Shown piece by piece: positions 1 through 64,000 of a DNA stretch of 64,000 bases; within the stretch, counting starts at the first letter, position 1, and every line of letters begins with the position of its first letter. The notes under the pieces were generated by a model. The model was not told the DNA's origin. It made no database searches and saw only the letters and a list, made by a program, of their open reading frames with translations. A program made the translations under genes and the position numbers. This DNA is from Anolis carolinensis. Taxonomy: Eukaryota. The stretch spans positions 182,048,107-182,112,106 of the forward strand of contig NC_085844.1 of the NCBI RefSeq assembly GCF_035594765.1, read 5' to 3'.

Positions 1-199
1 TGTTCTGTATCAGAAACTAGAACAGATGTGCCCTTTCCAATGCAATTTTCTGAATCAGCACCCTAAATAACCAAACTGAATCTAAAGTAGACCAAAAACT
101 GATTTGTAACCCTTTTGGTACTAATGTTGGACATTGATCCCTGGTCAGAGTGGTCCCTGTTCAAAGTGGGCCCTGGTCAAAAAATGTTGGGAACCACTG
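1..199. mobile_element. hAT (Charlie-like) non-autonomous DNA transposon, right end
   Basis: Ends in TTGGGAACCACTG, the reverse complement of the CAGTGGTTCCCAA terminal inverted repeat also seen at 2173..2784; left part lies outside the window. Confidence 0.55.
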
Positions 200-213
200 A
201 TTTACAGTGCAGA

Positions 214-346
214 TCAGACATGGACAAAATTCAGCCCTCTGTGTGTTTTGGATTTCATATCCCACAATTCCTAACAGCCAGCCAGCTGGCTGAGATTTGT
301 GGGACGAAGTCCAAAACATCCGGAGGGCCAAAGTTTGCCCATACCA
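214..346. mobile_element. Palindromic hAT-type MITE (degenerate copy)
   Basis: Arms CAGACATGGACAAAATT...AAGTTTGCCCATACC; same family as the intact copy at 21836..21969. Confidence 0.65.
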
Positions 347-592
347 GGTGTCGTTACACTCTTAAAAACATCAGGTAATGTCCATATAAATAGATCCTAT
401 GGGATGTTTGTGGAAAGCCCAAGAGATCTTAAAGGATCCATTTATGTGCATCTGGCAATAAGACATAGCTAGGTACTTTTGACAAGTGCATCTACACTGT
501 AGAATCAATTCAGTTTGGTATCACTTTAACTATCATGGCTCAATACCATGAAATCATGGCAGCTGTAGTTTTACAAGTTCTTCCCTACCTAT

Positions 593-921
593 AGAGCCTT
601 TGGTGGCACAGCGGGTTAAACCACTGAGCTCCTGAACTTGCTGGTCAAAAGATCAACAGTTTGAATCCAGGGAGTGGGTGAGCTCCCACTGTTAGCCCCA
701 GCTTCTGTCAACCTAGCAATTTGAAAACATGTAAATGTGAGTTGATCAATAGGTACCGCTCCAGCAGGAAGGTAACGGCACTCCATGCAGTCATGCCAGC
801 CACATGACCTTGGAGGCATCTACAGACAATACTGGCTCTTCTGCTTAGAAATGAAGATGAGCATCAACCCCCAAAGACAGGCATGACTAGACTTAATGTC
901 AGGGGAAAACCTTTACTTTTA
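593..921 (+). mobile_element. Sauria-type tRNA-derived SINE
   Basis: tRNA-like head (GGTGGCACAGCGGGTTAA...GTTTGAATCC), body AACATGTAAATGTGAGTTGATCAATAGGTACCGCT and (ACCTTT)n-like tail; aligns with copies at 16926 and 54674. Confidence 0.85.
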
Positions 922-1100
922 CCTACTTACCAAAGAGTACCAACTCTCTGATAACCTATAATGTTACTAATTTTTGTGTGGCAGCACTTATAATTCACAG
1001 GGTGATGATTGGCATCACAAGTTAGCACTCTAACTCATTAGTAAATGGAAACTATAGATTTAGGGCTCCCACCACTAGTCCCTAGAATTGTGCCTGACTG

Positions 1101-1114
1101 TAATAATGATGATG

Positions 1115-1162
<48 letters not shown>

Positions 1163-1400
1163 TATTTTTGTATCCCGCCACTATCTCCCCGAAGGGACTC
1201 GGGCTGGCTAACACGGGGCAAAGCCCAAAAGACAAAGTGTGAGCAAGTTAAAATATAAAACAAGACAATAAAAAACAAGCAACAAGCAGTATAAAAACAC
1301 AAACAAATTCAGGCACAATTTTAACAAATACATAAAAACAAGATAATTTTTTTAAAACAATATCAGCTTCACCACCAAGGTCAAGAAGAGTAAAGGGGGG
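1101..1400 (-). mobile_element. L2-type LINE 3' end with (AAT)n tail
   Basis: (GAT/AAT)n at 1101-1159 followed by TTTATTTTTGTATCCCGCCACTATCTCCCCGAAGGGACTCGGG, the reverse complement of the L2 3' stem-loop terminus; same pattern at 56011. Confidence 0.7.
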
Positions 1401-1544
1401 TCAAAGTAAAGTGCATAATAACAAGGTTATCTCCTAGAGTGCCTGGCCGAGGGTTCCAATGTTTCCTGAGGTGACGTTAGGGGTAGGATGGGGTGGGACC
1501 AGAGATAAAGTGCAGAACAGCAGCATGGTTGCCAAGGGGTCTGT

Positions 1545-1828
1545 AGTGTCTTGTTTAGTCGAAAGTGCGCTGAAAGAACCATGTCTTAAGTTGTTTAATT
1601 GTACTCCTCCCTCCTTATGCTCCCTCATCCTCCCTGAATGCTCCTACCCCCCTCTGGTCCTTTTTTCTTTCTAAATATATTTTGTGTTTTACCTTTTAAT
1701 ATACATCTCTATTTTAGACTTTAGCCTAGATTCCAATGATTTGAATGTAAAATGCTTTTACGAGACTGTACCCACTCTCCTTATGCTGGTCTATGACCAA
1801 AATAAAAATTTGTTTGGTTTTTTTTTAT
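1545..1828 (+). mobile_element. Non-LTR retrotransposon 3' end (RTE-X-like, tentative)
   Basis: Pyrimidine-rich 3' UTR ending TATGCTGGTCTATGACCAAAATAAA plus a T-rich tail, placed directly before the MITE resumes. Confidence 0.35.
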
Positions 1829-2172
1829 TGCTGGCACCTCACCAAACTACCTAGGATTCCATAGTGTTGAGCCATGACAGTTAAAGTGGCGTCAAACCGT
1901 ATTAATTCCACAATGTAGATGCACCCCACCACCCCCTGCTCTCCATCAACTACTCAATGGCTTTTTGGCAAAAGGATGCAAGAACCAGTTAAGTACAGAG
2001 GAGGTGAAGGGGGAGATAGGATGTACTAACACGTTTGTCTCCTCATGCATGTTTCCTGTCTTTGAAAATTACTGTTTTGGAGTATAGTTTTTTTTTTAAA
2101 AATTATAGCTTGCCAGGAAGCCCCAGCATGTGTGCTATTGGGGACTAAAGCTAGTAATGCCTTCATGTAATG

Positions 2173-2784
2173 CAGTGATTCCCAAAGTGGGCACTACTGC
2201 ACCCCGGTGCGGAGTGATCCAGGGAGGTGGTGATGTTACCTATTAGGACACGGGGGCGGGGCCAGAGGAGGGGCGGGGCCTCTTCCCAAGTGCCCGAGAC
2301 AGGGCTGAGAATCTATACCTCTCCTGAGGCACTTGTTGGAACACAGAGGGCGGGGCTAGGGGTGGGGGTGGGGCCTCTTCCCAAGAGTGCGAGACAGGGC
2401 TGAGCCTCTGTATACCTCCCCTGAGGCACTTTTTAGAACACGGGGGTGGGGTATAGAGGTTCAGCCCCATCAGGCACTTGGGAAGAGGCTCCGCCCCCTC
2501 CTATAGCCCCATTTCCTGTGTCCTGGCAGGCGTTGCAGGACAGGGATAGCTCAACCCTGCCTCAGAGCTCGTAACTCCGCCCATCCCAGTCATGACCGCC
2601 CATTTGTGGCCCCGCCCACCTCCCCTCGCAGCCCTGCATCCTGGACTAGGGGAGAGGCTCAGCCCTGCCCTCTTGAGCAGGAGCCACGCCCACCCCTCTA
2701 TGCCACGCCCCCCTTTCCAGGGGGCGCTGAGTCATATTTTTTCTGGAAAGGGGGCGGCAAGCCAAATAAGTTTGGGAACCACTG
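2173..2784. mobile_element. hAT non-autonomous transposon with GC-rich internal repeats
   Basis: TIRs CAGTGATTCCCAAA / TTTGGGAACCACTG and a perfect 8-bp TSD ATGTAATG (2165-2172, 2785-2792). Confidence 0.9.
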
Positions 2785-3424
2785 ATGTAATGGTTACTGT
2801 AGAAGCCAGGAAATCCAGTGCTGTTTAAAATGCAGAACATTTTAAGTTTACTGTGTAGTTGTTAATTTAAAGTGTTTCTCCCTCCTACCTCTCCCACTTG
2901 TAGGAGATTTATATCCAGAGACCTGTGCAGGCTCTTTCCATTGAGTGAATTAACTCATAACAAAGCAGCAAAGTATTTTCACTCAAGAGTCCAGTTTTTT
3001 TTATTATTTGAACTATGGGCTGAATATTTGGTGGAACTTGTCTCTCTGGACCCGGGAAATTGCTGCAAATCAGTCTTGACATTATTAGGTTGTTTTGCTC
3101 TTGCTACAGCTGCTATCTGCAGAGATAAATCTCCTTTCCCTTGTTTAATCAAACACGGCTACTGTTTTGCTCCCGTGCTGCTCATTGTGCTAAATACAGG
3201 TTGTTTCATGGTTTAATTCCCTCCTTGGCCAATCTTCTGTCTTACAGGTAGGTGTTTGACAGGACATCAGGCATAATTGTGTGAACATCAAAACTGCACA
3301 TAACTGTCACATTATTTGCATTGCCCAATCATTGTTGGAAATGCTGGTCATCTTTTGGGCAGAAACAAAAGCTGTTCATTTGATGGATGATGGGGAAAGA
3401 AAAAGAATTCAACTGAAAAAAACA

Positions 3425-4172
3425 CTTCTAATGATGGCTGAAAGTGAGGAAGAACTGAGGAGCCTTATCACCAAGGTGAAAGAAGAAAGTGCAAAAGCCG
3501 GGCTGCAGTTAAACATCAAGAAAACCAAGATCATGGCAACCAGACCAATTGACAACTTGCAAATAGAGGGAGAAAACGTGGCGGCAGTGACAGACTTTAT
3601 ATTTCTAGGTGCGAGGATCACTGCAGATGCAGACTGCAGCCAGGAAATCAGAAGACGTCTACTTCTTGGGAGTAGAGCAATGGCCAACCTCGATAAAATA
3701 CTGAAAAGCAGAGACATCACACTGGCAACGAAGGTCCGCATAGTCAAAGCAATGGTATTCCCCATAGTAACCTATGGCTGCGAGAGCTGGACCATAAGGA
3801 AGGCTGAGCGAAGGAAGATAGACTCTTTTGAACTTTGGTGCTGGAGGAAAATCCTGAGAGTGCCTTGGACCACAAGAAGATCCAACCAGTCCATCCTCCA
3901 GGAAATAATGCTCGACTGCTCACTGGAGGGAAGGATATTAGAGGCAAAGCTGAAGTATTTTGGCCACATCATGAGGAGACAGGAAAGCTTGAGGATCATG
4001 ATGCTGGGGAAAATGGAAGGAAAAAGGAGGAGAGGCTGACCAAGGGCAAGATGGATGGATGGTATCCTTGAAGTGACTGGCTTGACCTTGAAGGAACTGG
4101 GAGCGGTGACAGCCGACAGGGAGCTCTGACGTGGACTGGTCCATGAGGTCTGAATGAGTGAAACGACGAATC
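3425..4172 (+). mobile_element. BovB (RTE clade) LINE, 5'-truncated 3' fragment
   Basis: ORF segment MAESEEELRSLI...GLQLNIKKTKIM...YGCESWTIRKAERRKIDSFELWCWR...LKYFGHIMRR is the BovB RT C-terminal region; BovB-type 3' end GGTCCATGAGGTC...AAACGACGAAT. Confidence 0.9.
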
Positions 4173-6109
4173 ATGGCAAAATGATCCATTTTCTCACAAA
4201 TTACAAATCAAAGCTACTAAAAATGAATTGGTTGGGCTGTAGCATCATTGAACCAAATTGGTGTGGATTCAAATTGTATCTTGATGTGATGTGTAGCCTA
4301 CTGTGGACTGATAGAGACATTAGTCTAAAACAGAATTTGCTGAATGGAATATTCTGGGAACTGTCAAAAAGCTATCCCAAGCTTAGGAGATATCCAAGAT
4401 ATACTACCATCATTATTTCTAGTCCCTTTTTTAATATCTGAAAGACTGCCATTTCCCAAATGAGACTGTCCATTATTTACAGGAAGACCCTCATACTCAT
4501 GGGGAATACATTTCTTGACTTTGAATGGATATGCCAAACCATGGATAACAGCAAGCAATTGAAATGAAAGACTTGCAGGCCAAAAATTCCATAAAGTCAG
4601 ATTAAAGGATCTAGACAATTTCTAGATAAGATGTATTTTGTCAGATGTGGAAAAAGGAAACCACCGATACCAGCCTCAGGATGTGGATTAAAGAGACCTG
4701 GCTCCCTGTGGAGTGCCTACACAGGCACCCCAGGAACCAAATGGAAGCTGAGATATTGGCCCCAAAGATCCACTGAATGTGGATCTGTCTGATTCAAGGA
4801 GTGCTTTTTCCTACCTTGTCTGGCAGGATGTGATGATAAGAAGCAGCCAGTCAGGTGAGAATCAGTGCTAGACAATATCAGGGCAGAGAAAGAAAGGGAA
4901 AGTGCTTTCCTCTCAGAAAGGATGCGGGGAAGCAGGGAAGCACGTGTTTGCCTTCCAGCTGAGCTGTTTATCCAGTTTTTTTCCCTTCTTGAGTGTTGGC
5001 CTGTCCTCACATCTTGGTCTCAGGTCCCTGCTCTGCACGGGATACCCACTGATTGGCTGCTATAGTGGATTTTATGTTTTGAGCTGGAATTTCTGGTGTT
5101 TTTTATGTTGTTTCTGGCTGGATGCGCATTGCAGCATGCTTTGGGGGTTTATGTTTTGTGGACATCCTGACCTCAAGCTGGCTTCAAACTGGAATTTAGT
5201 GCTTATGTAGATGGGCCCTAACATAACTAGGAATAGGGTTAATTTGCAGTCTCAGTAGGAGCACATTTAGAATCGCTGTTTTAATCCAGTCAGGCAGGGA
5301 ATGTTAATATTTCACTGAATTACAATTCCCTTGATCCCAAAGGCTGGAACCCTGAAATTTAAAGTGTTATCAAACTGCTGTCACTTTTTTAATGTAGGTA
5401 TAGTCTCTAGATTTGGGAAAGATGTTATCAGTGCTTTAATAATAGAAAGTTCCACTGGAATCAATGAGACTCTAAATCAGTGGTTCTGCTGTGGGAATGG
5501 ACAGCATGTCTATTATTATCAAAGAGTTTTCTTTTTGAAAGTGGCCTTTTCTGCTAAATAATATTTTATATAAAATATTTCTAAACTTCATTTCAAGTTT
5601 CTTATTCTCCACTTGCATCCAATCATTACAACTTAAAAGGCAACATTTTATATACCCGTGCTTATTTTTTATTGTTCTGGCTTTTCTGTCTTGTTCCCCA
5701 TGCTGTACCAACCTATTTTATTTCCCTCTTAACATTTATTAGGCAGTAATTCTAAGCATATTTCATAGAAACTGAGCCCAGAAAACACCATGATGATCAC
5801 TGAGGCTATGAGTAAAATGAAAAGCACTTTACTGGTAAATGATTTAAACTTAATTTTGCCCATCATCCACAAATGCACCAGAAGAGGGATGTGAATCATG
5901 TAGTCCTTCAAATACCATGGGATTGCAGCTCTTAGCATTCCTCACCATTGTCTAGACTGTCTGAACTCCTGGAAGTTTCTAACCAACAAAATCCGTAGTA
6001 CGGTATAATTCCCATCCCTTTCATTTAGGGAAGGAAATATGTTGTTTGTGGCATGCTCTCTACATCCACAGTCCCTTTCAGTCTTTCACAAAAAGACTAG
6101 GTATTCCAT

Positions 6110-6310
6110 AAAAACATCAGATCTGAAAGTTAAGCAGGGTAGCTCTGGTTAGTACTCAGATGGGAATATGCCAATGAATATCAGGTGCTGTAGGCTATAT
6201 TTCAGCAGCAGGAACTCACAAAACTGCCTTTGACTATTCCTTGTCTTAGAAAACCTTATAAAATTCATTGAGTTGCCATAAGTCTACAGGTGATTTGAAC
6301 ACAAACACAC
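6110..6310 (+). mobile_element. 5S rRNA-derived SINE (5S head plus Sauria/BovB-like tail)
   Basis: GAAAGTTAAGCAGGGT...TGGTTAGTACTCAGATGGGA...CAGGTGCTGTAGGCT is a degenerate match to the 5S rRNA internal promoter and 3' half, followed by tail GAAAACCTTATAAAATTCATTGAGTTGCCATAAGTC. Confidence 0.75.
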
Positions 6311-7480
6311 AGACATTCACATTTCAGCTACCTCAAAAGACTCTTAGCATTATTAGTGCAGCATGTCAACTAGGCATTACATCTAATGCAATAGTTGGCA
6401 AAAGGTGGCCTGTAGACCACAAGTGGCCCCCAAGCTGTTTGGGTTAACCACCATTTTGTTCTGCTCCAAAATGCTTCCAAAGTTACCTCTAGGGGATTGA
6501 GATGGCATTTTCATCTCCTTTGGAGGTCCCCTTGGTCCAAGGATCAAAATGGGGGGGGGGGGGTTGCAACATTTTGCACATTTTTTTGGTCTTTACATGC
6601 CCCAAATACCATCTAAACAGGGTGACAACAGCACCATTCCTCAGTGGGTCCTTGGGAGCATTTAGGGTCTGATAAATCCCCTTAGCCAACTACAATGGCC
6701 AACACTTGCTCTAAATGAACATCTGCTAAAACACCATATTTGAGCAATACAAGGATTAGGATGCAGGGATCCACAGATGACAAAGCATCTAAGGACCAGT
6801 AATAAAGCATCAAGGAAAACTGTTACATAGACCCATGAACAGGGTTAGTGGCATTGGGCATAAGCAAAAGGAACCAAAGGTACAAAAGGAGAAGCCTGTC
6901 GAGCTGTTCTTGGATTGGCAAGACAAGGAAAGTGATGTGAAGTAGGAGCAATAAATGTCTACTTGCTTGTTGGCTCTTTGCCTTCCAGATTTATTTTGTG
7001 TCAAAAGCATTGCATAATAAATAAATTTAAAAGTGATGAAATAAAGGAAATCACAAGCAGCTAAATAGTTTTAGACCAAAAGCGGGTAATAGCGACCGCA
7101 TTGTCCGTAGCTTTAAACAACAACTCCTCCATACATGAGGCAGGACATTGTGGGCAAGCATACATATGCAGAGTTGTTTGTTCTGCTCCACAGTCACACA
7201 AGGTGGAGGATTCCTCCAGGTAGTGCCACCTTACCAAGTTGTCTTTAGATCTGCCCACTCCGCTTCTGAGTCTGTTCAGGGACTTCCAAGTTGCCCATTC
7301 TTGGTTTGCCCCTGGAGGAAGACCCTCATGGGGGGCCATCCAGTTGGAATTGCCTGGTTTAGCTGCCTTATTTCTTTCACAGTTAGCAGCAACTTCCCAT
7401 CGCACGTCAGGAGGGGCAATGCCAGCTAACTTGTAGAGTTTATCAACAGGTGTAGGTTAAGGCATCCTGTGATTATTCTG

Positions 7481-7516
7481 CATAGACATAGACATAGACA
7501 TAGACATAGACATAGA
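7481..7516. repeat. (CATAGA)6 microsatellite
   Basis: Six perfect hexamer copies at the inversion junction of the Vingi copy. Confidence 0.95.
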
Positions 7517-7593
7517 AAGAGCCTCCTCGAAGACTGAGTGAATACAGTCGGACATCCCCTGGGCAACGTTTCTTGTAAACAGCTAATCTTTCC
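7509..7593 (+). ncRNA. HDV-like ribozyme fold (degenerate) in Vingi leader
   Basis: P2 GAAAGA(7515-20)/TCTTTC(7587-92); P3 5' strand GCC; L3 TCCTCG; P1 3' strand ATCCCCT followed by GG; P4 GTTT/AAAC; J4/2 GCTAA. The P1 5' strand is lost to the microsatellite. Confidence 0.6.
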
Positions 7594-7844
7594 AACCCAA
7601 AAGCAAAAGAAAAATTCTTCCAGATAATAGTGATGGGGTAGCAGCTGCAAGCAACTTTGTGCTCTGCCACCTGGAGCTGGTACAGCAAATACGTTAGTCC
7701 CCTGTTGAAGCTGAGCAATAAGGCAAGAGTCCACAAAGAGTAGAATTTTTTTCTGTTGCCTCAGTGGATATAGCTCAGTCTAATGATTTCATTTTACAGG
7801 AGGACTGAACATTTGAAATAACCTTTTGACAGTGACAGCAATTT

Positions 7845-8015
7845 GGCAATGGAACCAATTGCCTAGAAAGGTAATGGAGTCCTCTTCCATGAAAGTCTTA
7901 AAAAACTGGTTGGACAATTATTTGTTGGGGATGTTTTAGCTGGAGATCCTGCACTGAGCATGTGACTGGACTGGACTGGATGCCCTATGCCCCATTCAAA
8001 CTTTATGACTCCATT
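7845..8015 (+). mobile_element. Old CR1 LINE 3' end
   Basis: CAATGGAACCAATTGCCTAGAAAGGTAATGGAGTCC...TGGACTGGATG...CCATTCAAACTTTATGACTCCATTC resembles the CR1 ORF2 end and 3' UTR. Confidence 0.6.
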
Positions 8016-10032
8016 CATTTATAAAACAGAGAAATGGAGAACCTGAAATGAGAGCAAGTGAGATCTCTGCTGTCATGGCCAATGGTTATTTTGGGAAAGG
8101 AGGGCATCATTTCCCTAAGGAACATGAAAACACTCCCTCAAAAGAAGGAATGAACTGGTATCCTCTCGCACTTATATGTATTGGGGGGGGGGGGCAGGAG
8201 GCTTCCAGCAATGAATTATTTCGTTCTTCAAAACAGAAAGAGATGGTTGTATATAGGAGACTACATGATGACTCGCTACCCTAGTGTAAAAGTAGCATAC
8301 TCAGCCAACCTGATAGATAGCACATGCAAGATGCTAGGGATACTGGTTTACACAGAAATACAGATATGTAGTTATTAAAGCAAAATTTAGGAAAATGAAA
8401 CAGGAACTTGAAGGCAGACTATGCAGAGCTAGCTAGGTAGACAGATTTTGCAATGCACGGATGAGATAATGGTTTCAAGAGGACTGGTTTGAGTTTGTTA
8501 GGTACAATTGTGAATAATGGGTTCTGTGCAAAATTGATCTGCTCCCCTTGAATTAAGAAATCAGGTTGCTGGCACTTAATACCTAAAGGCTGGCAGAAGA
8601 ACAGATTTTATAATGAATCCCGGGAAAACAGCTGACAAATACTAGAAAGCATCTGGTTCAGTGTCAGTGAAAACATTTTTAACTACCCAGATACAGATTG
8701 GGTTGAGAGGATTCTTGCAATGAGTATGTAATGAGTGGTGACAGCTTATCAAAGAGACCAAGGGACAGCAGTCAGAGATAGTGGGGTTCTTGAACAGATA
8801 GTCTAAAAAACAAAGGGGGGACACAAATTCTGGTAAAGAGCTCCAAATGTTGTAAGAACTAAGTAGCAGGAAGTCTGGTTCCATGGTGGTGCAAATGAAC
8901 CTCTCCCTCTCTCCCTCTCTCCATGCTCAGCTCACGCTAGAATGATTGCTTTAGCTTATTATATTTTTAACCCTGTTCTTTATTGAAAAAGGCTTTCCAG
9001 AGCAGCTTCTATAATCAGCAACAAATGGGAGAGCCCCTATCTGCAGTTTGAACAAGTAAACTATTCATTATGCTATTTGCCTTTGCATTCAATGAATTAG
9101 TATCTTACAGCAGGATATAACCACCTCACTATATCCCCAGCTTCAACCATCCATAGCTTGAAATATTTTTCCCCATGAATTTCATGAATTTCTCTTGGAA
9201 TGTTTTAGAATGTTTCCCACTGCACCTTAGGACCCTGGCAAATGGTTTTGTAATTATCATAATCCTCTCACAATACCCTGAAAAAACCCCAGCATGTATA
9301 ATGGTTTTTTTTTTTCATGAAGAGACACAAAGGTTTCCCACCTTTACCTGATTTTATCTAAAAATTTATCCTGAGCATGTTGTGTCATCTGTAGCAGCTA
9401 TCCACATCCCCTCTGTGAATCCTCCATTGTATGTAACTGTGCCTTAAGCATCTTTTGTCCATTGGCCGGCACCTCCTTTGTCTAGCTGGCATTGGACCAT
9501 CAAGACCCACCAACCACCCATCAAACTGCATTCTACCCAGACGCACCCAGTTTCTGGGAAGGACTCACAAACAAACTTCAAATCCATGAATGACAGTTTA
9601 TTAAATTTCCCACCTCACCTCTGATTGGCTCAGAGGCTGAAGCAGACACATATCTCCTTCAATGGGGCTGCAGATCCTATCCAGCACCCTCAAGGACCAA
9701 TGAGGAACTGGTACGGCAATTTCCAATTGTTCTGTGCTGCTATACCTTTCTGTCAAATGTATTACAAATAAACCCATGTGTTCGCCATTACGGGTATTTT
9801 GGTTCATTGGAGTGCTTTCTCCACTGACATCCTATCTGGCAATGGAGAATAAACCTCTGATTTCAACCCATCTGTGTCTCATTCGATCCTTTGGAAGCCA
9901 GGAACTTCTGGCCCAAACTTGGAATATAGCAGAGCTGAAATCACATAATAAAGGGCCTGCATAAGTTTTCTTTCTCTTATTGGGCATCCATAATAGTAAA
10001 TTCAGCTTTTGGAATGCAAATTTTGAGAATAT

Positions 10033-10036
<4 letters not shown>

Positions 10037-10079
<43 letters not shown>
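10037..10079. repeat. (AT)n microsatellite
   Basis: About 21 AT units seen directly. Confidence 0.95.
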
Positions 10080-10081
<2 letters not shown>

Positions 10082-10734
10082 CAACCCATTAATTTCAATA
10101 GGGTGATCTTGACTCCATGTTCTTGGAAGGACTGCAATGCAGATCTATTACTATCTTCATAATATAATAATAAATAAATATAAATAATAAATATAAAGGA
10201 CTGAAGTCCAGAATATTTGAAACATATTAAAATCTACCTCAATCTTTGTTATTTGCAGTTGATATAATCCATATGTATGAAGATTATATAAAATATTTTA
10301 ACAGAGCAGTCTTGTATTAAAATTGATTTAGAAGCCATTTGGGCATAAGAAGATGCATCTCATGCACACTAATTAATTTTTTCAATGTTATTCCCTTGTG
10401 GATAGTAGTTAATTTTATACCTTGTTATGGGCATGCTGGGAGAAGTAGACCAACATAAATAACTTTTCTATTCCTCTTATTATTTGTTCTTATTTTATTT
10501 TCTCCGTGTCATTTATTTCTCCATTCTTGGTATTACAGTAATTAGCTACCGGGCATATTTTGGAAGAGATGAGAAGGTCTAACCATTCTTGGTAAATTGC
10601 CAAGTCACCAGGTCTAACTGTCCAATTAAAATCCCCCAGTATGCACATAGACTGAAACTACATTGGGGAAATTCAACTACACAATGCTGCTTTGCGTACT
10701 TTAATTATTGTTGCCCATAACTACCAGCCATGTG

Positions 10735-10942
10735 ACATGTTTCACACTACATGATGATAGTATGTTTCTAACTTTAACTGCTATGGCAACATCTTATTGA
10801 ATTCTGGGATTTGCATTTTATTTAGAATTCTCAGCCAAAGACCTTTAGAGTCTCACCAAGCTTCAAGTCCCAAGATTCCATAGGATGTTGCCATGGCAGT
10901 TTACTGTAACCTAAAGAGGTGTAATTGTGCAGTGTGAATGGA
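10735..10942. mobile_element. Degenerate palindromic MITE
   Basis: Inverted arms TTCACACTAC...AACTGCTATGGCAACATC / GATGTTGCCATGGCAGTT...GCAGTGTGAA. Confidence 0.55.
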
Positions 10943-11095
10943 CGCCCAGCTGGCATTTTGTCAAAATTCTCAATGGAAAAGCTGGTGATGACCTCAACTG
11001 AAGGATTAAAATGTAACCAGTCTGTAAAAAGAAACTCTGGAGCAAGGGAAAGGCAGAACTAACATCATGGCATGCTTATAGCCTATAAAGACTTG

Positions 11096-11298
11096 GGTTG
11101 GATCTACACTGTAGAATGACACCACTTTAAATGCCATGGCTCAAAGCTATGGAATCCTGGGATTTGTTTGGTGAAGCATCAGCAATATTCGGCAGAAAGG
11201 ACTGAAGTCCAAAGACAACTACTATGATGCCATAGCATTGAGCCATGGAAATTAAAGTAGTGTCAAACTTTATTGATTTTATGTTGTAAATGAATCCT
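11096..11298. mobile_element. Palindromic MITE, same family as 486..1925
   Basis: GATCTACACTGTAGAATGACACCACTTTAAATGCCATGGCTCAA / TTGAGCCATGGAAATTAAAGTAGTGTCAAA. Confidence 0.65.
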
Positions 11299-12060
11299 TG
11301 ATTTCTTTATGATAGAAATATAGAATTGTTTTCATTGGTGGCCTCCTGCTTGCCCTGGTTTTCTGTCTGTTTGTCTCACTAAAGTCTGGTCTTCCAATGG
11401 AGTGACCTCTTGTCCTGACCTGATATGAATGGTGTCTGTTGTACTTCACAGGACAGGGTGTACAGATTTTAAATGTTCTTGCCTACAGGAGCTGATCCAT
11501 AATTAAGGCAAGATTACTTGAGCATCTAATTGAAGGCCAAATTTGCAAGACAAAGAACAATGCTGATGTAAACCATTTTTTCTCCTGTGCCCAGCCATAG
11601 GGTTAGGGCCAGTGAAACAGATACATTTCCATACAAGCCTTAGTGTAGGGCCTGGTTCATGACTATGTTATATAACGGCTTTAAAGTTTGCTTTAATATC
11701 CATCGTGGATTAACTGCCTCACTGACATGAAAAACACCAGGTACTGATGGGACAGGAAATATTGATGTACCTCAGTGATTTCAATACATTTTAATTAGTT
11801 ATTATCATCAGAAAACAGCTGATGGTATAATATTATCCTTATTGTGTTGCCTGGCACACAAGCCATGACATGACTGTACCCCTAGCCTGTGTATTTTGGT
11901 AGTAGCAATGAGAAGAAGGTGCATGTAGACTTCCTTTCTCAACCAGTATTTGGATACAGGAAGATGAAAATAGAATACAGTACCAGAAGCATGAATGACA
12001 GGGACCAAAGTGGTATCAGCCAATGGGTATAAAACTACTACCTTTCCATATCCATTATAA

Positions 12061-12240
12061 TAGGCATGGGCAAACTAAGGCCTGGGGCTGGATGAGGCCC
12101 CCGGGGCGCTTACCTCAGGCCCTTCTCATTTACTCTGTCCTCTTGGCATAAGGAGTGCTCTCAGCCACCACGTGTCTCACCCTCCTCCCGACAAAAGGAT
12201 GGTGTGAGCAGCCTCCTCCTTATACCAGGAGAAGAAGAGA
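12061..12240. mobile_element. hAT-type transposon left-end fragment
   Basis: Begins TAGGCATGGGCAAACT followed by GGCCC-rich subterminal motifs; truncated by the CR1. Confidence 0.5.
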
Positions 12241-12242
12241 AG

Positions 12243-13591
12243 ACCCAACAGACTGGAAAAGGGCAAATGTTGTCCTTATCTTCAAGAAGGGGGAAAACAG
12301 GACCCAAATAAATACCATCCAGTCAAGCTGACATTAAACCCAGGAAAGATTCTGGAGCAGATCGTTAAGGAGGCAGTCTGCAATCACTTAGAAAAGAATG
12401 CTGTGATTACTAAAAGTCAACATGGATTTCTCAAAAACAAGTAATGCCAGACTAATCTTATCTCTTTTTTCAATAGAATTACAAACTTGGTAGATGCAGG
12501 GAATGCTGTGGATGTAGCATATGTTGTTTTCAGTAAAGCCTTCAACAAGGTCCCCCATAACCTTCTTGCAAACAAACTATTCAAATGTGGGCAAGACAAT
12601 GCTACTATTAAGTAGATCTGTAATCGGATAAGCAACCAAACCCAAAAAATGCTCGCCAAATGTTCATCCTGGAAAGAAGTGACTAGTGGAGTGCTGCAGG
12701 GTTTAGTCCTGGACCCAGTACTGTTCAACATCTATATTAATGACTTAGATGAATGTTTAGAGGGCATTCTTATCAAGTTTGCTGATGACACCAAGTTAGG
12801 AGGGATAGCTAATTCTCCAGAGGAAAGATTCAGAATGCAAAATGACCTTAACATATTAGAGAGCTGTACCAAAACTAACAAAATGAATTTCAGCAAGGAC
12901 AAATGTAAGAAACTACACTTAGGCAGAAAAAATTAAATGTAAAGATACAGAGTGGGTTACACCTGGTTTGACAACAGTCCATGTGGGAAAGTTCTTGGAG
13001 TGTTTGTGGACAAAAAGTTGAGCATGAGCCAACAGTGTGATGCAGCAGCTAAAAAAGGTAATGAGATTTGGGGTTGCATCAAAAGGGGTATAGAGTCTAG
13101 ATCGAGGGAAGTCATGGTGACACACTATTCTGCTTTGGTTAGACCTTATCTGGAATAGTGTGTCCAGTTCTGGGCACCACAGTTTAAAAGAGATATTGAC
13201 AGGCTGGAAGGTGTCCAGAGGAGGGTCACTAAAATTATCAAAGGTCTGGAGACCATGACATACAAAGAGCATTTTAAGAAGCTGGATATGTTTAGCCTGC
13301 AGAAGAGAAGGTTGAGAAGATACATGATAGCCATGTATAAATATGTGAAAGGGTGTCATATGGAAGAGGGAGCAGATGGAAGGTGGCCCTGGTCAGGGTT
13401 GGCTTGACACAACTACCTCTTGACACATTTCTCCCTTTTGCCCTCCATTCATGCCTCTTCGATTTCCACAGCTCTGTTGATAACAGCTGTCAGGGTTAAT
13501 TTGATTATGCTTTTCCTGCATGGTGGGGCGTTGGACTAGATGGCCCATGTAGTCTCTTTCAGATGTATTATTCTATGATTCTATGATTCTA
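12243..13591 (+). mobile_element. CR1 LINE, 5'-truncated and degenerate (ORF2 RT region plus 3' UTR)
   Basis: DWKRANVV, VTSGVLQGLVLDPVLFNIYINDLD, KFADDTKLGG, MSQQCDAAAKK and YSALVRPYLE motifs with stops and frameshifts; terminal (ATTCTATG)n tail at 13570-13591. Confidence 0.92.
13376..13492 (-). mobile_element. RTE-clade LINE fragment embedded in CR1
   Basis: The reverse complement reads as the RTE ORF C-terminal region (AVINRAVEIEEA*MEGKREKCVKR), unrelated to CR1 and opposite in orientation. Confidence 0.55.
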
Positions 13592-16500
13592 ACACCAAGA
13601 ACACTTTGACTCAGCTTCTTACAAACCCCTAAATGGTTCTAGAAATAATACTTTTTGAAAAGAGAATAATTTGAACGTTTTAAAACAAGCTTTTGTGTTT
13701 CAGAAGCATTCTGTTCTGTTGTTACCACAAGCTTATAGAGCAAGAGTAATATTAAACTACAGTGTCCATCAGTTTTAGTGAGCACAACTCCCTGTGAAGG
13801 ATGTTGGTTTGCAATTCAACAGAATCTGGAGGGTTGTATGATTCCCAACCCTATTACAGAAGGAGCAATATCTAAGATAAGTGGCTCACTTAAAGGTAGG
13901 AGCACTGTTGAAGTGTTTACACTAGTTCACAGGAAAATGTAAGTCAGATCAGTATTATTGATTGAATAGGAGTGAGCTGCAAAAGGTCATGAGGAAAGAT
14001 ATAGCTCCTTTGCAGACGTTCCTAAATGCAGGTGTGTTTCCTTTGCCTGTAGCCATCCTTGACACATTAAAACTATCAGTCATAGGAATATAGAAATGAG
14101 CACAATGCAGAAACAGCTGTTTCCCCATAGTTCTTCATTTTGTCTTCCTTCTTTGTGGGCACCAGGCAGTGCTGAAGCAAAGGAGCAGCAGTCATTAGCT
14201 ATGTATTGCAAACAGTTGGAGAACATACCTCTCGAGGGAATGGATAGATAACTGGAAGGCAGGGCTTCATATGGTGCTGATTGGTTCACAAATGTGAATG
14301 GCTGAGGGGTAAGCAGAAGCACACTTGGCACAGAACTAGTTGCAAGTTAATTAAAATATATTTTCCCTTTCCTGATATATGTCCTGCCATGTTTCTTTTC
14401 TCTTCCCCACCCCTTCCTTGAAGTGAAAGGATAAGAGATAGGACTGAGGAAAGGATTATCGGGGAGGTGGATGTCTCCAGTATCTATGGGGGTGTGAACC
14501 CATTTTGGATTTTGCTCTAAGATGTGGAATTTGTTTTGTAGGGAAGGTTCAGCACCATGATAGCTTCTTTAATGATCAGACTTAATCACACGGGGGGCTT
14601 GCAGCACAGCTGTTTTATGGAGCTCCACACCACTTATCACATGACACATGGTCACATCTGTATAACAACTATGATGCAAACATCCTGTGACTCTGTACCC
14701 AGAACACAAGAGGCTTGTAGTGTTCTGTAGGAAACAATGGAGGTCGGCTGGAGGAAAGCCATACAACAACACTTCCCCACATGTGATGAGGAAGTGCCGC
14801 AGGGGGCGAGGAGGGTGTGGGGTGCTCAGATTGCCCTACTACCCTGCCAATTCACCACAGACGCTGGCGAATCACCCCACTGCCAAGGATCAATGTGATG
14901 AGGTCACAAAACCCAGAGCCTTGCTCTCTAGTCACCGAATTCTTTCCCATTCCCAACTAGCATCCACCTTGTGCTGGCATGAAAATGCCCACACCAGCAT
15001 CACAAAAGGGAGTGAGAGAGGGAAAGGAGGAACTATCTTCACTGCCCCCGTTGTCTTCATGCTCATGCACTTAAATGCACCCTCCTATCCTTCTTTTAAC
15101 CTCTATTATTTTGAGGCCAGTAAAAGTGATACCTCTCCATAGCTGGATCTTACTGCACATGAGTGATGCCAAATTTCAATCAATTGTATTCTTCTCAGAA
15201 ATATAGGAATTCTAGATAGGGAGAAATAAAAACTTCATTTGCTTTGAAGTCACATGGTTCATTGCCTCACTAACATGAGAGGCACCGTGTCACTACTGGT
15301 CACTAAAGATGGACAACTTCCCCACTACTCCAACAATAGTAGCCAATTGAGCCTGACACTCACTTATTTTGACTGGAGATACAGTTCTGAATGAAAATTT
15401 AGTTCATCTTTTTTGGATCAAGTTTCCCCTGTGCCAGAGAGAGATGACACAAGAAAACCTGCAAGCTGTTTCTGAGAAAGTGGGTACTCTCATAGTTTCT
15501 TGAGCTGGGTCATAAGCCTATAAAGCTTTCAAGAAAAAACAAAAAGTTCAATTTGTCATTGCTCGTATTTCCTGGGTCATGAAACAGAATGTGTGACGCA
15601 GCAGGCCTGCAGCAATAGCTGGAAATCTGAAATGATCCCAACTCATGTTTAAACACACACACAGAGGGAAAAAGTAGAGTTATAGAGTAGTAAATGACAT
15701 TTCCATTAAATACAGGATACTCCCAAGTCAGGCAAGAATTTGCAAGGTTTGCAAATTGCTTGCTTTAAATAATGATGTCATTCTAGCAGGTTACAGCTGT
15801 TTCTGTTGCAAATGACATATTGCTAAGTGTATAAGGGGATAAACTGCCCAGTTTCCATGTGTATGTGGGCAAGGTGACAGAATAAATTCTTCAAAAAGGA
15901 GCTGATTGCTCACTGATTGAAGGCATCTTTCTGGGGAGATTCCTTCTGTATACCTCACCTATAAATAAGATAACTCCTCAAAAACAGGCAATGAAAGGCA
16001 ATGTTGTGATACTAAGAGCTCTAGTGGCAATGAGAAACATTTCACACTTTTAAGCACTGGTGCAATTTATCTGAATTGAATATAAATCCTGCTTTTAAAA
16101 GATTACAGTTCCTGTGTGCTGGAGGAAACTGGGCTTGATTTTAGCTGAAATATTACATTAGCTTCATATTGCTGTATTTCCACAGGAAGTGTTAATAGAG
16201 AGAACTGTATTATTGATATAAATCCTTATTGTATATCAATGAAGATTAAAAAGATAGTCTGAACTGACTGGCTAAAAAATAATTTCATTTAGGATAGGAT
16301 CAATTGTCCATTGAGATGGGAAAATCAAATATATAATCCTATTACTAGTAACTCAATTTCCCTTGAAATGAAACCTAATATAAATGTTTAATAAAAGAGA
16401 CAAAATGCTATACTTTACTCTGGATCAAAAATGTGAAAAAATGCTATTATGGCATCATGTTTCAATAGTGTTTGAGTTTTCTCTGAAATAGGTGTCACCT

Positions 16501-16925
16501 CTTGGTTAAATTGCAGGAATTGGATATAAATATAAAAAACGATTCAAGATGTTGCATGCTACATTTTATCTTAAAATCCTCTGAAATTCAAGCTATTAAA
16601 GTGTTCAGGGTCTATAAAGAAACCAAATGAGAAATCCAATGTAATTATACTATAAGAAGGGAAGGAGCAAGTGCTGGGATAATTCCAAAATCCCAACAAA
16701 AGACTGATAGTTAAGTTGGTGGAAAGTTATGAAGGTAATAAAATTAATTTATATTCTATATAAAATTGCAACAAAAGATAAAACACAGGTTTTGGGTGAG
16801 ATCTGCATTATTATAGAGTGGTATAATTTACCAATTATATGGAAAAACTTATCAACTGTGCATTGGGATTTGAATATGTCACCTTTCTGCATTATGCTGC
16901 ATTTACAAGGAAGTCCCAATTCCAA

Positions 16926-17265
16926 TGGGCCCCCAGTGGTGCAGTGGGTTAAACCACTGAGCTGCTGAGCTGCTGAGCTGATGAACTTGCTGACTGAAAG
17001 GTCAGTGGTTCGAATCCGGGGAGTAAGTGCTCACTGTTTGCCCCAGCTTCTGCCAACCTAACAGCTCAAAAACATGCAAATGTGAGTAAATCAATAGGTA
17101 CTGCTCTGGCGGGAAGGTAACAGCACTCCATGCAGTCATGCCAGCCACATGACCTTGGAGGTTTCTATGGACAATGGCAGCTCTTTGGCTTAGAAATGGA
17201 GATAAGCACTAACCCCCAGAGTTGGACACGCCTAGACTTAACGTTAGGGGAAAACTTTACCCTTT
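16926..17265 (+). mobile_element. Sauria-type SINE, full length
   Basis: A box GGTGCAGTGGGTTAA, B box GGTTCGAATCC, Sauria body and tail; 12-bp TSD TCCCAATTCCAA (16914-16925, 17266-17277). Confidence 0.92.
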
Positions 17266-17312
17266 TCCCAATTCCAAGAGAATGTGTTCTTTTTTCTAGA
17301 TGTACAGTCTCA

Positions 17313-17526
17313 GCTAACATGGTGCTGTAGTTTGAATACTGGACTAAGGCTCTGAGAGAAAGGGGTTCAAGTCCCTTTCAGTCATGAAACCCTCTGGAGG
17401 ACCTTGGGTAAGTCACACAGTTTCATTTTCCAGGAAGAAACTAGCAGATGCACTCAGAAAAATCTTACCAAGAAAACCCTGTGACAGAGCTGCCAGTCAG
17501 AATCAAGCCAAAGGTGTGTTACAACA
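17313..17526 (+). mobile_element. Older tRNA-derived SINE
   Basis: CATGGTGCTGTAGTTTGA...GGGTTCAAGTCCC head, GACCTTGGGTAAGTCAC core, CCAAGAAAACCC...ACAACA tail; relatives at 22507 (-) and about 27510. Confidence 0.6.
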
Positions 17527-18284
17527 ATATTTAAATACATAGTTATTCAAATTTCCAATAGCTGAGTGTTCCAGTAAATTGGAGCTCTTTTGGCAAACAT
17601 ATTGTAACCTATTGCTGTTTAGATAACTTGACTCTTTGGGAAATTATGTTAGTCAGATGGCATAAAGATGAAGAAATGTTGTCCAAATTCATGTGGGTTA
17701 CACTAGTTTGAAGAAGGATTAAATAGAAAGGTACTTGGAATATGTATTAAAGAAATCAAAGGAACAGAATTGTGTTCTGTCATCAGGACCGAGCTGCAAG
17801 TCATATTGTGCATCTGGTTCAGCAATTATTCTCATTGAAAGAGCCCTGAACCTTCACTAAAGAACAGCCTTAAAATTGAAAATTTGCTGCTGTCCACAGA
17901 ACAGAAAATTCAGAATTACATGTTGCATTTTGATTATTTTTCCTTGAGTATGTGACCAGTTGACTGACCTACACTGCATTCCCTTCCACTAAAATAATTC
18001 CAGTGAACATATTTCCTTTAGAAAGTGCACTGTCGACGAGTAAGCTAGCAAAGTACATAGCTCAAATTAGATTACCTTTCTGCTTTCTTTAAACAATGCC
18101 AGAAGCAGGAAGAACAGATGAACAAAAGAGGTGTTGAAAAAAGCCGCATGTCCAATAGTTCTGCCAGGCTTTTGCCACAAATTAATAGGGAACACAAGGA
18201 AAGAGATGCCTTTGATGAAGTTAGTACTGCCAATAAATGTTTCTATGTATGTATGCATACAGGTATATTTCATAATTTTAATGC

Positions 18285-18558
18285 AGACCTTCTTCTGCCA
18301 GCAGGCATTTGGAGAAGGATAAGGGGCAGACTTTGGGGAAGTTGTGGGTGGGATTGCATGGGAGGGGCACACTGTGAGTTTTAAAGGCTATTTTAAGTGT
18401 ATTCTTTATTATATTTTAATCTTTTTTACCACACTGTACTATTTAATTGTTTTTAACTTTTGTATTGCACTTCTTAAACTTGACTAAACTGTGGGATTGT
18501 TAGCCGCCTTGAGTATCCACAGGAAGAAATGTGGGGTATAAATTAAGATGAGAATAAT
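18285..18558 (+). mobile_element. L2 LINE 3' end
   Basis: CAGCAGGCATTTGG, T-rich 3' UTR, then TGTTAGCCGCCTTGAGT...GGGGTATAAAT terminus; the solo LTR sits in its tail. Confidence 0.6.
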
Positions 18559-18900
18559 TGTTACGAGTCAGACGCCAGCCAATATAAATAACTCAGTTTA
18601 TTGCAAAAAACAACACAAAAGAGCCTAAGAAGCAACCAAAAAAGGGCTCAAAACACTTTCTCTTCAGTGTGAAGTAACAATGTCCAAAAAGAACTTGAAA
18701 AACCCATACTCAGGATATAATCTGGATTATCCTGGGAAATAATCCAGATTAAAACAAACTTAGTTGAAAAGGCTGGGAACTCGCTCCACCTGCTGGTTGG
18801 AGCTAAACAAACACAGGAAAGCTACCACCAATTACCCACAGTGACCAACGGCCACACAATGCCCCAAAACGTAGTTAAAGCTAAATCGCATTGTAAAGGA

Positions 18901-19050
18901 GAAGTCACAGCCGCCACATCCGGTCCGCGGCATTAGGAAGAAGTCACAGGCATCGAGTTCCAGTCCAAGTCATCAGGGAGAAGTCACGGTCATCAAGTTC
19001 CAGTCCAAGTCATCAGGGAGAAGTCACAGTCACCAAATTCCAGTCCAAGG
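18901..19050. repeat. 40-bp tandem repeat inside LTR
   Basis: GAAGTCAC recurs at 18901, 18940, 18980 and 19020; unit GAAGTCACGGTCATCAAGTTCCAGTCCAAGTCATCAGGGA. Confidence 0.85.
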
Positions 19051-19285
19051 TAAACACAAAGAGCCAAAGCGACGGAGGCAAGCCGGCAGCTAATGCATAA
19101 AACCAACACAGGACAATCCAGCACAAACCCACACAATGCCAGCCCCCATTGCCACTAAAAACCCAGGTTAACACTTACGTCCCAAAGCAGTCTTCCAAAC
19201 ACGTCTTCTGAAACAGAGATCCAGAAAGCGCCCAACAAACACCTTGCCTATTGCAAGGCCACATTAGCAACAAACTTACTTTTAT

Positions 19286-19759
19286 TTACAAGTCCTCCTC
19301 AGAACTTGAGCCAGCTAACGCCCCATCCACAGATGAACCTTGGTGCTGCAAATCCTCCTCAGAGCTGGAGCCGCCCAACGCCCCATCTCCAGCTGCTGCC
19401 CCTCTACAATCTCTCCAGCCAGTCCACCTTCTATCCAAACCCATAACGCCCCAGGATCCATCTGTATCTTCTCTGTGCCATCCCTCAAATGTACCACTGC
19501 TTGTGGGTTCCTCAAGAATCTCACGGATCTCCTGAACCTTAGTCCACTCCATCACTTCACTTCCAGAGTCTGACATCCCATCCTCCTGACTCCCAGCCCC
19601 ATAATCCCCTTCAAAGCCCTCAAAGGTATCATAATCAGTGGGCTCCATAAGTATTTCCCGGATTCTCTTCCTTTGTTGCTCCTCATTGGAGTCTTGCTCA
19701 CGAGTAGTTTTCCTGCCTCTTCTAATACAACTAGTAGGATCTCTACTTGAAGACTCCAT
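19286..19759 (-). CDS. LTR U3-encoded 157-aa acidic ORF with tandem FxG(F/W) motifs (putative; may be the C-terminal tail of the parent pol)
   Basis: ATG at the fifth base of the LTR (TGTG-ATG); uninterrupted frame MESSSRDPTSCIRRGRK...RIREILMEPTDYDTFEGF...EIREILEEPTSSGTFEGW...SSSEEDL that stops at the TATA-like box. Confidence 0.5.
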   Translation of the reverse strand: MESSSRDPTSCIRRGRKTTREQDSNEEQQRKRIREILMEPTDYDTFEGFEGDYGAGSQEDGMSDSGSEVMEWTKVQEIREILEEPTSSGTFEGWHREDTDGSWGVMGLDRRWTGWRDCRGAAAGDGALGGSSSEEDLQHQGSSVDGALAGSSSEEDL

Positions 19760-19760
19760 C

Positions 19761-19800
<40 letters not shown>
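19761..19800. repeat. (AAC)n microsatellite
   Basis: About 13 AAC units seen directly. Confidence 0.95.
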
Positions 19801-19801
<1 letters not shown>

Positions 19802-20214
19802 AGCTTGAAAGGCAGAAAATGGATGAAGTACGCAGTGATAAATGTTTGAGATATCAACATATGCCAAGAAGTGTTTCTTCTTGGTGGTTTCACTATAATA
19901 CAAACTTGAGAAAAGTTTCAACAAAAAATATGTTTAAATTCTAATTGACTTTCTTAAATACAAGGCAGATTTCCCTTTTTGTCAGATATTAGGCAAGCTA
20001 ATATGAAAGTTCCAACAGAGTATGTCTATTTGGAAGAAAAACTGCAATTGTTCATTCACAGTACTGTCACAGCTAGTATCCAAAAACTGATGCTCACCAT
20101 TATGAGATTACACTTACTGTATGTTTCTGCAGTTCAGGTGGCATCCAGGACTAGATAAACTAGTTAAAGAATAGCATTTTCCAAGCAACAATATATATTT
20201 CTTGCTGACTTACA

Positions 20215-20560
20215 GCAGACTTACGAATGAGAGACTTCTAACAGCCCCTATCTTGCAAATTCAGGATTGTGGCTTCCTTGATTGAACCAATCCACTTGTA
20301 ATGCTGCCTTCTTTTTCAACTGCCTTTCAGTTTGTCCAGCATTGCCATCCTTTCCAGTAAGTCACAACACCTCTTGATATGTCAAAGGGCATTAGCCTTC
20401 ATTGAGAATTTTGGATTTTTCAGCTTTGATTTGCTTTTTTAGCAATCCATTTGTTTTTTTTAGCAACCCAGCATCACATTTTAAAATATTTGATTTCCTT
20501 CTTGTCAGCTTTCTTCACTCTCCAGTGCTCATAACTATAAACATGTTACATTTAACAATG
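20215..20560 (-). mobile_element. Old RTE/BovB-like LINE remnant
   Basis: The reverse complement resembles the BovB-like 3' ORF end (LEXXXMLDKLKGS*KRRQHYKWIGSIKEA); heavily degenerate. Confidence 0.45.
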
Positions 20561-21835
20561 TTTCTGTCAAAGACTCTCTTTTAATGGAACCTTTTTATGC
20601 CTGCCCAGACCCTTTTGCTCATTCCCTGTCCATCTGTACTGAGAGGATGATGGAATGGATTGGAGAAACACAGCTAATCAGTGTCAGGTTGCAGCAGCAA
20701 ATCTGCGGCAAACAATGTAACAAAGCCTATGTGTGGAAAAATGCAGGTTTCTGTTCTAGCCAATCCTACTGTAGCTGGGTGCACCTTCAGAAAGGCTTAA
20801 TGAGTGCGCAATGAAATGCAAAACAGTGAGAAACTTGCTTTACGAAATCCTGCTGGTATGTTTTAAAAGAAGAATAAAGGCACATGGAAATCATAAGAAA
20901 AAATGACTTCAGAATAATTGATTTGGAAGGTAAAATCTTTTAATGTACTCCTTCTAGCTTCCTGATACATTGAATGGGCAATGTGCAGCCATGGGGCCAG
21001 GTGTAATCCCAAAAGTCTGGGTTTTTTTTGTTCAACATCCCCTCCAGATTCTCTGGACTCTGCTCTCCTGGCCAGAAAAGGGTGAACTGCCTCTTGTGAA
21101 CGCCTCTAGGAATGATGATACTCACCTTTTTAAAAGGTTATACTCCTCCCCTGCACTAACATTAGAAAACACAATTTTGTTTTTCAAAACCAACGTGGCC
21201 TTCTTGTAACAACTCTGATTTTACTTTCTTTTCACTTTTTGTAGTCTATGCAGCTCCCAGATGTTCCAGGCCAGAACAAAAACCTAGTAAATCTATTCTT
21301 AGTATTAATTTTTGCCATCAAAGGGTTTATACTACTTTCCTTTGTTGAAATTACATTTGTTCTGTTCAGATCCATAACAGTAACCAGATTAAAAAACAAA
21401 AATGAAAAGGGAAAATTTGCTTTCTGTTTCCAGTTTACTGTTTTAATTCTCCCCTTGTTGCTTCCATAGCAAAGCAAACATATTGGTTTGTTCTACTACG
21501 ACAGTCAATAATGATACCCAACAGGGCTGAAGAACTCCAGGATATTTCAGATTTCTCTCTGTGTTGTCTTGTTAGATTACCCTCAAATCATGCAGTAAAT
21601 ACTGAGCTTATGTGGGGTTATGAAATACCTTTAGCTTTAACAAGCTGAGCTAACCACAGTTCTATAACATGCTTAACAGAAACTAGCAATTCATCAGAAG
21701 GGTTTTTTTTAACCTATATAGAGAAAAGGACATAATGTATCACCATATTTCTTATAATTAACAAAGATTTGATCATCCTTATTGTTACTAGGATGAAAGC
21801 CAAAACTGTGAATGCTCTTTGTAGAGCCTCTAGAA

Positions 21836-21969
21836 CAGGCATGGGCAAACTTTGGCACCCCACGTGTTTTGGACTCCAACTCCCACAATTCCTAACAGCC
21901 ATTAGGCTGTTAGGAATTGTGGGGGTTGAAGTCCAAACCACCTGGTGGGCCAATGTTTGCCCATGCCTG
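21836..21969. mobile_element. Palindromic hAT MITE
   Basis: TIRs CAGGCATGGGCAAAC / GTTTGCCCATGCCTG, near-perfect hairpin, perfect 8-bp TSD CTCTAGAA (21828-35, 21970-77). Confidence 0.92.
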
Positions 21970-22090
21970 CTCTAGAATCAGGATGGGGGGGGGGGTCCTT
22001 TGGGGAGTTAAAAAGCAGTCCTTAACCTTTGACAGGTGCCCACCTCATTCCTTCTGGTAATATCTGGGGACCTCAGGTTAAGAACCACTG

Positions 22091-22440
22091 GGCTAAACAG
22101 TATAATTTCTCCAACGGAGTGGAGCATAGACATCCTATGGTAATGCAGCATGTCTTATTGAGAGCCACATCTACTGTTTTAACAAAGTGAGATGTATTCC
22201 ACATTGGACATGCATATTTTTCAGCAGAGTAGCAAAGCGCAAGGGCACTGTGTCGGGCTGTGATCCCCAGGTTGTTCCAGTCAGCTTTCATATGATATTA
22301 TTTCTAGCACCTTCTTTTTGCCTGATATTCAACCAGTGCTTCTTATAAGTCAGAGCATGGTGCAGAGTAACTCTCAGGTATTTTGGTGTGCTGCAATGCT
22401 CCAGTGGGACTCCTTCCCAGGTAATCCTCAGGACTTTGAG
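22091..22440 (-). mobile_element. Vingi LINE internal fragment
   Basis: LRITWEGVPLEHCSTPKYLRVTLHHALTYKKH and LALCYSAEKYACPMW...TCCITIGCLCSTPLEKLYCLA match the post-RT region of Ingi/Vingi ORFs and are homologous to 7390-7483. Confidence 0.75.
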
Positions 22441-22506
22441 ATTATATAAGATGAATTCTACCCTACACCTAAAGGCACCCATGTGCACACATATACTCAC
22501 ATGCCT

Positions 22507-22730
22507 TGTTGTTGTGTGCCTTCAAATCATTACCAACTTATGACTATAAAGTGAACCTAACCTAGGATTTCCTTTGTCAGACTTGTTCAGGTATGTGTGT
22601 GTGTGTGTGTGTGACTTTGCCTTCCTCTGAGGCTGAGAGAGTATGACTTGCCTAAGGTCACATACTGGTATTTCATTGGTTGAGTTGGAATGCAAAACCT
22701 AGCCCAGCACTCATACACTATGCCCCGTTG
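22507..22730 (-). mobile_element. Older tRNA-derived SINE
   Basis: Reverse complement of the family at 17313 (TGACTTGCCTAAGGTCAC core, TGTTGTTGTGTGCCTTCAA tail). Confidence 0.55.
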
Positions 22731-23149
22731 CTCCCACAGAGCCCCACTTTACTGGAGGATAATATTAAGGAATCAGCACAACAGATAGTGATATTGCCTG
22801 AAATCCTTGTCCCCAATGAATGAGATTTTTTTAAAAAAACAAAGAATTTTAAAGCGTAGGCATTTAAAAATTGGACACTTCTCCTGAAATTTAAATTTGT
22901 ATACTTTATTGTCTCAGGGATCAAGGCACACATTGGACTACATGCCTAGAGCTGAATGGGAGATGGGGAAGGATTGCGCTTCAGAAATAAACAGAACTGC
23001 TAACCTGCTGACCCTGTCAATTTCACCCTCTAGCCTTCTTGCTCAATTTCCTTCATGCAAAGCAAATGTAAATCCTCTCCTTGAACCTCTCTGCTTGTAT
23101 CTCGCTGCTGTCATTTCACTTCACTCTTCGCAGATTCAGAACTCTGAAA

Positions 23150-24215
23150 GCCTTAGGAAAAAAGAAGGTAAGTGTCTTCACCAGCCTCCCTCACTTCTTG
23201 TTTCTGGCACCTTGACGCTGAATGAGAGGAGTGGGTTGTTGCTTTGTGTGTGTTTGTACACACGCGTAGGTGGGATTTAACTGCCTGACAATACACTAAT
23301 ATCTGGAAACAAAAGAAAGGGGACAGAGGACAAGCTATGATCACAAGCTATAATGGAAGACTTTTGTTTGCAGCATCTCCGAGGCAAGAGTTGAGCAAGC
23401 TGAAATTCCCAAACTTCTGCCCTGTTATTTGAAGGACCATATTCTCCCGAGGCTAGTGCCTCCTCCTTAATACTGATATTTTTCTTTCTGGCTAGGAGAG
23501 AGGAGGAAGGGAGTGAATGAGAAGTTGTGTTGACTGAGGCAGAATAAAACAGAGCCACGCTGCCCCTAGTGGTGATGTCCGGGAAGGCAAGTGAAGTCGT
23601 GGATCAGTTGCTATTTTCAGCACCATTGGCGGTGAACAGCTCCAGGGAGCGTGGAGAGGGTTCTTCTTTCCAGACCAGATGGGGAAAAGTCAGGAGATGG
23701 TGGGGCAAACCGAAATACTCCTGGCGAGAGAGCCTGACCTCTCCTGAACCGGTCTGGCAGAGCCCAGAGAGGCTGGGAGGGGAAAGGGAAACATGTTGCA
23801 TGTGAACCCTTCTCTCTGTAGGAGAAGAGACAGCACCCCCCTGGGAGAGGTGGGAGGCTGCTCTCTGAAACAAAGCTTCCCACTCCAGCTTCGATCAGAG
23901 CCAGCTGGTGGTACAGAAGACCCCTGCAGCCAGGATCAAAGAAGTCCTCTACTCAGAGGGCACCAGACCTGGAGGATGCCTCAGCTCAGCTCAAGTTACC
24001 CACTGCCGTGATGTGACCAGATGATGTTCACAAATCACAGGGTACCCTTCTGTATTTCTTGGCTGCTATTCTTGGCTGCTTCCTGGGACCTTCCTTCTCT
24101 CTGAGGATTTCATTTCTATGTTTGTTTGGCTCTTTTTGACAATTGAATGAGAGAAGAAAATAGCTTGAGGGCACCAATCTCCTCTCGCCATTGCTGAAGT
24201 GTGACTGAAGTTCAG
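23150..24215 (+). promoter_or_regulatory. Candidate promoter and non-coding first exon of TMEM275
   Basis: Repeat-free, GC- and CpG-enriched island relative to the flanks, AT-rich box GAATAAAA at about 23542, ending at donor-like CAG|GTAATG (24215/24216). Inference only. Confidence 0.35.
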
Positions 24216-27200
24216 GTAATGCATTTCCTCTCCTGCTTAAAATAAATGCATTTGAATAATGATCATGTCAGCTAAGTTAATGGTGCTCCAATTGCTTAAG
24301 AATTTACCAGCAATCTCACTTACATTGAAGAAAATTTTGCTTTGCCAATGTTTACTGTGGGGTAGTTTTTTAACTGTAGGTTTTGTAGTCACAGGCTTGC
24401 ATGAAATTCTCCATAGAGTGCATGTTTGATGCTATACAAATATAGAGAGGAGAGAGAGAGGAGAGAACTCACTGAAAGGCAATTAAATGAAAAAAAAATA
24501 CCACGCATGTTTTTATAACTAGTTTCCTATTATTTATATGAATAAATATGGAAGAATACCTGATAATCTCTCCGTTTCCACTTAAATCTTAGGAGGTTTC
24601 CCTTAGATACACAACTTCTTAAATACTTGTCCGTTAATTCAAGTCTTTCCCTCCAACCTCAAGAATATGTCTTGAATGTCCTGTGGCATCGGCAGAACTA
24701 GAAAGGAGAATGATACCTTGCTACAAGAGTTTAGGATTCTTTTTTCAGTCCCTAAGCAATATGTTTGTTATTTGCTCCATTTTATCACTTCAGTGCTTCC
24801 TTCCAAAATATTGCAATTGCTCAATTTGCAGTTGTGTGTGTAGGAGGGATTAATATACATCAGAGAATAAACTCATAAAGGCAACACATTTCAGCTCCAA
24901 AATCTGTTCTTTCTCCCACACACACATTAGTAATGTTTATCCATAAAACGTTGGCACTGAATTTCCATTGAACTAAGAAACATCCTCTACTTATCCATGA
25001 ACTTGAAATCTGGTATCCTGGAGATTTCAATCCTTGATTAATCAGAGATGAACTTGTATGTGTAATATATTGATACTAATAACAGATGCTTCTCTTAAAC
25101 CTCAGTAAAGTGAATACGGATGCTGTTTGTGTTTTAGTGTATGTATTCATTCAAAATTTTGAATTGATCTTAAATTGAGTGGCTAACACTAACCAATCTT
25201 TTAATATATTTTAGCGAGTAATGGCAAAGAATATACCAGCCTATGGACAGTTATTCATAAGTTCAAAGAGGAAGTGAACAAGATTGCCAAGTCTTGGGGG
25301 CACTCTTGATTGATTTTCTTTCCAGCATTATATTTTCAATATAGTGTTTTATGCTAGTCTCATAGCATGTTCAATTATAATGTTTTTAATCCAGCTTCAA
25401 AGACTTTAAAATAAGGACCCAAAGAAGAAAGGAGCAGTAGAACTGCAGTAGGTCTGGAGGTGATTTTTCTCTCTCCCTTGAACTGTCTGGGAGTTACCCC
25501 AATAAGTAAAAAAGACCAACCTACCCAACCAATCTAGAAGTATCTAGAAGTTCACTACTGGTGTGAAAGCAGGTAAGTAAACAGTGCAGACACCTCATCC
25601 CCTGCAACATATTTAAAGGTGGCCACTCCTAGATATTTTTGGAAACGGCAGTACATACTGTACTATGTTTTCATGAGAAAAGGGGCCATTTAGGAAGTCT
25701 GGAGAGGTCCAAATTTGCCAAAATAGCCTTCAGATGAACATATAGCCCCAGAGTCACATGTTGCCCACTGCTGATGTAAGGCACTAACAGTAAATTCTTT
25801 GTGGAATCAAAATGCTAAAATATTCTGTTTTTCACTTCCAATGGATCAATGGTCCCATCTGTAAACTGACAAAGCAAAGTGCCATATGGAAAGTTAAAAC
25901 GTACTCTGTAGAAGTTACAGCTCACCAATAAGGTCCTGGCTTAGACTTCTGCTAGTTATGAATGCTGATATAACTTTTGCTGATACCATCATGTGCAGAA
26001 ACAAATCTTATGCAAACCCCCTTGTCCTGATTATATGGAAGCTCTTGAGATGCAGATCCTTCTTTCCGGAGACTGATCATCTGCAGGGTGCATCTGGGGC
26101 ATTCAAGATGCCCTTGAGCACCTGGAGTAGAAAAACCTTCTTTTATTGGGGATGAAGACTTCTCCTTCTTCCCAAGGGCAGTCAAAATGCTCCTGGAAGC
26201 ATGCCTGCATCTGGAAAGTGGATGGGGGAAGGAGCCCATGAACACCGTAAAACCACCAGAGTGGAAGCAGGAAAGAAAGACAAGCAATTGCCCCCAGATG
26301 ATGGATTAATTACCTTGGATAAGGCTTGCCAGAGGAATTAAACAATTTTGTGCCATATATTATATTTTTCCAGTGACCATAATCCCAGTTTTGGAAAAGG
26401 AAAAAGTAACCACACATCAATAAAGAACTGCACACATGTTTGATTCTCTGAAAGTCTATAGGCCATGGATCTGTAGTAAGTGTTACAATCCCTCTTATGT
26501 AGTTCTGTCAGAATAAACTCCTATATGATAGTGGTCTAGTGAGAGTATATATTCATGTGTTTGTGTGTGTTTCCTGCATTTGTGTTATGTCTAAAGTGGC
26601 CACTTCACTGTTAAAGACTACTTTAAATTACTATTAATTTTGTAGGTTATGTTTTGCTTAACCACACACGAGACTCTATAGTAACCAAATCACCGGTTAT
26701 ACTTCCAAGAGTTTGAAAAACTGTCTGCCTGTCTGTTCAATAACGATGATGTTGTAAGCCTGGTTTATAAAATCACAATAATCTATTACAACTGCATAGA
26801 CCAAATGAGCTCTCAAAATATTATCTTTGAAGTCTCACAGCCCCCCTTCAAACCCAACCATTTCTGAGACAGAGTAGTGAGTAATGACATGTCTAGCCCT
26901 CTTCCAGTCACAGAGCACACTGAGACAGACAGCTGCAACAGGATCTCAACAAGAGCTGCTGCATCTGTATGTCTCAGTGTGCCCAGCAACTGAGACAGGG
27001 CTGTAGAAATCATGATTCATCACCCTGCTCTCCAGTGCATTGGAAATGGCTGTATTGGGTAGGGGATGCAAGGCATTCAAGATAGAATTCACTAAAGAGG
27101 GCACTGCAGGTGTTGTAACTATGTCTCCATATGGCCAATGTTACAGTCAATGAAGTTGCTCCATGTGGTATCTTCTTCATTTCAATACTATGATGAAATC

Positions 27201-28123
27201 TTTCTCCATGTGATACTGAAGAACTAGCATTGTGCTAATCCTTTTTTTAAAAACAGATTTTATACATGACACAAGAAAGGTCAAACTGCACTATATTAGA
27301 AAATGGTACATTTCAGAAGAACTGAATTCATAAGGGCATAAGTCTTTCTGATTAAAATAAAATTTACTTCTAAGAAGTAAGTTTTAAGTTTACAGCTTGA
27401 AACAAACTTGGAGTTATGAAAAAGATTAACCATACAATGTTCCACATGCTTATTCAGAAATATGTTCTATTGAGTTCAGAGGGATTTACATCCAGGTAAA
27501 TTGGTATAGAGAACCAGCATGGTTTTTTGGTTTTAATGCTAGATCAGGACTCTCAAAAACCAGGTTAGAACTACATTTAAGTCATGGAAACTCACTTTGT
27601 GCAAGTTGTACTTTCCTTCAGTCAGTTAGGAAAATAGTGGCTACCCTGCTCATCTCAGATCACAGAAACAGTGGAAGCAGAGTCTCTGAACCAGATCTTA
27701 ATGCAGAGATATGCTAAAGGTGGAGATGACAGTAACCTTAATGGATTTTACCCTGACATCACACAGAGGAGATGAGATTTATTTATTTATCATGTCAGAA
27801 GCTAATTGAGACTATAGTTATAATGTATAAGAAACCCCACAAACAAAGTTAAATGTCCTTTGACCAGTAGCTGGCCACTTGGAGTGCCTCTGGTGTCACT
27901 GTGAGAAGGTCTCCCATTGTGCGTGTGGCAGGGCTCAGGCTGCATTGCAATAGGTGGTCTCTGGTTTGCTCTTCTCCACACTCGCATGTCGTGGACTCCA
28001 CTTTGTAACTCAATTTCTTAAGCTTGGCTCTGCATCTCATGGTGCCAGAGTGCAGTCTGTTCAGCATCTTCCAAATTGCCCAGTCTTGTGTGCCCAGGAG
28101 GGAATTTCTAATCTGGTATCAGC

Positions 28124-28296
28124 CCGGGGAGAGCTCCCTCTATCAGCTCCAGCTCCATACAGGGACATGAGAGAAGCTTCCCACAAGGATAGTAAAAACA
28201 TCAAAACATCCAGGCGTCCCCTGGAAAATGTCCTTGTAGACAGCCAATTCTCTCATACCAGAAGCAACTTGCAGTTTCTCAAGTCACTTCTGACAC
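28124..28296 (+). mobile_element. 5'-truncated bipartite Vingi-dependent SINE
   Basis: Sauria-like head remnant (GGGGAGAGCTCCCTCTATCAGCTCCAGCT), Vingi-leader homology to 7509-7593, and terminal CTTCTGACAC matching the Vingi 3' terminus. Confidence 0.65.
28160..28256 (+). ncRNA. HDV-like ribozyme fold
   Basis: P1 GGGAC(28162-66)/GTCCC(28216-20); P2 ATGAGAGAA(28167-75)/TTCTCTCAT(28248-56); P3 GCT/GGC; L3 TCCCAC; P1.1 GG(28223-24); P4 TGTC/GACA; J4/2 GCCAA. Confidence 0.65.
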
Positions 28297-31200
28297 TAAT
28301 TGAGGTTCCAGGTTTTAATCTGCCACTTTTGGACTCTTGCTTGCTGTGGTGTTCCTGTGAGTATCTCTGTGGATCTTAGAATGCTAGAAAAACTTTCAAT
28401 AGATGAAATAAATTTATTAGATAAAGATATACATATCTACCTGTTCACGATAAGTGAATACCAGAGCTTGGAAAGCTTATTTTTGGACTACATTTCCCAG
28501 AATCTCAAAGCCACCATGCCAGTTGTACAAAAATAACTTTTTCAAGCTATGGTTTCTCATGTTGCTGTATATCTTCATTTAATAAATGCATTGCATCTTA
28601 AGCCATAGTAATGCTTTCCATCACTAACATACTTTTTGTGTGTAGGGGTATAATTTCAGAGGTATGTGATATACTGGAAATGTGTGATTCTATAGTCAGC
28701 AAGAAATAAGAAAGCAAGAATATGTTCCTGTTGACATGAAACACTAGAGAAATGAGAAGGATTTTGGATTGTGTCAGGAATGAAATGCATGCACAACAAT
28801 AGCAATTGGACAGTGGACCAGTTCTGCCCAAACTCCAACTCTTGGCATTTTGGTTCTCTTAGTTTAGTGCCTGAGACACATGGCACTACTGACATCCATG
28901 CACATACACATATTCATTACTATGGTAGGACACAGTTTACAAGGTGCTGTTGCAAAACTCCCATTCATTTAGCTAGGTTTTTCCAGGCATTCAGATCTCT
29001 AGATCTTCTATTTGTCATCCAGAGTGACCTTGCCCAGTGTGAGGTCAATCCTGCAACTGATCAGCTGAAAGAGAAAGCGAGACATTAAAAGAAGATCAAA
29101 GAACATGCTGAGCTGTATGCATTGTGTTCCCTGCATTAGAAAGAATGAATCAGCCACACTAGTTCTAAAACATCCTTTGCCCCAATCTATTTTTGGAGGC
29201 TGTTCAGGATGGTGTTCGTCCATTCCAAAGATGAAATTTGAATGAATGATCCATCTTATCTGGTTCAATCTAGTTCTGTTACAAGTGAAATTCATTGTTG
29301 ATAGGAAGCTAAATTAAAGAGACATACAATACATGTTTTTATGTAGGTGCTCTATATGGATTTCTGCCCCCTTGCTAGCTTACCAGAAATCATTAATGTT
29401 TGGAAGAACAGACTCTCTTCTGTTCTTTTTTGCCCTTGATCTGAAAATGGATCAGTTAGAAAGTAGGGTGGCTACATCTAGAAAAAGAAAAGAAAAGCAA
29501 AACTGCCTTGTCAAAAAGATTTGCCTTTTATTTGCATATGACTCTGCATATGTATGTATGGAAATTTTCATGACAAAGATTATAATTCAACAGAAATGCA
29601 ATATGGAAACTAACCAGGTGGTGCTGTCTCTGCTCAGTTTGCTATTGAGCTTCTCCCTGTTTGTGCGTATTTTCAAGTATTCACAAGATCAGTGGCATGA
29701 TTCACTCTGAGTTTTAGTCCAAACTTTGAAGGAACTATCTATGTTTCTGAATCCTATTCTCAAAAGCTTTGGTGTCTTGTACAGCTCCTAAAATTCAGAG
29801 TGAGTTCATCTCATTGATAGGAGATCTACCGGCTGACATTGCATCCAAACTCCCTGCTCCGTCTGCTTATTGTTTCTGAAAATGTACATGGAAGACAGAC
29901 CATCAAATGGAAGACACTTTCCGACAGAGGATTGTCTTATGTAAAAGACATAAGCTCAGCATCTTAATACATTTGCAAAAGGAGTGTGATAGGGAAGAAT
30001 CCTTTCTAGCTTTGGCATATTGGATTTTGGTTTCCATGAATGTTACAAGCAACTCTGTGTTCACCAAATCTAGAAGTAAAATAAAGTGTAAAGTTGGCCA
30101 GTATTCTTTTGGCTCACCATACTAGGACAACAACACTATCATAATAAGTGGTACCAAGTTAAGGGCCCTCATTGGCCTCTCTGCCTGCCTGTCACTCTGT
30201 TCTCTCCTCCTATCACTTTGTTTGTTAGACTGATACTTCTCAGGGACACATACATGGCAAACCCCTGAGTCTTCCATGCTGTTCTACTGTTTGTTCTTCT
30301 CCTGTGAGCATGGAGATACAAGATGTCTGCTGTGAAATAGATAGCTAGACAGCAAGGCCCTGTTAACTTTCCTATATAGGTATGTAATTCTTTGAGTAAT
30401 TTTTTTTAAAACTTTTGAGTTTGACTCTGTTCCTGAATTGCTTAAGCTCAATTGTTCTGTTCATGGCACTAGAAGCTTCTGAACTGCTGGTACTGCTGTT
30501 GTTGCTTTACTTTTTTGGAATACTTTTTTCTTTTTGGAAATTACTCCCCAACATGTTGAAGAAAGAGGCTGTTCTGAGTGGACTCATTTTGCTACTTTAT
30601 TTGCCACTATTGTGTGACTCTGGCAAAAGGGAAACCACTACTGTAGAACTTCAACAGAAACTGGGCTATTGTCTGAGCATAATAATGGTGAGAAAAGGTA
30701 GCTCCACCCACTGTGCTATACAATGTCCCAAAGCTTAGGAGTAACAAGGACAGGTGTACAATGTGCTGTACATGCATGGATTTTGTGGACAACATCCAAC
30801 AGTCATGTCCAGCTAACAGTAGTAGGAGTGGAATTACACATGGACAACCATTGTACATGGTTACACATTAAAATACACAGATTAATATGCAAATAACCTC
30901 CATGTATTATGCATTTTATTGTTCAATGGGCTGATGCCCATGTGTGTTGCTCAATTATCTACATAAATTGTGTTATAGTGGTATTCTGTTTAGGAGTTGC
31001 ATAATGTCAGTGTGACATAACTCCACCAGCAGATGTTCATGCTGTGGCCAACATGTGGATTATATAAGCATTAAGCTTGTTGTCTCCACTCATAAATGTT
31101 TCCGGAGCAAGCTGTACTCCTTGTCCATGTTCATTTGACTTGTCAAACTTAACTGAATCATTTCTATAGAACAGGAAGCCACTGAAAATACAAGTCATAA

Positions 31201-31518
31201 TAAGAAAAGAAGAATATTGCATTCAACCAAATAAAGCCAAATCCCGTGTGTTGTACTAAGTGTATTTGTGTGGGGGGGGGGGGCAGTGGGCGGGGAGGGC
31301 GACAACGATGATGACACACAGCTGTCATGAAAGTAATGGATGAGGCCTGTCTGGCCTCAGCAGTGTGTAAGCAAAAGAATAGCAGTCAAGTAAGGAGCAT
31401 TTTATCCATCCTGCTGTGTTCTGGACAGGCAATCTACGGTACTTGTTGAATTTTTCTGAGCAGTCAAGTCAAGTCATATGGATGTTATTCTATAGGGCCC
31501 TGTGAATGAAAACCATAT

Positions 31519-31882
31519 ACAATTTGAATATCCCTTATCTGAAATGTTTGGGACCAGAAGTGTTTTGGATTTCAGACCTCCCTCCCCCCCTCAGATTTTA
31601 GAAACTTGTATTTGCCAATACATACATATTGAGATATCTTGCAGATGGGACCTATTCCTAAATACAGCATTCATTTATGTTTCATATGCCTATGGCTTGC
31701 ATATAGCTTGAAAGTCATTTCATACAATATTTTTAAAATGTGTGTGAAACAAAGTTTGTGTACACTGAACCATCAGAAAGTAAAGGTGTCCTTCTCTATC
31801 TCAGCTGCCCATATGGATAATTTTTGGATTTTTTTTTACTATTTCTGGTTTCAGAGTTCTGAATAAGTGACATTCAACTTGT
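31519..31882. mobile_element. Tigger/Tc1-mariner-type MITE
   Basis: TA-flanked inverted ends CAATTTGAATATCCCTTATCTGAAA / TTCTGAATAAGTGACATTCAACTTG. Confidence 0.6.
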
Positions 31883-32469
31883 ACCTCTTGAATTAGAGTT
31901 TAGAAGGAATTATGTATAAGCAACATAGTTGCCAGCAAGTTGTGTGTGTCTGTGTTAGAAACAAAGAGAAGAGCATAAGATTACACTACCACAAAAGAGA
32001 ACAATCAGATCTTTTGATGTAACAGGTTGTTTGCAATTGTTGCTATTTCAATAATACCCCACCATTTCCCAAGCATTGCAGCTGAAAGTACCTCACAAAA
32101 TATAACACAGATAAAAGCATATCAGTAAAAAAAACAACCCAGTAACATAAACATTAAAATAAAACTAATCTGCTTAAAGAATTAAAAGCAATTCAAAAAC
32201 TACCCTTCACATATTTTCTAGATTTTTTTTTAGTTAAAGAGCATTTTAGAGGAAGTTTGAGTAGAGTTGTTCACATTTGATGCCATTTTCTTATCAGCCT
32301 TAAATGCTTTTTTATACAATGAAAAGATACTAAAAATAATTAGTTCAATGCATAATGTGGCAAGTTACCTTTAAAATATTGTGATGAGCAGTGACAGTGA
32401 AATATTTTATTGCTTTCTGTAAGTTATCAGAATGAGTTAATTTTTAAAAAAATATACTTCCCAAGCTTT

Positions 32470-32628
32470 GTTCTGAATATCAGCTGCTGAGAACAAGCAT
32501 TGGGAGAGAGCTGTTGCTCACAGTTCTCTCTTGTAGACTTCCCAGAGGGATCTGGTTCGTCACTGTAATAAACTGGAAGATGCCAGACTAGATTGATCTT
32601 TGATCTGATCCGGGTGGAGCTTATGTTG
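32470..32628 (+). mobile_element. Old CR1-related 3' end
   Basis: GACTAGATTGATCTTTGATCTGATCC...CTTATGTT terminus typical of old CR1 3' UTRs. Confidence 0.45.
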
Positions 32629-34728
32629 ATGCAGCTGGACGGGCTTCACAAGCCAGCTGGGGAGAAGACCTTTGTAGAATCAGCTCAGTCTCGTTTGTTA
32701 AGCGGAGTTAATTGGATTGGTTGGATTCCACTTCATTATAGCCTTTTTCAGAAAATCCTCTACACAGTAGTTGTGGAGTGGGGGAAGGATGACTTTACTT
32801 CCCCATCCCACCCCCAATTTTCCATGCCCTACTGACATCAGCCCTCAAAACCTTTGCATTCCACACAGTCTCAAAAAGAGATTTCTGTGGGCCTACAGCT
32901 TTTCACATAAGCACACATTCCAGTCATGCAGAGTCTGTCGTCCATAGCAATAAGTGTGAAGGATCCTACACCACACATTGTACAAAGTAAGTTTCCAGGG
33001 AGCAAGATGTTTGGGGTGGGATCCCTTCCTAACATGTTTTGTTTATACATGGAGGTAATACTCTTTAAAGGGTCTGAGGTCCGATTTGGGTTTTTGTGAA
33101 AGGAGCGCCTGTATTTGCAAGTAATTTTATGTGCAAAGGCACTTATACATTCTTACCTTATGGTGTCCATCCCAATGGGAAGTGTGCCAAACAGTGGAAG
33201 GAAATGTCTGTGGAGTCATGGCAATGCAGTGGTAAGTGTGCTGAACTAGCTCTCTGGGAGATCAGTGTTTAAAACTTACACAGATAAGCCTAACAGGAAG
33301 GGAATGGCAATCCTAAAAATAGATCTTGCAAGGAAACCACTACTGCAATTACAAAGTCATCAACCTTTCCACTTTCCCCCACATTTGTCATGTGAGGAAA
33401 AGGAGGTAGTTAGAAGTTTTGCTAGTTGCCTGTTCCTCGTTATTTTATCCATTGAGAATCAAAGTCTGTTCTTCTGCCTAATCCCCTTTTTAGGTCATGC
33501 TTGAATGTGACAGAGATTGGTGTGTGTGTGTTTCATATATGCCCCTGGAAAAGTCATTGGTATTTTGGAAAATTTAATCTAATTGTAGCTTGATGTAATA
33601 GCTGAGAAACAGTTGACACATAACCTTTCTATTTTAATTTGTATATTCTGTATGATTTGCTAGTAGACTTTCCAGATCTCAGGACCTTTTTTCTTAGTCC
33701 TCAGGATGGGAGTGCTAACCTTGAAAAACAGGTCTGTGTCTCAGTATGTACTTCCATCATTTCTTAATCTTTATATATTTTCTCTGAATGGCACAATTGT
33801 TACAGTGATGTTTAATGGCATTACCTGGGGACATTATCCTTGAAATCTCGGTATTTGTGTTAGCTCTGATCTGGCAACCCAACTTGCAGACATTATTACA
33901 GATTTGCACAGGTTGTTTGCTTTCATTGGAATTTAAGAGGGGCAATGTCCCAGGTTTTGCATCTTTTTCTTGTGTCAAATGAGCTCTGTCTTTTGAGGTA
34001 TGCCCACACTGCTCAACTGTAGTGGTTTGATATTCTTTTAACTTCTGTAATTCCTTCCTACGGAACCATTAGAGTTTGTACTTTGATGGGATGGTATTTA
34101 GAATTCTCTGAATTCTCAAATGCAGAGCTCTTGAGCAGAAAATTCTCAGTCTCTCATGAAGCTTTGAATGCAGGATTCTATAGGAGATAATTGTGACATT
34201 TTGAACATACCTTCTAATATTTCACAAATTTGGAATTTAGGAGGCCAGCTGGGCTGACAGCATATTGACACCTCCTGGGAGCCACTGCCACAGCTGTTCT
34301 TCCAACCAGAGGCAAATGTAAGCAGGTCCATGGCAAAGTCTTGCTGGTAACATTGCTTATAGTGAAGGCAGAACAGGTTGTCCAAACATGTGATCATTAG
34401 AAATGATGCAGGACTCAGAGCTGCTTGGAGTGGTTCTCTCTTGATTTGTGAATCCCGGATTGTATTAGATTAGGCTCTATTCAGCTGTCCACATGTCAAA
34501 AGCATACAGGTCATTCCAGAGTTTCCTTGAAGCTACTGAAGAACTGGTCATACATTGTATTGACTGCTTGCAGCAGTGTCAAGATGAGTCTGCTTTATTT
34601 GACTCATGCAGACATAAGGTTGGGCTGCTTCCTCAGACCTTATAAAACAGTCATATGCCCCATTTCTGAGCCTTTGTCTTCCTATGCCTACTATCTATTT
34701 TGTTGGTAACCTGTAGGCTATCATAGAC

Positions 34729-35619
34729 TGTGACACCCCTGGCTGCGAGAGCACTGGAAACCAATACACCGAGGCCAATAAACAATCTAATATCTTTATT
34801 AAGGAATTAAGAAATTAAAACGAAAACAAGCAGAAGATATAGTTCATCAATAGACCTTTCAGGAAAGGTCAAATATAGTCCAGTAATATATTGTCCAATG
34901 TATAATATTAGAGTTTAAAGTTTGTAATCCAAAAACCGAAACACACTCAAACTTCCAAGCAGTTTGAGTGGGGAAAACGTTCAAGTCTTTTGCTAGAGTT
35001 CAATGTAAGTCCAAGGCAAGGTATAGAAGACAAGGCTGGAATCACGGCGAGACAAGGCAAGGAAACATGGCTAGGCAAGACATGGAAACACGGCCAGGCA
35101 AGGCACGGCTAGACTGGAAGGTAGTGGAACTAAACGCGGTCCACACTTGGCTGGAAGTGAAGTTGATCCTCCAACTGACACGTTGACTCCTCACTGGCTA
35201 GCCAGCGCACAGAAGTTTTAAGGAACTTCAAATCTTTTCACAGAGCAGGTGTCCAAATTCTCTTTTCCCAAGGGAAAAGAGCTAAAACAACATCTTCACC
35301 AGATGCGATCCTCCCTGAGAATTCTCAGGGAAAAACAGGTTAATCAGCAGATTCTCTAGCTGCTAATCGCGTGCTCCTTCTCCTGCCAGCTTTCTCAGAC
35401 CTGCAAGTTTCCCAAAATATTCGCCTATCAAAGGGAGGGGAACTGGCGGGAGAAGGCTCCGTTTCAAGGGCCTTTTTAATGAGCTGTGGACTAGAATTGT
35501 CAATAGGAAGCAGCTGGAAAGAGGCAGAGTCTTGCTGAATCGGCACAAACCCCATGTCCTCGTCACTGTGGTCCATAATGGAGGCAGGATCACGGCCCAA
35601 GGGTTCAGGGGACATCACA
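34729..35619 (-). mobile_element. Solo LTR (probably Gypsy-type), 891 bp
   Basis: TGTGACA...CATCACA termini, perfect 5-bp TSD TAGAC (34724-28, 35620-24), - strand AATAAA at 34795-34800, internal CAAGG repeats. Confidence 0.9.
35340..35615 (-). CDS. LTR U3-encoded 91-aa ORF with acidic-GF and RRSxRL motifs (putative)
   Basis: ATG at the fifth base of the LTR (TGTG-ATG); open frame MSPEPLGRDPASIMDHSDEDMGF...EKAGRRRSTRLAARESAD. Confidence 0.4.
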   Translation of the reverse strand: MSPEPLGRDPASIMDHSDEDMGFVPIQQDSASFQLLPIDNSSPQLIKKALETEPSPASSPPFDRRIFWETCRSEKAGRRRSTRLAARESAD

Positions 35620-36129
35620 TAGACAAAGGATCTGCTTCATGTACCTTTGGTAAAATGAGTGGGGATTGACTTCTCTAATTTCTCTGCACACATCAGGTGT
35701 GGGTTTTTTTGTGTATCATTGTGCTCACATATGCAGCTTGTCTGCAGATCAACATCTGTGCCAGTGACATGCCTTTTGGGACTGTTTTGAGACATTGCTG
35801 CCATTTTATCAAACTTCTAACTTTTTGTCAAGGGCTGCTCATACCCAACTTCATGTGCCTTCTTTATTGGGACAAACACAATTTCCAAAAGCCCCAGACA
35901 ACAGACAGTAAGGGATTTTGAGAGTTATAATCCAAAACATCTCAGTGGGGGGGAAATCTTCATTTGGTCTTAATAGTCTGGTTACGGCCTAGGTAGAAAA
36001 CAATTTGGGAACCGACATGATCTTAACAATCATACTGGCTTATTTTAAAATGTTGTTCCAAAATTATGGAGATAATGTACATTGTATTTTGCTTGTTGAA
36101 GATGTGTGGTTTAAATATTTATATTAATA

Positions 36130-37291
36130 TCTCTATATATAATAAAAGTGAAATCGGAGTATGTATCAGCTTTTTGATTGGCCTGGCGGAATATGTGCTC
36201 GCGTTTTGATTGGCCTGGCGGAATATGGATCAGCTTTCTGATTGGCTGGCCGGAATATGGGCCAGCTCTGATTGGCTGCCACTTTCACAGGCCACTGGGA
36301 TTGCTGAGGGAAAAACTACTACCAACTGGCTTCGTTCGGCCTACTTATCTCCTCAGAACGATGCTAGCTTTGGGAGAGTTAACAGCTTTCGGCCTACACT
36401 TTGGTAATAAAAAACACCACTGCCACCACCAGAAAGGCCGGACCTGGACCAAACTTGACACACATCACCCCTACGATCCATGAACCCACTGACAACAGAT
36501 GGCCCCCTTTGGCCCCTCTGCTGACATGTTTAAGGCCTTCCAGGCTGGCCTCACGCCGCTAGACCCAAAAGGAAGACGCCATCTTGCCTCAGCTTTCAAC
36601 TTCTTTGTAAGGCCCTACTTTCCTCAAAAGACAGCAGAGAACATTGTTATTATCTTTTTAATGATATGCTTATGAACACTTCTAGCCCCCAAAGCCCCAA
36701 TCCAAGCCGCCTTTGATCATTTTGCTAACACGTTTCAGGCCTTGCAGCCTGGCTCCATTGTGCTAGGCCGCAAAAGAGGCGGCCATTTTCCCTGTTCCAA
36801 ACAGAGCAGCTTTTGCCTGTGTCTTTTGGATACAGCACTCTCCTTCAACAAGGTCAGGCGGCAGTACGTAAATAGGTTGATCCACTGTGACGGCACTTCC
36901 TCATTCCAACGTCATAAATTAGTTAAATTTGCCTCCCCACTTTATAAGTGGTACCTTATTTCCTACTTTATAGATGCAACTATCTTTCGGGTTGCTAGGT
37001 CCTTTGGCTCTGGGAGTTATAGTTCACCCTTATATAGACAGCACTGAACCCAGCCAACTTCGGATCTGGACCAAACTTGGCACACTGCCTCATCATGCCC
37101 AACTGAGCATACAGGCAGGGTTTCGGGGTGATTCTCCTTTGGCTCTGGGAGTTGTAGTTCACCCTTATACAGACAGCACTGAACCCAGCTGATGATGGAT
37201 CTGGACCAAACTTAAGTGATATTTCCTCACATCCCCAAACAACTCAATGCTGTCTACTAATAACCCGGGCACCACCGGGACCCCAAGCTAG
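36130..37291 (+). mobile_element. Non-autonomous Helitron
   Basis: 5' TC(TCTATATATAATAAAA), 3' hairpin CCCGG-GCACCA-CCGGG (37264-79) then CTAG, inserted between A(36129) and T(37292) with no TSD. Confidence 0.88.
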
Positions 37292-38261
37292 TATTAAATA
37301 TAGTGTGCAATACAGCATAATCACAAATTATAGTGATCAAATACATGTAAAATCTTAAAGAAAATGACAGCTTCATTTTAGTTCGATATTAATACATATG
37401 TGTTAATTTTGAAAAATAGTTTGCTTTTAATTCAGAAAAATGTTACAGAATTTAATTTAAATCAGCATTTTGAAAAGGCAATGACCGATTTGAATCTAAG
37501 CAATTGCAATTATATTGCAATTACTCTGAGTTCTGATTGATACTTGATGCCAGTTGTGTATTGAGTTTCACACATTTGCTTTTTCCCTTGTATCTCCCTT
37601 TGAACAAATTACTTTATGAAGACATTTATCTAGGGATTTGCTCCTTAATTACATTTTTTCTCCTGGATTTTCTTCTATGATAAGTGGTTCTCAGCTTAAT
37701 TTCAAAGGCCTTCTGCAAAAGCATTTCATCTATAAGTTCTGATCTTTGACATAAAAATGCATGCCTGGACTGAATAAACAAAGAGGCTTATGTTACCATC
37801 ACTCATAAATCCATAGCAGCACAATGTGATTGAATGTCCCCTCCTACAATTGCCACCTTGGCCCTCTACCCAGCCTGGTTGATGCCCACAAAAAGAACAG
37901 AAGAATATTGGAGCAAGGAAATATTTCTTACTGGAGGATAAACATGTTCTAAGGGAGATTGGGAAAGGGCGAGTGAGAAGGTGCCAGACAGCAGTCTCTG
38001 TTACAACTAAAAATATGTAGGTTCTCATTTTCCTGGGGCAGTTCAGTCTTTGTTCAGTAATTCCCCCACAACCACTTGTGGAAGTGGAGATTGCAGGTGC
38101 AAGTAATGCAATAATACAAAGTATAACCCACGGGGGCTAGAAGCTGGAAAATCTCATTACAGTACTGGATTGATCTTCCTGACCTTCCTTACTATACCCC
38201 TATGTCAGAAGCTGCTATACATGGTGTCAAATAATAAGATTCAGATAAAAACATCAGATCC

Positions 38262-38375
38262 CCTCTGATCTTGGAAACTAAGCTGGGTCAGACTTGTTAG
38301 TACTTGAATGGGATATTGCCAACTAATATCAAGTGTTGTAGAGTCCATTTTAAAAGAAGAAATGGGGTTTGTATA
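38262..38375 (+). mobile_element. 5S rRNA-derived SINE head (degenerate)
   Basis: GATCCCCTCTGATCTTGGAAACTAAGCTGGGTCAGACTTGTTAGTACTTGAATGGGA matches 5S rRNA; related to 6110. Confidence 0.65.
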
Positions 38376-39077
38376 GTCTGGAATAGGAGGAAGTCCATGG
38401 GGTGACAGTACATTTCCACACTGGATGGCACCAACCATAGTAACATCTCTTCCTCTCCGCAAAATCAAGCAAGCACAAGAGTCTCCGCCTTTCTATTTCC
38501 TAGTGCGACAGTTCTGGGTAGGGATCAGTAGGAGACATATGTGAAACTTTTTTAAAAAAACTCTATATTTATTTGTCATGAATTTTAAGAGCAAAGACGT
38601 TTTGTACAACTTTGGAGTATGTCAACATATCGGTTTTCATGTAGGTAGTGTCATAATTGTGCTTGATGAAGAGAATGATTCATTTCTCCTTGAATTTGTA
38701 TTGTACTGCTATCCATATATGACCTTATTTGCACTAAGTGGATTCTCAGCCATGGAAACCTAAGCTTAAATAGACAACACTGAGGAAGTTTAGGCCTACA
38801 TCCTATTGTTAGTCCAGTGCAGTCATTCAAATTTTTTATGTAAATTTGATGCGCCACTCAACAATTCATTCACTGGGATTACTCTAGTTTAGACAAAACA
38901 ACAGTTTTCTAGCCACATCGTTGAATGTCCTCCCTGGTATATCAGTGGAAAAGTCTCTTTTCACAAATTTTGGGTGGGAAAAATGTGGTCTTTTAGATAT
39001 TGTGGGACTCCAAGTCCCAGCAGCCCTAGCCAGCATGCTGCAAGTTGCTGCGTAGTAACATCTTTAAAAAATGCCTA

Positions 39078-39078
39078 A

Positions 39079-39132
<54 letters not shown>

Positions 39133-39230
39133 TCTCACATTTATATCCTGCCCTTCTCACCTGAAGGGACTCAGGGCGGCTTACAACAATGGCAACATTT
39201 CAATGCCCATACAAATCAATATAAATATAA
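39078..39230 (-). mobile_element. L2-type 3' terminus with (ATT)n microsatellite
   Basis: (ATT)n at 39079-39132, then TTTATATCCTGCCCTTCTCACCTGAAGGGACTCAGGGCGGCTTACA (reverse L2 end). Confidence 0.7.
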
Positions 39231-39709
39231 ATTGAGCTAAAGTAGTTCCACTGAATCTGTGGGATTTACATAAGAGTTTACTTATTATTCACAACTGATT
39301 CAGTGTGAATTCAGCTATACTCTGATTGGAATTAGCAGTTATATATGGCCAATGTGCCTTCCTAACCAAGACAGTTGGAGAGTAGGCAACCCAGCACTGC
39401 CTCTTAGATTTTTGGGTGACAAGTGTGGCATCCTCACACACATGCACACAAACCAACCAACTGGAAGAGGCAGAACCGTGCAGACACAGAATTTATTTTG
39501 TCTGAATCTAATCTTCCCGGAATTTTATTCTATGCTTTGCAAAATGGAAATGCTATCACTGTTAAGGCAACAAACTTTCTGAAGCTCAGCCATGGTGCTT
39601 TTGGGAACTTTGTAAAAACAGAGAGCAAAGATAAATTAAAAAAAAAACTTTGGAAACAGCAGAATTTTAAAATTAGATCAAATCAAAGGATTGCTTTACA
39701 TATGTTTTG

Positions 39710-39730
39710 TGCCTCTTCTTATTTTACAGA
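39710..39730 (+). other. Splice acceptor of TMEM275 coding exon
   Basis: Polypyrimidine tract GCCTCTTCTTATTTTACAG|A, 79 nt upstream of the ATG. Confidence 0.6.
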
Positions 39731-39808
39731 AAATCGGAAGTGTAACCATCCTGAGGATGCCATGTCTGTTCAGTAAAATCCAGAGCCACTTGTGAGACAC
39801 TGGTCAAC

Positions 39809-40357
39809 ATGTTTGTTGAAAAGAGCAACACTCCTTTGTCTCAGAAACCAAGTAAGAAAAAGACCAGGCCACAGGGTCTGCCTTCCCCAGCTCTTTGCTG
39901 TGCTTGTGGTCTGTGTATCATGCTAGCAGGGATTAACATCACTCTGGTGGGTGCCTTTGCTTTTGGAACATTTCTGCCTGTCAACAATCCTCCTATTGTC
40001 ATTGGGCCCATCCTTTTGGTGGTGGCATTCACTTTCTTTGGGGCCTGTTGCATCTGCAGCCGAAGGCCGCCCGCTCATGGCACAAGGAAATCCAAAACTG
40101 GGGCTAACATTGGACTCATCAAACCCGGCAACACGGCTTTCGAGATTGAAACCAGTGAGCATACTGTGCAAGACACGACTGCAGTGCAGTTGAGCCCAAC
40201 CAACTCTCCAATGTCCTCCAAGAAATCCACACCGATTCATGAGAATTCGAAGACCTGCAAACTCTTTACAATGGACAGCAATGGGCCAGCAGCCAAGTAC
40301 ACAGCTGGTGGAGAATCAATACAGCTGAATTTGCCCAGAGACATTGCTATGTCATAA
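39809..40357 (+). CDS. TMEM275: Transmembrane protein 275 (two TM helices, Cys-rich flanks)
   Basis: 182-aa intact ORF with motifs I recognise from vertebrate TMEM275: GLPSPALCCACGLC, LAGINITLVGAFA, FFGACCICSRR, ETSEHTVQDTTAVQLSP and IQLNLPR. Confidence 0.9.
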   Translation: MFVEKSNTPLSQKPSKKKTRPQGLPSPALCCACGLCIMLAGINITLVGAFAFGTFLPVNNPPIVIGPILLVVAFTFFGACCICSRRPPAHGTRKSKTGANIGLIKPGNTAFEIETSEHTVQDTTAVQLSPTNSPMSSKKSTPIHENSKTCKLFTMDSNGPAAKYTAGGESIQLNLPRDIAMS

Positions 40358-42207
40358 ACCAAAGAGGAGAATATTTATGAATAGCTGGGCAGCAGGCATT
40401 TCAGCATGTGACCAGATGGTCAAATGAGTTTTCAGTGCAGCAAGCATCTGGAATCAAATTTAGAGTTGGCCAACACATGCATTTGAATATGTTGAAAATT
40501 TAAAGGGAAAGTAGTAATAAGATGGCAATTAGAAATCAATACACAGCAGTAGGGGGAAGTGCCAGACACTGAGTTTTGAGCAATGAAATTAAAATGAAAT
40601 ATGGCATATATAAATCAATAGCATGCAACTAACAAATCTAGAATAGCCTGAATTTCATTCATTTGTTTAATGGGCTTGTGAATGGTAACGTGATGATCAG
40701 GATTTGATGATGCAGAGCAGTGGAAAAGTACAGATTCTGTTGTCAGGCAGAATGGCAGATTGCTATAAGCAATGGTAACAAGGGGAAATTATCTGTATTC
40801 AGTTCATTTATTTTGATGCCAAATGAAGCAATTAAAACCTATCTTGCCACATTTGATTTTCCCTACCTTCACATTTTATTCTTTCATAAGTTGCCATAGA
40901 AGTCTCTGGAAAATACATGCATCAAATAACTTCTTTTTCAGCCTTTCTTCACCTTCTAGCTTATAGCTGGCCATTGACTGTTCTGGGTAGCATAAATGTG
41001 GCATGAAATAATATTTTTTTTAGCTGATTTGGCATCTGCAGGTTGACCTGATCACTCATCCTTTGGAAAGAAAATTTGACTTCTGAAATGTTGATGCACA
41101 AATATGGAAATGTGCACAGATACATATATGCATCATATGGAGAAGAACATTGCTGCAAAAATGAACATTTTGATCTATATATATAATCAACTACAATTTT
41201 CCTTTTGGGAAAACTGTAACACAAAGCTTTTTTTATGGAACGAGTTGTGTGGTTCAGATTCTATTTATGTATGAGTTAAACAGTGAACATGCTCTCTTGT
41301 GTCTTTTACCTGTATCAAACTACTCTGCATCATATTGAATTCAGCATAAATTGTGCTTGTGTGTAAAGAACAGTCTTTTCTTGTACTCATCACTAGAAGT
41401 GAAAATGGTGTAAGTAATGGCAGGCTAGAAACATTCTTCACTTGTCACTTCAGAGAAAGTTGTTTGATCAAAGCCTTTGTCTAGCTCTGATTGCTCACAA
41501 GATTTTTTTTTTTTACTTTCAGAAATTGTTTGTACCATAAAAGTAAAGTGCTATAATTAGGGAGACTTTCGAGGAAGGACATTTTCTTGGAAGCAAGCAA
41601 AGCTCACTAGGATAAAAAATTAGATGAGTGGAAATGCTCATGAATATATCATTCCTTTTGGGATTTCTCAACTGATGTCATGTTTCACAGTGGAACCGAT
41701 GCATGAGTGAGATCTCCCCATTTGATTTCTGACCTTTTTTAGGTTGCAGCATTTGCCCATTTGCAGTTTTTCTCTCTTTGTTTTCCTTACATGCTACCAG
41801 TACACAATAACTCATATTCACATGGGTTGAAAAATGACACCCAAAATAATTAATATGCTATATGACACCTATCCCAGTAAGATTACAGAATGTAGGATGA
41901 GTCAACAGTGGGTTACTGATTGTGATGGGAAGGTCAAAGAAGGGGGGAGGAAGTTACGTGGTGACAATGTGTGGAGGAGGCAGCAAAAATCATGAGGAAG
42001 GGGAGGGACCAGAGGAGAATAATAAACTCTTCCTCGGAGGCTGCCTGTGAAAATCCAATTAGTGAAGAATATTTGACAACACTATTGAATTATCAGAAGA
42101 TGTTTGGTGTTGGATTAATTTATGCATTCATTTCCTGCACTGTTAGAGTTGTTTACTGTGCTAAGTATAAAGGGATATTCTGGAAGTGTCTATCAGTTGA
42201 GAGATCA

Positions 42208-42516
42208 CACTATGTAACACGATTTTTGTTCCTGGGTTATAAATGTCATTTCCTAATAGGTTCCATCATAAAAACATGGGGAAAGTTTATTAAACTGATA
42301 AACTTTGTTTTTGCAGGACATTCTGCAGCACATTTTGCTATAGTTTTTCAATGAATATTTCAGAGTCTCAACCAATTCAACATAGTTTGTGGCAGCCACC
42401 AAAAATGAAATTTCTGGAGTATAGCAACTACTTTCAAAGTAAATACTTCACAATTAAATAGGAAATAGCACTTTCAAACCAGGAACAATTTTTTTTCCAA
42501 ATTTTGTTACATAGTA
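42208..42516. mobile_element. Tc1/mariner-type MITE, copy 1
   Basis: TIR CACTATGTAACA / TGTTACATAGT; colinear with 52794..53104. Confidence 0.75.
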
Positions 42517-43587
42517 TTATCAAACCAATTCTCCTCTTATCTAAGGCTGGGACTGCATGTTTTCAAACATGTGTGATGGATCCCTTCTTCAGGTTTCCTT
42601 GCACTTCCAAAGCTGATGTCATTAACCTTACACATCTTCTTCTCAAGATCCCTCTCTATTTTGGATCTTGGGGCTTCAAGGTGATCCCTACGTGGATTAG
42701 TGAAATTGTTGTTTAGTAAGTTCCCTATGGTAAACGCGGCTAAAAGCTGTACTGAAACTTATCAGGAACACCAAACAGTTGTAAAAAAAATAAAAACAAG
42801 TGAAACGTAGTTTATACAGTAAACCCTGAACCATTAAGTCACACATTAACCCCTGATTCATTTAATCAGCTTATTCAGTTATTTCCTCTGGCTCCTGTCA
42901 CAGTTGCAACAATTGGATTTTTGCAGGATGCAGCAAGGTGAATGAGGTGCACAGCCCTATTAAGTTACCCATTTAGGCCCCTAATTCTGTTGGCTGTCCA
43001 CTCCTGCCTGGAACAAAGCAAGAATTCTGACACAATAATAAAACTGTCTCAAACTTCGCCTTTGCAATGTTTCAATAAATATGTACATGCACTGGGGTGC
43101 ACTGGTAACTTGTGCAGACAGAAAAAGAGATGAAATAAGAATGACAACAGAGGTTGAAAATAACTAGTAGCTGTTAAAATATTTAGTCACTTTTAATTAG
43201 TATATTTCACCAATATCTAAGGTATTGGGACTTTGTATTATGATTGTGATTATATGAATGATAGCTTCACTCCTTTTATGATGTAACTACAATATTTTAG
43301 CAAGCTTCTTTAGTTACAAATTTGCCATCTCATATCTAATTTATGGAAACCTCTATGATGGGATCCATTACTACTCCTTAAAACAGTGGAACCAAATTAC
43401 AATTCCTCAATGCATGAATAGATTAGGGTTCCCTTTCCATATAAAACACTGCAACTAGACTATTGAAATTGTGTAGGTTTCTTATGTAGGTCAACCTAAG
43501 CAATGATCTTGTTGTTCCATTGCCACTCATTATCTTTGCACCATACAGGCATGTAATTCTTATTGAGAACTAATGGACTATATGCAT

Positions 43588-44668
43588 TAGGGGTGTGCAA
43601 TTTTATCATTAGTCATCATAAATCATATCAAATTAGTTAAATTTGTACTTACAACATAATATCTGACATGTGGGTTGTGGCCCATGCCAAAAATTTAAGA
43701 ATCAAAACTTACCCAATACTTTTTTGTTTGCATTTTGTAACTCTTGGAAGCCTTTCAAAGCTAGTTTCATTTTCAGTGCGAGGAAGCAAAGCAAAGCCAA
43801 AAGGGCTACCTTTTCTCTTTAAATTAATGATCTCTTGCCAATAGGAGAGGGAAGCACCAGGGAGAAAGCAGAGTTCACTGGGAAAGAAAGCACAGAATTC
43901 TTGGAAAGGTAGTTTGGGAAGGGAAGAGCTCTATAGCAGAGAATGCAAAAGGCCCTGCCCTAAACTACATTTCCCAGAATTTCGCTCAGCATCAGAAAGC
44001 CCCAGTTAGGACAGGGGAGATATTTGTCCCTCCGTAACAGCAGCCAGCCAGAGTTTGAAGAAATGGTTGAATCTGCAAAGAGGAGGACTGACTGATGCTT
44101 CCAGTAAGTAAATCTCTGTGCTGGACTGGGAAGAAATTCCTACATGGAAGTTCTAGTGGTTAATATGAGAGACATTCAATGAGACAGTAGTTGCGACTTT
44201 TTTGAATGCTTTTGTCAAAACTTTAAAAATTCCCTAAAATCAGTAGATGTATGAGTATTTCTGAAAGTTGAGGGGAATTATCCCGTTATCTTGTGTCATG
44301 GTATAGAAAGTTCAGGGCAATAGCTCTTGTATTTGTTTTAAACAAATGTTTATACAAACTTTGAAAATTCTTTTAAAAACTCTAGATAAGTGAAACATTC
44401 TGAAAATTGGGGGGCTGATGGTGGTAAATGTGTTCTACCATTGTAGAAAGTTTCACCCCAATAGCTATAATAATGGGGGAGAAAGGAGCCGCTGAAGTTT
44501 CCCCACTTGCACAATTACTATAATGAAAAAGTAACAAAACTTGTTACTCTTGTTATAATAATGAAAATTTTACTAACTATTCTTTAGAAACACTTTAGAA
44601 ACGAAACGCCAGCACCCCCTAATTTTGTAATGACCTTTGAAACATATTTCTATCATCGCACATGCCTA
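43588..44668. mobile_element. hAT non-autonomous transposon
   Basis: Ends TAGGGGTGTGCAA / TCGCACATGCCTA; 8-bp TSD ATATGCAT / ATACGCAT (one transition). Confidence 0.8.
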
Positions 44669-45700
44669 ATACGCATTCCAAGATGCACTCAAATGGCAGC
44701 AAAAAAAAAAAAAATCAGCCCACAGCCAAATGTTTCTGACAACATATCTTTTATCATGTTTAAGATGATAATTTTTCATGATCTCCAGTCTGATCATCCT
44801 TTTCAATATATCATGAGAACATGATATTGCCAGTTTTAAGGAGGCCAACATTTCAGGTTCATACCAGCAAACTGCACAGAAAAATTGATCAACACAATTT
44901 TTTTTTCAAGAGTCGGAGATAATTTTTTAAGCAACCAAAAGCAAGCAGATTTGTGTTGTGTTTCAGAACTATTTTTTTGTGGGGTGGAATTTTTTTGCAG
45001 TTAATACTTCAATATATATTTGCTTGAATTCTTGAAGAAACTTAGTGTTTCAGGAGATAAAGGAGGGATCTTTTTTTGTTCCAGCTTTGAAATATGTTGA
45101 AACATATCAGTTTTATTGTATAAAATACTGTGGCCTATTCTGCTCAGTCTTTGGAGTTTAACATATTAATCATGTTCTGGTATCAGTTTCCATGTTTACA
45201 AAAGCAAGTGACTGTTGAGTCCATGTTTGGTGCTGCTCTTTGGACTCTACTTGTGTTCAATAAAATATAGTCAAACATTTCCTCACTTTCCTGTTGCTAC
45301 ACCTTGGCTGCCTCATTCTTATCAACACATTGTGCTGTTACCCTGTATTCAAATATTGTGGTGGTGGAGAAAATACACACATTGGATGCTGTGGAAATAA
45401 TTTACATCTTCTCAATGGCTTATGGATAAAGAAAAATCTTGAAATGAGAAACATTATTTACATTCCCAGATTTACTTATGTTACCCAGCCACTGCAGTCC
45501 TTTCAAACATTGTTTATACTGTGATACTATTTAACCAAAAGTCTGCTTCACCTACAGATTCAGTGACAAGTGAGTCACTGGAAAACATAACAGTCACCCA
45601 GTAACAATTCAAGTTTAGGTTTCCAAGATAAGAGATAGGCTGGAAATATGGAATGAAGAAACCTTTTAGATCTGCAGGAGACCTTGATGGCTGTATTAGG

Positions 45701-45916
45701 CGACTCCACCTGAACATTAGGAAGAACTTCCTAACTGTGAGAGCTGTTCAGCAGTGGAACTCTCTGCCCTGGAGTGTGGTGGAGGCTCCTTATCTGGAGG
45801 CTTTTAAGCAGAAGCTGGATGGCCATCTGTTGAGGGTGCTTTGAATGTGACTTTCCTGCTTTTTGGCAGGGAGTTGGACTGGATGGCCCAACGTCTCTTC
45901 CAACACTATGATTCTA
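45701..45916 (+). mobile_element. CR1 LINE 3' fragment
   Basis: HLNIRKNFLTVRAVQQWNSLP...EAFKQKLDGHL plus 3' UTR and ATTCTATG tail; 9-bp TSD TGTATTAGG (45692-700, 45917-25). Confidence 0.9.
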
Positions 45917-47367
45917 TGTATTAGGTTTCTTTGCTTTTGATTTGTCACAGTGAGAACCCAATTGTTTAAAATAACATATTTCTACCCAATGAATACCTTC
46001 CATTTTCAGACCTTCCATGAATATAGGGCCAGACAAAGGGCAAAAGTGAACACATCATTGAGCATAACAGTTTCCTCTATCCATATTATCTCTAAACCAA
46101 TGATTCTCTAAAATGAATATTTGTACAAGGTAGATATTAAGATCAATTTGAGTAACTTACATTTTTTTCTATTTTGGCAGTAAAAACCAAGGAGGAAACT
46201 ATGGGGAAACAAAAAGGTAGCTTCTAGGATGAAAGCTAGTAATCAATACTTGAAATCAGAATGTGGGAGCATTCCTTTTTGGGATTCCCATTGCCAAAGT
46301 TGTGTTCAAGGGCAAAGAATACGTTCAGTCCCAGGGGATTGAAAAAGCATGCACAGTGATGGTGATCCAGGTGAAATTGTAGTAGTCATTTCATGGCTAT
46401 TGTGATGAATGTATCAGCAGCCATTTTGGCAAAAAGGAGGTGGGATGTTGACTATGCCAACCAGCCATTAAGCTTGCCTATTGCACTGCAGGCAGATAAG
46501 GAACTGCTTCTTAAATGTGGCATGGAATATCTCCTGATTAAACAGTATAAATGTTACAACTGCCAGTCTTATTGAACATTAAGCCACTAGAAGGCTGCAT
46601 AAAGAATCTGGACTAAAAATGAAACACTTCCAAAATTTCTCCCCTTTGCTTTCCAAAGTGATACATATTTAAGCCTGCTTTCCTTGTTATTTGTTAATTC
46701 CTTCTAAAATCTTTATTAGAAAACAATGCCAGTAATCCTAAAAAATAAAATTACCATCAATAAAAACCAAGGGACCCTGAATGCCTGAATTCACACACTT
46801 GTGCTTCATTGGTCACATTGTAGCTATGAATTAGGAGTCCCAGACAAATGATTGATATTCAAGGTGATTTTCATTCTGCATATACAGAATTCTAGTGTAC
46901 ATCAAGTAGTTGGCATTATGAGAAACTGTGTCATCTCTTGTCTTTTACAAGGCAAACAAAGTGTGAGCACCTCTCTGTCTCTCTTTCTCCCCCCTCCCCC
47001 CGGTGAAGGGGCTAACATAGTTTGACCTGCACCACCTAAACTCATCTGCTTTCCATTATTAGTCTTGAAGGAAGGTTCAACTGCTGACCAATCGGATTAT
47101 TCACATGGAATGGAGATGAGCACCATCTTGTCTTTTTCCTCAAATGGCAAAATCTTTGGGAATTGCATTGGTTGAAGTCACGGCAGCTTCCCAAGTCCTT
47201 CTCCCAGATGTAAGAATCATGTAACCCTTCAGATGTTGGACAACAGCTTCTACTACCTCACACGATTGACTTTTCTGGAAAGATTTTTGGGGATTTGTAA
47301 TCCAACAACACGCAGAGGACTGCATGATTCCCACACCCACCCTAGTTTTACATTGAATAGCTCTTAA

Positions 47368-47495
47368 GGTCCTTCCACACAGCCCTATATCCTAAAATAT
47401 CAAGGCAGAAAATTCCACATTATCTGAGTGTGGATTCAGATAACCCAGTTCAAAGCAGATATTGTGGGATTTTCTGCTTTGATCTTCTGGGATAT
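47368..47495. mobile_element. Palindromic MITE fragment
   Basis: ATATCCTAAAATATCAAGGCAGAAAATTCCACA / TGTGGGATTTTCTGCTTTGATCTTCTGGGATAT inverted arms. Confidence 0.55.
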
Positions 47496-49114
47496 TCCAT
47501 TGCTCCATGTCCTAGTCTCCAGAGCAACATGACAGCCATCACACATTGTTTTAAATGAGCATGTCTCTTAGAAATGGAAAACCTTTAGGGATTGAAGGTT
47601 GTAGTCCATGTCCTCTCCATCCGCAGGGTGCCAGTTTACCTGTTTCCTTTTACATCACGAATCAAGCACAGCAGCTCTCTATGAGATGAGAGGATGCCAG
47701 AGCAGCCTTCTGCATTGTAGGGTCCTGCCAGTGTGCAGGACAGAGTATTTCCTTCTGTTACAGATTGGGATAAAGAAAAATGGTTTTTGCTTTCATTGAG
47801 GTGGCAATGTTGCTGAATTTTGGCCCTGTTGCTTGTCTGCGGTGGCAGAAAGTTCTGCAAAAATTGCCTGGGGATGCCTATGGCTGACAGTCTGCATATT
47901 GATATAACTTGCTTTAATGGCTTCTAGCCCAGTCCAGTAGCTGAAGCCTTCCCCAGTGCACATTTTCATGCCAGGAAAAGGCTTCTACTCTGAAAACTCC
48001 TCCTGAAATGCTTCTATTACATGCACAAAGATCTTGCCCAGGGGGGAAAAGTTAAGAACTCTAGTTTTCAAAATGTTCTGCTACATTAGTTTCCATCCCC
48101 ATCAAAGACCTTGATTTTCCACAGCAAAAATTGAGCTCCACCTCCCATTATTAAAATGGCATTTTGCTTGTCTGCTGGAAGAATTAATTTTCTGAGAAGT
48201 TTTGCCTCTCAGCTCTCACTACACTTGTCTTTGATTTCATGGCTGAGGTGATTAGTCTGGGCTGACATCTGCAAGTAATGAGATTAAGGAGTCTGTGGCG
48301 AAAAAGAGAAGATGCAGAATTTTACTCAAGATTAAAATGAAGCAAAGAAACCCAAAGGGCTGGTTATTCAATGCTCTCAGGCTAAGAAACATGGGAATCT
48401 TCAGGCTTGAAACAAGCTCCGGTGCAACACATGTAGTGCTAATTGGTATCCACAGAGAGACCAAGATTTAACCTCATGAGCCTTGCAGCATGTGGTGGAC
48501 GAAAATTGAGGACACAGGTGGTTACATTTCAAAATCATGAAGCTTATAAAGTAATAATAGTAGCAAGATGTTTGTGAATGCATCCCAAGAGCCAAGATCT
48601 TGATAGAGAGCTTGATAGAGAGCTCATTAAGCTTTTATTGCCATGGTTCCATCCAGTGGAATCTTGTAATTTGAAGTTTAGGGAGAGTACTTAGAACAAT
48701 AGTGCTGCACCAAACTACAAACCCCAGGTGCCCAGAGGATGGAGGCATGACAATTAAAGTGGAATGACAACATTATAATTGTGTAGTGTGAAAGGGCCCA
48801 GAGTTCTTCCAATATCTACTTGTATTCATAGCAATAGAAGACTAGCCATGCTGGATCAGATCAAAAGCATATCTACCCCGAAATGCTGGCCCCAGAAAAA
48901 CTCAACAATAGCATACAAAAGCCTGAATATGGCTGGGCTGTCCACTTATACAGACAAGCTCCTGCCTCCACAAACAGCTATAGCTTCCACTGCTCAGGAG
49001 ATGCCAATGGCCCTTCCTCCAATGACATTGCAGGTTATAGTGAGCACCATGAACAAGTACAAGAGCCCTGCCAATCGCCTCCACAAACACCATCCTGCCC
49101 CTCACCCAAGTGAA

Positions 49115-49710
49115 GGCTTTCATATGGGGACAATTTCATCCTAGATTTAATGTGTTTCATTTACCACAGACATCCCAGTGTTTCTTACTCTCTCCATTGG
49201 TGTGGAATTTGAATGACCCCGCCCACTGCCTCTCCCTTAACCTTTCCCTGTTCTTTTCTATGCCACACAACAAACAGAGGAATTGATCAGCAATTGAACA
49301 TATTAGAGAGGTTTGGGGAGAATTCACCATGATTTATAGAAGTTGTAAGTACTGGGATGTATAGTTCACCTGCATTCTAAGAGCACTCTGAACTCCACCA
49401 ATGATAGATCTGAAAATAACTTGGCACACAGAACCCCCATGACCAACAAAAAATAGTGGAGGTCTTTGGTGGGATTTATATGAGTTGTAATTCACCTACA
49501 TCCAGAGTGCATTATGAACCCAAACAATGATGGATCTGGACCAAACTTGGCATACATACCTGATGTGCCCAAATTTGAATACTGGTGGGTTTGAAGGGGA
49601 ATTGGCCTGGACATTTTGGAGTTGTAGGTACTGGGATTTATAGTTCACCTGCAATCAATGAGCACTCTGAACTCCACCAAAGATGGAATTGGACTAAACT
49701 TGGCACAATA
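49115..49710 (+). mobile_element. Degenerate Helitron-related repeat with internal tandem units
   Basis: About three units containing TAGTTCACCT...GCACTCTGAAC...GGATCTGGACCAAACTTGGCAC, shared with the Helitron at 37001-37213. Confidence 0.55.
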
Positions 49711-49974
49711 GAGTCATGCCAGAGGATCTAGAGATTTCTAGGGAGAATATTTTAAATCAAATTCATACATAATCAGATCCACAAAAACAAAAACAGCAAG
49801 TATGGAGGGACAATTGTAATAATATTTTAATTAGCTTTGAAAAATGGGGAAATAATGTAACTTTTTACATTATAACAATAGGTGTAAATACAGTAGAATA
49901 CAACTACACTAACTTGCAAATTGCCAAGTAAACTCTCCTCAAATCAATATGTGTTACAGTTCTTTTAGGGGGCA

Positions 49975-50241
49975 TAGGCCCGTAGCCAGGATTTTGATTC
50001 GGGGGGGGGGGGGGCTGAGTCTGAGTGAGAGAGGATCTACCCTAGCAAACCTTTTGTATCGTTATCCCAATAGCCTGTGCATATGGGATATATTGAGCAT
50101 GGTGATCAGATCATGATATGAATAAACATAACAGTTTAAATAATAAATGTAAGGCCTTCTTGCGGACTACCCTAAGAATTTGGGGGGGGGGGGAGCACTA
50201 AAGCCCCTCAACCCCCCCCCCCCCCCCCGGCTACATGCCTG
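49975..50241. mobile_element. Non-autonomous DNA transposon with poly-G/poly-C subtermini
   Basis: Inverted ends AGGCCCGTAGCCAGG / CCGGCTACATGCCT; no convincing TSD. Confidence 0.6.
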
Positions 50242-51427
50242 AAAGAGCGTAGGAATGAAATTACTGCATATGTTTTTTTCTCACTTGGCAGCCAAACCTG
50301 GGGGAGGAGGACTGTTCCACAACTGCCAAGCATTGACAAGAAACATCTGCCAGTCACTCTGATCATTCACATTCTCTTGAGTTCTGTACATACCATATAG
50401 CCACAGTAGGATGCTGCAGTCTGTCTTAATACAGTATCCTATATACAGCAACAGTGAAACTGATCATCAACTTCAGGCCTCTCACGGAGAAGTCATTGCT
50501 AGCAAAATCCACAATACGTACTTTTCACTATTTCCCATGAGAAATATTGCCTGTTCAAAATCATTTCCCAACCTCTCATAATCTTAAAATATAACAAAAA
50601 TCATCTTGTTCTGAATTGATATGATTATACAAATTCCAAGTGTCTAGAACAGAGATGAGAAACTGGAAGGTTAGGGGGGGTGTTAGTCCCTTTTAGCAGA
50701 TTTTGAATAAACACATTACTGGAAAAAGGTTACCAAATGTCTCTAAACAACCTCTACGGGATATGTTCATTATGTTTAGAAGGTGTGATGGGCCATTTCA
50801 GGTTTGGGGGAGGGGGGGAAGAGAGCTGTCAAAAATTATTCCATTTGGGGGCATTTGGGGACAAAACATTAAAATTAATTGAAGAAAAAAAAACCATTAT
50901 TTTTCATCCTGACTGCATTTTGGCTACTTTTGGCTTAGAAAATAAAGAACAAATGGTGTTCCAGACTAGTCTAGGACTAAATCCAACATCACATTAGTAA
51001 CTAAGCTAGAGTTGCCAGAATAAAAACTGGAGAAGCCTCTTATATTTTAATGGATGTGTAGAAAAGAGAATTTCAACAGGCATTGCTTGTCATGCAGCCA
51101 GGTAACAAGCAATAGTTATTGAAATTTCCTCTTATATATTGTTCAGCTCTTATATCCATGGGGTAAGTGTTCCTCAACTTATCATGGAAACCGGACAACA
51201 GTGAGCTCTATTGTAATAATTGGCTTGTGTTTGAAATTCCTTAGACGTATCCTCTCTAAGAATTTGCTAGGTCCTCCAATTCAACACGATGATGGCTTCC
51301 AGCTGAAGCATATCATAGAATCACCTGAAGGACCTGCAGAATTTCTAGATTTGACATACTTGATCAGTTGTGAGTAGGTGAAACCACAAGTACCAGTTCC
51401 GTGGGTACAAGGTCATACTGTACAGTC

Positions 51428-51722
51428 ATTATCGGCAGAGTTGATGGCGTAGAAGTATAACTTCAGTGCTGGTGGTCTTTGCTTCTTCCAGCAAGCTGAC
51501 ATTTATTCGCCTGTCTTCCCAAGAGATTTGCAGGATTTTTTGGAGGCAACGTTGATGGAATCTTTCCAGGAGTTGAGTGTGACGTCTGTAGACAGTCCAT
51601 GTTTCGCAGGTATGTAGCAGGGTTGGGAGGACATTAGCTTTATAAACAAGCACCTTGGTATCCCTATGGATGTCTGGATCCTCAAACACTCTCTGCTTCA
51701 TTTGGAGAAATGCTGCTGCTGA
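51428..51722 (-). mobile_element. RTE-clade LINE fragment
   Basis: AAFLQMKQRVFED...TKVLVYKANVLPTLLHTCETWTVYRRHTQLLERFHQRCLQKILQISWEDRR is the RTE post-RT motif. Confidence 0.85.
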
Positions 51723-52793
51723 TATTCTTTGATTTTGATCTTCCAGTTTTCCAAGAAGGAAGGTAAGATACGGAAGAAAAGAGTTTCTCATGCCCAATGT
51801 ACTGAATTTATTCAAATCACAGAATTTGATAGGTTCTTTTGGAAAAGTTGATACTTGGTAAGCCTAAAGCCTATTCTGCAAGAGAGCCAAGATCTACGAT
51901 GGAGAAAAATGTATTGTGGTCTTTATTTTCTCTTTTCAGGCATGGCTTCTATAATATTAAGTGAACCTTAATGGGATGGCTTGCAGAGACTCCCTCATAG
52001 CTCCTAATGTAATCAACAGGCACACTTATTCAATTATCCTCCTTACAGGGAAAAATCGAACAATAATTCTTGCACGTAGCAGGAAGCTGGGATCTCCCAA
52101 GCACAGCTCCACATCTCTGTTCCAAAGACATTAAATTAGGAATCAGTGACACCAACCACTGTTCTGAATAGACTTTACTTTCTGATACGCATGCTAAACA
52201 CTACAAGCCTTCCCAGTATAGAAGAAAGTATTTTCTTATAATAGCTTGTTTTCAACATGCTATTCATTGCTATAGCTACAGGTGGAGGCGGTGAGGACAA
52301 TGCCCCTCATAAGAATCCTCTTCCATGAAATTTATTTCACTTTCCAAATTTCTGGTATTGCAGTACAGTATGACCTCCTTTTTTAAGCACTCAATATCCA
52401 TGGTTTCATGTATCCACAGTCCCAAAAAATTGCCACTAGAAGGTTTTGTAAGCCTCTCTAGGTTCTCCAACATTATGGTATGGTATGCTTCTTGCTTAAA
52501 TGTAGTCCAAATGTAGGGTTTGCTGTTCTCCACAATTTTGGGTATACAAGAGGGGTCTTGGGCTATATGTGAATTCAAGCTTCAACTGAGAATTCAACTG
52601 TGTATTTAGAAACACAGTTGAGGCACCTAATCAAAAAAGGACGCTAGCAAAGTTATCAAAGGAATGTGAGTACAGTAAATACAAGAATAATAAGTCTAAA
52701 TTATTTTCAGTGTCTCACATTCTGCACTGCTAGAAATTTAAGGGTGAAAGAAAAATTTCATGGAAAGGGGAGAATTCTCATTTAGAGGGATAA

Positions 52794-53104
52794 CACTATG
52801 TAACACATTTTTGTTACTGTATTTATAAATGTCATTTTCTAATTGGTTCTGTCATTAAAAAAAGTATGGGAAAAGTTTATTAAAGTGCAAAAACTTTGTT
52901 TTTGCAGGATATCTTGTAGCACATTTTGCTATAGTTTTTCACTGTGTATCCCATAGAGTCTCAATCAATTCAGTATAGTTTGCGGCAGCCACAACCACGT
53001 TTCTGGAGTATAACAACTATTTTCAACGTAAGTAACACACAGTTAAACATGGAATAACACTTTCAAACCAGGAACATATTTTTTTCAAGTTTTGATATAT
53101 AGTG
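52794..53104. mobile_element. Tc1/mariner-type MITE, copy 2
   Basis: CACTATGTAACA...ATATAGTG followed by TA; colinear with 42208..42516. Confidence 0.75.
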
Positions 53105-54148
53105 TAATGTTCTCATTCATCTTAACCTACTTAGATAAATGTCCTGGACTGGATCTATCCTTTTCACTTGCTGCCTTTATATTTGCTTTGTTCCTATTTC
53201 AAAGGTATGCTATCTAATCAAAATGCCCCTGTGTAAACCATTCGGGAGAAGAAGTCATTCAAGGATGTGAACGATAAAGGGGCCTGTCTATGAATACTGC
53301 CATAGTAACACCACAAGATGCTAGATCATTATGTGTGCAGCTGATACAGTAAATGTAGCATTATGTGTGTAGCTGATAAGTGCAGCATTGTGGCTTCAGA
53401 AAAAAGTCAAACCTTTGGAGCTGTATTTATGGGTGGACCAGCTTGCTCAGGACATTATCCAGGCAACTGGAGGAGCATTCAACTACAAACAGACTGACAC
53501 TAAAGAATAAGAATTATATTGATTGGATAAATTGCCCTTTATGATAAGTGCATTATTTGAATCACAAATGTCCCAACTCCCCTGTAAGACTTTTGCATCC
53601 TTCCATCATTCTTTAATGATTCATACAGAAACTCATAAGAGCACGCAATCCTACCTCTGTGGAAAGTGCCATTGGTAGTGCCATTTAGAGCAGGTCTAAC
53701 TACTTGCCTTCAAACCCAAAGAAGGGAGGAGGCCAACGGCTACGTTGCAAGTCACATAGCATTGCCCCATTTATGTTCACTTTTAACTAAATATGGCTGT
53801 GTTTGATAGTGATTGCCTCTAGATTTGTCATGGCCAAACTCTGGCTTTCCAGATACTTTTGACCTGCCAGTCTCATCAGCGTCAGCCAGCACTGCTGATA
53901 ATGAGGCACACAGCGAGCTGCAGTCCAACAACTTGTGAACTCCAAGTATGCTCACCCCCCCCCCCCCCCCCCACAGCACATAGGCCTGCTTTTCTACCCC
54001 TCACCAGTATCATAATTACTGGGAAAGATAAATAATCCTTCATAAAGGAATAAAGGAAGGAAGGAATAAACTTCACTTTTTGTTTGGATCATGGTAGCAA
54101 TGCCCTCTGCTGGAGAGAAATCCATGTACCTATGTATGTATGTGTATG

Positions 54149-54151
<3 letters not shown>

Positions 54152-54196
<45 letters not shown>
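54152..54196. repeat. (AC)n microsatellite
   Basis: About 22 AC units seen directly. Confidence 0.95.
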
Positions 54197-54197
<1 letters not shown>

Positions 54198-54673
54198 TTC
54201 TTTTCAAATTCAGCTTGACAATCTTCTGGAACAATATTGCTCCCATTTTCTTGGCTAGGGAGATTTCCTGGAGTTGCTGCAGCCAGAATCCCAAGCCCTA
54301 CCAGTCTAACCAATCCTCCAATAGTAGCTTTTCAGCCAGAAGCTTCCCTTTGCAGAACATCTATTCTCTGAAATAATTTTTCTACTGTTTGCTCTACTAG
54401 GAAACATTGATCTCGCATGAAGTAATGCAGTGTAGGTTTAACGTTCTCTTTTGCTACAGGATGAAGTCTGCAAGACCTCTTTTTAAGAGTGTTCATAATT
54501 TCTTTGTATGAAGAAAATACTCTTTTCAATGATGGTCTTCCATCAGACTTGGGTCAATGGACCAATTAGCAGCACCTTCGTTAAGCGAGAACAGAGAGGT
54601 AGACTCTGCTTCATCACCATCATCTCTTGCTTCTGCTGTTACATAAACAGTCTTATGGTACACATTTGTGGTG

Positions 54674-55004
54674 TAAAGGTAAAGGTTTTCCCCTGACATT
54701 AAGTCTAGTCATGTCCGACTCTAGGGGTTGGTGCTTATCTCCATTTCTAAGTTGAAGAGCCCACGTTGTCTGTAGATGCCTCCAAGGTCATGTGAACGGC
54801 ATGTCTGCATGGAGTGCCATTACCTTCCTGCTGGAGTGGTACCTATTGATCTACTCACATTTGTATGTTTTCAAACTGCTAGATTGGCAGAAACTGGGGC
54901 TAACAGCAGAAGCTCACCCCACTTCCTGGATTCAAACTGCTGACCTTTCGGTCAGCAAGTTCAGCAATTCAGCGGTTTAACCCACTGCACCATCGTAGGC
55001 TCCC
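54674..55004 (-). mobile_element. Sauria-type SINE, full length
   Basis: Reverse complement of the 16926 copy; (AAAGGT)n tail at the left end; TGTGGTG repeated on both flanks. Confidence 0.9.
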
Positions 55005-55823
55005 TAATGTGGTGAGATCTATGAATTCTTGATTCACCTGGTGCTCATTTGCTTCTGATTCTTTCTCAACATTTATTGGGTCATAGTATTCTAAAATTGA
55101 CTTTTGAACAGGGGGAGGCAGAATATTCAGAGGAGAGGCTTTGCATATCTGAGCCCATGCAGAGGCCATCTTACGGCACTGAAAGTTTAACAATGCCTAA
55201 AATCAAAACTGTTTAATACTCCTGAGCTTTGTATAATGACAGTGCTAATTTGAATCTTATCCTTATAATTTTACAGTTATTGAAATTATTAAAAAGCAGG
55301 AAACATATGTTCAGGAAATAAGTCTCATATTGAATGGATAAAATGGTAAAACAGTGAAGTAGTAAAAAAGTAGAAAAAAATAGCTAACCCTCCCCCAAAT
55401 AATAATAAATGTTTGTTTAATGAAATAAAGTATAATAATAAAATAAAAATAATTAAAAATGTAAAATAGTAAATAGTAAAATTACCTAGATGCTAAAAAT
55501 TCTCTATGAATTTGCTTTGTGATATACAAAAATCTTTGTAAACATCAGAGTTAAAGCAAATCTCAGAGTCAAGGTATATTCCAGGCAAAGATTTATGGAG
55601 TAATGTCCAGTCATTGAGGGAGTAATTTCACTGACCAGCAGCCTTTTGTGTCAATCAGCTTCTTCAGCAAGAGGTCAGATCGAAGTACCCCAAACTTCAG
55701 ATTTCGTCTTCTTTTATTGTTTCTTGCTCTTTGTACCCTTTCCCTCTTTCTCCTTTTCACTTTTGCTTTTAGTTCAACTGCTTCTTAGCATAAGGGTAAT
55801 CCTCACAACAAATGTATGACCAT

Positions 55824-55912
55824 CGATTGGGGGTGCTTTGAATGCGATTTTCCTGCTTCTTGGCAGGGGGTTGGACAGGATGGCCGAAGAGGTTTCTTCC
55901 AACTATGATTCT
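55824..55912 (+). mobile_element. CR1 3' UTR fragment
   Basis: GTGCTTTGAATGCGATTTTCCTGCTTCTTGGCAGGGGGTTGGAC...CTATGATTCTA, homologous to 45836-45916. Confidence 0.8.
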
Positions 55913-55966
55913 AAACCAGTAGTTCCCAACCCATGGGCTGTGACCCAGCAGTGGGCCCCAAGAACG

Positions 55967-56017
<51 letters not shown>

Positions 56018-56250
56018 CTTTATTTATACCCCGCCACCATCTCCCCAATGGGGACTCGGGGCGGCTTACATGGGGCCATGCCCAGAACAATACAATATAA
56101 CAGCATATAAAAGAACAATACAATAGATAACAATATACATTACAATGCAAAATCAAGGAAACAATAAAAACAAGGGTGGGCCACATGAACATTAAGTTAA
56201 AACTCGGGGTGAGAAAGACATAAGAATAAAACCACAAAGAACAGAGTCAT
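55967..56250 (-). mobile_element. L2-type 3' end with (AAT)n tail
   Basis: (AAT)n at 55967-56010, then TTTATTTATACCCCGCCACCATCTCCCCAATGGGGACTCGGGGCGGCTTACA. Confidence 0.75.
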
Positions 56251-56762
56251 AAGATAGAAAATCCGGTCTGCGAACCTTCTTCCTCTTTATTTATTGATAA
56301 CAATTTTACAGTAAATGTTGCTTCAGCTTCCAGAATCCTTATAATGTCAAAACAGGTCAGCTTGTCTTTCTCACCCCGCTTCTTTTTCTTTTCTTCAGTG
56401 TTGATTAAAAGCATGTTGCTGGTTACGTTCAACAACCCCCAAGCTAAGAGTGACTTATCACAGACTTATCAGTCTGTTTTCAATAGTCTTCTCTAATTGT
56501 GCTGCTCAGAAGATTAGGGGGAGAGAAGACAATGAGGGGATGAAAAAGACATAGTATGGGCTACATCGCCATCTTTAACTTGCAAAGCCTTTTTTATGTA
56601 TTAAAATGGCCAGTTTAAAAATGCTTCACCACTGGAAGGAAGCTATGATTAAGGGACTGAAGAAGGTACAATAGGCTCTCCACTTTTTGCTGGAGTCAGG
56701 GGCAAAGGATCCCCACTAAAGTAGAAAAACCATTAATTAACCACACACACACACACACCCCA

Positions 56763-56886
56763 CATGGCTGGAATCACAGGGTTGTTGTGTGTTTTCTGGG
56801 CTGTATGGCCATGTTCCAGAAGTATTATCTCCTAGTAATACTTCTGGAACATGGCCATACAGCCTGGAAAACACACAACAACCCTG
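56763..56886. mobile_element. Penelope-like element terminal fragment forming an inverted repeat
   Basis: 51-bp arms 56777-56827 and 56836-56886 (2 mismatches) with an 8-nt loop; the sequence GGCTGTATGGCCATGTTCCAGAAGTATT resembles lizard Penelope pseudo-LTRs. Confidence 0.6.
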
Positions 56887-57568
56887 CCCCACACTATTTT
56901 TTAACATGAATAATCTCTAGGTCCTCCAGGGAACCTCCATCGTCGGTTTCTGGTGCACATTGTCCATAGTGTTATCACTGAGGACCTAGAAATTCATAAT
57001 AATCACATCTGTGAATATTTAATTCACCCAGGTTAAACCCGCAAATGTGGAGGGGTGAATATAATTGTTTTGAACACATATACAAATACCCTTTATGAAC
57101 CCGTTTGCATATAAACTGCAGAGTGAAGGAGTAGACCCTGGTGGCTGAATACATACTAAAGGGTATTCAAAATTTAGGTGGGATTAAATTCCATGAATTG
57201 TCCTTGTGAACACCATTACTGAAACCATTGTTGTACAGGAGGTGAATGTGAATGGGTAAGCAGCATGGGAAAGTCAATAGAACCACACTCACGGTTTGTG
57301 TCTCCATGGTTTCTTAGAAGTAAGCCCATCATGGATCTCAAACAGATTATAGCAGTGGTTATTAACCTGGGGTCCCCAGATGCTTTTGGCCTTCAACTCC
57401 CAGAAATCCTAACAGCTTATAAACTTGCTGGGATTTTTGGGAGTTGTAGGCCAAAAACCATCTTGAAGGCTTAAAGTGTGTTTCTTTTGCATAGAAGTTA
57501 AACCCCAGCACTGACTTTAGATTGCAAGTGAAATATGGAAAGAGTATCATCAGACTATACCCTAAACC

Positions 57569-57702
57569 AATGGTTCTCAAGCTGTGGGTCCCCGAGTGTT
57601 TTGGCTGACAACTCCCAGAAATCCCAGCCAGTTTACCAGCTGTTGGGATTTCTGGGAGTTAAAAGCCAAAACATTTGGGGAACTACAGCTTGAGAACCAC
57701 TG
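57569..57702. mobile_element. Palindromic hAT MITE (partial sibling at about 57352-57460)
   Basis: CAATGGTTCTCAAGCTG / CAGCTTGAGAACCACTG ends; flanks CCCTAAAC / TCTTAAAC resemble an 8-bp TSD. Confidence 0.7.
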
Positions 57703-57923
57703 TCTTAAACTAATTGGATCACATTTGATTTTAGAAGCTAAACAAGACTGGGTTTTGATTTTGGGAGTGATAACCCTAAGAACTAGCTTTTGCAGGTGAA
57801 ACAAGAAACAGGGCTCCGACATAGTTTACAGATGTGTAAAAGAATGAATTTCAGCAGGTGTTGTCTGCCACAACACTTTTCTAGCTGAATTTCCCTCTTC
57901 TACACAACCATTTAAGATATAAG

Positions 57924-58599
57924 TGTCCTGTTCCGTCCCCCAGGACGATGGTTTGCCTTACCTATTGGTCGTTTGTTTGTTTTCCCTCCTTTACATTTTG
58001 TTTGAGCCTCTGGCTGCAAAAGCCTAGGAAAAGTGGCTTGGAATCTGCAAGAGCTGGCTGCAGTTTTCTTTGCAGTGATTGGTCAAAGAGTGCAACATCT
58101 TAGGACCGCCCTTTTTACCAGGGTCTAGTCTCCATTTTAGAGTTTCATTCTGGCTATAGTCTTCCAACGTGCTGGAGCTGTGCAAAGCTAACTGGGACAA
58201 ATCATCCTCAAAACCAGGCCAATCTAAGCCTATCCAAATTAGATAAGTATTGAATTATATTGATCTGGAATAGGAAATCTAGTTAAAGGAGCAGGGTTAT
58301 TCTGTCGCTTCTAGAACTAATCTTTGCTGTAAAGATAGGGAAGGAAAGAGTTTCTCCTTCTAATATAGACAGCGTGATTAGGGTATAGTGGTTTTATAAT
58401 CACCTTTGCCTTCTGGAACCAGGGATAATTCTGCAACTAAAACCTATGGAAATTTGTTTCATTTTCTGCAACTTTAAGATCTGTGCCAGGTTTACAACCT
58501 TGTATGAATAAACATCCTTTTTTGAAGTTATCCAGACTCAGTCGTTCAATATCTATAGGACAGCTTATAGGGATTTGCAGTTCGCCCGGATAAAGGACA
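57924..58599 (+). repeat. 5' LTR of the BEL/Pao element
   Basis: TGTCCT...AGGACA inverted termini and AATAAA at 58507-12. The 3' boundary could extend to about 58609. Confidence 0.65.
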
Positions 58600-59055
58600 G
58601 CACGTTTCAGTTTTATAGTTTTTTATTGTCCGGCGGACGGCACAGTTTTGAGGTAGATCAGCGGTTTTTCCGCTTGAGCTAGCTTGCACGGCTTTATAGT
58701 TTTTTATAGTTTAGGAAGTTTTAGTATAGGCTGCGGCTTTTCCGCCTGAGCTCAGTCTGCATACCTAAAGACTCTACCAGCGTCTGAGGCAGTGGAGCCC
58801 GCTCTCAGACCCGAAGGAGTCAAATAGTGGGGCTCTATTTCCTTGCTATTTGGCTCGCGTGTGCGCACGTGGCCCAGTGGCTTTCTGGGTTTGCACAGGC
58901 TGTGCAGTTCCCAGCAACGTCCAGGGCTCCCTCGGCGGTAGACCTCGAGCCGCGGAGCACCAGCGACAGTTCTTTGGCTGGCTCTGAGGCGTGAAGCCCA
59001 CCAGAACCAGGCTAGAACCTGGACAGGCCTGGCAACGCTGCTGCGAGTTCGGCTT

Positions 59056-59300
59056 TGACCTGCCTCATGGTCCGGCGGTGGTGACCTGCCTCATCGTCCT
59101 GCGGTGGTGACCTGCCTCATTGACCTGCGGCGGTGACCTGCCTCATCGTCCTGCGGTGGTGACCTGCCTCATCGTCCTGCGGTGGTGACCTGCCTCATCG
59201 TCCTGCGGTGGTGACCTGCCTCATCGTCCTGCGGTGGTGACCTGCCTCATCGTCCTGCGGTGGTGACCTGCTTCATCGACCTGCGGTGGTGACCTCCCTT
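59056..59300. repeat. 26-bp tandem repeat, about 9.4 copies
   Basis: Unit TGACCTGCCTCATCGTCCTGCGGTGG starting at 59056, 59082, 59108 and so on to 59290. Confidence 0.95.
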
Positions 59301-59637
59301 CACAGCGGGGAGGAGGCGTCTCTTCTCTCCTCCTTTCCAAAGCCAGCCTCGGTGCTCCTTCGGCGGCAGGCCTCGAGCCGCAGAGCACGAGGTGCTTGAA
59401 AATTTGGCGAAGTCGCCATTTTGGCAGTTTACGTCACTCGGGCAAGGGAGGTATCAAGTGGCAAGTTGCTGTCAGTTGACATTTTGCAGCTTGCCCACCA
59501 AAGTCTGGCGCCAAAGGTCACAATCTTTGTAAAGTATAGTTACTTAGTGATATATATTGCTATGGTTAAGTGTTGTGCATTGTATTATATGTTGTATTTG
59601 CTTTTGTTGTAAATTTACTTGCTATTAAGAATACATA

Positions 59638-62600
59638 ATGTCTATGCAATTTCAAGATGATACAGATGGTATACCTCCTTCTGAGGCTGAAAGTAGGAAT
59701 GAAAGGCCCCAAAGGATAAAGCACCCTTCAGCCAAGATGCTAGCCCATCTAATAGATGAAAAGGAGCTCCTCCATGTGAGGTTAGGTTCGGCATGGGAGC
59801 GAATTGTAACATTAATGGACAGAATAGAGAGCTTGGGTATCACAAGGGTGCCAGCCATATTACAGACAGACCTCGAAGAAGCCTTCGGTCTTTGGAGGGG
59901 TTTAGTGTCTAAGATAGTCCAGGTCCTCGAGCGCATTAACGCCAAGGATTCAGAGTTAGAAATAGGGAGTGTTTTAGCTGACACTAATGAGAAAGAAAAT
60001 AGGGTGAGGGCAATCCTAGCTTCCTTATGCAGCCATGAGACCAATCTTTTGAAATCACCTGCTGTGGCACTTAGTCTTAAGTCCAACCGCTCTAGCCAGG
60101 TATCTAAACTAAGGGAGCGTGCATCGTCTAAACACAGCCACTCTAGCAAGTCTTCTGCTGCTGGGAGTGCCATCTCTTCCCTAGCTGCCTTGCACATTAA
60201 GGAGGCTGCACGTCTGGAGCTAAAGAGCAAGGTAGCGGGGGCGGAGGCTGATGCTAAGGCAGCTGATCTCACCCTTCCCTTTAAAGAAGAAGAGCAACGA
60301 CTGCAAATAGAACAGGCCCGTAGACAAAGCGAAATGCAAATGGAACAGGCCCGTAGACAAAGCGAAATGCAAATGGAACAGGCCCAAAGACAAAGCGAAA
60401 TGCAAATGGAACAGGCCCAAAGACAAAGCGAAATGCAAATAGAACAGGCCCGTAGACAAAGCGAAATGCAAATAGAACAGGCTCGTATAGAGATGCTTAG
60501 AATAAAGATGGATGCCGCAGCCAAAAGGGTAAGGGCTGAGACTTTGGCCAAGGCCCTAATTGAGCCACTCACAGAAGAAAATGTAAGCCAGTTACCAATA
60601 CAGGACCCTTCTGCCAAAGTGTTTGCGCACCTTGGCAGCATGTACAGCCAGTTTTCGGATGAGGAACAGGGAGACTTCTCTCCTTACCCAGAGCAGGGCC
60701 CCAAAGTCACTTTTGAGTTTCCTGCAGAGCAGAGCGTCATAGCGGGGAGCTCACCCTTGCTCGAGCTACCTGTGCCTCCTGCTAAAACCCTAGGTCAGTC
60801 AATCAGGGCCTCAAGGCCGAGTGCTAGTTGGCCCCTACAGACAGCTGCACAGGGAACCATCGATTCGTCAGTGGTCGATGTCATCCCTCCAAGAGGCCAA
60901 AGGTTGACGCAAGGTACACGGTGGGAGTCCACTCCACAACAGCAAACTCCTCAATTGTTCCCTTCGACGCCAGAGTCCCAGCTTGTCTCCATCATCAGAA
61001 GCCCCAGAAGAGATCTTAAGGACAAGGGTGTCGAAAAGTTTTCGGACAAGCCTGAGGAATTTCTTCTCTGGAAGGCCACCTTCCAGAGAGCAATCAGAGA
61101 CTTAAAGTTATTGCCTGAGGAAGAACTGACTCTTCTGGCTGCATGGTTGGGCCCAGCCTCATCCTCACAAGTTAAGAAGATCTACGCAGCCCACGTAGCC
61201 GATCCCGACAAAGCCCTGGAAAAGGCCTGGGCCAGGTTGCAGCAGAGGTATGGGGCCAGTACAGAGATTGAAGCATCTCTTATGGACAAGCTCCAAAGGT
61301 TCCCAGCTTTAAAACTCAAAGACTTCAAACTCTTGTGGGACCTCAGCGATCTCCTTGCGGAATTAGAGTCGGCCAAGGAGAATCCAGAACTGCCCGGTTT
61401 GAAGTGCCTCGATCAGCACCTGTCCCAGAGGCAGATCTTGACCAAGCTGCCCTTCACTTTGCAAGAACGCTGGGGACAGGAGGTCTTCAACTACAAGGAG
61501 GCCCACTCCCAGGCATACCCTCCATTTTCTCATTTGGTCCAGTTCATCACCAGGGCAGCCAGAGAAAGGAATGATCCACAGACGGGCCTCCCCACCTTAT
61601 ACCAAGGGACCCAGCCAGAGAAGGCACCTGAAGTGGACAAGAAACCATCCAGAGAGGCCAAAAGACCGGTTAGTGTTAGGGCTGTTGAAACTCAGCACAG
61701 GGCCAACGAATCCAAGTCAGAGGTGAAGGAGGTGCTCTGCCCCATTCACCAAAAGCCTCACAGTTTGGCCAACTGCCGGGAATTTGGCAAGAAGCCTTAT
61801 AAAGAAAGACAACAGATTGTACAGAAGCTGGGCATATGTTTTAGGTGCTGTGGAGCAACTCTTCACTTTGCATCCAACTGCAAAGAGGATGTCAAATGCG
61901 CAAGGTGTAACAGCCTTAAGCATTGCACCGCGATGCACAACTCTGACGCTGTCTCCCACGCCAAAGGGGACACGTTTTCCAAAGAAGGGTCATCTACTGA
62001 AGCCACCAACATGCAGGCCGCGTCACGGATGCAGGAGGATGCTCCATCGGTCGCCTGCACTGAACTATGCTCTAACGTGCACCAGTTCAGAGTCTGTCAT
62101 CCTATCTGCCTAGCGGATGTATATCCAGCCAAGAGCCCTTGGCTTAGAAAGAGACTCTATGTGGCCCTGGATTCACAGAGCGACGCCTCCCTGGCTACTC
62201 CAGAGTTCTTCCGCATGTTTGACCTTAAAACCAAGATGGTCGACTACACTATGACTACGTGTGCAGGAAAAAAGAAGTTGCAGGGTCGCATAGCATCTGG
62301 CTTTGTTGTCTCCTCTTGCGACCAGAAGAGACAGTTCAAGTTGCCAGACCTGATTGAGTGTTCCTCCATCCCTCGGAACAAAAAACAAATTGTAACTAGA
62401 GAAGTTGTGGAGGCTCATCCACATTTGCGACGGTTAAAGAATGCTATACTAGCCTTTCGGCCAGATGTGGACATTGCCCTTTTGCTTGGCTCGGACTGCC
62501 CGAGCTTGTTCTGTGTGAACGACCAAGTTAAAGGACCTCCAGGTGCACCTATCGCACAACAATTGCCATTAGGCTGGACAGTCATAGGCCCAGTGTGCAT

Positions 62601-63879
62601 AAACAAGATGCACCCACCATCGTCGTTGGACTCCAATCAAGCACAGGTGCTTAAAGGTGGACGTCCTACACTTGTGCGCAGTTGCCTAAGTCATATCTCG
62701 GTCTACTGCCAAGCAATAACTCCAGAGTATTCCTCCATCTTCAAAGTCTCTGAGAGAGACGAAGCCACAGCGCTCTCGAAAGATGAGCAAAGGTTTTCGG
62801 ACATTATGAATGCTCAAGTCTCACGAAGTGCAGAGGTGAAAGCCTGCAAATCAACCACAGAAATCAAGATGGGCCAAAGATCTTGCCTGGAACCACACCG
62901 TTTTGAACGTTTTTCGGAGTGGCACAGTCTTCTTAGAGCAGTTGCTAGGCTTATACATCGCTTAGTCTGCAAAGATAGTCAGCCTTTGCAAGTTCAGGAC
63001 ATGTTGAAGGCTAAGGGAGTAATATTCAGGTCAGTTCAGAGGCATGAATTTAGTCTAGAAATAGCCAGGTTAGAACAAGGGCTTGACACCCCCAGTCGGA
63101 GTTTCTTGCGTGAGTTAAACCCATTTCTAGGCAAGGAGGGTATTTTGAGAGTTGGAGGAAGGTTAGCCAAAGCTAAACTCAAGGCGTGCATAAAAAACCC
63201 CATCATCATACCCCCTAATAGTCACACTGCATTGCTGCTCGTTCGGCATCACCATGAAAGGATCCATCATCAGGGTAGAACTCTGACTGAGGCGACCCTT
63301 AGAAATGAAGGCCTGTGGGTGGTAAATGCTAAAAGTTTGGTCAGCAGTGTTATTTTTAAGTGTGTCAAATGTCGGCGACTCAGACGTAACTGTCAAAGTC
63401 AGTTAATGGCAGAACTACCTCAGGATAGGACTTTGACAGACCCACCCCTTTCCCATGTGGGAATCGATGTGTTTGGTCCTTGGGAGGTTGTCACTAGGAA
63501 AACCAGGGGTGGTGTTGTAAATAACAAAAGATGTGCGGTTTTGTTTACTTGTTTGTCAGTACGAGCTGTCCATATAGAGGTTGCAGAGGGAATGGACACT
63601 TCATCATTCATAAACGCATTGAAAAGGTTCATAGCCCTCAGAGGGCCAATTAAGTCAATTTGGTCGGACTGTGGCACCAATTTTGCATGTGCAGACCTTA
63701 GCCAACCACTTCTGGAAGAGGTGGAAGGCCGAATACTTAAGCCAGCTTCCAACCAGAAGACTCTGGCAAACCCCAAAGGACAATTTCAAGGCGGGAAACC
63801 TTGTGTTGCTAAAGGACAAAGACTTGCCCCGCTATGCCTGGCCTATGGGCATTACACTAAAGACCTTTCCTTGCCCTGA
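59638..63879 (+). CDS. BEL/Pao Gag-protease-(RT/RNase H deleted)-partial integrase polyprotein
   Basis: Gag core FSDKPEEFLLWKATF; three Cys/His knuckles (CPIHQKPHSLANC, CFRCCGATLHFASNC, CARCNSLKHCTAMH); aspartic protease LDSQS and LLLGSD; integrase HHCC (HHHERIHHQG...CVKC), GIDVFGP and SDCGTNF. No YVDD or other RT motif. Confidence 0.9.
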   Translation: MSMQFQDDTDGIPPSEAESRNERPQRIKHPSAKMLAHLIDEKELLHVRLGSAWERIVTLMDRIESLGITRVPAILQTDLEEAFGLWRGLVSKIVQVLERINAKDSELEIGSVLADTNEKENRVRAILASLCSHETNLLKSPAVALSLKSNRSSQVSKLRERASSKHSHSSKSSAAGSAISSLAALHIKEAARLELKSKVAGAEADAKAADLTLPFKEEEQRLQIEQARRQSEMQMEQARRQSEMQMEQAQRQSEMQMEQAQRQSEMQIEQARRQSEMQIEQARIEMLRIKMDAAAKRVRAETLAKALIEPLTEENVSQLPIQDPSAKVFAHLGSMYSQFSDEEQGDFSPYPEQGPKVTFEFPAEQSVIAGSSPLLELPVPPAKTLGQSIRASRPSASWPLQTAAQGTIDSSVVDVIPPRGQRLTQGTRWESTPQQQTPQLFPSTPESQLVSIIRSPRRDLKDKGVEKFSDKPEEFLLWKATFQRAIRDLKLLPEEELTLLAAWLGPASSSQVKKIYAAHVADPDKALEKAWARLQQRYGASTEIEASLMDKLQRFPALKLKDFKLLWDLSDLLAELESAKENPELPGLKCLDQHLSQRQILTKLPFTLQERWGQEVFNYKEAHSQAYPPFSHLVQFITRAARERNDPQTGLPTLYQGTQPEKAPEVDKKPSREAKRPVSVRAVETQHRANESKSEVKEVLCPIHQKPHSLANCREFGKKPYKERQQIVQKLGICFRCCGATLHFASNCKEDVKCARCNSLKHCTAMHNSDAVSHAKGDTFSKEGSSTEATNMQAASRMQEDAPSVACTELCSNVHQFRVCHPICLADVYPAKSPWLRKRLYVALDSQSDASLATPEFFRMFDLKTKMVDYTMTTCAGKKKLQGRIASGFVVSSCDQKRQFKLPDLIECSSIPRNKKQIVTREVVEAHPHLRRLKNAILAFRPDVDIALLLGSDCPSLFCVNDQVKGPPGAPIAQQLPLGWTVIGPVCINKMHPPSSLDSNQAQVLKGGRPTLVRSCLSHISVYCQAITPEYSSIFKVSERDEATALSKDEQRFSDIMNAQVSRSAEVKACKSTTEIKMGQRSCLEPHRFERFSEWHSLLRAVARLIHRLVCKDSQPLQVQDMLKAKGVIFRSVQRHEFSLEIARLEQGLDTPSRSFLRELNPFLGKEGILRVGGRLAKAKLKACIKNPIIIPPNSHTALLLVRHHHERIHHQGRTLTEATLRNEGLWVVNAKSLVSSVIFKCVKCRRLRRNCQSQLMAELPQDRTLTDPPLSHVGIDVFGPWEVVTRKTRGGVVNNKRCAVLFTCLSVRAVHIEVAEGMDTSSFINALKRFIALRGPIKSIWSDCGTNFACADLSQPLLEEVEGRILKPASNQKTLANPKGQFQGGKPCVAKGQRLAPLCLAYGHYTKDLSLP
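60302..60489 (+). repeat. 33-bp coding tandem repeat (11-aa EQARRQSEMQM), about 5.6 copies
   Basis: Seen in both the DNA and the translation. Confidence 0.95.
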
Positions 63880-63982
63880 CGGTAAGGTTAGAAAAGTTCA
63901 AGTAAAGACTCATAGTAAGGACAAAATGTCTGTCCTGGACAGACCAATTAGTGACCTCGTGTTGCTTATTGGAGATGTTTAA
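63686..63982 (+). pseudogene. BEL/Pao integrase C-terminal domain, out of frame with the main ORF
   Basis: VQTLANHFWKRWKAEYLSQL...NFKAGNLVLLKD...WPMG...DGKVRKVQVKT...RPISDLVLL is the characteristic BEL terminal domain (DUF5641-like). Confidence 0.85.
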
Positions 63983-64000
63983 AGTTCTAGTGTTTGTATT

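Follow-up and report, generated by a model that had tools for sequence, protein, structure and literature searches.

Evidence for an LTR-encoded integrase tail with a TIM-like motif in Anolis carolinensis, and a likely counterpart with an HMGN-like motif

The 64,000-nucleotide stretch of Anolis carolinensis DNA analysed in this study (the window) contains two solo LTRs on the minus strand, LTR A and LTR B, each with an open frame that begins at its 5' edge (Table 1). The hallmarks of Ty3/Gypsy LTRs were found, namely TG...CA ends, AATAAA near the 3' end and a short target duplication, which is perfect in LTR B (5 bp, TAGAC); in LTR A the duplication is hidden by the (ACA)n tract at its edge. 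Reading of the flanks revealed neither a PPT nor a PBS adjoining either LTR. A Pfam scan of 9-48 kb, from which short exons would escape, detected no host gene around the LTRs; it covered 150 of 165 stop-free stretches of at least 62 codons, with the 15 overlapping the LTRs omitted. Putative TATA elements, at guessed positions, are TAAATAAAAG at the ORF A stop and CTTAAAA about 120 nt past the ORF B stop.

Table 1. Features of the two solo LTRs and their open frames (window positions; strand "." where none applies)
Feature	Position	Strand	Remark
Solo LTR A, TGTGATG...GTAACA	18559..19763 (19763..18559 in element sense)	-	1205 bp
(ACA)n microsatellite adjoining 5' edge of LTR A	19761..19800	.	
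AATAAA close to LTR A 3' end	18597..18602	-	supports minus orientation
40-nt tandem repeat, 3 copies, non-coding part of LTR A	18931..19049	.	
ORF A, open from LTR base 2, 158 codons + TAA	19286..19762	-	homolog of integrase C-terminal tail, Anolis Gypsy pol models
Basic-acidic-basic stretch, aa 14-33, putatively bipartite NLS-like	19664..19723	-	Bimax1 peptide 3ukw_C, E 0.92, weak
TIM-like motif 1, aa 26-50: predicted helix, 8-aa acidic linker, FEGF	19613..19687	-	definition PMC9987994
TIM-like motif 2, aa 73-95, ends FEGW; in-frame duplicate 135 nt downstream	19478..19546	-	
Two SSSEEDL repeats, acidic, CK2-like, 60 nt apart, frame-keeping	19289..19369	-	
Solo LTR B, TGTGA...TCACA, end GTCACA, multi-copy family	34729..35619 (35619..34729 in element sense)	-	891 bp
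Target-site duplication TAGAC, left copy of LTR B	34724..34728	+	
Target-site duplication TAGAC, right copy of LTR B	35620..35624	+	
AATAAA close to LTR B 3' end	34795..34800	-	
23-nt tandem repeat, non-coding part of LTR B	35031..35105	.	
ORF B, open from LTR base 2, 92 codons + TAA	35340..35618	-	likely integrase tail of second family
HMGN-like motif RRSTRL, aa 80-85	35364..35381	-	Ala at aa 83 in most other copies

The first-pass annotation had claimed that both LTRs open a reading frame at TGTG-ATG, with an ATG at base 5 and proteins of 157 (LTR A) and 91 aa (LTR B), and both statements were borne out. Each whole LTR was subjected to 20,000 dinucleotide shuffles: the same frame stayed open equally far from the edge with P = 1.5e-4 (A) and 7e-3 (B), and any of the three frames with P = 4.5e-4 and 0.02, respectively. 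Since random window positions, which lie partly in genes of other elements, reached at least 92 codons in 2.5% of cases (at least 158 codons in 1.2%), the LTR B frame is only modest by itself. The duplications within ORF A (135 and 60 nt) keep the frame, whereas the repeats outside the frames (40 and 23 nt) do not. Beyond TGTGATG the LTRs have, as had been noted, no obvious sequence in common: blastn detected no shared stretch longer than 17 nt. The heptamer starts both elements, and it had been taken for a common design; however, it fits the general att consensus of rGmr1/Sushi LTRs, TGTNANR/TGTYANR (PMC3601003), and the ATG in both LTRs is therefore no sign of a common start codon. A shared translation signal was rejected on this ground. 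As judged from sequence, the heptamer is the integrase att site only.

As a single query, ORF A found no longer protein, and it had no match in the Atlas, viral contigs or metagenome contigs. A five-sequence profile built from ORF A and its first matches, with the top 8000 candidates scored, retrieved the A. carolinensis pol proteins P0008-P0010; the named homologs were all from this species. ORF A and the P0008 tail share 41% identity over 115 columns (pairwise E 2e-19). P0008-P0010 have the Pfam order RVP-RT-RNaseH-H2C2-rve-SH3_Tf2-1, and the best PDB match of the sister-family pol was Ty3 Gag-Pol (E 9e-141). The order PR-RT-RNaseH-IN is thus present in a sister family with an ORF A-like tail, and holds for solo LTR A by homology. 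In this family, SH3 leads via about 30 residues to RGDS, after which come VM and a tail of about 138 aa. No chromodomain was matched in P0008-P0010 by Pfam at E<=0.1; in place of the integrase C-terminal chromodomain of chromoviruses, 40-42 residues lead from HPVF to the tail, which occupies the usual chromodomain position. The cluster has 125 members, of which 34 were listed; 30 of the 34 extend to the end of the integrase, and in 29 of these the VM tail continues from the integrase at that distance.

Because three chimeric models change from unrelated sequence to the tail precisely at VM, VM marks the LTR edge. The tail runs in frame behind the integrase with no chromodomain, so that the ATG of LTR A would be an internal Met. 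This junction is known from predicted proteins rather than DNA, and from a sister family (about 41-46% identity) rather than the family of LTR A itself. The reading of the LTR A frame as the end of pol, encoding an integrase tail, is supported by these protein models. It was also foreseen that solo LTRs would scatter motif-bearing frames, which is true at the DNA level; gene predictors have fused such frames to unrelated sequence (P0003, P0004, P0006, P0007, P0011, P0012). As for other matches of ORF A, the basic-acidic-basic stretch resembled the Bimax1 peptide, which we take to be an importin-alpha ligand, and a Rod_cone_degen Pfam match (E 0.001, below the cut-off) was rejected as low-complexity noise.

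A TND-interacting motif (TIM) comprises an alpha-helix with aliphatic anchors, an acidic linker of 8-16 residues and FxGF (PMC9987994). In ORF A, a helix predicted at aa 26-39 (pLDDT 80-87) directly abuts an 8-aa acidic linker and FEGF. The predicted helices H26-39 and H73-84, based on the five-sequence alignment, correspond to the TIM helix, and the linker has 8 residues in P0001, P0003 and P0008, as the definition allows. ORF A carries one FxGF and a duplicated FEGW copy, and the number of TIM-like motifs differs among families (one, two or three). F-x-G-F and P41 are invariant in five tails at 40-45% identity. The FxGF is found in 20 of 20 full-tail pol models, which were chosen for an intact tail; without that filter, it is retained together with the hydrophobic pair in 27 of the 30 models reaching the integrase end. 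The motif patterns (FxGF and RRSxRL) were picked after the sequence had been seen. Among 177,635 PDB sequences, the tail profile matched best 6emo, the LEDGF IBD-JPO2 M1 complex, and was aligned on the JPO2 TIM; the match was weak (E 0.44, and 0.02 only once trimmed to the matched region), and neither ORF A alone nor P0030 alone retrieved 6emo from PDB at E<=10. The ORF A tail, with a motif like those of LEDGF-binding host proteins, likely helps to choose insertion sites. Other TNDs are also bound by TIMs, and acidic tails serve other uses too.

Chromatin-binding-like motifs had been claimed for both LTRs, and this applies to FxGF in ORF A and RRSTRL in ORF B; FxGF itself is absent from ORF B, which has DMGF only. 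Across the window's 128,000 six-frame residues, RRSxRL occurs once, and it appeared in 6e-4 of residue shuffles. The core with three arginines is present at aa 80-85 of ORF B. In other LTR B copies from four sequencing runs (12, 29, 2 and 8 contigs), residue 83 is nearly always Ala, and these copies therefore match the HMGN core (PMC13347269); two runs were presumed to be RNA, but they carry no information on expression. ORF B had no PDB match, and no pol parent of LTR B was found among longer proteins, in the Atlas, in metagenome contigs or by exact look-up; none of the listed loose ends of LTR B read contigs contained the LTR edge. Of the 12 listed ORF B substitutions, four are synonymous (P 0.35, with a neutral share of 25%), and none of seven clustered indels falls in the frame region (P 0.07); hence no selection on ORF B is shown. 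The frame and the VM start of ORF B are the same as at the A-type junction, and ORF B is likely the integrase tail of a second family with a nucleosome-binding motif.

Taken together, we consider it probable, with some reservation, that the LTR A frame is the end of pol and that its tail tethers the integration complex to host chromatin through a TND protein such as LEDGF or HDGFL2, with the LTR B frame as a similar tail with a nucleosome motif. In this mechanism, the polypurine tract would encode RGDS, T-GTG-ATG at the edge of the LTR would encode VM, and ribosomes on the genomic RNA would pass out of the internal region and into U3 of the 3' LTR. The U3 frame would be copied to both LTRs by reverse transcription, and LTR-LTR recombination would then leave solo LTRs with an orphan frame, whose ATG would code for an internal Met and precede the promoter of the LTR itself. 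The helix, acidic linker and FxGF would bind a TND; FxGF points to LEDGF/HDGFL2, readers of H3K36me2/3, which would bias insertions toward transcribed gene bodies, while RRSxRL of ORF B may be an HMGN-type arginine anchor on the H2A-H2B acidic patch. Of the two models in the first-pass annotation, the reading of pol through the PPT into the 3' LTR is supported for LTR A by the homologous tails fused in frame to integrase; for LTR B no pol parent was found for either model.

Alternatively, pol may read into U3 and yet yield a tail that has a role in nuclear import, solubility or packaging, or that is a stop-free extension which is simply tolerated, with FxGF and RRSxRL incidental. Compared with the integrase core, the tail has indeed changed more rapidly, and the TIM stretch shows no clear excess of conservation over its neighbours (mean identity in the 20 full-tail models: core 0.95, TIM stretch 0.86, rest of the tail 0.82); the NLS-like Bimax1 match and the weak PDB E-values point the same way. 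However, families at 40-45% identity still retain FxGF, the hydrophobic pair before it and the 8-aa spacing, different families carry the motif in one, two or three copies, and the tail sits at the normal chromodomain site; we regard a non-targeting tail as rather unlikely. It is also unlikely, in our judgement, that LTR A holds a pol tail while the LTR B frame arose by chance, with no common design: its shuffle P is only 0.007-0.03 and homolog, parent and selection signal were not found, but its frame and VM start are those of the A-type junction, most copies carry the HMGN-core motif, and none of the 12 listed substitutions creates a stop.

The other model of the annotation, in which the U3 frame is, or is in addition, an accessory gene in its own right, comparable to MMTV sag or HIV nef, would involve its own ATG, a spliced or internally started RNA, and a product acting as a decoy for TND proteins or nucleosomes. 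The ATG at base 5 of both LTRs, the Met start of P0003/P0004-type models and the failure to find a pol-fused form of these types or of ORF B accord with it. Nevertheless, we hold it to be very unlikely: 29 of 30 sister-family models have the tail fused in frame to integrase, which leaves such a gene unnecessary for LTR A; the att consensus accounts for the ATG; and in a 5' or solo LTR this ATG precedes the presumed promoter.

Lentiviral integrase binds LEDGF via its folded core dimer, whereas ORF A would rely on a linear motif of host type, carried on a tail. The predicted host factor and gene-body outcome are the same as in lentiviral integrase-LEDGF tethering (PMC9987994). With the TIMs of JPO2/CDCA7L, MLL1 and IWS1 (PMC9987994; 6emo), ORF A has in common the helix, 8-aa acidic linker and FxGF with CK2-type sites nearby, as well as tandem copies, and it aligns residue by residue with JPO2 M1; unlike them, its motif lies on a retrotransposon integrase, is encoded within an LTR, and is predicted to bind TNDs. 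ORF B shares the RRSxRL arginine-anchor pattern with the HMGN core and the HMGN-like motifs of Dsup and Dot5 (PMC13347269), whereas its motif lies in an LTR frame with a putative link to integrase. The Ty3-like pol with an SH3/GPY-F end is likewise found in vertebrate V-clade (Sushi/Amn) chromoviruses (PMC2774666), and the LTR ends fit the Sushi/rGmr1 att consensus, but the lizard pol is without a chromodomain. An undescribed system had been proposed; however, plant CRM group A elements, which begin with TGATG, encode a putative targeting domain in the 3' LTR (PMC3059260). Pol extends into the 3' LTR both in these chromoviruses with the CR motif (PMC3059260, PMC3605345) and in the protein models of the lizard sister family. 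The host is a lizard rather than an angiosperm, the lizard tails are disordered, acidic and TIM-like (A) or HMGN-like (B), and they are predicted to target transcribed chromatin or nucleosomes in general rather than centromeres. Literature searches brought up no vertebrate case in which pol enters the 3' LTR to encode a targeting tail with a likely LEDGF-binding mimic.

A bolder and more doubtful proposal, which we put forward tentatively, is that anole Gypsy elements have replaced the chromodomain by an LTR-encoded host-mimic cassette. One lineage would carry one to three LEDGF/HDGFL2-binding TIMs for H3K36me3 gene-body integration, with convergence on the HIV host factor via a different surface, and another would carry an HMGN anchor; as the cassette lies in U3, exchange of LTRs between elements would alter promoter and target together. 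To our knowledge, little is known of insertion-site choice by vertebrate LTR retrotransposons apart from the chromodomain, and LEDGF tethering has so far been treated as a lentiviral trait. A near-textbook JPO2-like motif on a retrotransposon integrase allows a direct and cheap test of independent LEDGF capture. Scans that mask LTRs as non-coding miss such tails, and gene predictors join them to host genes, as in the glucosidase II model P0012. Finally, these findings suggest that the layout of plant CRM elements, in which a targeting domain lies within the 3' LTR, has originated a second time, in vertebrates.

The two solo LTRs reported by the first-pass annotation were both found on the minus strand, and the frame from LTR base 2 (GTG ATG...) was open from the edge over 158 codons in LTR A and 92 in LTR B. 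LTR B has a perfect TAGAC target duplication, the 5' edge of LTR A adjoins an (ACA)n tract, and AATAAA lies near the 3' end (position 1162 of LTR A and 820 of LTR B), as in the Sushi-type LTRs described in PMC3601003. As had been stated, the LTRs were alike only in TGTGATG, with no common match above 17 nt; this motif fits the integrase att consensus TGTNANR in that paper, so its sharing needs no extra explanation. Against 20,000 dinucleotide shuffles of each whole LTR, the openness of this frame gave P 1.5e-4 for LTR A and 7e-3 for LTR B (or, with all three frames allowed, 4.5e-4 and 0.02), so that U3 ORF length stood out strongly in LTR A and more modestly in LTR B. Both LTR-edge frames are a real feature.

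Features of the window
Feature	Position	Strand	Description
LTR A	19763..18559	minus	1205 bp, TGTGATG...GTAACA
LTR B	35619..34729	minus	891 bp, TGTGATG...GTCACA
Decayed coding-like stretch around LTR B	33760-34728, 35620-35960	minus	Cys-rich end, weak PHD_Oberon match (E 4e-4); may be an old, piggyBac-like DNA-transposon remnant
LINE reverse-transcriptase remnants	3341-4039, 12616-13400, 20200-20560, 51429-51791		Pfam RVT_1 for first two; RTE/CR1 type
MITE-like inverted repeats	21829-21976, 26870-27027, 56777-56886, 57339-57716		palindromic
Tandem repeat, 32 nt x 3.5	36155-36276		CCAAT box (ATTGG) in every unit
182-aa single-exon ORF	39809-40357	plus	two hydrophobic segments, no Pfam match; resembles TMEM275
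BEL/Pao-type element	57929-64000	plus	clade name inferred from DUF1759 and integrase
Its candidate LTR	upstream of ~58600		TG start, AATAAA
Its 26-nt x 9 array	59056-59299
Its 1413-aa ORF	59638-63879		in-frame 33-nt x 5.6 repeat; DUF1759, zf-H2C2 and rve matches; no RT/RNaseH match, hence probably internal deletion of the element

A phmmer search of ORF A, the frame of LTR A, against 1.84 billion representatives gave four matches at 45-48% identity (three Anolis gene models and one Logan protein), and every named homolog was from Anolis carolinensis. F47, G49, F50, P41 and four Trp were invariant when ORF A was aligned with the matching parts of these proteins. The profile of this alignment gave eight matches among longer proteins, of which three (P0008-P0010) were Gypsy pol proteins of a sister family with protease, RT, RNase H, integrase and Tf2-type SH3 domains; a domain search found no chromodomain in them, and the best PDB match of P0008 was Ty3 Gag-Pol. 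Past the SH3 domain, about 30 residues ending in RGDS are followed by VM and then by the tail, which in P0008 aligned directly with ORF A at 41% over 115 columns. When 34 of the 125 members of the three clusters were surveyed, the integrase end was reached in 30; in 29 of these the tail followed at a distance of 40-42 residues from HPVF, and 27 retained both FxGF and the hydrophobic pair. Three unrelated chimeric models changed into the tail precisely at VM, so the LTR edge is placed at VM; the frame there is the T-GTG-ATG frame of the window LTRs, and the polypurine tract presumably codes for RGDS. The Anolis models P0003, P0004, P0006, P0007, P0011 and P0012 fuse the LTR tail to LINE fragments or glucosidase II alpha, and are probably annotation artefacts of solo LTRs.

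The junction is known here from predicted proteins of the sister family, on which UniRef and NCBI models agree, and this homology shows that in the ORF A lineage pol shares its frame with the U3 region of the 3' LTR. The two models proposed had been read-through of pol into U3 and an independent U3 gene of the sag or nef type. The homologous tail in frame behind integrase bears out the former for LTR A, where read-through is very probable from the predicted proteins and the independent U3 gene stands as a rival. Because both LTRs receive a copy of U3 and recombination yields solo LTRs, every solo LTR is left with an orphan frame, in which the ATG represents an internal Met; this frame lies upstream of the presumed LTR promoter and would require an outside transcript.

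In the accessible part of PMC9987994, the TND-interacting motif (TIM) is defined by three parts, a helix, an acidic linker 8-16 residues long and, optionally, FxGF, the last carried by all known LEDGF and HRP2 partners, and lentiviral integrases alone are named for its viral mimicry. The FxGF named in the first-pass annotation is present in ORF A: a predicted helix (26-39, pLDDT 80-87 in a model that is otherwise low-confidence and averages 57) leads through an 8-residue acidic linker to FEGF, and another copy, ending in FEGW, lies 135 nt downstream. The number of TIM-like copies differs between families, with three in P0003/P0004, two in P0001 and one in P0008. The duplications within ORF A have sizes divisible by three (135 and 60 nt); arrays outside the LTR frames do not (40 and 23 nt). 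Searched against 177,635 PDB sequences, the ORF A profile had as the better of two matches 6emo, a LEDGF IBD-JPO2 M1 fusion, aligned on its TIM (E 0.44, or 0.02 with the profile cut to the matched region after the fact); neither ORF A alone nor protein P0030 alone retrieved it from PDB.

Binding of a TND protein by the ORF A tail is moderately likely. The tail would take the place of the chromodomain and may serve as a tether between the integration complex and such a protein, with LEDGF or HDGFL2 the likeliest partner, which would bias insertion towards transcribed chromatin. A pol tail without a targeting role is the rival to this tether; among 20 full-tail pol models, mean identity in the TIM stretch (0.86) barely exceeded that of the remaining tail (0.82) and was below that of the integrase core (0.95).

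For ORF B, the frame of LTR B, neither a homolog nor a pol parent was found in protein, metagenome contig or PDB searches. LTR B is a multi-copy family in contigs of four runs aligned to 34550-35800 (1354 and 2521 aligned records in the two larger runs), and its edge was not among the contig loose ends listed for these runs. The chromatin-binding-like motifs claimed for this LTR held in part: RRSTRL at residues 80-85 is the sole RRSxRL in the six frames of the window, but FxGF is absent. RRSxRL arose in 6e-4 of residue shuffles, for a pattern chosen after the sequence was seen. In all four runs, nearly all other copies carry an Ala-giving letter at codon 83 (place 35372), and with this Ala the motif equals the vertebrate HMGN core given in PMC13347269; the ORF B tail is likely to be anchored on the nucleosome acidic patch. 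A chance frame in LTR B is the competing explanation, and no signal of selection on the frame emerged: among the substitutions listed (40 of 113 rows), 4 of 12 inside the frame were silent (P 0.35) and none gave a stop, and none of seven clustered indels fell inside ORF B (P 0.07). Pol read-through is rather likely for LTR B, and the whole reading, with read-through tails of both LTRs as chromatin tethers, is favoured slightly less firmly.

The system had been proposed as undescribed; the layout, with pol coding into the 3' LTR, is already known from the plant CRM group A chromoviruses (PMC3059260). The ORF A lineage is not CRM, given its lizard host, and it does not pass the chromodomain test for V-clade chromoviruses (PMC2774666). 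In the full-text literature, which leaves out most subscription papers and supplements, no report was found of a vertebrate Gypsy tail in U3, nor, in the same literature, of any retrotransposon integrase with a motif of the TIM or HMGN kind. What is surprising, and open to direct test, is that the integrase tail of a retrotransposon, in LTR A, carries a JPO2-like, putatively LEDGF-binding motif, beside which a second family carries an HMGN-like motif.
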